Below, piece after piece: positions 1-64,000 of a stretch of 64,000 nucleotides of DNA. The notes beneath the pieces are model-generated. The model was not told the DNA's origin. It did no database searches and saw only the letters and a program-made list of their open reading frames with translations. Source of the stretch: Antedon mediterranea (Eukaryota > Animalia > Echinodermata); NCBI RefSeq assembly GCF_964355755.1, contig NC_092673.1, positions 16,985,648 to 17,049,647 of the forward strand. Reading direction: 5' to 3'. Both the position numbers and the translations under genes were made by a program. Numbering within the stretch: the first letter of the stretch is position 1; every line of letters begins with the position of its first letter.

Positions 1-1859
1 AAACTACTAATAACTAACCCATTTTTTTAATAGGATGGAAATACACCTGTCTCAGTTTTACAAAATAACTGGAGGATAAGGGACCAGAGTAAAACTGAAA
101 TTTTAAACTTCTTTAAAAGTAAGTGAAATTTTAATTATTAAAATTTTGGAATCAACTAGTTTTCATTACAAACGATAAAGATTTGATTTCTTGTCCCAAA
201 TGAAGAAGAATGCCCATATCAAAACTAGAAAATTAGCATTTATGATATCATTCACATGTTCAGATGGCAATAGATTAAATAATCCACTGGGATTGTAGTA
301 TACATGGAAGTTGTGATATGTTGCAAGATGTAAAAACCTTATTTTTTATGATTTGAAAATTGCAAATAAATTAGAAAAATTATTTTGCCATTACGATAAA
401 AATACACAAAAATGCAAACTTTAAAATTCCTTTGAATTAACAATATTGAATAAATTAGGCCACACTTTTTTTTTTATGGAACGTCATTTTTCACATCAAA
501 TCAATCTCTTTATTCATCAATACATCAAAACAATTATACATAAACAAAATAAAGATGTGAAGATGAAAGAGACCTCCATGAAACCCAAAGGGGCTTGTGA
601 TAAAAGGCCCACTATAAGCTAGTTACAAAAAAGACATACAAAAAATAAATTAATAAAATTGATAAAAAATCCTGTATAGACAAATACACGGGATGCGCAT
701 TGTTAAGGAATATTTGAACTTTATTAATTGCATATAAATGTAAATGTATTTATTTTTTTTTTTAATGTAATCTATTTTATATATAATGGTAATATTTAAA
801 ATATGTATTCGCAATCGAGGCAAACAATTTACGATAGGAGGAGATAAATATTGAATTTAACAAGGCCATATAGATGGCTGCAGTCGCTTGCTCAAGTTAG
901 TGTTTACCAACCGACCGACATAGTGAGTTGTAGAGTGGCGTTGCACGTGACTAAAAATCTTATTTTCTTGTTAATCCCATTTTTTGTTTCCACAATGAAT
1001 GAATTTTCTTCACATACTTTTAAGCCAGCTTAAGAATACTATTTCTCTGTATGTAAAATTAAGCATCATACATAATGTATTTTACCTTGGCTCCTACAAT
1101 TGTATTATCTTACGACTTACTTCCCATGCAAATAGGCACAAAATAATAAGTAATATTTGAGCATAAACGCTTAAATAATTGTAAAAGTTGTTATAAATTA
1201 ATGAGCTTTCAGTAGAGTACTTACACACAGAATAATAGAATATAAAGTTTTATACTTATAAGGTTTCCTTCCACACATACTATGTTTTATTAATTATTAT
1301 CTTACATGTTTATATAATTATTATTTTATGTATTTTTAATATGTGTGGAGAATATTTATTTAATATTTATTGAATATTGCATAAACGAATTGAATTGAAT
1401 TGCAAATATTTATCCTTGGCTTGGTGTAGGCCTACTAAAAAAGGTTGAGAATACAGAACAAAAATTTATAGTAATGTATGACAATGTTTAACAAACTTGT
1501 ATATGCTAAGGAACTTTCTTATCCAATACATACAAGATTAAACCATTATGTAAGAGTTAAAAATCTATTTCAAAGACCCATTCCCTACAAATTTCGACGT
1601 TTTGTAAAAATAATGCATATATATTACTTTAAAAACATTAAACCAGGGTATTCCTTGTCTTAGATGTACGTTTTATGGTAAATTATGATAAAAAGAGAGA
1701 AACAATGCACTACCTAAGTAGCTCGCGGTTTAATATTATAAAGTTTATTAAAATCATTAATAAACTTATATTTCTTCTCAACTTTCTGATCGTACCAGAC
1801 GTAGCCATTGCCAGTGGAACAAAGGAAATCGTTCACTTGTTTAGCCCAACAATGTTCAT

Positions 1860-2300
1860 TTCTATTAGTTGAAACATGTAACATTTAAAAGGAAATCTAT
1901 TTTTCCATTTCAATGATTTGTAACCAATAATGAATAATAGAAATAAAGCAATCAATGTTTTAGAGATAGTCTGCCTAATTCTGATCTGACAGCCACGTTG
2001 GGTGTGCTGTTTCCAATGCCTAAAATAAATCTTGAAAAACATGTATGTAAATGATCAATTGGTGATAAATTCGAAAAGCCCCATATCTCACTCCCGTAAA
2101 TTAAAATTGGTAAATTTTGATGTTTAAAATGTGGTTCCATATATTCTCTGGTAGGTATTTTGTTTTGCTATTAATTGATTGTAAATAGTGCGTTATTTGC
2201 TTTTTGACAATTGTGTTCAATTGTGTTATTCCACTGACCATTTGAATTGAAAACCACTTCCAAGTAAGTATACGGTTTTCTTCACCAAGCCCTTCAAAGT
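1860..2300 (-). mobile_element. Degenerate non-LTR retrotransposon fragment (RT C-terminal region, RTE/RTEX-like)
   Basis: Minus strand gives VVFNSNGQWNNTIEHNCQKANNALF and PILIYGSEIWG...FSRFILGIGNSTPNVAVRSELGRLSL, with frameshifts. Confidence 0.75.
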
Positions 2301-3495
2301 ATAAAGTGTATATTTTACAAAATATTTATATTATACAAGTATTCAGAGTGTTAATTGCATTTTAATCAATAAATACATTTAGTGCAATTATTTAAATTTT
2401 TTTTTATTATTATTTACAAAAGTGATTAGATTTCACATCTGCAGTTTCTGCCCTGTGTTGATGCGTTTAGCGTACACACATAATGGGGAAGTAACGACTG
2501 GGAACAGTGGGCACATTTTCTGAGTGTTTTAGACCAGAAAAGCGCCCTTATTGTAAGCCTTTAAAGGTGCAATAATTCTTGTTTTACATCAGCCTATGGT
2601 GGGGCTCAAGTTCAAGTTATCTTTATTGTGTTTTGACAAACAGGTATAAAAACAAAATTGGTTACTGGTCATAAAACAGGATATAAATAAACACATATAA
2701 AAAGTTCAAAGCATATTGAAAACTTACAATAGATGTTTTTAATCGCATTTCCTACTGCCGAATTCTGAATCATACCAGTTATTCATTTCAGGATTACTTT
2801 ATTTTCACTTTACCTTGAAACCATGCAAATCAACCGTATGTTGCTATAATTTCAACGATTTAGATTAAGGGTCGCTGTTAAAAAACGTTGCGTAACGTCT
2901 ATATGTTTGGATGAGTTTGATTTCCACAATTTTTTTTTTAGGACATAATTTCAATTAATAACTGTAGTTGTTAACTGTATACATTGTAGTTAAAAATATA
3001 CATTATTATTATTATATCCAGAATGAATGATTGCTTCTACAAGTGTTTGTAATCACACAGAGCCTTTGTATAACCTTATACCATTGAAAAAACTAAGACA
3101 ATTCAAGAGTGTTTCCCAGCTGTGAATTTTAATATAGTGTTTTTTATGAAAATATATAATATGTAATATTTTTGTTTTGTGTATTTTTTTAGATTTACCA
3201 AGTACTGTTGATGATAATTTAACAGAATTGTGATTAAAATGGGATTTCAGTAAAGAGAGAATTAGACAAAACATTATTTCTGAGCGGTACTGTAAAAAGG
3301 CGAAAAGTGTGCAACTGATAACAAATGGAGAACAGTTTCCATCCAAAATACTGTAATAATGCAATGAAGCTATAGTTTGCAGATTTATGTGGCATGCTTG
3401 CTTGATTTTTGCTTGATTGTTGATTTTTTTTGTTGTTGATTTTATTTTTTCCTTGATGTTTTAAAAATCTATTAAAATCTCGATTCAATTTTCAG

Positions 3496-3643
3496 ATATT
3501 GCTGAACGTGAATTAGATTTTCAGAAAGCATACAATGAAGCCTTGAAAGATGGATCCGTTCCAGTCAATCTTGGAATGCTTAAAGTGATTGGGCAAGAAG
3601 GAGTGGGTAAAACATGCCTCATCAATGCCTGTCTTGGAAAAGA
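3496..3643 (+). CDS. Roc domain exon with P-loop (G1)
   Basis: ttttcag acceptor and gtaagt donor; translates IAERELDFQKAYNEALKDGSVPVNLGMLKVIGQEGVGKTCLINACLGK (GxxxxGKT). Confidence 0.92.
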
Positions 3644-6600
3644 GTAAGTAGTACTAGTAGGACAATGAAATTTACATTACAAAATATTTGAAGAAAAGAA
3701 TTACAAACCAGCTAACTTTTAGCGATTTGTTTTTGATAAACTACTACTCTCTAAATATTGCAGTAATAGATCTAACAATAGTTAAATAAAAACGTCTATA
3801 AATATATAAATCGGTTTCTACAATGATCATAACACCATCAAATTTTCTATAGATTATAGAATTTCATTTTAATCTGGTATTCTTAAAAAAAAGATCATAT
3901 GAATTGTTGAATAATTTGACTTCCTAAATGTATAATTAATGAATATATTAAAATGGTTTTGAATTGAAAGGCATTACAAACATATTTTGGTGCCAAAATT
4001 CGCTCAATACGCCCCAACCACTACCGAAAACACCGAGAATCAGCGTCATGGAGCATATTTTGTATTATTTGGCCCACTTACTATGATCCGATTTTCACCA
4101 GAGTTTTCTCCATTTGTCGGAAATTTAATATTATTTTAAATGATATATATTTTTTTACAAATATGATAGTAATTTTTCCGGACAACAAAAGAACGTGAGT
4201 GCCTATCGCCCATTTTCACTGCGTGAAACCGGAAACATCGTATGGATTATAGCGAATTTGTCTACAAAATCAACTCAGTAGAATACGTTATTGGGCTACG
4301 AATTTCACCGGAGTTCCTGCAAACGATTCCTTATTTAATTCTGATTAACATATCTAAGAAACAGCCTCTGATTCGTCGAATTCGCTCCGGACTAGGCATT
4401 TTAACCAATCACGTCAGATTTCTCAAAGAGTCTGGTTGTATCCTTTTACACGCGCTATTTTGAAATCCTCGTTTTACGTCCGTATTTATGCTGACATCAT
4501 TTGATTATCCTTATTTATACTTCGTTTTCTTTCTACTTTTTTGGATTTTAAGTATAATATAGCTTTCATTAACTTGTAGATAAAGTTGAGTGTACTTGTA
4601 CATTTTTTGTTTAATCATATGTTAAAAATGTCAAAGCCCTCTGCTTTTGTGTAGTGTTCATCGGGGTTTTTATGAGGTTTGGAACAGTCCATGTTGACCG
4701 GATAGACCGGAGTGGGGATGTGCAGCTAGCGTAAAGTGGTGGTTGTGTTAAATGAATTTAAATTATAATTTATAGCAATGCTCTAATAATACTGTAAAAT
4801 GTTTAATTTAGAGGGAATACTTTTATAATACATAGTATGTTTTTTTCGTATGTTCACTTTCTATGAAAAATGCACATCGTGTCAATTAACCCCCTCTGGA
4901 AATAGTAGTCCATAGCTTATCTCCGACTGCCTGAATGACCTTCGTTGCGCGATCCTGTACACAAAGGCCGAATAAAAATTACTTTTGTGACAATAAGTTT
5001 GAAATGGAAAAATTGCATTTTTTACAGTACTTAAAATGACTGAAGTTCATAGTTGTTGGTTTCAACAGCCAACAATACCAACAATACTTTTTGTATTTTT
5101 GCCAGATTTGAGAAAAACCATGTAGTTACAGATGGGATAGCAGTGATAAGAACAGCAAGCACAACATGGAAAGAGGCTAATGCTGATAGTGGTAAACATG
5201 AATACAAATTAGCATATTACTCTTCCCATCATCATAGGCTATGTAACAATATTTAACTTTGATCTCATTATCATAGACACAAACAGGCCCACAATGAAAC
5301 TGAGATGTAGAATGGAATTCAATAAATGCATACAACTGTAGTATGGTGTCAACAGTCATATTTTCACATACATACAGCAATTGTTACTCTATGATCCCTT
5401 AACACACAACCTATTGTTTGTTGATGTACTGTAATTGTAATTTTACATTAGATAATCAATCAGTTAAATTAATTGTCATCTATCAATGTATCTGCTGAAA
5501 TAATACGTACTAATGTCTTTTTTCTCTACAGCTAATCCTTCAAAACAGTATACAAAAATCGTCACTGACAAACTGAGAAAAAAGAAAACTCTAAACGTAT
5601 GTCAATAATAGTGTAATGAAAACATAAAATGAATAAAGTAGCACCTACAGGATTATTGCAAACCAGACACTTAGGCTTTCTTTCTAAATGAATCAATGAG
5701 GCAGCTATTTCATTTTTTTTATTCTTCAATTCTTTTAAAATTTACTCTAAAAAATAATTTGGTTTTGTTTTTGAGAGTAAATAATATTAGTTTTTCTTAT
5801 ATTAAATTGTAAACAATACTGTATTTAACTTTGAATAAACATTTATTACTTTTTTTATATCCATTTATTGTTTTTGTTTTATGTGTCAGATTGACATGAA
5901 ACCACCTACAGATGATGAGGATGGTATTCTTGATGAATACAATAACGATGACAAAAATGATGGTATGTAACTTTTCTTTAAATTCTAATTACTAGAGGGT
6001 GACCTCGCTTTGCTCGCTCCCCCTCTAGGATGTGTAGACGATGGTTCTCGGAATGATATTGACTCTGGTAAAAAGGTTTTTAGAAGGACATTCTTGCCTG
6101 GATGTGTTCGGTCGGTTACTAGCTATTGTTTGTTGATGTATTGTAATTGTAAAAAACATGGACAGAGGCTGAAGCTGATAGTGGTAAACATGAATAAAAA
6201 GTAGCATCTTCCCATCATCATTGGCTATGTAACAATATTTATCATTATTCTCATTATCATAGACACAAACAGGCCCACAATGAAACTGAGATGTAGAATG
6301 GAATTCAATAAATGCATACAACCGTAATATGGTGTCAACAGTCATATTTTCACATACAATTGTTACTTTACTTTACAATTGTTACTCTATGATCCCTTAA
6401 CACGCTAGCTTGTTTGTTGATGTATTGTAATTGTAATTTTACATTACTTAATCAATCAGTTAAATTAATTGTCATCTATCAATGTATCTGCTGAAATAAA
6501 ACGTACAAATGTCTTTTTTCTCTACAGGTAATGCTTCAAAACAGTATACGAAAATCGCCACTGACAAATTGAGAAAACATAAAACTATAAACGTATGTAA

Positions 6601-9600
6601 ATAATAGTGTAATGAAAACATAAAATGAATAAAGTAGCACCTACAGGATTATTGCAAACCAGACACTTAGGCTTTCTTTCTAAATGAATCAATGAGGCAT
6701 TATGAACAGCTATTTCTTTTTTTTTCCTCAATCCTTTTAAAATTTACTCTTAAAAATAATTTGGTTTTGTTTTTGAGAGTAAATAATATTACTTTTCTCT
6801 TATATTAAATTGTAAACAATACTGTATTTAACTTTTAATAAACATTTATTTCTTTTTTATATCCATTTGTTGTTTTTGTTTTATGTGTCAGATTGACATG
6901 AAACCACCTACAGATGATGAGGATGGTATTCTTGATGAATACAATAACGATGACAAAAATGATGGTATGTAACTTTTCCTTAAATTCTAATTTCTAGAGG
7001 GTGACCTCGCTTCGCTCGCTCCCCCTCTAGGAAGTGTAGACGATGGTTCTCGGAATGATATTGACTCGGGTAAAAAGGTTTTTAGAAGGACATTCTTGCC
7101 TGGATGTGTTCGGTCGGTTACTAGCTATTGTTTGTTGATGTATTGTAATTGTAATTTTAATTAATTAATAATTTCTCTACAGGTAATCCTTCAAAACAGT
7201 ATACAAAAATGGTCACTGACAAACTAAGAGAAAAGAAAACTGTAAGCATAATGTCAGTAATAGTGTAATGAAAACATAAAATAAATAAAGTAGCACCTAC
7301 AGGACTAACTATTGCAAACCAGTCACTTAGGCTTTCTTTCTAAATGAATCAATGAGGCATTATGAGCAGCTATTTCATTTTTTTGTTGTTGCTTCAATCC
7401 TTTTAAAATTTACTCTAACAAATAACTTGGTTTTTTTGTTTGAGGGTAAATAATATTAGTTTTCTCTTATATTAAATTGTAAACAAAACTGTATTTAACT
7501 TGAATAAACATTTGTTTCATATTTATATCCATTTTTTGTGTTATTTATCAGATTGACATGAAACCACCTACAGATGATGTCGAGGATGATGATGGTATTG
7601 TTGTTGACTACAATAATGATGACAACAATGATGATTACAAAAATAACGACAACAATGATTACAAAAATGATAGTATGTAACTTTCCATTAAATTCTAATT
7701 ATTATTATTACATATTACATAATACATATACATTACATTTTGTTGCTAATTTGCAATTTCTGTGATATTAAGTTTGTGCTGTAGTTATTTGAAATAAATA
7801 GATTATTAATTAGATTTTCCAATTTAAAGTAACTTTTAATTTTCCTATAAAATTATTAAATTTATGTGATCAGAGGTGGAGGTAAGGCAACCTTTAACCT
7901 GTGTAACAATTATGGTGACAATCATACTTTTCTACCTCTACTCTGACAGTGTCAACTAAAACTATAATGATGATAACAATGATGATGATTCAGTGTAACA
8001 ATGATAATGAAGACTGCAATGATGATAATGACAATTAAAACAATGATGATAATCAGAACAACTATAACAATATGTTAATCACTTTTACAATGATTAAAAT
8101 AATGATGCTTGTTTACATGTGTTGAGAGTGACCAAAACACTTGTTTCCACTACAGGTTCTTATACAGCTACTAAAGCTGTTACATTTGATACAGATCAGC
8201 AATTAGATAAAGATGTAATCAAGAAACTTGAGGAAAAAAAGGAGGACCCCTTGGAAGAAACATTTAACATCTGGGATCATGGAGGTCAATTAATATACCA
8301 TGGTATACATCGCGTAAGTTATAATATATGTATTTGCCTTGAAGTTAATATTATATTGACATTGTTTAAATACTATACACAGTTAAAAGGAATTGTCTCT
8401 GTATATACTAACATAATGGTATGACCAAGGTTTAATTTGTGCATTCAGTAATCGCAAACATCTTTCCATGGTACTGCTTTATATAAATTGTTATTACAAA
8501 TTTTGCCTACGTCAATAAAAAAGTATTTTGTTTTCAATCATAACTGATTTTAACAGTTTTATATGAATTTGTACTAGAAAAATGCTTTAATAAAAAAGAG
8601 TATCAATAGTAAATGTATAAACGCAGTTTATCAAAAGACAACCTACAGAATAAAATGATATTCGCGCAGTCACCTATCTTGCGCCGCGTAGCGGTGCTAT
8701 ACAATCTTTGCTTAAAGCATATTAATCAAATATTTGAATAAAAACAAATTGTGTTTTTGCAGATGTTCATGACATTACAAGCACTTTATATTGTAGTGTT
8801 CGACCTAAGTGTAGACCTCAATGATCCTGCTGTTTATATTGATTCCAATGGAGTAAGTATTTTGCTATATATTTTATGCATTACAATGAGTTTTATTTCA
8901 TACCTTCCAAATGAGCTGCATAAATTTACATAATTGAAACCTAACCATTTTAATTGTGGTTAGAAATCATTTACTTCTTCATTTCATTTTACTAGAACAA
9001 AGATAAAATGTTTTTTAAACTAGTCTTTCTTTTTTATAGCAAAAGTGTAAACATCATTGGACCAATCTCCAGTTCATATTATCTTACATCCTGTCAGTTT
9101 ATTCTCATAGTCGTATTGTGAAAGAAGATGAGGAGAATGAAGTTAACAAACCAACTATCCTTATTGTGGGTACACATAAGGGTAAGCTTGGTAAGACTGA
9201 AAAAGAACAAAATGATGAGGTAATCTATTTCTATAGCTATCTTAAAAAATAACCTAAAAGACATATTACTGCTCTAAAAATATGAAGATACTTTATTAAC
9301 CAACTTTATATAGGTATATAATAATAAAAAAAATTTAAATATTATTTTAAATAAATATATATGTATATTACATTTTATAAACTTTTTGCAACCAGGCAAA
9401 TATCATTTTTGAGAAGGTTCAAGATGTGCTTAGAGGAAAACTGTATGAAGAACATATATATAAATATTTTGCCATTGAAAACAGCCGAGAAACAACAGAT
9501 AAAAGCTTTAGTGATCTCAAAGAGGTTATTGAAAAGTTTATGGCCACTTTAGAAAAAGATGTTCCTTTAAAGTGGATGCGTTTTCGATGTGACCTTCAAG

Positions 9601-12600
9601 ACCTCAGGAGGGAAAAACATTTTTCTTTGTGTCCTTTAGAAGAGGTAAACTTTTTTTTAACCACATTAATAATCTTACTTTGAGCATTAGAACTGAATTA
9701 ATAGTTCCATGTTCTGCCACAGTGTATTAATCAGAGGAACTCTACACCCAAATGTATAGAAAACTCGTTCTGACCACTGAAATGAACCGATCCATTATTA
9801 ATCGGAGGGATTATAAAAATACATTATACCTTTTTATAAACATTTCATTGCAGTATTAATGTTATAAGTTAGGATTTGCAAAATGTTATTAATTTAATAA
9901 TTTTTATCTGATTATAAAGTAATAATATTTCAAATAACCAATACTCTGATTAATAATGGATTGGTATTTAGTAGTCTCATAGCAGAATGAAACTAGAAAA
10001 CTCAGATGTTAAAATCAGAGTTTTCTATACATTCGTCTCAAAAGTACAACAATAAAATAGACATGAGAAACAAACATTGCCACATGGTAAGCTGTAATAT
10101 TAATCTTTCATATTGAAATATGGTATAGTACTGATTAGATTTCTGTAAAGACAGTCTAATTTGAATGGATATAGAAACAATTTAGGAATGAAGACTTGCA
10201 TAAGAAAACGGTTTAACATCTTGTTCTATATTCTCTACACTGAAATACCAAAAAGTGTTGTTCATGTAACCATGGAGGTATACCTCCATTATGTAACAGT
10301 TCAAATACAAAATTAACGTTGGTAATAACTGTAAATCTACCATGTTATAAAAACGGAATATCATTTCCTATTTAACTATTTAAAAAAAATCTAATATTAT
10401 AACCATTATTTCTAGCTCAAAATGCTGGCAACTAAGAATGGTATTGAAAAAGAACAATCGGTACTGCTTAACTTCCTGTATGATCTTGGTGAAATTGTTT
10501 ACATGCCTGACAACAAATTATTAAGAGATAAAGCAGTGTTAGATCCGATGCAGCTGGTTGAAATTGTTACTGCTTTTGTAACAGTCATTCCACCAAAGTT
10601 TCCAGTAAGTACAGTAGGCCCATGTAATATTTCAAATTGTAAATACTAGATGGTACGCTCGCGTACCATCTAGGTCGTGCCCACAGATGGTTCTCGAATA
10701 CATAATAATTTCAGGCACTGGCGATTTCAAATGTACAATAATGCAGGACAATAATACATGTCGTTTACAGGAACGAATAAATAGACACTGTGATTTATGT
10801 ACTCAACTAAAATTAGCACCCTGGGAATTACTTCCGAAAGAGAAACTTGTCACAAAATGAGACCAATTGTTTAAGTCAAATTTAAACAAACTTAATTTGT
10901 GTTTTGTATGTAACATTATGGTTGAGGGATGGGGAAGAGGATGGGTGCAAAGAGGAACAATTTTTAAATATATTCTTTATCCATTTAGTAGCGAAATATT
11001 AATTGTTTTCATGTTTTACAAATAATATACCACTAAACACGGTAAAACATTGCGATGTAATACTTTGTTGAAACTATCACCGTCCTAGTCGATTGAAATA
11101 GTACAGTACATGTAACGATACACTACGACGTATATATGTTTATATAATGTTAAACAATTTGTGAAAACCACCTCTATTCGGGGCAAATCATAAATTCGAT
11201 TTAATCGTTAATAAATATTAAATTATCTAACTCAACTTAATTAGTAGGCCTAATGGTTTTCAATTGTTTCTAGAGCCAATTCATACTTAAGTTGGTTCCT
11301 ATACCCTACCCACCAAAGTTGTCGTTGATCCTTCGACGGTACCACCGTAGGCCTATCCTCTACTGGCTTTACAACGCTACTCATGCCAGTGAGGGAAGGG
11401 TGATGATGTGGAGGGTGGTTCCCGGGGTGGTTTAACTGCAATAATAAAGATTTGTACATAATATACGGCGACTGAAAACGCTAGCTCATTATCCGTTAAA
11501 AAAAATCTATATCCAACCAGCACAGATTGAAAACAAAATGATCGAATTTCTGTTATGAGTATACAGTACTTGCCTTTACGACGCCTGAGGGAATAGACAC
11601 TTGTGGAACAGAGATTGGAATGTTCCATTCATTGCAAATCAATACATTTGTATAAACGTATATTAAATGTATCAAAATAGCATTTTTTAAGGAAAATCGG
11701 CCTGTCTTCAACATTATGATGCTGTACTCGAACTGTTCAACCGGTTTTCAGCTATTAAAAACAATTATCGTAGGAGGAGATAGGAAAATGCGAAGTGTCC
11801 TCGTATTATTGTATGCGGGTATTTTTCAATTTGACATCATCATTAGACAGTGTATACCACGATCAGAAAACACCCCTATTTGGGGCAAATCGTTGAACCT
11901 AAATTCGTTTTAATTTAATAACTAATTATCAAACTCAATTTAATTAGTCAACAGAGTTACATCAGGTGGTTAAAATCAGTACCGAAAGTACGAACCAACT
12001 TTATATACCATCGAGTAAACATTCTAGAAATAACGCTTGATTTACCGATTTTTGCTCTTACGTAAATTTATATATAGATGTGTTTGTGGTGTCACTCCTA
12101 TGCAAGTTCGGTGCAGTTCCTTGTGAAAACATTATTTTTGATCATAGTACTTAAGAATTCTTTTTTTTGGTATAGAAGCCTGCATTTAGGAGACTTGACA
12201 AGGGCATACTGGAAGAAAAGTTGTTGCGAAAATTATGGAAAGAGCGTAAAGTTGACGAAGGAAAGAATTTTGAGTTCCTTGTGGCACTGATGATTCAATT
12301 AGGTTTCATTTGTGAAAAGACGACGACCAACAACCAAGATTTGGCAAGTACATCTACAGTAGGTTTTATTCAGTTATCTTTTTTAACATGTTATATTTTG
12401 TATGCAAGATTGTGTAAAAAATTATTTTTTTGGGATATATTTGTAGAGTTATGACATATTTTGGTTAAACTTTCTGCTGAAGATGTTTTTAACATGTACA
12501 GGAAATGATTTTCGTTTTCTTATTAAAAGAAATTTAAATGGCATTTTACAAATCAACAATTTCAGGAATGTGTTGGAAAGCGATCATTCTTTGTGCCACT

Positions 12601-15600
12601 ACGCCTTGCTTTCAAGACATCAACTGAAGGGAAACCAATGCCTGATGAATTTCCAGCTATCAGTATCTATTACGACTTTAAGGGATATCTGCCAGATGTA
12701 TTGTTTCCATATATGATTATTGATTTCCTCAACAAATTTCAAAAGAAAGGCGATGACCCAATACTCTTGTATAATCATGCTGAACTTTACTTCGACCAAG
12801 ATCATCATGTGACCTTATCTCTTGTCAAATTTGTGACTACGGACGAGGAGGATGAAAGAAAGTTCTTGTTAAAGGTACTGTATCATATAATTTCTTGTGA
12901 TTTAGTCATTTAATCTAAACATAAACTTAAATTCAGATACCAAAACATTACTTTTCTTCTTTTTTCAGGTGACTATTAAAAGAACAAATGTTCCTAATGA
13001 AGCAAGTAATGAAGAACCCTCTTCTGAAGCATGTAAAGAGGTATGTTATTTGATATATCAGTTTTTAAAACTATAAGATTTTTTATAGATATTTTTGTTG
13101 ATTTGATTTTTTTGTAATTATGACATAGTTTAAAATAACTTAAATATTTAAAATCCTGTTTGTGTAGTTTACTTGATGTGTAATATAATTTGTAATTTTT
13201 ATTGATATACATTATTAATTGAATATTAAATTGATTATTGACAATTGATTTATAAAAACATTACATCTTAAACAAATAAATGATATAATCTTAATATTAT
13301 ATAAATTTAAAATACAAACAACTTAAAGTACAGTTATCAAAGCTAGTTTATAAGTGATATTCACTGAAATGAAATTTTTATATGGTCATGAATCTTGGCC
13401 TCAATGCCTGCAATTAAAACTTTATAAACAATAATGAGGTTTATTGTATGGTGACAAGATTTTGTTACATTTTGACAAAATATGTAAAATGTCGATAGTA
13501 GTGATAATTCACCTTATATTTGTATTTTAGGAATTTATTTCAATTATTATTGTTTTACTTTTTCCTTTATAACTATTTTGTATTGTAAATGTTTAGCGAA
13601 CATTTTAAAAATGTGTGCTACATTGTTTAAGTGTTAATTGCATGTTTTTGAATATTAACCTTTATATCTTTAGGTTTTGTTAACGATCCAGAAGTCATTT
13701 GCACCTACTAAAGATGGTGGTAGAAGAGGGATTCAATTCGAGAGATGCATACTTTGTGATATATGTAGTGATACATCAGAAAAGAAACACATTCAAAATC
13801 TTGGTGATTTCCAGGACGAGAAGTTGCCATGCTCCAAAACTGGCACGTATATGAGTATGGATGTTACACGTTACAAACGGCTATTTGGAGGTAAGAATAA
13901 AAACAGAGACAGACAAGTTCGATTTTATTTCACTGAAATATTTACTACTACAACCATTTGGTGTAATGGTTATGTAATCAGCCTTTCAACTAACAATAGT
14001 TTCAGTTGACTAACAATAGAACAGCAACGCCAAAAACAAACGGGTGAATTTGAAAATAATCATCAACAAACTTGTACATTAAATCTAATTATGTTTTAAA
14101 ATTACAAATCACATATTATAACTGTTGCCTCTTGTACAAAAATGAAGTTTTTTGGACAAGTAGTTCTCGAGAAAATGCAATTTCAGTTTACTCAATACTT
14201 TAAGACTGTTCGCTGGCTTTTGAAAATTCTTTTAACACTAGCAGGTCTGAAAATAATTCTAAAAAGTTGTCCAGAATTGGGACCGTGGTCCAGATTGCCT
14301 CCAAAATTTAATGGAAAGATTTTGGGAAAGATCTTGTAATTACTTTTTGAGTTCCTGCTAACAAACAAACAAACAAACACACACGCGATTGACTACATAT
14401 ACCTCCTTGGCGGAGGTAAATAATAAAATTTATGTAAACCGATAAAATGTGGGGAAAAACCTAAATATGAGTTAGTACTAGTACTAAGAGGAATTAATAT
14501 ATCACAGTTAACAGCAGCATTTCACCTAACTCATATTTCATCATATGGCAATACAATTACGTAACGCATATAGCGCTTAACATTTTCAAAATTGATTTTG
14601 GATGAAATTGGAGTACGTTTCAGGCAATTTTAAGCGTTTAAAAAATTGCCATTAGTGCGCAGATTTTTCACAAGCCTTTATTTTAATAATTTCATCATAT
14701 TTTATTCAACTCAAAATTGCGTAATACAAGCACCTCAAAAAGGACAGGCTAGGCACGTGTAAGTTAACAAAATGGTGAAAATATGCCAAGTTTTATAATT
14801 AATATAGGTCGTTTGAATGCTCGGGAACACCCATTTTGCATTTCATTTTCTTAAAGTGTATGTATCATATGTATGATTTATTATGAAATTAAAGGGGGGT
14901 TCCGGGTTTAAAATGAATAGTAAAAAATGTAAAATATATTTGTTTGTCTCTTGAACGGTAAAAGTTTCAATTTATATAAGCGCCCAGTGAAGCAGAACGA
15001 AGGCTGTGAAATAAGGCCAGATTACAAGTGCAGCTACGGCGATATGACACTGTGTTACCAGAATAGGAAATTCGTGAAATGGTCAATCTTCCGACGACCC
15101 GTTATCATTAACCATATCAATTACTTTTGTAAAATTATACTTATCTGATGTAATTTTAGTCGGTCTTTCCATTTATAAAGTCAATGTTCTATGAAAATTC
15201 ATCAAAACAGTGAAAAATTAGATATGTTTGCACTTTACGTTTGCCGATTTTCGCACTGACTTAGGGAGGGCCTTCAAAATCAATGAAGCGTAACGTATAC
15301 ATTCCTGCTGAGCGAGGAGGAGAGAGCGAGACGACGATCGATACACGTGCTCTACCCTATACCACTTGCCCGCCTGGCAGCGTCACGTGATAAGCAGATA
15401 CAGTATACAATACCAAACTGGTCGGGTCGAGTATACCCCGTCTATAATTACAACATGAACGATGTACAGTATTTGATTGAAGGTCGACTCGACCTACCGA
15501 AATGGTATAGATAATATAGCTCGAATGAGAGAGTTGGAATATTTGTAAACATAAGTATTGCTAATTTTAAGAAGTGTAGCCTAGTAAAAGGCCTGGTAGT

Positions 15601-18600
15601 ATCAATTCGCATAGGGTCTACTACACTAGCTAGCTCAATTTTTAACTGGGCCGGATCGGCTAGGTCTCCTTCCTACTACCTGGTCTACTTGCTTGATGCA
15701 GTAGTATCCGCTTTTTTGGAGAGTAAACTAGGCCTATTTTAGGCCTACTTAGACGATCGGGAAACCATACGTGCGGACGGCGATATTTACAGCCGATTTT
15801 GTAGAATGTTTTAGGTTTAGATTGTTTAGGAGTTTGGTTGATAGGATGGGTTTGGAATCCACTGAGATTTGTTATTTATGGGCCAATCGTTTAGTAGTGG
15901 GCCAATCGTTTAGTAGTAGGCTAGCTAGGCCCATGATGGGCCCCAATGTTTTAGCGTTTTAATCCCTAGTCAGAATGGCTCTCACCCATGAAACAAAATG
16001 ATTTAGGCTAGGCCTAGCCTAGTACGTGAAGCCGATAATACGATCTGTACTATTCAAGGTATAAAAATAGTATATAATTTATGACTCCGTAATCTGTACT
16101 AAGTTTTGTATTTCATTAAATGTCAAATAAATAGTTATGCTACTACTGTTATTATTGCACTTTAGGCATAGCTTAGAAAATCTACAAAAAATGTATTTCA
16201 CAATGATCGGGTGGTCGTCGTTTGACAGGAGAGAGAGATTTAGTTGACAAACGCAACGTACATGACGTCGCGAGTTTGGAATCCACTGATGACGCGATTT
16301 TGTGAATATCTCATGAATATTAATGAGCTTCCCTAAGCTGCTGAAAAACAGACTTTCCATGAATTTACCCTAAAATGTATATGAAATTTTATTTTTTTAA
16401 TTTCTCGTTATTATTTCTTCATTCTGACATGTCTATATTGTTATAATATTTTTTATTTAATAAATAAACGATATTTAAAAGCAATTTTAAACCCAGAATC
16501 CCCCTTTAAGTCATCACTAATTGCATATTAAATTTTCAAAAATTAATTTTGACAATCAAACAAATTATGACATTTTCTTGGGCCGAAATAACAAACTAAA
16601 CATTAACTTTCTTCCGTAAATACACTTTTAGTCAGTTGCATGGCTCGGTGGTCTGTGCTCGTGTCTATGGCATTCAAGGTACCGAGATCGAGTTTCACCT
16701 TGGGGACGAAACGAAATAAGATTTTTTTTTATATCCGTATTGTTTGTTCAATTTTATTTCTTAGTGTATAGATTATACACATGATACACATGATTTATAA
16801 TGAAATCTAGATAAAAAGTAACTTTTATCTTTATTATTATGTAACAAATGTGGTCTATGACATTATACGCAGAGGGATATTGATCAACAACATCGGCAAG
16901 GGTTCGAGGCCGACTCGCTCCTAGTTCTGGTGGTGGAACAAGTCTTCTCGGATAAGGACTATAAACCGTAGGTCCAGTGTACACAGTTATAACCTGTGTG
17001 TACTTTAAAGAAACCCAGTTCATTATTCGAAAAAGAGTAGGGGGTTACCCCGGTGAACTGGTTCACACAATAGCCCCTGTATCAGGGGGATTACCACCTA
17101 TCCTATAGGACAGTGATTAATTCACTATTGGTAATCCTTGGCCACATTGCCTAAAGACATAAAATAAAATAAATAAATAAATAACATGCTGCTAATAGCT
17201 GTGATATCTTCATTCCTCTTACCAGTAGCAGTACTATCAGAATCATTATTGATAATCTATACATTGTTACAACATGCTGCTATTAGCTGTGATATCTTCA
17301 ATCCTCTTACCAGTAGTATAGTACTATCAGAATCATCAGGCCCGTAGCCAGGGGGGGTTTTATGGTTCAGGCGAACCCCCCTTTACAGCGAACCCCCTTA
17401 ACCAACTGCGAACCCCCATCCCCGACATGCCCAATACCTCACCCTCATCTCCAAAAATCCTCCAAATACGTGCCCCACAGTACAAAAAGTTGTTTGTAAA
17501 TTGAAAAATTCGTAAACTTGTTCGTGAACCTTCTTCTCTGTATGAGCGTCAACTAGTGATACGTGTCTGTAAATTTCTAAAAGCTGCAAATGAATTGCCG
17601 ATTTTAACCTAAAAAATAAATGTTTGGTCCCTGCATGTAACATGATATTGACGCGTCTCATAGCGAGCTGGCGCACGAACGATTCGTACAAAGGACACCG
17701 CCAGACAAACTGCGTACCTATAATTGTTTAGATCACTGGCAGTCAGGCAGCATGCATAAAGTATATAGCCTTCCGACGTACATCAGTATTTATGTGTGAC
17801 TATGAAGTATAATGTATCATAGAGGATTATAGTGAATATTAATATTTTACACTATAATATCTATGGTATCAAGTACTGTAGTTCACATTATGGCATCCGA
17901 TTATTTTTATTTTTTTCTAGACCACCAGCCGATACGTACTAAAATGTATCAATATCACCTATTTACATATTTATATTCCTCAACAAATTTCTGTAAATAA
18001 ATATTATAGATAGAGCTAGCAAATAGCATTTGCCTTCGCCCAGTGTGCTTTTTTCGGGGCTGCTCCTAGATATACGTTCGCATTGAACTTGAACGCAAAA
18101 CAAAATACGGAGTGAATGATCAAACAATCGGCGGTTCCGCACAGAGCACGCGCATCTAACATACGGCAACAAATAGTTATCGTCATTTAAATTATCGACG
18201 TGTTTGAGGAGGAGGAAAAAAGTACGATCTTTTTGCTCATTGGTTATATAGCATGCTGCACGAGAGTGTCTTTCCCGGCCATCTAGGGGTGTCATTTAAC
18301 AAAATTCGCTTCGCATCAGGCTGGGGGAGGGGGGGGGGGGTTTGACCCAAATATTTAGTGTCCGAACCCCCCCTTGACAGATCCTGGCTACGGCCCTGAT
18401 CATTATTGATAATCTATACATTGTTACAACAAGCGGCTATTAGCTGTGATATCTTCAATCCTCTTACCAGTAGTAGTACTAGCAGAACCATTATTGATAA
18501 TAGCTGTGACATCTTGTAAAGTGGATAAATATTTTTTATTTTATTTGCAGACGAAAGTTGGCCAAAAGAAAGGAGAGGAAGAAAAACGGATCAAGGTAAT

Positions 18601-21600
18601 TGATTGAAATATGTTGGTAAATAAGTAGAGAGAGAGAGAAAATAAAAACAAATTTAATATTTACAACATCTCAAACTGGTTTTGATTAGAATTGGGGGAA
18701 ACATCTCTTGGTATCTTTATTTTATTTTAATCCTTAACCATAAAACATACAAAACAAATAAAAATCCATAGCAGCCAAAAAAGCTGAATTGGGGATTTGT
18801 TACAAAGGCCAAATTTTTACAAATTATAAATTTCACATATTTTTTTTCAAATTAATATTATAAATATTAAACAATTTAAAAATTACACATAAAAGCAAGC
18901 AAAAGGCACAAAGAAGCGTTTTGCTAAGAAAAAAAAAAACATGTAAAGTCATTATTATTTAAGAATTAAGCAGACAAGTGAGATATAGAAGAAGCGGTCA
19001 TTTATTATATCTGGATAATGAGACCAAATTGTCCATATGCATTTTATCATATTTTAACTTTTAATCGCTTTTTAAAGATTTTGTGCAATAATGTGTGTGT
19101 TCTATATTTTAATTTTTTGTTTATATTTTATATATATATCGGTTTTTTATCGTACTAATATTTGCCAATCTTTAAGAAGAATTTCTTAAATTGTTATTTT
19201 ATTATGATAATGGACAAATAAAGCTTTTCAATATTTCATTAATTTTTCATTTGCAGGAAATACAATGGCAGATTCTGAAACTTTGGACAGTTTCCGAGAC
19301 CTAAAAGGTGGTCTCAGTGGGTACTTTGATGGTGAAAGATACCATTGGCTGAGGTTCCTACTATTTGATCAATTGGATGTCGGGGACCTTACAAATCCAC
19401 ATTGCAATGGACATGACTTACTCAATACACTTGAAGACAAAGGTTTCATCTCACCAACCAATGTTAACTTGCTGTTAGAGATTACAAATACATCTGAAAT
19501 CCAACAGGCCAAAGATCTTGTATCAAAGTATATGAGAGACAACAACATTCAGGATAGACATACTGATAGAACCAAGTTGTCGTCTTACAGAAAGCGACTG
19601 TTCAAGGCCCTGAAACAAGTTGACCCAGATGCATTACGTAATGTTACTGCTTACTATGACTTGACAAAATATAACGTCTCCAATGTATGGGATGCAGTTC
19701 TCTATCTGGAGAATGATAAACAATTAGTAGATGATTTTGACAAAATACAGAGGTTTGCAGAACGTCTTGGTGGAATAGCAAGCAACACACTACTTGGTAA
19801 TGGTATTTAATATTCTTACAAACTATTCCAAAGTTAATTGTAATGTAACTATTCATATCTTTCATTTGTTTTAAAATTTTACATGATTTAATTTCATTGT
19901 TTATATACTATACAAGTTGATAATGTATTGATTATTTTATTTATTAACTGATTATGTAATAGTGGGAAGAATGAGACTGATGAATATGACAAGATAGTGA
20001 TAATAAAGACATTGCTTTACTAATATAGGATAATGTCATAAACACAAAAATATGTTGATGAAGAATTTGGAATTTTGTAATTTGGAAAACTGATTATAGA
20101 TATAGAAAATGTAACTGAAAATTGTGTTTGAAAATTGTAAATACTGGACTAACTAACAACAACAACCCCCCCCCCCCCCCCACCTTTGGCTGGCTGACCC
20201 CTCCCCTGGGGGTAATCTATAAGAAATTTAGAAAAATGAAGCTGCTAGGTCTCCGGAAATTGCACTTATACATTGATATGATACAAAATTACCATTGTTG
20301 GGGGTGAGCTAAGAAAATTTTGAAAATTAGAGCTGTTAGGTCCCCGGAAACTCTATGGTTGGGTCTGAGCTAAGACAATTTTGAAAACTAGAGCTGCAGG
20401 TCTACAAAAATTACACTCATACATTGAAAATGGTGGAGGGAAAATTTGAAAATATGAAAAATTCATATTATTAAATTATCTGTTTTAAAAACAAATTCAC
20501 TGAAATAAATGTAAATGTTTGTGTATATTAAATGATAAATAAGTTATTGCCATCTGTCACAATTTAAATCCCCATGTTATTAAAATAATACTAATGACAA
20601 TGGCAGTAAAATAAGAAATAATTGATTATACTTACTTGGATAAAACATGCAAAATTGTATTATTTCACAAGATTCCAAAAAAACCCTACTTTTTTCACAG
20701 ATGTGCAAGATGGTTCAGTGACCTCTGCATTACCACAGTCTGATATCCAAGGCAGTCAACAAGGTAGGATCCACTGGTTAATTCCAGAGGTTAATCATCT
20801 AAGTGGTTACATTTTAAAATAAAACTTAATAGACATATTATAATATAACTGTAGCACATTTTGAGTTATTCAAACTGTATACATTTTAGATGAAAATGTA
20901 TAGTTATGTTACTCTCCAAAATGAACATAAAATGTATAGTTATGTTACTCTCCAAAATGAACATAAAATGATGAACATAAACAGTCATTTATTTGTGTGT
21001 CACTCATACAAAATAAAAAGCTTTGTCATTAAAATGTGTAATGTATAACTGTCTTTTTTTTATTTTTGTTGAACAGAATTAACAAAGCTATTAGCATCAG
21101 ATTCACCAGTTACTGTTAATGAGGAATTAAAAACACAAATGAAGAAAGTGATGATTAAGGAACAGGAAAGAAAACTTGAAGCAGAGAGCGGTGAGTTAAG
21201 GATCATAAATTAATTTACTTTTTATTTCGTCACCACTCAACAGTGACACAAGTCAAGTCAATTGCAAAGTTCAACAATAGAAAATGATGAACATATTTAA
21301 ACATAATTATATAAACAAAATCCAAAGATAAGGAATATTGTTATCAAAAGAACTGGAAAGAAAAAATAGACGCATTAGAAAATACCCTAAAAACATGGGA
21401 GAAAAGACACCTCACTTTTTTTGGAAGAATTACTATTGTAAAAACATTAGCGCTCTCAAAAATTATATACAATTCCTGCATTTTGCTAGTACCAGAAAAA
21501 GTAATAAAAGAGGTGGATAAATTAATTTTTAAATTAATTTGGGAAACTAAGAAAGAGAAAATAAAAAGAAAAACCATGTGTGCCAATTACAGTCAAGGTG

Positions 21601-24600
21601 GTCTAAAAATGGTAGAATTCAGATCTCGGGTAATATCTTTCCAAGTTAAATGGTACAGGAGACTGTATGAAAACGATGATGCCAAATGGAAATATTTACC
21701 TACATTTTATATAGAAAAGATAGGCCCAAAATCATTAACCTCAAATTTATCAAAAGTTTCGTGTAATATATCCGTACCACCATTTTACCTCTCAGTTATT
21801 AAGTCTATAGCAGTAGCTAATGCTTGTAATAATAGATTAAATAAGGAACCAATAAGCTATGATGACATTATTAATCAATCATTATGGGGTAATGAGTTTA
21901 TATGTATTAAAAAGAAGCCGTTATATAACTGTAACTGGATTAGTTCAGGGTTTTTAAAAATATATGATGTAATAAATAATAATGTGTTTAAGCCTGCGAT
22001 AGAGATAAAAAGAAGGTTAAGATGTACACAAAATTGGATCAGTGAATATTCATGTATATTGAAAGCCATTCCAAAAGAATGGAAATGTATTTTAAAATCA
22101 ACACATGACATTAATGTAAATGATATACCTATTACAAACAATAAGGTCTTAAATATGACGTCTAGACAATTATATAGATTCATAATAGATGCTCAATATA
22201 TTACACCTACGGCACAGGTTAAGTGGGAATCCATATTTGGTAATATGCCATGGACAAAAATATGGGTTAAGAAAGTTTCTGGTCTTAAAGAAAAAAAACT
22301 GGCACATTTTAATTTTAAATTGTTGCACAGAATATTGCCAACAAATGAAAGATTACATAGGCTTGTAAATTCCCCATGTTGTGACACATGCAATGTTATT
22401 GAGAATGATAAACATATGTTAGTAGAGTGCATAACAGTAAAATGTTTATGGAGAGAGATAAACGAAATAATTAGAGCAGTAAGCATACATATTCCTGTTT
22501 TTTCTTTCAAAAGACTTTTATTTGAAACTGACAATAATTACGTAAATAAATTATACACTTTAGGAGCATTTTGTATTTATAAAGTAAAGATATTAAGTTT
22601 ATTGGAAAAAGAAAAAAAAATCAATCTCCTACAAATGTTTAAATCTGAAAAAAAGATAAGAAATATGTAAATCTGCAGGTATACTGTATATGCTCAACCA
22701 GATTAAGGAAGAAAATATGTAAATGAGATACCATGAATGATGAATCTATTACTGTATGTTTTTTTTTTTTTTTTTCTTGCTACTATAGTGTATGTTTTGT
22801 AAATATGTATACCTTGATGATTTGAAAACAAAAAGACAAAATGTGAAAAGCTTTTTATAGATTGATGATAAAAAAATGATGAAGGATAAGAAGGTTTAGG
22901 TTTAAGTGGTGAAGTGTTTTCATCAAAGCTTTCATATTATAGGTATATACCGTATATATGTAATTTGCACATTCTTACTGCATGTGGAATTTTGAAATGA
23001 TAAAATGGTTAAAAAGAAAAAAAAATGTCTAATTTTTTTAATGGATCATTAAACACAAATGTTGTTAAATGATAATGTATGTATAAAAAAAATAATAGAA
23101 TAAATAATAAGTAAAAAAAAATAATTGAATGAACCCACATAGGAAAAAAAAAGTTAAATGAAACTTTGATGGGTTATACTGTAGATGCAAAAAAGGATAA
23201 TCTGTTGGAAATAAATTTTGTAAACATTTAAAGATAAAAAAAATCAATGTTAAAGGATGAGGAAAATATAATGTTAACAGTAAAAAGTTAGTAAGTAATT
23301 AGTATAACAGAGAATATGCACTGTTTAAATGAAAATATGTTTGCATAGATAAATCCAAAGAAAAATAAAATGGGACAAACCCATGGGATGGATTTATTAA
23401 ACATAAACGTATTATAATTGTATGAAATAAATATGCATGTAGATGAAAAAAAAACAAAAACAACTATGTAAGAAAAAATAAGCTTTGTTAATGAAAATGT
23501 GTTATAGATAATATGTATAAAAAGAGGAAACTATGTAATCAATGTGGTTAAATGATAATGTATGTATAAACAAAATAATATATGGAAATAGTTTTTTTTT
23601 TTTTTTTTTAAAGAAAATAAGTAAAAAAAAAAAGTGGAATGAATCCACATAAGAGAAGAAAGTAAAAAAGTTAAATGAAAATTTAAGAAGTTATAGATGC
23701 AAAAAAGGATCTGCTGGAAATAAAAGTTTTGTAAACATTAAAGAACAAAAATATTAATATTAATGTTAAAGGATGAGAACAATATTATGTTAACAGTAAA
23801 CATTTAGTAAGTAATGAGTATAACAGAGAATATGCATTGTTAAATGAAAATGTGGTAGATGAAAAAATCAAAAACAACTATGTAAGAAAAAAATAAGCTT
23901 GTTAATGAAAATGTGTTACAGATAATATGTTTAAAAAGAGGAAGCTATGTAATCAATGTGATAATATGTAAACAAATGAATAAAACTCTTTAAATAAGTA
24001 TATGTAAACAGATGATTAAACAAACATTGTAAATATAATGATATGTATAGTGTATAGTGAAAAATATATGTAAAGAGAACAGTGGTATGGAAATAAAAGT
24101 GGGATGAACCCACATAAGATAAAAAAAAAAAAAATCCAAAGCTCTGTCTTACGCTGGCCTTTAATATACTGTTCAACGTATACTAACAATAACTGTCTTT
24201 TCTGGATTTTTTTATTGAACAGAAGTGACAAAGCAGTTTCCATTGGATTCATCAGATACTCTTAGTGATGAATTTCAAACACAAGTAGAGGAAGAGGAAA
24301 TTAAACCTGAACCAGAGAGTGGTGAGTCTCATAAAATATTAGTTCAGTTATTAATATGGTTAAAATAACTTTAAATGTGATTTTATAGAATGGATTTCAG
24401 CTAAATTCTTTTTCATATCCTTTTTTTTATTTCAACATTTATTCAAAAAAAGAAAGTCCTTATAAACAGAAATATAAAGTGGTATTAGCTTTTAATTTTG
24501 TTCATACTTATTAGGCTAACATCATAATTTCATTCATTCATTTATTGCCAGGAAAAAACTACAAAATGACATTAACAATAGGAGGTTTAAAAAATAAAAT

Positions 24601-25894
24601 TGTGTTTTAAATAACCAAATGTTTATTTTGTTCACAATATTTAATTCTTATTATTTCAGATCCAGAGCAGCCACAAAATCAAGGGTAAATGTTTATTGAG
24701 TTACACCAAAAATTTGACATTTATCATTATTTGTTTTAACAATAAATTTACAGCAATACTTCTGCTTTGTACTTTTAACCAAATTAATTATGTGTATAAT
24801 TAATAATAAAACAGACAAAGTTCTTGTTTCTGCCTCAAAATAAAATATACCTGATGATGACCTATGGTCGAAAATACTAGTACAATAAATATTTTATTTT
24901 GATGCAGAAAACAAGAAATTTGTCTGTTTTATACATGATCTTGCCTATGCAGCACCTTTTTTTTCCCTAATTATGTGTATACTCTGGTATTAACTTCACT
25001 CAGTAACTTCATTTTTCATTCAGTACAAACACACTGCCAATTGGCTGCTGGTGTTGTATGTTTATACCAGAGAACTCCCTGTTTATACCATAATCAATCA
25101 ATAAATAAGTATTGCGCGTATGCATGTAAATTGGTAAACAAAGATACAATTGTAGCAATGTTAACTTACTGGAAATCTAATGATTTTTTTCACTGATTTA
25201 GAATAAATTAATGTTTTAAATGGTTATTTATGCCTATTCAATTTATTGATAAAAAATTAATACTTATCTTATAGTAAGAGGTAGAAGGAGTCTGAAAAAG
25301 TAAATTTAAGATTAATTATAATGTTATAATTGTTAGTTAGAATTTTAATAATAATTTGTGTACATTTTTAGTTCTAGACCGAGCCGAAAGAAATGTTTGT
25401 TGAAGTTTTTAAAAGGTATTTAACTATTCTATTTCAGAGTCTCAAAAATTGTTTTTAAATTCAAGCATTGTTTTCAACCTTCTGTAGTTTCAATTTGTAA
25501 AAATTATTTTTGTATACCTTTTACCTATAAATATTTTTTTTTGTCAATATAAAAAGTCAATAAACACAAATATATTGATAGGTAGAAATTGTGTAATTTT
25601 AAGAAAAACTCTTAATATAATTGTAAGAACCTTGAAACCTCTCAAGAATATTTTTTAAACAAGATAAGGATTTATGACAAATTTTCTCTTTTAGATTACC
25701 GGTGGAAAGTTTTTGCATTTTGGTTAATTCTATTGGCAGCCTTTGTCATCTTAATTATTATATATGATGGCTTAGCAGCAAGAATTGGCATTGGTATTGG
25801 ATTGTTGGTAACTGTTGGTATCTGGTGTGTACATAAGAAAGTCACCAAGTCTTTCCCCCGTATTCTTAAACCGGACTTTAGTCGTAGTTCGTAG
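3496..25894 (+). CDS. Multi-exon ROCO-family protein: Roc GTPase-COR-tandem DED-two TM helices (5'-incomplete, ~1,155 codons visible)
   Basis: Hand-spliced GT-AG exons with consistent phases: 3496-3643, 5106-5191, 5532-5596, 5890-5962, 6528-6592, 6892-6964, 7183-7241, 7552-7672, 8156-8313, 8763-8852, 9040-9219, 9396-9644, 10416-10604, 12176-12358, 12566-12874, 12969-13040, 13674-13890, 18551-18595, 19257-19796, 20701-20763, 21077-21190, 24223-24321, 24660-24684, 25372-25415, 25695-25894 (TAG). Total 3467 nt starting in phase 1, no internal stop. Roc, COR and DED motifs occur in order. Confidence 0.85.
5106..5191 (+). CDS. Roc exon with switch I/G2 (TDGI)
   Basis: FEKNHVVTDGIAVIRTASTTWKEANADS; phase 2 acceptor matches the previous donor; T-x-G-I is the Roc G2 pattern. 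Confidence 0.88.
5532..7672 (+). CDS. Three copies of a basic-exon/acidic-exon pair inserted between Roc G2 and G3
   Basis: Basic exons (NPSKQYTKIVTDKLRKKKTLN-like) at 5532-5596, 6528-6592, 7183-7241; acidic exons (IDMKPPTDDEDGILDEYNNDDKND-like) at 5890-5962, 6892-6964, 7552-7672. All have intact AG/GT sites, and the flanking intron sequence is duplicated too. Confidence 0.75.
5992..6117 (-). mobile_element. Helitron 3'-terminal fragment (second copy at 6994-7120)
   Basis: Minus strand ends in CTAG|T after a GC hairpin (ctagaggg...ccctctag) and shares gatggttctcg with the Helitron end at 10646. Confidence 0.6.
8156..9644 (+). CDS. Roc G3-G5 exons and start of COR
   Basis: FNIWDHGGQLIYHGIHR|MFMTLQALYIVVFDLS (Roc WDFxGQ...HxxFLTxxALYxVVFDL pattern); PTILIVGTHKG (G4 position); YFAIEN (G5 position); VPLKW (COR entry). 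Confidence 0.92.
10416..13890 (+). CDS. COR domain exons ending in a Cys/His cluster
   Basis: LNFLYDLGEIVY, VLDPMQLVEIV, GILEEKLLRKLW, FLVALMIQLGFI, FFVPLRL and GYLPDVLFPYMI are COR-type motifs; the last exon has CILCDIC...H...LPC. Confidence 0.88.
10646..12078 (-). mobile_element. Non-autonomous Helitron in a COR intron
   Basis: Minus strand starts A|TCTATATATA and ends with the palindrome ctagatggtacgcgagcgtaccatctag|T; inserted in an AT dinucleotide without TSD; further copies at 37986-39235 and 39321-40499. Confidence 0.85.
14100..14420. mobile_element. Helentron/DINE-like non-autonomous repeat remnant
   Basis: (caaa)n microsatellite followed by terminal hairpin tacctccttggcggaggta, the usual HINE layout; left boundary approximate. 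Confidence 0.5.
14893..16505. mobile_element. Kolobok-like non-autonomous DNA transposon
   Basis: TTAA|AGGGGGGTTCCGGGTTTAAAAT...ATTTTAAACCCAGAATCCCCCT|TTAA: TIRs with purine 5' termini and TTAA TSD. Confidence 0.8.
16890..17183 (+). mobile_element. tRNA-derived SINE with Deu/Nin-like core (5'-eroded)
   Basis: B-box ggttcgag; core ggataaggactataaaccgtaggtcc...aagagtagggggttaccccggtg; (taaa)n tail; homologous to the copy at 59514. Confidence 0.7.
17337..18398. mobile_element. MITE with CAGG TIRs and 5-bp TSD (ATCAT), inserted in an ~88-bp tandem repeat
   Basis: caggcccgtagccagg ... cctggctacggccctg; ATCAT on both sides; the uninterrupted unit cagaatcattattgataatc is seen at 17238-17257. Confidence 0.85.
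19257..19796 (+). CDS. Tandem death-effector-domain (DED-DED) exon
   Basis: 540-nt phase 1-1 exon. FRDLKGGLS...WLRFLLFDQL...DLLNTLEDKGFISPTNVNLLLEI and LSSYRKRLFKALKQV...VWDAVLYLENDKQL match the two helical DEDs of the caspase-8/cFLIP prodomain pattern. Confidence 0.8.
21330..23026 (+). mobile_element. 5'-truncated Tx1/L1-clade LINE (ORF2 C-terminus with zf-RVT) in an intron
   Basis: Open frame from ~21351 to 22670: WEKRHLTFFGRITIVKTLALSKIIY, QGGLKM, FNFKLLHRILPTNERL...CDTC...HMLVEC; A-rich end near 23012-23026. Confidence 0.9.
23060..24134. repeat. AT-rich diverged direct duplication (~450-490 bp units)
   Basis: gttaaatgataatgtatgtataa, gaacccacata, tgttaaaggatgag and aacaactatgtaagaaaaaa recur at about 480-bp spacing. 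Confidence 0.65.
25695..25894 (+). CDS. Terminal exon with two transmembrane helices; stop codon supplied by an inserted MITE
   Basis: DYRWKVFAFWLILLAAFVILIIIYDGLAARIGIGIGLLVTVGIWCVHKKVTKSF then PRILKPDFSRSS* read from the TIR; two hydrophobic stretches flanked by basic residues. Confidence 0.8.
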
Positions 25895-26788
25895 TTCGAA
25901 GTTCGACTTGGAAAAGTCGTAGTTCGAGCTATTACTTCAAATTCGATTCAAAAACGAAGTAGTCGAAGTTTGCAGTTCGACTTAATGAAGTCGAGCTTTT
26001 AGTCGAGTTGCACACGTCTGGGTAACAAAGGCTATACATTGGCCAATAACAAGAGAGTATTTTAGGAGCAGACGAAATTTTGCGCATTGATATCACTTTC
26101 CATTTCTTACAACACTTTTTACGCATCAGGACTATATACATGAAAAATAATTTTAATCGTTAATTATTAGAACAATATCAGTATTAATTTAACAGTGAAG
26201 TATATTTGATTAACAACAAATAAAATCTTTAAAATATATTTAGGAACCATGGCGGTACGGTAACTTTTATATTTTCTAGGCCCCCAACAAAGTATGATCG
26301 CCACGAACCACACACTTCATAGCGTGACAAGAAAGCGCTAGGCCCCCTAAACATTCCATCGCGTGGTGAATTGCCGCATCTCCCATTGTCGCTATGGCGT
26401 GACGTAGCTCAAGTCGGACTTGCGCGAAGAAAATAATGTAATTTGTATACAGTTGTAAATAAAGATGATTTTCATTATTATAATTTATACCAATGTATAT
26501 TTAATTAAGCTAATATAAATATAGATATTTCATTCTTCAATATCTGGCCAATATAACAACTCAATGACTGTTACGTTTTTTATAAACATCGTTTAAAAAC
26601 CATTTAGTCGACCATTTAGTCTGCCCCCTCCAGGACTAAAAAAATCGATCAAAATCCGTCTCGATTTAGTCGAGGTTGGCCTGATTTAGTCGGTGATTTA
26701 GTTGAAGTTCGGTTTATGAATTAAAATGACGTCATTTTTCTAGTTTTAGCTCGAACTACGACTAAAGTCCGGTTTAAGAATACGGGCG
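25855..26788. mobile_element. MITE (PIF/Harbinger-like termini) inside the last coding exon
   Basis: cccgtattcttaaaccggactttagtcgtagttcg at 25857 and its exact reverse complement ending at 26786; TSD ambiguous (TTT/TTG). Confidence 0.85.
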
Positions 26789-27318
26789 TTGTACTCAGTC
26801 AACAAACGTAGCAGCAGACGAACAGAGAGCACGCTATCCAAAAATTTCCCAAGAAGAACAATAGATCACAAGGAAAGACACTGTAAACAGCCCTTGTATA
26901 AAGAATATCAAAGATAGATGTAAAATGAAAAATATGTGAAACAAAATGGGAGGTTTTTTCACGATGATGAATGACTAGAGGTTTAGAGGGTGTTACTGTA
27001 AATTAAAGATGGCCATCCAAGGGTCAATATCACAATCCACACTCCATTCAAAATTATTTTCCGCTCAAGGAATTCAGCCTTGCTTGTCAAATCAAACTGC
27101 AACATTGATTTAAGGATTTGTTTTTGTAAAATACAATCAACTTTTTAAAAACAGAACTCTCATTAGAATTTTACAAATTTCAGTTTTTTTAACGTTCCAA
27201 ATTCTATTATTGATTTTATGAAAAGATTTAAATTAAAATTAGACTTTTTAGTTTAATAAAGTGGGTAATGCAATGCCAGTATTATGTATGTAAATAATAT
27301 TAGTTTTATTAAGCTTAA

Positions 27319-28746
27319 CATGCTGTAGTAGACAGTTGTAAACATATTGAAGCTGTAACTCAGTTGTTAATTGTGTACTCAATGCTGTAGTAGACAGTTG
27401 TCAACATATTGAAGCTGTAACTCAGTTGTCAATTGTGTACTCAATGCTGTAGTAGACAGTTGTCAACATATTGAAGGTGTAACTCAGTTGTCAATTGTGT
27501 ACTCAATGCTGTAGTAGACAGTTGTCAACATATCGAAGCTGTAACTCAGTTGTCAATTGTCTACTCAATGTTGTAGTAGACATTTGTCATCATATAGAAG
27601 CTGTAACTCAGTTGTCAATTGTCTACTCAATGCTGTAGTAGACAGTTGTCAACATATTGAAGCTGTAACTCAGTTGTCAATTGTGTACTCAATGCTGTAG
27701 TAGACAGTTGTCAACATATTGAAGCTGTAACTCAGTTGTCAATTGTGTACTCAATGCTGTAGTAGACAGTTGTCAACATATTGAAGCTGTAACTCAGTTG
27801 TTAATTGTGTACTCAATGCTGTAGTAGACAGTTGTCAACATATTGAAGCTGTAACTCAGTTGTCAATTGTGTACTCAATGCTGTAGTAGACAGTTGTCAA
27901 CATATTGAAGGTGTAACTCAGTTGTCAATTGTCTACTCAATGCTGTAGTAGACAGTTGTCAACATATTGAAGCTGTAACTCAGTTGTCAATTGTGTACTC
28001 AATGCTGTAGTAGACAGTTGTCAACATATTGAAGCTGTAACTCAGTTGTCAATTGTCTACTCAATGCTGTAGTAGACAGTTGTCAACATATTGAAGCTGT
28101 AACTCAGTTGTCAATTGTCTACTCAATGCTGTAGTAGACAGTTGTCAACATATTGAAGCTGTAACTCAGTTGTCAATTGTGTACTCAATGCTGTAGTAGA
28201 CAGTTGTCAACATATTGAAGCTGTAACTCAGTTGTCAATTGTGTACTCAATGCCGTAGTAGACAGTTGTCAACATATCGAAGCTGTAACTCAGTTGTCAA
28301 TTGTCTACTCAATGTTGTAGTAGACAGTTGTCAACATATTGAAGCTGTAACTCAGTTGTCAATTGTGTACTCAATGCCGTAGTAGACAGTTGTCATCATA
28401 TAGAAGCTGTAACTCAGTTGTCAATTGTCTACTCAATGCTGTAGTAGACAGTTGTCAACATATTGAAGCTGTAACTCAGTTGTCAATTGTGTACTCAATG
28501 CTGTAGTAGACAGTTGTCAACATATTGAAGCTGTAACTCAGTTGTCAATTGTCTACTCAATGCTGTAGTAGACAGTTGTCAACATATTGAAGCTGTAACT
28601 CAGTTGTCAATTGTGTACTCAATGCTGTAGTAGACAGTTGTCAACATATTGAAGCTGTAACTCAGTTGTCAATTGTCTACTCAATGCTGTAGTAGACAGT
28701 TGTCAACATATTGAAGCAGTAACTCAGTTGTCAAATTGTCTACTCA
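27319..28746. repeat. 62-bp minisatellite, ~23 copies, in the presumptive 3'UTR/downstream region
   Basis: Unit tcaatgctgtagtagacagttgtcaacatattgaagctgtaactcagttgtcaattgtgtac; no unique spacers. Confidence 0.97.
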
Positions 28747-29239
28747 TTTATTTGTCATTTCATATTGAAAACCAATTACTCTTATTATTTGAAAATGGAC
28801 AGACAGACATGCTTACTATTTTTATATGATTACAGTCTAGATATCTGAAGTTACATAATTAGCATACATATTCTGATTGGTAGGAAGTTACATTTTTTTT
28901 CAAATATTAATACAGTATTTTATAGTTAGATGGGCAATTAGAGATGCCCCTACAGTCTTGTTGTTTCAAAGTGTATATTGCAGCTATAAACATGTAAAAT
29001 AATAATTTGATAAATGAAGAAAATTCAAATTTATAAGGGGATGGGATATGAGGGCAGCAAATATGTGTTTGATGGTGATATAATGATACTGATGATAATA
29101 ATGTTGCTATTTTTTTTGTATTAATAACTATGGTAGTTATGATTAATGATGCTAAATTGTATTTTAAATCAAGAAATCATGTAATAATTAGACCATGACA
29201 ATCTAAATGTATTGTGACCAAGACAATAATATTTTTCAC

Positions 29240-29432
29240 TCAACAACACAATTTGTTGTGGATAAATCTAAAAGCTGTAGGAATCACTGTATTATGGTAC
29301 AGGGATTTTAACAACACAATTTGTTGTGGATAAATCTAAAAGCTGTAGGAATCACTGTATTTATAGTAGGCCTACAGGGATTTTAACAACACAATTTGTT
29401 GTGGATAAATCTAAAAGCTGTACAGGGATTTT
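29240..29432. repeat. Three tandem copies of a ~70-bp unit
   Basis: caacacaatttgttgtggataaatctaaaagctgta occurs three times. Confidence 0.85.
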
Positions 29433-31174
29433 TACGAAAAATGACCAAATTGATAATGATAACTATTAATGATGTGCAATTGTCAGTCTGTGTTAACTGT
29501 CACCCTTTTTAATTCATATTTTGCGATATCAATGTTGTCATCCTTCATACTGAATTTTGGTAAAAGTTTGGCCTACTGTACTTAATAGGCCTACAATAAA
29601 TATAATAATTCAATTCACATTATGTGTTTGTTCTGTTTTTATTTTGTAATTTTGAACATATTTACATTACTTATAAATAACTAACATGTGCATATTATGC
29701 AAATGAGACCAGGTAAACGGAAGTACAGAATGATGTTTATTAAATATAATAAATTGAATAAATTGTAAATTTTTTTGTACAGAACTGAATTATATTTTTT
29801 ATATGAATGAATTTTCTAATACCTATTTGTTAAAAATGAAATGTTTTATATTTTGATATTTTTCACTTTTAATTCAATTTTGTAAATTAAAACTCAATTA
29901 AGTATTTATGCTGCTGTGTTTTAATGTTTATATTATTATTTTTATAATAAATACTAATGAATGAAAAGCTTTTTTTTGTTTGTAAGGATTGTGTGTTTGT
30001 TTGGAAAGGGGAGATTTTAACATCGAGGAGATCATTATACTGTATCAAAATGTACGTGCTTTGCTATTCATCGTATATTATACAAAATATCCATTCCACC
30101 AATCCAGAGATGTTACGTGGCAAAATGGTGGTTGCGCCCTCTATAAAAAATAAAAGTTTATTCACCCACCACAAAGAATATATATCACAAGAATGAGTAT
30201 TCCGCGATTTTTGCATGAGAAATTTGTAACAGAGAGCTCCAGTGAGTGATGCCCGCCCTCATAAGGGCGGATGTATACATTACTAAATAAGACTTGATTT
30301 AATAGACATGATACATGCGGGGATACATGTCACATTAAATAGAATTATGAAGATAGTTTTTGCAATTGTAAACTATTTTATAATACATATTTATTAACAA
30401 ACTAGTGTTTATTCACTTTTAAGTTTTACAGACAATTATTTACTAACATGCTAAGTTAGTTCACAAAAAAGGCCTAACACAGCAACACCAAAAATCAACG
30501 AATATTACTCAGCACGGCCTATTCTTTACCATTGCCGTGTACTACTGTACGCCCGGTAAATTAAGTATTGCTTTTATGATATAAATTAGTATAAAACACA
30601 TGTTATTAATAGGAGAAAATGTTAAATGTCATTAACATTTATTTGTTTTACCAGAAACAAGTTAAATATAGGAATATTATTAAACTATCCTTCATGAAAA
30701 CGCGTAAACAGCAACACGCCCGGTCACGCTATCGTAGCGCCCGGTTGATAAAGCAAACTGTTTATACGGCAGTTTTTACTAAATAAATTGCATAAAACGA
30801 ACAATTAAATATCCAAATAGTATTTAACATGATGTTGGCATGTAGTTGATAACATTTTTTATCATGAAAATACTACCGGTGGTCCAGCCTTTGATTAGTG
30901 AAACCGTCACAAAAAGTTGTATACATCCCAGATACATCCACACTTATGGCGGCGCCCTACCACATGGACAATATTACTGTTACAGTGAAAATCGCGGATT
31001 ACTCATTCTTGTGATATATATTCTTTGCCCACCAACAAACCACTCACAACATGTCGAAGAATGTCAAACACAAGAAGTAAGTTTTTGTTTCATAATATTA
31101 TCATATACCATAATCATATACGGTATACGGTATATACTGTATCCTAGGCCTACCTACTTAGTACTATATTATAT

Positions 31175-32036
31175 CGCCATGGCTAAAGATACGGTACCGT
31201 ATCCTAACTTCCGTTTGCTAAAGGTACAGTAAAATTGCATTACGTCATAGTCGCGAAAACAGTGATCAACCGGCGGATTAACATAGAATACAGAAATTTA
31301 CCGTTTCAAAAGAGGCCTACCATACGTACTATAACCATGCTAAGGCTAGCCTCGGTATATGAGTTTGTTTGCCAGACTGGGGCCCAGCTGCATGTGTGTG
31401 CTGATTTCTGTGATTAAGACCTGGGGCTAGGCCTATTGTCTAAATCATAGTATTTGAGGGCCCCTTTATTGTCCGCATTTGCTTTTTGTTTATGGTCACC
31501 ATCTGTAAACAAAGTTTATTAAAAAATATAGGCCTAAATAAGGCTATTTGGAATAAAAATCCTCATAGAAACTATAGGCCTATGGATGAATGAACTAGAC
31601 GCAACACAATTTCCAACATTAAATTATAATTTCTTTACTTCTAATTTGGTTATCAACATATTTCTACTGTAGTGTAGTGTTTAATGTTGTATAATGAAAT
31701 AATATTTGAGATTGAGTGCATGATTAAAACGCTTTATGTAACGTCCACCAACCACATGATCTTGCTCTATTACTACAGCATCGACGATTCTGGATTCAAC
31801 ATTACTAGGTCTAGCCCTGAGGCTGAGTCACAGAATCATCAGCGCACACATCCATGCAGCCTGGCGCCGCCGATAGGCATTCTCTACGGACGCGATGTGA
31901 AAAAAAATGCAAAGTCCTTATACGATGACGTCGCACACTTACCAGCACCCCATTGGCTGATTATGACGTAATGCAATTTTACCGTACCTTTAGTAAACGG
32001 AAGTTATGATACGGTACCGTATCTTTAGCCACGGCG
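31175..32036. mobile_element. MULE-like MITE with ~75-bp TIRs and 9-bp TSD
   Basis: cgccatggctaaagatacggtaccgtatc...gatacggtaccgtatctttagccacggcg, with ATATTATAT on both sides. Confidence 0.85.
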
Positions 32037-33019
32037 ATATTATATCAGCCTAGATAGGCCTATAGGCCTAGCTAGGCTAGTTCTCTAAGTAGCTGGGGCA
32101 GGCCCTAGCTATCAAAGGCTTTTTAATGGGTCTAGCTAGAAAGCTGAGGGAGTCTCCACAACATGTCGTTAGAGAACAGATATCAACTGCATTGTGATTG
32201 GTCCTAAGACGAACATAAACACATGGATGGATGAGCATGGGGGGGGGGGGGGGGGTGTCACTCTTAAATATTTCCATACGGGGGGAGGTGCCGCATATAT
32301 TTTCAAGAGCCTGGTAGCACAAATATTGGGAGTTGGTAGCACAAGTGTGTGAAATGACAGGGTGAAATTAGTAGTTTAAGTCCCTGGCCCGCCCACCCGT
32401 GTAAAAATTTCACGATTTATCGCCAAATTTTGCAAGAATTTTAGCATACTGGATGCTATAAGCCCGGCTATATAAGCCCATCGCAGGGCCCATCGCTAAA
32501 TACCTTTTAATAGAGTTTTCTCCGCGAGCATCATCAGTATATTAAACACGAAACATAGCCGGCCTAGGACAAAATCATTCAACTGTGACCACTCTTGATC
32601 ATCGGTGGTGTGCACCACCGCAAACGCGTCAAAATTTGCCATGAACGGTGGAGGTCTCTTTGGCCATGCGCAGATCATGCTGGGAACCAGTACAAATATT
32701 GCGCCCTCTCTGGCGTGGCCTTGATTTTGGTAAATGGTAGTTCAAGTCCGTAGTATTTTTCAGTAAAACAGGTAGCGCAAGTGCCTCATGTCTTGAAGTG
32801 GCTGCGGTACCCCCTTGTTTGGTTTATAAAATTAATTAAAACATGTTAAACTACAATACAACTAAACTAAATACTACAGTACAATCAAAATCAAAACATA
32901 TTAAAAACTACAGTACAATCGGAATTAAAACATCTTAAATACTACAAACAATACAATTAATTAAATTTAAAATATGTTAAACTACAAAACAACTAAACTA
33001 AATATCACAATCGGACGAG

Positions 33020-33960
33020 CATAATTGAAGATTTATTGACATAATTATATGTTTTTTGTTTGTTTTACTGATCACCTGATACAAATAAATGAAACGAATG
33101 TAGATACAGAAACAAAATCATAATGGTAACAGATTCATTGACGTAATTATATGTTTATTTGTTTTACCATAGAGATACTATGATATCTCTATGGTTTTAC
33201 TGATTACCTGATACATTTACATTTAATGTTAAATGTAAATAAATGAAACGAATATAGATACCGTAGTTAAACGAAATGGTAACAGATTCATTGACGTAAT
33301 TATTATGTATGTTTGCTTTACTGATCATCTGATAGCCTACATTTACATTTAATGTTAAAAGTAAATAAATGAAACGATGATCTCTTTGCTTTTCTTCCTT
33401 ATATCTTTACTCTTTTTAAAAGTTTTACTAACGATTTTTATTTTATTTTATTTTATTATATTTATATTTTTGCTTTATGTACACGACAACTAACGATTAA
33501 ATAACAGTTTTTCACATCGCAACTTATACAACGTAATTTTGAAAACTTCAACCATTTTTCTATATACATACAACGTACATTTCTAGTCTAACAAAAACAT
33601 TTTTATAAACTTTCTATTATTTAAAAGTCGAAGATAGCCAGGTCTCGGGTCCATTCTACTGTCGCCACAGATTGATATCTTCATCAGTACTTCTATGAAT
33701 GGATGATTAGGTGGAAACACGAACGCTAGTTGATCATACCCAGTACCGTTTTGATCGTACGATTAATCGGGAAACCACCTCACGAAGATACCGTAGAAAC
33801 AAAATGGTAACACTAACAACTCCCTGGTAACAGATTCATTGACGTAATTATATGTTTATTTGTTTTTTACTGATTACCGGATACAGTTAATGTTAAATGT
33901 AAATAAATGAAATGATTGTAGATACAAAAACAAAATGGTAACGGATTCATTGACGACATA
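33020..33960. repeat. Dispersed tandem-like repeat (ggtaacagattcattgacgtaattatatg units)
   Basis: Motif recurs near 33125, 33278, 33826 and 33937 together with aaataaatgaaacgaat blocks. Confidence 0.7.
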
Positions 33961-34996
33961 TTTATGGATTTTAGTTTTTTGTTTTACGACGACTCGGCTA
34001 TACTAGTTGAACCTATTTTCCCATCTTTTTATAATGGTATAGTCCATACAAGTCGAGGTGGCCGAAAATGGCACCTGATCCTATTGTTTTAATGGCAGGT
34101 CTTTCTTAAGAAGGGCCTACCGTAGGCCTAGACTTTTTTATTTAGCAAAGCTAGGCTTAGGCCTAGCCTACACAGACAGCCAATACGGCGCTAGGCCTAC
34201 GCCCATAATCTAGTAACTAGGCCTAGCCTAGGGGGTGTCACGAAAGCTCAGACCACGAAAGCTCAGACCCCCTAAGACCTAAGATCACGAAAGCTAAGAC
34301 CCAACACCTAAGATTACAAATATTTATCTTTCGCACCTGCCTTGTATTTTAACTCCCAACATTTATTCTGAATACCACACCTTAGAATTGGCACTTTCAT
34401 GAAAAAGAATCACATAAAAAGTAACAAATACATTTTTAAATTGATGATTTTACAGACGTTTTTCTCGCACACAAAATGACTAGCCTACAGTACAGTAGGC
34501 CTACCCCATGGCAGGTATATTCGGACCTTCAAAATGAAGACAGGAACATGTTCATGGACATTGATTATTAACAACTTAGGGAGTTTTAAAGGAAGATGTG
34601 ATTGGATATTGAGTGAGAGCGTCATTTCGACGATCGAGCATTCTCTACTCTCTAGTATTAGAGCATGACGGATTAATGAATAAATAATATGATCAGAACT
34701 ATGGAGCGCCAATCATTGTTTTGTCTAGTAACCTAAAGAAATTGCCTGTCGTACATGTTTACAACACTAAATGTTTAAAATTTCATTTCTTTCACTCTGA
34801 CACTACAGTTTTCAAAATAAGTTTTTTTCTGTGGAAAGTCCTGCGTTGCAGTAAAAAGCCGATGGGATGGTAATTGTCTTTATCATTCAATATCCCGTAT
34901 TTTTTTGTGTAATTATATTTTTCTAATTAATAAAAGATTTTTTATTTTGTGTATGTACAGTACTTGTATCTGAATATTTGTTACTTGCAGCCAAAT

Positions 34997-37672
34997 ATAC
35001 CATCATTTTGAGTATATGGAACACAATGCATATTATGATGAATAAACCACTGTAATAAGCAATGAGGCCGTTTTCCTATGTTATAGCATTGTGTTCCTGT
35101 GGTATCATATTGGGTATATGGAACACAATGCATTATTGATAATGAATTAACCACTGTAATATGAGGCCGTTTTCCTATGTTAAAGCATTGTGTTCCTGGG
35201 GTATCATATTGGGTATATGGAACACAATGCATTATTGATAATGAATTAACCACTGTAATATGAGGCCGTTTTCCTATGTTATAGCATTGTGTTCCTGTGG
35301 TATCATTTTGGGTATATGGAACAAATGCATTATATATGATGAATAAACCACTGTAATAAGCAATGAGGCCGTTTTCCTATGTTAAAGCATTGTGTTCCTG
35401 GCGTATCATTTTGGGTATATGGAACAAATGCATTATATATAATGAATAAACCACAATACGAGGCCGTTTTCCTATGTTAAAGTATTGTGTTCCTGGGGTA
35501 TCATTATGGGTATATGGAACACAATGCATTATATATAATGAATAAACCACTGTAATATGAGGCCGTTTTCCTATGTTAAAGTATTGTGTTCCTGGGGTAT
35601 CATTATGGGTATATGGAACACAATGCATTATATATAATGAATAAACCACTGTAGCAATGAGGCCGTTTTCCTATGTTAAAGTTTTGTGTTCCTGGTGTAT
35701 CATTTTGGGTATATGGAACACAATGCATTATATAATTATAATGAATAAACCACTTCAATAAGCAATGAGGCCGTTTTCCTTTTGGGTATATGGAACACAA
35801 TGCATTATATATGATGAATAAACCACTGTAATATGAGGCCGTTTTCCTATGTTAAAGTATTGTGTTCCTGAGGTATCATTTTGGGTATATGCAACACAAT
35901 GCATTATATGATGAATAAACCACTGCAATATGAGGCCGTTTTCCTATGTTAAAGCATTGTGTTCCTGGGGTATCATTTTGGTTATATGGAACACAATGCA
36001 TTATATATGATGAATAAACCACGTAATATGAGGCCGTTTTCCTATGTTAAAGCATTGTGTTCCTGGAGTATCATTTTGGTTACCGTATATGAAACACAAT
36101 AGTCTAGTAGGAAGGAGGGGTTACCGTGCACCCCCATGATGTATTTTTTTAATGTACATTTTTGTAATCCTGAATATATGTAATTAACATTTTTTGATGT
36201 TCCCAAGACGAAATATTGTCCCATGGGGTTTTTAGGGGGCCATTTTGGTGGCCATCTTGGATTTATCAAAATCATAAATATAGACGGTACTTGACAAAGA
36301 CTGATCATAGAGGTCTGATTTTGGTCTTAAATTGTTCAGAATATGCACATTTCTATGTACTATAATGCATTTATACAGTAATGAATAAACCACTTCAATA
36401 AGCAAAGAGGCCGTTTTCCTATGTTAAAGCATTGTGTTCCTGTGGTATCATTTTGGGTATATGGAACACAATGCATTATATATGATGAATAAACCACTGT
36501 AATATGAGGCCGTTTTCCTATGTTAAAGTATTGTGTTCCTGGGGTATCATTATGGGTATATGGAACACAATGCATTATATATAATGAATAAACCACTGTA
36601 ATATGAGGCCGTTTTCCTATGTTAAAGTATTGTGTTCCTGGGGTATCATTATGGGTATATGAAACACAATGCATTATATATAATGTTTAAACCACTATAA
36701 CAATAAGCAATGAGGTAGTTTTCCTATGTTAAAGCATTGTGTTCCTGGGGTATCATTTTGGGTATATGGAACACAATGCATTAAAGATAATGAATTAACC
36801 ACTGTAATAAGCAATAAAGGCCGTTTTCCTATGTTAAAGCATTGTGTTCCTGGGGTATCATTTTGAGTATGTAACAACACAATGCATTTATACAGTAATG
36901 AATAAACCACTTCAATAAGCAAAGAGGCCGTTTTCCTATGTTAAAGCATTGTGTTCCTGTGGTATCATTTTGGGTATATGGAACACAATGCATTATATAT
37001 GATGAATAAACCACTGTATGAGGCCGTTTTTCTATGTTAAAGCATTGTGTTCCTGGGGTATCATTTTGGGTATATGGAACACAATGCATTATATAATTAT
37101 AATGAATAAACCACTGTAATAAGCAATGAGGCCGTTTTCCTATGTTATAGCATTGTGTTCCTGGGGTATCATTTTGGGTATATGGAACACAATGCATTAT
37201 ATATAATGAATAAACCACTGTAATATGAGGCCGTTTTCCTATGTTAAAGCATTGTGTTCCTGGGGTATCATTTTGGGTATATGGAACACAATGCATTATA
37301 TATAATGAATAAACCACTGTAATGAGGCCGTTTTCCTATGTTAAAGTATTTTGTTCCTGGGGTATCATTTTGGGTAATCCGTATATGGAACACAATGCAT
37401 TATATTATATAATGAATAAACCACTGTAATAAGCAATGAGGCCGTTTTCCCATGTTAAAGCATTGTGTTCCTGTGGTATCATTTTGGGTATATGGAACAC
37501 AATGCATTATAGGCTAATGAATAAACCACTGTAATATGAGGCCGTTTTCCTATGTTAAAGCATTGTGTTCCTGGGGTATCGTTTTGGTTATATGGAACAT
37601 AATGCATTATATATAATAAATAAACCACTGTAATATGAGGCCGTTTTCCTATGTTAAAGCATTTTGTTCCAT
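34997..37672 (-). repeat. 93-bp satellite array (left, reverse orientation), interrupted by ~275 bp of unrelated sequence at ~36100-36360
   Basis: Reverse-complement units of aatgcattgtgttccatatacccaaaatgataccccaggaacacaatgctttaacataggaaaacggcctcatattacagtggtttattcattatatat, with indel variants. Confidence 0.95.
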
Positions 37673-37985
37673 ATAAATGTTCAATATAGGTTGCTCCATC
37701 CATATTGCAAAAAAAAAATAACTATCGAGCCATATTACCGATTTTTTTAATTTACGTTTTTACAAAATATACACTTATGAAAGACCATACAATTCCAACG
37801 CATTTTTTAAACCTAATAAAGATTTTGAAAAAAACAACCAACAAAAAACGTTCATGAATGAAATTTTGTTTCTGTGAATAGAGCAACCTATATTGAACAT
37901 ATAAAAGAAGTTTCAAATGTTTTTAAATTCGAAAAGTATTTTTTATCGATGTTTTTTGTATATGTTTTAAGCAAAATTCTATCCA

Positions 37986-39235
37986 CTAGATGGTACGCTC
38001 GCTTCGCTCGCGTACCATCTAGGTCGTGCCCACAGATGGTTCTCGAATACATAATAATTTCAGCGTTAAAAAACTGGCGATTTCAAATGTACGTACAATA
38101 ATACATGTCGTTTACAGGAACGAATAAATAGACACTGATTTATGTACTAAAATTAGCACCCTGAGAATTACTTCCGAAAGAGAAACTTGTCACAAAATGA
38201 GACCAATTGTTTAAGTCAAATTTAAACAAACTTAATTTGTGTTTTGTATGTAACATTAGGGGTGAGGGATGGGGAAGAGGATGGGTGCAAAGAGGAACAA
38301 TTTTTAAATATATTAAATATATTCTTTATCCATTTAGTAACGAAATATTAATTGTTTTCATGTTTTACAAATAATATATCACTAAACACAGTAAAACATT
38401 GCTATGTAATACTTTGTTGAAACTATCACCGTCCTAGTCGATTGAAATACAGTACATGTAACGATACATCACTACGACGTGTATGTTTATATAATGTAAA
38501 ACAATTTTTGAAAACCACCTCTATTCGGGGAAAGTCATAAAATCGATTTAATCGTCAATAAAAATTAAATTATCTAACTCAACTTTATTAGTAGGCCTAA
38601 TGGTTTTCAATTGTTTCTTAGAGCCAATTCATACTTAAGTTGGTTCCTACCCTACCCACCAAAGTTGTTCTGCGTTTAGGGGATTTGATGCACCGTAGGC
38701 CTATCCTCTACTGGTTTTACAACGCTACTCATGCCAGTGAGGGAAGGGTGATGATGTGGGTGGTTTAACTGCAATAATAAAGATTTATACATAATATACG
38801 GCGAGTGAAAACGCTAGCTCTTTATCCGTTTAAAAAAAATTTATATCCAACCTCTGCAGCACAGATTGAAAAACAAATGGATCGAATTTCTGTTATGAGT
38901 ATACAGTACTTGCCTTTACGACGCCTGAGGGAATAGACACTTGTGGAACAGAGATTGGAATGTTCCATTCATCGCAAATCAATACATTTGTATAAACGTA
39001 TATTAAATCTATCAAAATAGTATTTTTTAAAGAAAATCGGCCTGTCCTCAACATTATGATGCTGTACTCGAGCTGTTCAACCGGTTTTCAGCCATTAAAA
39101 ACAATTATCGTAGGAGGAGATAGGAAAATGCGAAGCATCCTCGTATTATCGTCTGCGGGTATTTTTCAAGACGGACATCCATTAGACAGTGTATACCACG
39201 ATCGAAAAACACCCCTATTTGGGGCAAATCGTTGA
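37986..39235 (-). mobile_element. Helitron copy (5'-truncated), same family as 10646-12078
   Basis: Colinear high identity with 10646-11895, including the terminal hairpin and CTAG|T. Confidence 0.85.
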
Positions 39236-39320
39236 TGAAATTTGGAGATATGAAACTTTGTTAGGAGTAGAATCAGCTTCCAGCATTGAATGTTAAAAAT
39301 ATGTTTATATTAATCATTAA

Positions 39321-40499
39321 TCTATATATAAATTTACGTAAGGGCAAAATTCGGTAAATCGCGCGTTATTTCTAGAATGTGTACTCGATGGTATATAAAG
39401 TTGGTTATAATCTCGGTACTGATTTTAACCACCTGATGTAACCCTGTTTACTAATTAAATTTAGTTAGATAATTAGTTATTGACAATTAAAACGAATTTA
39501 GGTTCAACCATTTGCCCCAAATAGGGGTGTTTTCCGATCGTGGTATACACTGTCTAATGGATGTCCTCATGAAAAATACCTGTACACAATAATACGAGGA
39601 TACTTCGCATTTTCCTATCTCCTCCTACGATAATTGTTTTTAATAGCTGAAAACCGGTTGAACAGCTCGAGTAGAGTATCATAATGTTGAAGACAGGCCG
39701 ATTTTCTTAAAAAAAATACTATTTTGATAGATTTAATATACGTTTATACAAATGTATTGATTTGCGATGAATGGAACATTCCAAATTATTTGGTTTAACC
39801 ATGCTTGCATACCTCCATGATTTAACACAAGTAGGTCAATTTATGGGCCCTTTGAGAATAAACATAAATAGTATTGTAAAGCTATACAATACTGTAAATA
39901 GGTATTAACCACTTTTGATAGCCATTTGAATCGCAAATTTCTTATTGTGTGGGTTGGTAGGCCTACTGTTTATTATATATAAACAAATATACTAATAAAC
40001 TTTATTACTGTGAGTGTGGGTAGCCCCTACTTTTAGATTATAAACACATAATAATATAATACTTTATTACTGACAGTTGCTTCTCAACGTTTGTATTAAT
40101 TAATAATTACAAAAAAATATAAACGTCGTGGTGGTGTATCGTTACATGTACTTTACTATTTCAATCCACTATGACAGTGACAATTTTAACAGTTATTAAA
40201 TCGGAAATGTTTTACTCTATTTAGTGTTATGTTATTTATAGGCCTATTAAAAAAAAAACCCAACCCTCAATAATGTTAGATACAAAATACAAATTGGGTT
40301 TGTTTAATGAGTCCAAATGAAACATTTGGACTCATTTTGTGAGAAGTTTCTCTTTTGGAAGTAATTCGCACGGTGCTAATTTTGGTTGACTACATAAATA
40401 CATAAATAAATGTTTTATAGTCATGCGGTACGTAGGCCTACATTTTGAAATCGCCAGTTTTTTTACGCTGAAATTACTATGTATTCGAGAACCATCTAG
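39321..40499 (+). mobile_element. Helitron copy on plus strand, 3' hairpin deleted
   Basis: Starts A|TCTATATATAAATTTACGTAAG and ends accatCTAG|T; lacks the segment between the two accatct motifs present in the other copies. Confidence 0.8.
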
Positions 40500-40904
40500 T
40501 TAATAATAATTATTAATAAATTAATAGAAAACTAGAGAGGGCGCTCGAGTTTATTCAATTTACTGTAATATACACTGTTACATACTATTTTATTGGGAAG
40601 ATGCCCCCACACTTCATCTCCTGAACTAACATAGTACAGTATAAGTCAAATTAATTGTTTTACATTTTTTTTATTGAAATCAATCTGCCTCAAAAAATAT
40701 TATAATAGTACAATAACAGAAAGGTAGATAGGTATTTTTATAATTTTTCAATTTAAAAATGTAAACAGAAAAAAAACTGAATAAATTTTTATACATACAT
40801 TATAAATGAAATAAAATAACTACTATTTTAGTAATGCATACACAAGTACAGAATATCAGAAATCAATGAATTATGTTTCTAAATATGGCATTATTAGGCT
40901 AATT

Positions 40905-42740
40905 CCATATACCCAAAAATGATACCACAGGAACACAATGCTATAACATAGGAAAACGGCCTCATATTACAGTGGTTAATTCATTATCAATAATGCATTG
41001 TGTTCCATATACCCAATATGATACCCCAGGAACACAATGCTTTAACATAGGAAAACGGCCTCATATTACAGTGGTTAATTCATTATCAATAATGCATTGT
41101 GTTCCATATACCCAATATGATACCACAGGAACACAATGCTATAACATAGGAAAACGGCCTCATATTACAGTGGTTAATTCATTATCAATAATGCATTGTG
41201 TTCCATATACCCAATATGATACTCCAGGAACACAATGCTTTAACATAGGAAAACGGCCTCATATTACAGTGGTTTATTCATCATATATAATGCATTGTGT
41301 TCCATATACCCAAAATGATACTCCAGGAACACAATGCTATAACAAAGGAAAACGGCCTCATATTACAGTGGTTTATTCATCATATATAATGCATTGTGTT
41401 CCATATACCCAAAATGATACTCCAGGAACACAATGCCTTAACATAGGAAAACGGCCTCATATTACAGTGGTTTATTCATGATATATAATGCATTGTGTTC
41501 CATATATCCAAAATGATACCCCAGGAACACAATGCTATAACATAGGAAAACGGCCTCATATTACAGTGGTTTATTCATCATATATAATGCATTGTGTTCC
41601 ATATACCCAAAATGATACTCCAGGAACACAATGCTTTAACATAGGAAAACGGCCTCATATTACAGTGGTTTATTCATCATATATAATGCATTGTGTTTCA
41701 TATACCCAAAATGATACGCCAGGAACACAATGCTTTAACATAGGAAAACGGCCTCATATTACAGTGGTTTATTCATTATATATAATGCATTGTGTTCCAT
41801 ATACCCAAAATGATACCCCAGGAACACAATGCTATAACATAGGAAAACGGCCTCATATTACAGTGGTTTATTCATCATATATAATGCATTGTGTTCCATA
41901 TACCCAAAATGATACTCCAGGAACACAATGCTTTAACATAGGAAAACGGCCTCATATTACAGTGGTTTATTCATCATATATAATGCATTGTGTTTCATAT
42001 ACCCAAAATGATACGCCAGGAACACAATGCTTTAACATAGGAAAACGGCCTCATATTACAGTGGTTTATTCATTATATATAATGCATTGTGTTCCATATA
42101 CCCAAAATGATACCACCGGAACACAGTGCTTTAACATAGGAAAACGGCCTCGTTGCTTATAGTGGTTTATTCATCATATATAATGCATTGTGTTCCATAT
42201 ACCCAAAATGATACCACAGGAACACAATGCTATAACATAGCAAAACGGCCTCATTGCTTATTACAGTGGTTTATTCATTATATAATGCATTGTGTTCCAT
42301 ATACCCAAAATGATACCCCAGGAACACAATGCTTTAACATAGGAAAACGGCCTCATTGCTTATTACAGTGGTTTATTCATTATTATAATGCATTGTGTTC
42401 CATATACCCAAAATGATACCCCAGGAACACAATGCTATAACATAGGAAAACGGCCTCATATTACAGTGGTTTATTCATTATATATAATGCATTGTGTTCC
42501 ATATACCCAAAATGATACCCCGGGAACACAATACTTTAACATAGGAAAACGGCCTCATTGTTTATTACAGTGGTTTATTCATTATAATGCATTGTGTTCC
42601 AAAAACCCAAAATGATACCCCAGGAACACAATACTTTAACGAGGAAAACGGCCTCATTGCTTATTGAAGTGGTTTATTTATCATATAATGCATTGTGTTC
42701 CATATACCCAAAATGACACCCCAGGAACACAATACTATAA
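40905..42740 (+). repeat. 93-bp satellite array (right, forward orientation), ~19-20 copies
   Basis: Same unit as 34997-37672; produces the pseudo-ORFs MHCVPYTQNDTPGTQC... Confidence 0.95.
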
Positions 42741-45700
42741 TTTTGCTATGGTTACTTAATTTTACTTAATCTTTATTAATACAAATATATTGATTTCCAA
42801 AGTGGTTCACAAAAGTTCTACAAAACTAAATGAAAATGATACACATTAATAAAACGCAAATTCAAGAAATGTTTCTACACTTCATACAAAAGAAAAATCA
42901 TGGAAGTGAATTGGATTAACACATCTACTTTGCAGAAAATGTAAACAAATAATACTGTAACTGAATTGATAAGCACTGATCCCTTTAAACTTTACTAATA
43001 AAACACTATCAATTACGAAGGGAAAAAACATGTTTCCACAACTTGATACAGAGAGTAGAGAATGCTCGATTGTCAAATGACGCTCTCCATCAATATCCAA
43101 TCACATCTTCCTTTAAAACTCTCTAAGTTGTTAATAATCAATGTCCATGAGCATGTTCATGTCTTCATTTTGATGGTCCGAATATAGCTCCCCATGGGCC
43201 ATGTTCAATGTTTTTGTTTCTATGGAACGTCAAAAGAGCAAAAATTATATAGGGGGCTGAAAACTCTGTGGAGTCCATCTACAGTGTGGATGGAACAATG
43301 TAAAATTAAAATTGTAATGATAATAGTATAATCATGCAAGTACGAAGAAATAAATAAATACTAGCAAATAAATTTTAATTTAAAAATCATGATAAGTTTT
43401 TTTGTTTCGTTTTCTTTCTGTTTTTATACTTGTACTATTATTGTTGCTCTTTTGGCGCTCCATAGAAACAAAAACATTGAGCATGGGGAGCTCGAGGAGT
43501 TACATTGTCATTACAGTATACAAAGAAACACATCTGTAAAATCATCAATTTAAAGGATTTATTTATTTGTTATTATGTGTTTCTCCTTCTGAAAGTACTT
43601 ATAAGTCCTAATTTTAAAGTGTGGTGTTCAGGATAAAGTTAGTCAACAAATTTGGAGTCAAAATACAAGAAAGGCAGGTGCGTAAGAAAAACATCCTCTG
43701 AAGCAACACAATGGAGTAAATATATACCAACAAACAACCCGTCAAGTTTGTTTGTTGTAAAGAAAAAATATACATTTACTCAACGGGCGAAAATAATGTG
43801 AGTTTATCTATGTTTTGCGGTAGTATTAAATTATATTTATGGTAATAAATGAAACCTACTGTGTTTAAAATTATGGGATCAGGTGCCGTTTTCGGCCACC
43901 TCGACTTGTGATATTTAGTTTAATTGTTTTGTAGTAAAACATGTTTTAATTCCGATTGTATTTTAGTATTTAGGATCGATGTTTTAATTCCGATTGTACT
44001 GTAGTTGTTTTTAATATGTTTTGATTCCGATTGTACTGTAGTTGTTTTTAATATGTTTTGATTCCGATTGTACTGTAGTATTTAAGATTTTCTAATTTCG
44101 AATCGTATTGTACTAAAATTTATTGTGTTTAAATCCAGATAGGCATAACATAGTATTTAATATGTTTTAATTTTGATTATACTGTAGTTTAGTTTTTATA
44201 TATAGTAAGTAAGTTACCTACTTATATAGTTAATATTGTTACAAAATCTTGGCATTCCGTAACACAGTACCTAATAATAACATGCCTTATAAAAAGTACA
44301 TGCTTGCTAGTTTTTGATGTTCTGTATTGTAGGTTACATAACAGAACAATTGTATTGTCTTCCCATTCAATAGACACCATTCTCTACATAAAACATAATA
44401 CACCACACCCCTATCATAATAATGGTATAGTCCATACAAGTCGAGGTGGCCGAAAACGGCACCCTGATCCAAAATTATGTATGGATAAACAAGTATTGTT
44501 TTTAAGCTGTAGTATATCTTAGTATTTGTAATCTTAGGTGTTGGGTCTTAGCTTTCGTGATCTTAGGTCTTAGGGGGTCTGAGCTTTCGTGGTCTGAGCT
44601 TTCGTGACACCCCTAGCCTAGGCCTACTAGCTAGACCTAGTAGTACTGTACGTAGAAAGGCATTAGGGCCAGGCCTAGCCTTCTACCTAGGCCTACTATT
44701 CTCTTTTAATCTAGGCCCTTGTAGGCTAGCCTAGTAATAATGATGTAAAGCGTTCAGAGAAACTTAAACCAATAGACGATTTTCGTGCTACGGAAGCCAT
44801 CTTGCAGAATATGTACAAAAAATAAAAAATATATTTAGATTAATATTAAGATAATAAATGTTTGCTGATGTCTTTAATATGACTGATAGCCCCCTGGACC
44901 AGTCCAGATCAAATTTGAGATAACAAATTAGGCCTATTATAAGAGATCTGTGGAGCCCAAAAGTCTTTAGTATGACTTTGTAGTCCCCAAAACATTTTTT
45001 CATAGCTTTCATTCAATCACCATTTTTTTAATTTATTCGGTATATAAAAATATATTACAAAACGACAGTCAAGGACTGAAATGAAATGTATTAGTTAATA
45101 ATATTAAAGTTGGATACAAAAGAAACATATTGTGGTTTTGGTTTACAAGTTGAAATAATTAATTAGGCCAGACAAAATATATTGTTAAGTTACCACTCTT
45201 CCCTGATTTTTTTAGCCTCTTCTCTTTTTCTTTTCTGAGTGACAACAAAATAACTAACAATTACGATAAATCATTACATTTTATTTTACCAACAGGAACA
45301 ATTTTATTGCATTAAATAGTTTCTTAAAGTTGAAAATAGTGATTCATTTGTTCGTGTTTGAAGGAATTAGTATCACTTTATTTCAAGATGGTAGCATAAA
45401 ACAATGTTGATGACCTATTAAAGCATAATACTTTAGTAAAAAAAAAAAAACGCCCTTGATGCTTAACAAGTATTTATATTTTTTGACCTTATAAAACAGG
45501 TATTCTAAAATGTGAAACCTCAATAATATATAGAGTATGATTTAAACACTAGTTCGTTTCCGTGAATATGTTTTAACTTCCTGTTTTTGCAGTTAAATCT
45601 TTTGCAAGATTGTTTGAGGAAGTCAGTATTGTATTTGGTGAATATTCATTTATTTATGGTCAAACACAGTAAAATATTGTACATGGTTTGAAATTATTTT

Positions 45701-47405
45701 TGTTAAAAAAAAATATAAAAATCAGTTAAAAAGGTTAAAATTTGGTAAATACAGATAAAGCACATATAAATTCAGATAAAATACATCATTTAAAATACAA
45801 AATACAAGTAAGATTGGTGTGTGTAAGGGAACAGCATAAAATGACTACTGTTTCCATGTTTCATTGAATTGCCTGTTGGTTTTCCATCTTGGGTACACTA
45901 AACGCCTTGACTTGCTAAAAAATCACTCACCTGAACCGCATGAATGCGCAGTAAGCTCACTATTTGTTAGAGAAAGAAGACAGGATTTTTAGTCAAAATA
46001 ACGATTTAGATTTATCTGCCAATAGTGATATCGATGTTTCACAAATAAGTAGTATATTATGCTATTGAAATTAGTAAATTTTAGGTCATAATTTATTATT
46101 TCAAGCCTAGCTAGGCCTTCCTCTAGTAAGCCAGCCTTCAATTGGGCAAAAACATGCAGCCTGTCCACCAGGCTACAAACGAGATAGGCTAGTTTGTCTA
46201 GCCTAGGCCTAATATCGTCAAATGGTCATGATTAGAATGTCAAATGTCCACAAAATAATACTATTTATTTAGTATTCTTTCAAATAAATACAACTTGTAA
46301 TGCAAACTTATGAACCAGAAAAAAAAATGTTGTATTTTGTTTGTAATAGTCTCTGATTTCCTACATATTTAAATAACTGTACAGGAAGTAATATATAGAA
46401 CATTACATTATTGTTTCAGGTGCTGAAGGGTTAAGGGGGTGATTTATTATTTATTATTTTATTAGCTGCCTTCACTATCCAATCAATGTATATGTCATCT
46501 ACTGTAGTGTAATTAATTGTATAAACAGCCCCTTTAATTTAATGATATATTCAGCTTTCATCATCTATGCCATTTTCATCTATTCTATTTTCATCATCTA
46601 TTCATCATTGATAGAAATTTCATTGATGCAATTTTCATCATAACCAATAACTTGCGTAAGCGACGTTTCATAGATTCTGGTTTCACCAAAATATGTTCCG
46701 CTTGATGTTAATGAATAGTTTTCAGTAATGACATCGAAGAGAGCTTAGTTGTACAATCTTCATGGTAAATTCAAGCTAATTTACTACTGATGTTTATACT
46801 ATGTATGCTGGTTTTGAATAAAATTGCATATAAGCAAGCTGCATCATTTTAATCGTCCCTAGATAATTATACTAATTTATCAAACTAAATGATATTAAAG
46901 CTTGTTAATATTTATTTTATATAATGTCATAGTAAAATTTATTTTTCACAGCATAGGTTTATCGTATTACTGTATGTTGACCAGGTTTATAAGATGTTCT
47001 ATCCACAAATTTTAGAGAATGGCAGGCACTAAATCAACAGAAAAAAAAATAACATTGATAAAAAAAAAGATTCTTGACAATCACAACAGGTTCAATGCAG
47101 ATCACTTAACCTTAAAGAAGGCAAGACTGATTGAGGAAGTAATGTAATTCACAGAATAAGGAAATAGGGTGTTGGCCCTTGGTATAACAATAAGCATCTT
47201 ATAATAGGCAGCTTTATGATCGGACTGTGCAATTTTGAATGTAAAAATGTTATTTTATCATGTATGTTTCTTTAGATTCAGTGTGTAAATGTGAGTTGTA
47301 ATAGTATAGTTATTTATTTCATTTTATAATACTGTATTTTTACTTGTTGTAATTGTACAATGATCGTTTAGTAGCCTATCAAACAGTATTTATACAAATA
47401 ATTAA

Positions 47406-48034
47406 AGACACCTTCCCTATGTTTTTTAGATCTATTTTAAAATCACAAACTATATTTAATGTAAAAATAATACTATATGGTCCTATTGCGATAACTTTTT
47501 TCGTCTTTAAATGGTTAAAAATGTGAAAAATAAGTCGATTCTAATAATTATAGCGGCCCGCTATAAATCCCAAAATGCATTGCGCGTGGATTGATATTTC
47601 TGTTTTTCTTCTGTAATTCACCCACTTTTCGATCGATCGTGAGGCAAAAACAAATGGAATCGACTCCTAACTTTTCAGCGAAAATACCGGGTTTTCCCCA
47701 ATTTGTATCAACGGAGTCTGGCAAAAATAGAAAGACAATTAATGCAGCAACTATACAACGTCAGGCTAGGTATATAGCTAGCGCCGTACTATGTTTACGT
47801 TACCGATGTTTACCAGCTAGGCCTACAAAACTAAGCCTAGCTAGGCCAGGCCTAAAGACCGTCCACGAGAGGTCAGTCGCCGCGAGCTACTTAGGTAGTG
47901 CATTGTTTCTCACTTTTTATCATAATTTACCATAAAACGTACATTTAAGACAAGGAATGACCTGGTTTAATGTTTTTAAAGTAATATATATGTATTATTT
48001 TTACAAAACGTCACAAATTGTAGGGAAGGTGTCT
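47406..48034. mobile_element. Kolobok-like MITE
   Basis: TTAA|AGACACCTTCCCTA...TAGGGAAGGTGTCT|TTAA. Confidence 0.85.
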
Positions 48035-48555
48035 TTAATGTTTTATATTCTAATGGTACAAACAATGGCATCTAGTGTTAATATGTCAACAAATGACAAA
48101 ACAATCCTATAGGCCTAGCTAGTAATAGCAATTAGCCTAGCAAGGTAGAATGGCAGCAATTCTATTACGAAATTTCGACAGGCAACTGAAACTTATCTAC
48201 TAATTCTAAAAACTAACTAAAGGATTGACTAATTCTGGTTTTTTTTCTCCAAGATTTCATGTCTTGTAGAGATTAAAGATTAAGAGATTAATTAATCAAA
48301 ATCATAAAAACAATCTCAAGCTATAAATTGAATTGCTTTTTTTGTCTAATTTAATACATGTACCTCAAACCTGCCAACTTTTTCAGTGGCCAATGCGCGA
48401 AACATTAAATTAAATTGTATATAGCGCCCTCTATGTTATAATAACTTGAAAAATGCCCTGAGCTGTATGTTAAATTTTTCGCCGAATTGAGTTTGGCTTT
48501 CCTGTACTACTGTACCTCAACCATAAAATACAAATAAACATAGGCTTTAATAGGC

Positions 48556-49182
48556 CGGTCAGTCTAATTACCGAAAACAACCGCAAATAACCAAAACAAC
48601 TGAAAACATTTACTCCTCACAATAATTGTGAATACATTAATCCATAGTATAGAAAGTAAATTGACTATGGTTAATCATGATCAATTTAATTATAGATTAT
48701 CAAAGATAATAATACAAAAATGATATTTTAAGAATATTGATAATATTAGAGACTATATAAAGTATACTTAAAAAATAAAACAAGCTCACGATAAAGGATT
48801 CAATAAAATCTATTCAGTAAAATTACTGTAGTCGAGTAAATAACGTTTTTATCCTTAATCACTTCAGTATAGTGACGAAAAAGCAAAGTTAGGTAAAATC
48901 ATGCTTTGTTTTTGAAAATCTAAAGACTAAAAACGAAATGTGTTTATAGATTTTGGAAGTAAATGTAGTCTATTTTGTGCACACTACCATTTCGTAGGAT
49001 CTTCCTTGGCTTTTGCGCGTGTGGTTTTCTCTCTGTACGGTCTTAGCTTTAGAAACACTCATCAATAGAGAGCGACATTAAAAAAAATATTAATTTTTTA
49101 TTTTGTTTTTGGTTTGTTTGTTTTCGGTTGTTTTCGGTTGTTTGTGGTTGTTTTCGGTTATTTTCGGTAATTAGACTGACCC
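48556..49182. mobile_element. MITE with subterminal cgaaaacaac repeats
   Basis: ggtcagtctaattaccgaaaa...ttttcggtaattagactgacc TIRs; TSD not clear. Confidence 0.8.
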
Positions 49183-49424
49183 GCTTAGGCTATTTATGCT
49201 CAAATTAAATGAAATGTAGTCTTGGACTATTTTCCCTTCAAAATAGGCAAGTTAATTTCAAAATAATGTTTTTCTGAATATTTTTTTTTTGATGCGTAAG
49301 AAATAGCTACATATGCGTGAGGCATAACAAAATTGGACCTCATGCGTGAGACTCATGCATTATGCATAAGAGTTGGCAGGTGTACAGTATACCATTTTCC
49401 TCATCAATGCCATTTTCATCATCT

Positions 49425-49975
49425 GCAATTTTCACCATCAATACAATTTTTACCATCAATATAATTTTCAGCATCGATACAATTTTCACCGTCAATACAT
49501 TTTTCACCATCAATACAATTTTCGCCATCAGTACAATTTTCACCATCAATACAATTTTCACCATCAATTTAATTTTCAGCATCGATACAATTTTCACCAT
49601 CAATACAATTTTCACAATCAATACAATTTTCACCACCAGTACAATTTTCACCATCAGTACAATTTTCAGCATCAATACAATTTTCACCATCAATACAATT
49701 TTCACCATCAATACAATTTTCACCATCAGTACAATTTTCACCATCAGTACAATTTTCACCATCAGTACAATTTTCACCATCAGTACAATTTTCACCATCA
49801 ATACAATTTTCACCATCAATACGATTTTCACCATCAATACAATTTTCACCATCAGTACAATTTTCACCATCAGTACAATTTTCACCATCAATACAATTTT
49901 CACCATCAATACAATTTTCACCATCAATACAATTTTCACCATCAATACAATTTTCACCATCAATACAATTTTCAT
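49425..49975. repeat. 18-bp minisatellite (accatcaatacaattttc), ~30 copies
   Basis: Direct inspection; explains three overlapping low-complexity ORFs. Confidence 0.97.
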
Positions 49976-52900
49976 TATCTGTGCCATTTTATTGATGCAA
50001 TTTTCATCATGATGATGATTAGGTTTAAAAAAGGTGGTAAAAAACTTTTTTTTGGAACCAGAGGCTTCCATTGGTACACCAAAGAGACGTAAAAAAATGA
50101 ATTCATAAAAAATGCAATATATAATATGTTATGTACCCAATATATCGTTTATTATTGTTCTGAAAAAATACTAAATAATAATGATATACATTCCAAAAAT
50201 TTATAAATTAACATATTTCTCGTTTTCGGCAGGAAATTTAACTGAAAATATTGGAATCTAATATCAAATAACCAGGCCGTTTATATTGTTAAGTTGGAAT
50301 AAATTCCAGTTGATAAAGTAATTGTTAACAATAACTAAATATGAATATCAATCAATATGTTATTACAAAATAGAAACAAAAATCATTATAAGAATGTTGT
50401 AAACATTTAAAAATAAATCACTTTGGGAATTGACAATTTAATAATTATCATTGTCAAATTGACCTTATAATATACTAGCAATTTTACCCGCCCGAGGTTT
50501 CAAACTTAGTTTAAAGCCTTCTCAGTACATAACACCCGACTCCAATAACACCCGACTCCAGTATCTCCCTATACTCACCAACCCCCACCCCTCTTCAATA
50601 ACACCCCACACTCTTTTAAAAAAAAAATAAATTCTTCCCCCAACAAATTCAATTCAACTTTAGCTTCAAAATGAGAGGGGTATACATAGCTATGATATGC
50701 CTATGGTTTAAGTACGTTGTAAACTGTGTAAATGAATAGGTGTCATATTGGCTGATAATTAAAATATCTAATTTTGGTATTGTGCCCTCCCCCCCCCCCC
50801 AGCCTTCTTTTTCCTTTAGCCATCCCAGCCACAATTAACTAACCTTAACTCTAGCCCAGGACAGTTCAAATGTAGTAACTTCATTACGCCAGTATTTCGG
50901 CTCCCCCTCCTCCCTCCTCCCCTCCTTCCCAACACACCCCAGATACTGGGTGATGTGTTTAGACGGTTCCAGTACTAATAATGTTAGCCATCACTCCAAC
51001 CCATAATCCCTCAGTGGCAGTTTTCAAATGTAGTTTAAAACGTTCCCAGTACAGTTTCAGTCATGGTGATAGGCCTACATCCCCACCCCAAACTCCCAGC
51101 CCCTTCCCAGTGATAATTAAAATACTTTAACAATTTCCTACCACAATTCTGGTCAATTTTATAGCCTACCACCCTTACCCTGAGCAAAATCTCCACTATC
51201 CCCTGAACCCCAACTCTCACACCCTATCTCCCCACCCACCTCTCCCACTAAATCCCCAGACTTTTTGAAATGTAGTTTAAAACCTTCCCGGTACAATTGC
51301 GATCATTTTGATACCCCATATGTATGGTTACATGCAGAAACAGAAATTTTTATAATGAACAAACATCGAAAGTATTTTCACATTTAATTTTTCCTTTTCT
51401 CTTCATGTCAAGCAATTTCTGTTATTTTCTTCATCACGTCTGTCTAATGAGTGAGTTCTCTCCTTTCAATTAGTTTAGTATGTCAACTTCAGATATTTGG
51501 GTAGTCTACAAGTAGGTTCTAGAATGTGTTTTGACATAATTTTAGTAAAAAGATAAATATATTGCCACATATGGTGTTTCATACATATGCTAATTTATCG
51601 ATTATCGAAAAAAAAAATTGAAACGCTATCCGGTGGACTAACATAAAAAAGAGAATATTAACTACAGACTTGGGGCAAGTCGTCTAATATTTGGGCAACT
51701 AATCTTTGTTATATGGATGATTTTACCAATGTACAGAAACAATTTTATTGCATTAAATATTTTTTCTTTAGTTTAAAATGTATGTCAGTATAGCGATTCA
51801 TTTGTTCATGTTTGAAAGAGTTGGTGTCAGTTTATTTCAAAATGGTAGCATAAATCAATGTCGATGACCTATTACAATATAGTACACTCTCCCTCCCCTG
51901 AAATTGACACTTAACAAGTATATAACTTTACTTATTCAATTTAACTTTACAATCAATTGTGTCAATAATTAATGCATTTTAAGTTAAAGGCCAAAACTTG
52001 AATAGGGAAAGCTGATATGTTTTGGTCTTTTTTGTCATAATTGTTAATGAAGTTTTTATTTTATATTTTTATATTATGAGAGTGACAAATAAAGTATTTT
52101 CACAAATATATATATTTTGGCCTTATGTGTACAATATAAATATAAAAAAAGATTTTCTAAGTTTAAACACTCAAGTCGCTAGCATTACAAAGAATATACA
52201 ATTTATTTTTAAAGAATTGTAGGTTAAAAAAAATGTCCTAAATAGGATATTTTTTGCAGTTTAATAAGCATGGCAGATTTGCTCCTGTATACTGAAATCC
52301 ATTAAAGATATATCGTCACCTGGAAAATATATATATATATTTCTTGAATATGCAATTTTAATGTCATAATATTAATAGTTAAAATAGTGAAAATAAAATT
52401 TTGTACTTGAAAATAATGCAAAAAATAGTCAAATTATCAGACAATGGGTTGAAACTGCAGAATTCCCTATTCAAAGTTTGATTTATTAATCTTCATTTTT
52501 CATGTTTTTGGGGGACAATATATCCAGTACCCTGTGGACCCCTGTTGAATAAATTTGAACCTGGTGAACTTAAGAACAACAATAATTAATGTTTAAATTT
52601 AAGCAACAACAAAATAAAGCTTATTGACTGATGATTGACAGTTTGGATGTATTTGTCATTGTCATGATAATAAAACAATTTAAAATAAAAAAGTAAACAA
52701 AATGTTTTTATTGTTCATGTGGATTGTTATTTTTTGTTTAATTTTGCATAAAGCATGCACACTACTCACAGATAGTGTATCTTAGTTTCATTATGCAAAT
52801 TACGATTTTGTAGGTTAGATATTCATAATTAGGTGATACATTTTATATAAGGGCACTCTCCATACTAATGGGGAATTTAGGTGTAAGTTTCATTTTGATT

Positions 52901-53550
52901 GGTTCAGAAATGGTAATGGTAACATGCATAGTGAACAGGCTTGATGTGGGTTTTGTTTATTATATATAATTTAAATTTATATAAATTATTTAATAATTAA
53001 GTTAATATAAATATCAGGATAAGGATAAAACTGGTCAACAATTGTGGACAAATATTTCACTGTCACCTATCACCATCCTCAGAATTCTATTTCCTATGGT
53101 GATGTCCAGAAGAGGATTAGTTGGAATCGGAATTAGAATGCTGTGAGAGTATCACTGAAATATTCATTACAAAATATCATGTTGTTTACAACTAACACAT
53201 AAGAATAATCATTTGTGAATTTAAATACTTGGTAATATCATGAAGGAAATAAAAAAGATTACATTATTTTTTCCTCCATGATAGTACACAGTGTGTCTTG
53301 CTTTTGTGTGTACACTCTTTTATTGACTTAACCAGCTTGACTGGATATCCAGATGCCAATTGTGTAGTAAAATGATTTCACTTAACCAACTTGACTGGAC
53401 AATATGCAGATACCAATTGTGTAGTAAAATGATTTATATGCTCTAGTTAACATGTTTTTTACAAAAGGTTGTTCTTTGTTAATATGAAGTATAGAAACTA
53501 CTTATAATAATAATATAAGTTGACAACTTATATTTTCTGTTATTTTTCAG

Positions 53551-53683
53551 TATGCAAGACTGACTCTCAAAGTCATGTGATACACAGAACGCTGTAAACT
53601 AGGTGTTGGCACTTAGCATAACAATAAACACCTTTGACGATGGACCAGAGAATGGAGGAATATTCAGACATGAACCTACAAGG
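53551..53683 (+). other. Probable upstream exon of the ankyrin gene (5'UTR or alternative start)
   Basis: tttttcag acceptor and gtaagt donor; ATG at 53640 reads MDQRMEEYSDMNLQG, ending in phase 2, compatible with the 58095 acceptor. Confidence 0.5.
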
Positions 53684-54031
53684 GTAAGTTATGGTTACCA
53701 ATACCAGCAACTCTTTATGAATTTATTGTTAGCCTGTGAGTTATATTATTCTTGTTTGTATTTCATTACAGTAATTTGACTTTTTAAGCTCTTTGTCATT
53801 TGAAAGTTACAAATAAACAGTACAGTTAAACAAACGCAAGACACATGAATTATGATTTATCTAATCCAGCAGAAGTATGTTGTGTGAGAACATAGATTAC
53901 AATTTTGTTTGTGATAAACTTACAGAAGCTCTGTCTACACTATCAAACTACAGTATTTGGACAAAAAGGTCAGGTCAGGTCGTACAGATCATCTTCAGGC
54001 AGTAACACCAGCATACAGGTCATCTTCATTC

Positions 54032-55588
54032 CAGTGGTGGCGCCAGCGGGGGGGCTACGAGGGCTCTAGCCCCCTCGTCAGGGAGCCTAGCCCCCCCGTC
54101 GGGGAACACGGGTACTTTTTGTCGGGGAATATAATATACAGTAAAAAACGTTCGCGTTCACTTCATATAGCTTCAGCGCCTAGAAAACTACGACGTTCCA
54201 TTGACCGTGAGAGTACGTCAGAGGGCTAATATGCACTTTTATGCATTCATTATTGCCAGCGATCTAACTTACTACTAAACATTAGCTTGGTACGCACTTG
54301 TCTGGCGGTATCCCTTTGTACGAATCGTTCAACGTTGGGTCGAGACGCGTGATATCAAGTTTCATCCAGGGACCAAAATGTGTAATGTAGTTATTTTCCA
54401 GGCGAAGTTTACAGACGGTTACCGAAGGGAACACAGGTACTTTTTGTCGGGGAATATAATATAGAGTAAAAAGCGTTCGCGTTCACTTCGTAGCTAGCTT
54501 CAGCGCCTAGAAAACCGCGACGTTTCATTGACCGTGAGAGTACGTCAGAGTGATATTATGCACTTTATATGCATTCATTATTTCAAGCGATCTAACTTAC
54601 TACTAAACAATAGCTAGGTACGCACTTGTCTGGCGGTATCCCTTTGTACGAATCGTTCAACGTTGGGTCGAGACGCGTGATATCATGTTCCATCCAGGAA
54701 CCAAAATGTGTACTGTAGTTATTTTCCAGGCGAAGTTTACAGACGGTTACGTCGTGTACTGCGTCGACGTACGCTACACTACAGCAAAAACGAATTATGT
54801 TAATTGTTCGTATGTTCACCAATTTTTTAATTTACAAGTAACCTTCTGTACCGTGGGGCACCTAAAATAAATTTTTCATCCATTACTATTACTAAACAAA
54901 AAAATATGCCCTTTTCGATTAGCCAACATCTTATTATAGCTAAGTTATAACATTTTCAATATCCTGTATGTCATGAATTTCTCACCACTCGGAAGTCCAG
55001 ATGGTACGCACGCATACACCTGGGAGGAATAAACTTATTTCCCCGACTGAAAAAGGTCTACTCTTGCGTTTTTTAAGCCTCTAGGCCTGATGTTTCCAAA
55101 GTATAAAATGCAATTTTTTGAAGACCTGCAGCTCTAGTTTTAAATATTTTCTTAGCTCAGCCCCAACAATAAAGCTGGTCATATTTCGAAGCTCAGTCAC
55201 AACCATGATAGGGACGTCTATATTTTGTTTCATGTTTTGAAGTATGATAAGTCAAATTTCAGGGACGTCCAACTCTATTTTTCTAAATTTTCTTTGAACA
55301 TTTATTTTTTAAATTGAAAAATATGGATTGAAACAGTCATCGCGCATCGTTTTTTTACACGCAGTATTTTATTTATGCATTATAAAAAAATGGAAAAAAT
55401 GGCTACCCTAAATCTGATTAAAAAGACCTCAAATGACGCTAGAACGCGTGGCTCCCGAGGGCTTCGCCCCCCTGGACCCCCACCGGGGGCCCTTGGCGGC
55501 CCCCTGGCCCCCAGCCTAGTGATGCTCGCATAGCCCCCTCGTCGGGGAATGTAGCCTCCGCGTCGCGAAGATCCTGGCGCCACCCCTG
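54032..55588. mobile_element. hAT-like non-autonomous element with 8-bp TSD and an internal ~320-bp duplication
   Basis: cagtggtggcgccag...ctggcgccacccctg; CTTCATTC on both sides; inserted in a 31-bp tandem repeat. Confidence 0.88.
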
Positions 55589-55799
55589 CTTCATTCAGTA
55601 ACACCAGCATACACATCATCTTCATTCAGTAACACCAGCATACAGGTTATCTTCATTCAGTAACACCAGCATACACATCATCTTCATTCAGTAACACCAG
55701 CATACACGTCATCTTCATTCAGTAACACCAGCATACACGTCATCTTCATTCAGTAACACCAGCATACAGGTCATCTTCATTCAGTACACTAGCATACAG
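55589..55799. repeat. 31-bp minisatellite (cagtaacaccagcatacacgtcatcttcatt)
   Basis: About 6.5 copies right of the hAT element and one more copy left of it (54000-54031). Confidence 0.92.
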
Positions 55800-56132
55800 A
55801 TACAAGTTAATTGTCGTTGCCTTTAATGCAAAGGTATCTGTCTGATGGAATTATATTTTATACATGCTGTATGTATGAAACACATACAGTAATGTTGAAA
55901 TATAAAATGTTTCTGCTGGAATAGCTTTTCATTCTGATAATACTGAAAGTTTCCATCCATTTGTATATCCAGTAAGCAATTGATTATTATCAGTATTGCC
56001 TTTGTACCACACAGTTACTGTGACACAAACAATTGGTATTTTTTGCATTGCATTGTTTTGAATACAACACACATATTAGGAATTAATGATGAATCGCACT
56101 AGTTTCTTTTATTTCCTGAAAATTATTTGTAA

Positions 56133-56235
56133 AGCTCTGTCTACACCACCATATATGGACATGATGAGGTCATATCACTACCCTATTTGAGAACATAACA
56201 ATTTCTTTGTCAAGTTTGATATTGTAGACAGAGCT
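56133..56235. mobile_element. Small MITE
   Basis: agctctgtctaca...tgtagacagagct TIRs; a solo end at 53927. Confidence 0.65.
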
Positions 56236-56260
56236 GTGGTTTGTCTAACAAAAGCTATGC

Positions 56261-57101
56261 ATTTAATAACCTCAGGCTACAGAGTTGGAGATATGAACAT
56301 TTAATAACCTCAGGCTACAGAGTTGGAGATATGAACATTTAATAACCTCAGGCTACAGAGTTGGAGATATGAACATTTAATAACCTCAGGCTACAGAGTT
56401 GGAGATATGAACATTTAATAACCTCAGGCTACAGAGTTGGAGATATGAACATTTAATAACCTCAGGCTACAGAGTTGGAGATATGAACATTTAATAACCT
56501 CAGGCTACAGAGTTGGAGATATGAACATTTAATAACCTCAGGCTACAGAGTTGGAGATATGAACATTTAATAACCTCAGGCTACAGAGTTGGAGATATGA
56601 ACATTTAATAACCTCAGGCTACAGAGTTGGAGATATGAACATTTAATAACCTCAGGCTACAGAGTTGGAGATATGAACATTTAATAACCTCAGGCTACAG
56701 AGTTGGAGATATGAACATTTAATAACCTCAGGCTACAGAGTTGGAGATATGAACATTTAATAACCTCAGGCTACAGAGTTGGAGATATGAACATTTAATA
56801 ACCTCAGGCTACAGAGTTGGAGATATGAACATTTAATAACCTCAGGCTACAGAGTTGGAGATATGAACATTTAATAACCTCAGGCTACAGAGTTGGAGAT
56901 ATGAACATTTAATAACCTCAGGCTACAGAGTTGGAGATATGAACATTTAATAACCTCAGGCTACAGAGTTGGAGATATGAACATTTAATAACCTCAGGCT
57001 ACAGAGTTGGAGATATGAACATTTAATAACCTCAGGCTACAGAGTTGGAGATATGAACATTTAATAACCTCAGGCTACAGAGTTGGAGATATGAACATTT
57101 A
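56261..57101. repeat. 38-bp perfect minisatellite, 22 copies
   Basis: atttaataacctcaggctacagagttggagatatgaac repeated with no visible variant. Confidence 0.98.
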
Positions 57102-57725
57102 AAATCAGACAAGATAGTATCAGACAATTTGATAGCTATAAAGATGTATTATTCCCCATTTAAAAATAATAATTCATTTTTTTGGTTGAATGCCATTTTA
57201 ATGTCCCATAATAGGTATCCACTGTGACCAAAAATTTGATTGAAAACATTTTTTTACCTGAAAAAGCAAAAAATTAATCAATTTGGCTGCCTTTGTGTAA
57301 AGTGAAAACGTTATTTCTTTTCGTTTTTTTGTGTACAGAAGTGATTAACTTTATTAAAACTACAAAATAACCAGCTATTAAAAGTCTGATTTAATTAATC
57401 TTCATTTTTCATGTTTTTGGGTGACAATCTTTAAACTTATATTTTAACAAAATGACATTGTTGTGAGTATCAGTAGCTGTATCTCAATGTACAAATATAA
57501 TAAGCAAAAGCTAAATCAAAACAACAAAGTAAAACAGCCAGCATCAGAAACATCTATATTACTTCAATAGGAATTTAGATAGTTTATATAGAAATACAGA
57601 TAGTTTACATCCCAGGAAAGATTAAATGTTTACCTTTTATATTTTCAGAAGAGAATGTGTAGGCTTACTTTTATACTAGAAGCTATCAGCATTAATTATT
57701 GTTAAATGAAGACATTGTATTGAAA

Positions 57726-59441
57726 ATGGAAAGGTAGGTTTTTTAATTGTATTATTTCAAATCAAACAGATTAACCTTCAATTAATTTATAGTTTAAATG
57801 AAAAAAACACTTTAAGATATTATTTTGAGAAACTTTTCAAATAAAACATAAATATTACAATTAAAGGGCCCATTTGACAGAATCAAGAGGTTATATGCAT
57901 GATAATAAAATTATATTACAATTAAAGGGCCCATTTGACAGAATCAAGAGGTTATATGCATGATAATAAAATTATGTTACAATTAAAGGGCCCATTTTCA
58001 TCAAATATAATGATGATAATATTATTTTCATCAATCGTCATTTTCATAAAATAATGTAACATTTCATTATAATCTTTTATAATCATTTTAACAGGAACAA
58101 ATTAGAAGAAGCTTTGCACAGGAATGATTTGCAAACAGTTAAACACATTTGTAGAACACAGCCAGATCTTGTGAAATCTATCAATGAGGTATTACAAATA
58201 TATTTTCATAATATTAACAAAAAGAAATTCTTTTCATTGAAATTTAAAATTGTTTACTACATTATTTAGCTGTAATTTGTGCTGCTGTTTATATAGAAAG
58301 AAAACCAATTTAACATAATGTCTGTTGTCAGTATTTATAAACTATATTATTTTAATTCTTTTCCAGGATGGGAACACTCCACTACATGAATATCTAAGAA
58401 CAGTAAATCCTACCTTAGATATAGTGACTTGTCTTGTACAGAATGACACATCTGCAGCAACATTGCAAAATAAGGTAATCTACATGCTAGTGTAGTAGGC
58501 AACCATTCTCTGCAGTAAACCATTTTATTTGTTTATCAATAATGACAAATAGGATTTTATACTACATTATTTAGTTGTAATTATTGCTGTTGTTTATATT
58601 TACAGATAAACAATTTCACATAATGTCTGTTGTCAGTATTTATAAACTTCATGATTATGAGTCCTTTCCAGGATGTATATTGGAAATTGACTATACTATT
58701 ATAGTTAGGTGCTTAAACCATTTGAAACAAACTAAATTGCTCAGAAAGCAAATGGCCCTCTGACAAAAGTAATCTTTGTTCCCCCTTTTGATTTATTTCT
58801 GGTTCCACTCTGGGTACCCTGATTTCAGTTCCATTTTGAATTTGTCATCAAAAAGAGCAATTATATATAATGTTTATTTCTGGTTCCGCTCCTGGGTACC
58901 CTGATTTCAGTTCCATTTTGAATTTGAGCAATTATATATAATGCAAACTATAGATTGATTATTAATTTACATTATACATTTTTGTTACAAATATGTTCAT
59001 TAGTATCATACTCTAGTGTAATAGGCTAACATTCTATATAATCTTTAAACATGTGTCTTGGTTCATATAACCTTTCACCGTGACCTTTTGACCTTTCAAC
59101 ACATTTTCAAAATGTGTATACCAAGCAAAAAATGATTGTTTGACATCAAAACCAATTTCTGAAGACAAATTCTTTGGACCTCTGTAGTAGTAGTAGTAGT
59201 AGCTACTACAGTATCATTAATTATGACCATTTTATATCTGTTTTCTTGTTAGTAGAACAACCTAATTGCACACATGATGTGTAATAAACCAATCAAATCA
59301 GATACACTAGTCAGGTGTCTTATAATACTGTATATGTAAATGTATGTTTTTTATAGGAGGGGAATACACCTGTGAATGTTTTAGAAAATAACACGCAGAT
59401 GGTTTACCAGGAAAACGAACAGATTTTAAAGTTCTTTGACA
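57726..59441 (+). CDS. Ankyrin-repeat protein, N-terminal exons (3'-incomplete in window)
   Basis: Exons 57726-57733 (ATG GAA AG), 58095-58188, 58367-58474, 59357-59441 give MERNKLEEALHRNDLQTVKHICRTQPDLVKSINE DGNTPLHEYLRTVNPTLDIVTCLVQNDTSAATLQNK EGNTPVNVLENN...ILKFFD; GxTPLH ankyrin motif with phase-0 repeat exons. Confidence 0.85.
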
Positions 59442-59513
59442 GTAAGTAAGTTTTCTATTAAAATTGTAATTAATAAACTAAAGGACAGCCAGTTTTTAAT
59501 TTTGTTCTAAGAT

Positions 59514-59770
59514 GCGTGTGATGGCCGAGCGGTTAAGAGAGTGGAACCGTAATCCAGTCTTAATATCAGCAAGGGTTCAAGGCTCACCCCCTCCGTAGTT
59601 TTAGTGGTAGAACAAGTCTTCTTGGATAAGGACTATAAACCGTAATTCCAGTATACACAAATGCTTGTTTGCACTTTGAAGAACCTAGTACATCTTTCGA
59701 AATGAGTATTGGGTTACCTCAATTTACTTGTTCACACACAGCCACAAATTGTATAGATAATTTAGAAGTT
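59514..59770 (+). mobile_element. tRNA-derived SINE with Deu/Nin-like core
   Basis: A box tggccgagcgg, B-box-like ggttcaaggc, core ggataaggactataaaccgta...gcactttgaagaacc...gagtattgggttacc. Confidence 0.75.
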
Positions 59771-60355
59771 TTGGCCATTTTTAAGGAGTGTTATCTTAGA
59801 AAATAGCTTACCATATGTCTTTATATTCATGCATTGGATATTCTTGTTGGATAGTGACACACCGGTATGCTTTCAGCGAGAAAAAATTATTATGCAATCA
59901 ATTATTGTAACTGAAAAATTGCATTTTTTGGTTTTTAGTGTAAATTTAAAAACATAACCAATGAATCCCTTTAGAATAGTAGCTAACCTGGTTGTAATTG
60001 TTACTGTCATTATAAACACTGGCCAAAATGTATTTAAATCATCATGGATGATGTTAAAGGTAAAGGTTGTTACACAGTACATACATAAAGCCTATAGACA
60101 TCACCACACACATAATAGTGCAATAACATTTAACTATCTGGTAATGAATAATATGATCAGTTTGTAGCCAGGCATGGTACCATTTCTGTAACAAATAATG
60201 TTCCATTATTATCTAAGTTGAATGAATGTTTGGTTTATATAAAACATTTTTAAAGTTTTAGGTTTTGAATCATTAACTAGCAGAATCAAAAGCATTCATT
60301 CAAGACTTACCTCGTGCCTATTAGTTTCAAGAATATAAATATTTTTTGTCCTTAA

Positions 60356-60907
60356 AGGAAAGGAACATCCTAATATTTTACCTAACTATTATAAAAATAA
60401 CCCTAACAACTTAATATTCAGAACAATTTATGTTTAAATTGGATTTGTAGTTTTCTAGTAAACAGGATTTTAAAGCTGTTTTCAAGACATTTGAAAATCG
60501 CTATCTTGTGCTCACGGCAGCCTGTTTGTGACGTCAGATACGACCGACGAAAATTTTAAGATTCGCGGTTGCATTCGGCGCTTCTATTGGCTAAGCGAAT
60601 CCGCTAATATGATTGGCTAATAACGCTAATTTATGGTTATATCCCGCACTTCCATATTGAAATACTGTACTAAGACGATGGACGCTTGGATTTGCTTGAA
60701 TGCGTCCACCTAATCTGACGTCACATAATTGCTCTTAACCTGTCAAAATGGCGCTATTCAATTTCCGATATGTTGTCGTTTAAAAGTCTATTTTTTTACT
60801 GAATTGCTTACTATTGTACCTTGAACCATTGTAATCATTTTCGTTTCGTTTTTATTACATTTATCTATAAGCACAGTGGAATATTTAGCCCAGGGTGTTC
60901 CTTTCCT
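60356..60907. mobile_element. Kolobok-like MITE
   Basis: TTAA|AGGAAAGGAACATCCT...AGGGTGTTCCTTTCCT|TTAA. Confidence 0.85.
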
Positions 60908-60974
60908 TTAAGTCAGTTTTTTCTGAAAGAGTAGTGGTAGATTTGTTTTGTGCGTACTAGTACTGGTGCACCAC

Positions 60975-61473
60975 AAGGTACCGTATTGGCACCTTTTTTC
61001 GTTTGGAGTAAAGCAGGATATTTGTAAAATGTTTTACTCATCAGTGATGTTATCTATTTGGGGTTATTGTATGTTGGGCTGGGCAGGGAATATCAGTAAA
61101 GGGGATAAAGACCGAATTGAAAAGGTGCTGGGTAGAGCGGGGAAAGTAATTGGTTCGTCTGTGCAAACGCTTGACTCTTTCTACAGCGAACGTCTTGCCG
61201 ATGTGTTCCATGCTATATTGGAAGACACCAAGCATCCTCTTCATAAGGACATTATCGGCTCCGTTATCGTTAGAAGTGGTAGGATGAGGACGGTGAATGC
61301 GCAGACGGACCGTTACAAGTACTCGTTCTACCCAGCTGGGATAAGGCATTATAACAAAACATTTGTTAGATAGTCCCCTTTACAATTATATTTATTTTAG
61401 GCAAGCCAAAGTTTATGAGCACTGTAATTTCCATTACTATTTTGGACAATAAATGAATCTGTATCTGTATCTG
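60975..61473 (+). mobile_element. 5'-truncated Rex1/Babar-like LINE 3' end
   Basis: SFGVKQDICKMFYSSVMLSIWGYCMLGWAGN...HPLH...RSGRMR...TDRYKYSFYPAGIRHYN*, then aataaa and a (tctgta)n tail. Confidence 0.8.
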
Positions 61474-62289
61474 CATAAAAGTGTCTCCTCAACCTACACA
61501 GCTTTTCACAGTACAAAGAATCATATAAACTACAGTAATGGGAAAACAACTGTAGTAAATTATCCTTTAATTACATAGTTTAAGTATTAATGTCTAAGAA
61601 GAAAAAAGACTGAAGTGAATGTTATGTTCATCTACTTTTTTATTACTAAATACTAAAAGCCTTTGTTGTGAAATAATAAAAGCTTATTAAAATTGAATTG
61701 AAAAATAGTGTGGTACACATATATAGGAAGGAAGGATGGATGCCACCCAAATGTAGCCTGGTTTTGTTTAGTCCAACAAGCTGCATTGTTTTGTCCACTT
61801 AATAGTAATAATACTACTACTAGCCTAGGCCTAGAAATACCATTAACTTTTTTTTTTCTCAACAGGGGCCTAAGCACTCTACTACTAACGAAGAAAGAGT
61901 TATATAGGCCTAGCTTATATGGTTTTCTTGCAAATATTAATCATCTGTTTATAATTGTTAGTTTTACTGCCATTATTAGACACCCAGCATTATTAGCCTA
62001 GAGTAGTATACTGCTACTCAGTCCTAACCAGCTAGGAAGTATATTGAGTCAGTAGCCTACTACACTAGCTAGCTATGGCCAGGCTAGGACGTCGTGTGGA
62101 TAGGGGTAGTAACAAAGTGCGAGGCAGCGAGGCACGCGAGGCAGGGAAGGCATGCGAGGCAAGTCAGAAATTTATGCGAGGCATCGTTTTACCATCATCA
62201 AAAAATGCGAGGCATCATTTTATCATTTCTCAAAATTGCAAGGCAGGAAATCACCGAAATTGAAGTAGCCTAGGCCTAGGCCCGCTAGG

Positions 62290-63116
62290 CTAGTTTCCTT
62301 TTGCACCTGCCTTGTAATTTAACCAAGGCTTTATCCTGAATACCACAGCTTAGAATTAGTAGGCCTACTTTAATGAAGAAAAATCACATAAAAGTAACAA
62401 TAAATCCATTAAATTGGTGATTTTACAGACGTTGTTTTTCTCGCATTCGCACACTCAATGTTCAATATTTTGGTTTCTATGGAACGCCAAAAGAGCAAAA
62501 TTAATTAGAGGGCTAAAAACTCTGTGGAATCCATTTATATTTAACGCATTATTTGGTGAAAATCAAGTACAATTTCAATAGATTTTGTCACTGTCAGTAA
62601 GGAAAAATGTTACTGTTGATAATGTACACGGTTTCGTTAACCTTTTAAAGAATAAAATAGAAAAATTCATCATAATATCCTTAGTAGGATGTCCTAGGTC
62701 TAGACTAGGTAGTGATGTTGATTTAGGATCGATTATTATTCTTTGAAAACAGAACAGTATCAGCAGTAACATATTACAACATTTTTATTGACAAATTAAC
62801 AAATATATTGAAATAAAACGTGTTTTTCACCAATAAATGCATGAGAAATTGACGCATTCCACTGAGTTTTAGTCCTCTATTATCGTTGCTATTTTGGCGC
62901 TCCATAGAAACAAAAATATTGAACATTGAATAAGTGAAATTCGCGAACAGTGTGCGAGAAACACGCCTGTAAAATCATTAATTTAAGGATTTATTTGTTA
63001 CTTTTTATGTGATTCTTTCATTAAAGTACTCATGAGGTATACTTCTAAGGTGTGGTATTCACACGATAAAGTTAGTTATCAAATTTGGAGTAAAAATACA
63101 AGCGAAGGAAACTAGC
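62290..63116. mobile_element. MITE with long diverged inverted arms and a nested inner inverted pair
   Basis: ctagtttcctt...gattttacagacg (62290-62431) inverted with cgcctgtaaaatc...aaggaaactag (62963-63116); inner tcaatattttggtttctatgga / tccatagaaacaaaaatattga. The same modules occur at 34325-34460 and 43200-43690. Confidence 0.7.
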
Positions 63117-64000
63117 GCCAGGTTTATTAGTACGTACATGGACAACAATAAATAGAAATCGTTCGTAATATACCTAGCTTACTAAAACAGGAATAGTGTA
63201 TCATTATTAAATATTACACCAATTATTATTTTATCAAAATTGATTAAATTATTTTCTACATAGGCCTTTATCTAGGTTAGGGCTAAGCATATTAGCTAAA
63301 GTTTAATTTTAGGCCTAGTATTACAATTGTCGGACGTAAGTCTTTTTTTCACACGCGCTCCAGAATTCTGTCGCAATTTTTTTCTTTGCGGCATGTTATT
63401 GGATCGGCATATCAGTTACCTTTTATTCACCGCCAGTTATTGAACTTGTCCTGGCAATCGCTGTTCACCTTATTTGCGAGAGAGGTACACGTGTTGTTCC
63501 TAGAGAATGGAATGTCAAAAATGTCTTTGGCACGCCGCTCAGAGAGAAATCTGTGCGTTGCTGCTGAAACCACGTGCTATAGGAGGGGAATGCACCACAA
63601 TCCTCTGAGCTGAGGGCTGAATCATTCCGCTACCTGCTAAATAGTAAAGAGGGATTTTCCATCTCTCGGGTCTACCGGATCTAGGCGCAGGGGTGTGACA
63701 AAATATTATTTTCACTCTGCTATGTTCGAGAGACATGTGAGTGAACACGCTCGAAATGCCAACAAACATTGCAGTCATTTGATGAGTGTGTCGCTATAAC
63801 AATTATTGTTTATCGAAAGTTGAAGACTGTCGTTCAGATTTTTTAACCGTAGTTTGGGCACTTTTGTAAAAGTAAAATTTGACACGATATGACTTGAATG
63901 AAAAAACAATCGTTACATAAAAATAAACAACATGATGAGTGTATACACGAATCTATTTAGATACGCTTGTATCGATTGATTATTAGGCCTATAATATAGC

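Follow-up and report, generated by a model that had tools for sequence, protein, structure and literature searches.

The 64,000-nt window of Antedon mediterranea DNA holds a real and annotated, though unstudied, gene that is a member of the ROCO family by its Roc-COR tandem. On the forward strand from 3496 to 25894, twenty-five exons with AG/GT at every intron (candidate splice sites) form a single open frame of 1154 amino acids, which runs from Roc and COR through a Cys/His cluster, two predicted DEDs and a linker to two hydrophobic segments. We tentatively read it as a single gene from a ROCO expansion in crinoids, with the order ankyrin-Roc-COR-tandem DED-linker-hairpin anchor, whose product could serve as a cytosol-facing membrane scaffold for death or immune signaling.

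Gene model and its two ends

A search with the DED exon retrieved the RefSeq protein XP_071948758.1 (A. mediterranea, 'uncharacterized'; hereafter P0001, other collected proteins being numbered likewise) at 100% identity, and 951 of 966 residues were identical between P0001 and the 25-exon model. The open frame and this agreement uphold the original prediction of one spliced frame from Roc to the hydrophobic pair, although the full architecture as drawn is not the annotated one: the start of P0001 falls within the acidic insert, past the exons for the P-loop, which the annotated model therefore lacks. All features of the gene lie on the plus strand. The first Roc exon (3496..3643; 98% to P0009/P0012) encodes the N-terminal helix, β1 and the P-loop (G1), and the second (5106..5191) the switch I threonine (G2), as aligned to the C. 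tepidum Roco. The acidic insert between G1 and G3 (5532..7672; repeat families D5-D17) is built from an exon pair repeated three times in tandem, with every copy in frame (5532-5596/5890-5962, 6528-6592/6892-6964 and 7183-7241/7552-7672). The exons at 8156-8313, 8763-8852, 9040-9219 and 9396-9644 carry G3 (WDHGGQ), G4 (THKG) and the start of COR, followed by the COR exons at 10416-10604, 12176-12358, 12566-12874, 12969-13040 and 13674-13890, the last of which holds the Cys/His cluster. Beyond a repeat-rich intron of 4.66 kb (13891-18550), a 45-nt phase 1-1 spacer exon (18551..18595), present in P0001 and homologous to spacers in P0004, P0005, P0016 and P0047, marks the COR/DED boundary. The tandem DED occupies one exon (19257..19796), which has its own ATG at 19265, as had been noted before, and an alternative in-frame donor at 19802. 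Five linker exons (20701-20763, 21077-21190, 24223-24321, 24660-24684 and 25372-25415), all of them in P0001, lead to the terminal exon (25695..25894), whose tail is 78% identical to that of P0020. The introns after the end of COR are all phase 1 bar one. The junctions 13890-18551-19257 proposed earlier are the very ones through which P0001 splices, and the phases of the donor at 13890 (9.4 bits) and the acceptor at 18551 (12.2 bits, both scored with a matrix derived from these same sites) match. The direct 19796-25695 junction proposed with them does keep the frame, but P0001 places the five linker exons between its two sides.

The two hydrophobic segments of the terminal exon have Kyte-Doolittle 19-mer peaks of 3.04 and 1.93, are kept in paralogs, and are predicted to span the membrane. 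Because the loop between them is short and basic residues flank them on either side, the two segments may form a hairpin whose ends both face the cytosol. A non-autonomous DNA-transposon-like element of ~0.93 kb (25855..26788; self-BLAST and flanks), with 35-bp perfect terminal inverted repeats at 25857-25891 and 26752-26786, is inserted in this exon, and its left terminal inverted repeat supplies the current stop at 25892-25894. The stop at 25894 had been taken for the end of the gene; it sits in the transposon instead. The insertion severed the natural tail and left both hydrophobic segments untouched, and the frame resumes at ~26790, where the displaced end of the exon (26790..26864, +; 24 codons and a stop) is 74% identical to residues 895-917 of P0020. 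P0001 exits the second hydrophobic segment at 25817 and joins a 15-residue end exon at 53551; we dropped that exon in favor of the P0020-like tail. Between the tail and the next paralog, which starts at 57726 with its own ATG and ankyrin exons, no family-protein match was found except this RefSeq end exon.

The frame does not begin at 3496, as the original prediction had it. An exon at 34..118 (+), with AG/GT and phase 1, splices in frame to 3496 and extends the model to 1183 codons in 26 exons without a stop or frameshift. It is the counterpart of the last ankyrin-module exon in the paralogs P0130 and P0119 (61% identity over 28 amino acids to P0130 76-103, E 1e-9) and matches the paralog exon at 59357-59441 at 74% of nucleotides. 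This exon shows that the gene begins upstream of the window, where the earlier ankyrin exons lie. The protein probably has ankyrin repeats at its N-terminus, which are a candidate sensor absent from the original prediction.

Two other stretches were considered at this end. A degenerate copy of the ankyrin-to-Roc linker exon (3193..3286, +), whose first residues resemble the linker of P0130/P0009/P0012, contains an in-frame TGA; its acceptor scores 10.8 bits and its donors 1.0-4.8 bits, with no frame-keeping, stop-free donor of normal strength, and it would have to be skipped during splicing. Its nucleotide likeness to the DED-TM linker exons is weak, as high a score being reached by 3 and 43 of 500 shuffles. 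The stretch 1959-2045, which matches the N-terminus of P0009/P0018, was rejected as an exon: a frameshift follows its ATG, and its strand is opposite to that of an apparent retroelement fragment, so judged by resemblance, on which Pfam gave no match. The stop-bearing exon at 3193, the transposon in the last exon and the RefSeq model lacking the P-loop are signs of wear in the present copy.

Roc-COR core and tandem DED

The Roc-COR homology was evident from several comparisons. Pfam matched Roc (30.2 bits, cut-off 27) and COR-A (49.8 bits, cut-off 35.3; E 4e-13) on P0001, and the family profile found the C. tepidum Roco as its best PDB sequence match (E 1.5e-18) as well as LRRK2 (E 5e-7). COR-B had no Pfam match on P0001; a weak one (E 0.0014) occurred in a distant unit of P0119, and residues 88-571 of an Atlas model aligned to a bacterial COR-A/COR-B cluster at TM 0.84 per that row, below the naming bar. 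A C-x(1,2)-C...H...C cluster closes 36 of the 37 COR ends examined, which confirms the CxxC/H/C motif described earlier after COR; such a cluster would bind zinc. G1 (GQEGVGKT), the switch I threonine of G2 and G3 are intact, and G4 reads THKG, not THxD. The missing aspartate leaves ROCO membership unaffected, because G4-G5 vary among Roco proteins according to the available part of PMC6337361. With this residue gone, however, guanine specificity and GTPase cycling cannot be assumed. Among 21 named Antedon Roc proteins that have the motif, 19 carry G or A at this residue, one N and one D, whereas the aspartate is present in all eight Anneissia records and in Ptychodera. The acidic insert is enlarged by the triplicated exon pair: G1 and G3 lie 237 amino acids apart here, compared with a range of 132-191 among the measured relatives from crinoids and hemichordates.

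The original prediction was to fall if the product of 19257-19796 did not model as death folds. With a 43-row alignment, AF2 modeled the exon with a pLDDT of 95.2 and a pTM of 0.89, and the best fold matches were the tandem DEDs of caspase-8 and cFLIP (Foldseek TM 0.71). In the VIA comparison, caspase-8/cFLIP scored Z 15.3 with an rmsd of 3.1 Å over 160 residues, cFLIP and vFLIP structures were among the top fold matches (Z 12-14), and the first non-DED row had Z 4.3. The alignment mended two single-sequence failures, an AlphaFold pLDDT of 37 and a PDB search with no relevant match. At the sequence level, too, the profile picks up the caspase-8 prodomain (E 5e-4; identity 18%), and ESM Atlas DED clusters match the tandem DED at 0.91-0.93. 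On the DED exon, Pfam DED reached 20.4 bits, under its cut-off of 35.9, and a profile comparison between the two DED halves found no sequence similarity (probability <2%). A caspase-8-type tandem DED fold is thus a well-supported prediction for this exon, and the Pfam matches, the fold model and the hydropathy agree with the domain calls made originally (Roc-COR, caspase-8-type tandem DED and hydrophobic C-terminal pair). This fold stands in place of a Death domain (PF00531), which had no match on P0001. Caspase-8 uses an FL motif in DED2 for chain growth. At the matching positions, reached by extending the alignment without gaps and so in an extrapolated register, the present DED2 reads A-Y; therefore caspase-8-type packing cannot be assumed.

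An apparent mosaic copy and the question of two genes

Twenty-nine Roc/COR cluster representatives lie on the same 36.2-Mb contig. Of the 63 Roc/COR proteins collected, 25 have COR running directly into a tandem DED; these come from two crinoids, and six of them are Anneissia records, which represent two loci. In others, COR is followed by Death domains, TM pairs or nothing at the C-terminus, and the N-terminus has ankyrins, DEDs, Death or kinase domains. P0019 (tDED-Roc-COR-tDED-TM-TM) is the one other model that ends COR-DED-DED-TM-TM, and it falls on a separate branch of the COR tree, which comprised 38 rows (all COR matches longer than 250 residues among the collected proteins, with P0001 left out). 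Hydrophobic tails after COR, with or without a linker, occur in P0004, P0020, P0023, P0119, P0123 and the hemichordate P0037. The present copy looks like a recent mosaic: its COR is nearest to P0014/P0003 (97% identical to P0014) and its DED and linker to P0044 (90%, for the linker over 99 aa), and its tail to P0020, the parts apparently joined at phase-1 introns. Such an ancestry fits module exchange by unequal crossing-over. Many paralog models are fragmentary. Six of 24 listed exon differences are synonymous; several paralogs are mixed in, and we draw nothing from these counts.

All of these exons probably belong to one transcript, a fusion that rests on annotation and paralogy, with every supporting gene model automated. 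It is unlikely that the region holds two adjacent genes, one for ankyrin-Roc-COR and another for DED-DED-linker-TM, the latter starting at the ATG at 19265 and encoding a membrane-anchored DED adaptor. P0044 (309 aa), to which the DED and linker exons are most closely related, has exactly this form, being annotated as a stand-alone DED-DED-linker-TM protein that starts at the same Met and matches the first three linker exons; P0047 (two accessions) is a stand-alone DED-DED model with a spacer exon, eight proteins of the collected set combine a tandem DED and TM without Roc or COR, and the length of intron 13891-18550 likewise favors a split. However, the sites that bound this intron are strong and phase-matched, the COR-to-DED junction recurs in the 25 of 63 models from two species, and no second gene start was found among the family matches. 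Moreover, the Met is missing in 7 of 11 aligned paralogs, so the exon cannot start at that position there, and in P0003, P0014 and P0015, the nearest COR relatives, COR runs on into DEDs. Reads that we guess to be RNA, mapped to 13570-14070, gave contigs matching the exon and a high-copy repeat (~13944-14062), and the other intron bins were uncovered. At several sites the contigs of this presumed RNA run differ at full depth from the window, which points to paralogs or other alleles, and none among the contig rows listed (a further 190 rows exist) had a loose end at 13890.

Possible function and comparison with known systems

For a single gene of the order proposed here, a signaling cycle can be sketched. 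The ankyrins or the expanded acidic insert may sense a trigger; the oligomeric state of Roc-COR would shift with the bound nucleotide, and its self-association would concentrate the DEDs. Clustered DED pairs could then recruit DED partners, for example the crinoid DED-DED caspase P0101, and seed or join a DED chain, with death or immune signaling as the output. We infer the nucleation of DED filaments by Roc-COR dimers, and every other functional step in this sketch. Each Roc-COR dimer would supply just two DED pairs, a number that may not suffice to seed a filament. The available part of PMC6337361 describes LRRK2 as a GTP-bound cytosolic monomer that dimerizes at membranes on hydrolysis and is dimeric mainly at membranes; a fixed membrane anchor would be a plausible shortcut because of this behavior. 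As to partners, P0101 is an Antedon protein of the same tandem-DED family (27% over 173 aa, E 7e-17), and the same family is fused in Antedon to NACHT-LRR (DEDs N-terminal), TIR, a very large GTPase and a Death domain; these proteins, P0101 among them, are plausible partners for the present one.

We doubt that the gene, even if single, encodes an inhibitor, namely a membrane decoy of the cFLIP-S/vFLIP kind that would bind and cap DED chains and whose availability would be set by Roc-COR. No Peptidase_C14 (caspase domain) match was found on P0001, where a linker and the hydrophobic tail follow the DEDs, and the high rank of cFLIP and vFLIP structures among the fold matches, the altered FL positions and the lost G4 aspartate also suit a decoy. 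On the other hand, the caspase P0101 carries the same A-Y motif at its DED2 FL positions, and the change is not decoy-specific; the Antedon NACHT-LRR receptors, too, have the same DED family at their N-terminus, which suggests a signaling use. A bolder extension of the scaffold reading, which we regard as rather improbable, is that crinoids have built an NLR-like repertoire of intracellular receptors on ROCO, not NACHT, with swappable sensor, death-fold and tail exons and an altered nucleotide pocket, and that its tailed members would seed caspase-8-type DED filaments on an organelle without a death receptor or FADD. Least probable is that we are looking at a recombinant copy in decay or with little function left, part of a birth-and-death array, whose architecture is a by-product of unequal crossing-over: the stop-bearing exon at 3193, the transposon, the triplicated exon pair, the mosaic ancestry and the many fragmentary paralog models would fit it, but 1183 codons in 26 exons are free of stops and frameshifts, both hydrophobic segments outlast the insertion, polyadenylation-type hexamers lie downstream at 26219 and 26458, and the same C-terminal order arose independently in P0019.

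The scaffold proposed here shares parts with several known systems. DAPK1 has ankyrins, and in ROCO proteins of its type, as in the present gene, Roc-COR is flanked by an ankyrin module on the N-terminal side and a death fold on the C-terminal side; the present gene differs in its hydrophobic tail, its long acidic insert, its G4 without Asp and the tandem DED that takes the place of the death domain. DAPK1-type ROCO proteins carry a kinase before RocCOR and a C-terminal death domain (PMC6337361, available part), whereas no kinase is seen in the present gene, whose 5' end lies outside the window and whose paralogs begin at ankyrins, P0119 and the downstream paralog both starting with Met and ankyrins. 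Kinase-less invertebrate Roc-COR-Death proteins, which form large and mostly molluscan clusters in the ESM Atlas (score 0.93), share Roc-COR, a death-fold output and lineage expansion, and Antedon also has such paralogs (P0025-P0027); no DED occurs among the Atlas clusters listed, and the present gene adds a membrane tail. The prodomains of caspase-8, cFLIP and vFLIP share the predicted tandem DED fold, supported by the profile match, but the DEDs here are C-terminal, not N-terminal, come without a caspase domain, have low identity and read A-Y in DED2.

ROCO expansions and domain swaps are on record elsewhere. In the sections of the sources available to us, at least 17 Trichoplax ROCOs carry CARD, death, TPR or LRR domains (PMC4104024), about forty animal ROCO domain combinations are described (PMC11378527), and the Ectocarpus ROCOs are clustered, expanded and exon-shuffled candidate immune receptors, some with C-termini homologous to transmembrane proteins (PMC4104024, PMC11378527). 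Ectocarpus shuffles LRR exons, whereas the crinoid family swaps whole modules (ankyrin, DED pair, death domain and tail) and has no LRRs; it would be a further candidate immune family, clustered and with shuffling modules, in a group whose immunity has received little study. Bacterial LRR-AP-GTPase-COR-effector conflict systems, reported together with invertebrate DED expansions in the available part of PMC8195603, share the logic of sensor repeats, Roc-COR and a variable effector, but the present gene is animal, ankyrin- and DED-based and membrane-tailed. Kinase-less Roc-COR-death-fold proteins and ROCO expansions are thus already known, and the tandem DED with a membrane tail is what differs here. 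The original prediction knew of no characterized protein of this architecture, and none with the order Roc-COR-DED-DED-TM-TM was found in the literature searched, whose reach stopped short of most subscription journals and the supplements of PMC11378527; the protein is nevertheless already a RefSeq model and part of a large crinoid family with shuffled modules. The gene bears on what Roc-COR dimerization does in kinase-less proteins. Since the DED pair and the membrane tail are the sole outputs here, a single construct could show whether polymer nucleation is driven by the nucleotide cycle of a ROCO protein, and natural variants with or without the tail, the DEDs or the G4 aspartate would serve as controls.

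The tandem DED module and its fusion partners

The tandem DED is a promiscuous adaptor module. Among the stored proteins P0043-P0114, the same tandem DED that follows Roc-COR in the gene under study was joined to NACHT-LRR, TIR, a very large GTPase and kinases, and further to RING/B-box-NHL, ZU5, Macro/RRM, ubiquitin and multi-TM tails; the twelve records examined from this set were all from Antedon.

Related ROCO proteins

A predicted membrane-tailed ROCO protein occurs outside the crinoids: in the Ptychodera flava protein P0037 (XP_070537067.1), Roc-COR is followed by three hydrophobic segments. The model of P0119, an Antedon paralogue on the same contig, comprises ankyrins, two unlike Roc-COR units one after the other, and two TM segments; it may join two separate genes. 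Its start is closely resembled by the 5’ end of the next paralogue downstream (57726-59441, + strand), where an ATG exon (57726-57733) precedes ankyrin exons at 58095-58188, 58367-58474 and 59357-59441, all in frame. At the G4 motif of Roc (exon 9040-9219 in the window), Gly or Ala replaces the Asp in 19 of the 21 named Antedon Roc proteins, paralogues included, and the Asp is retained in all eight records from the second crinoid, Anneissia.

Mobile elements and repeats

The intron at 13891-18550 contains several inverted-repeat elements (arms at 14889/16509, 17331/18404 and 14473/17233) and a high-copy repeat at ~13944-14062. Within an intron between two linker exons, an open frame of 451 codons (21315-22667, +) forms the C-terminal portion of a LINE-like element, with a zf-RVT match at E 5e-5. 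Farther downstream, a 148-codon open frame (60927-61370, +), which gave no match in a Pfam search, resembles the terminal part of a retroelement. The long repetitive ORFs of the window arise from tandem arrays with units of 62, ~99, 18 and 38 bp, located at 27320-28746, 35002-37670, 40903-42733, 49426-49974 and 56260-57102; the ~99-bp array consists of two blocks in opposite orientations.
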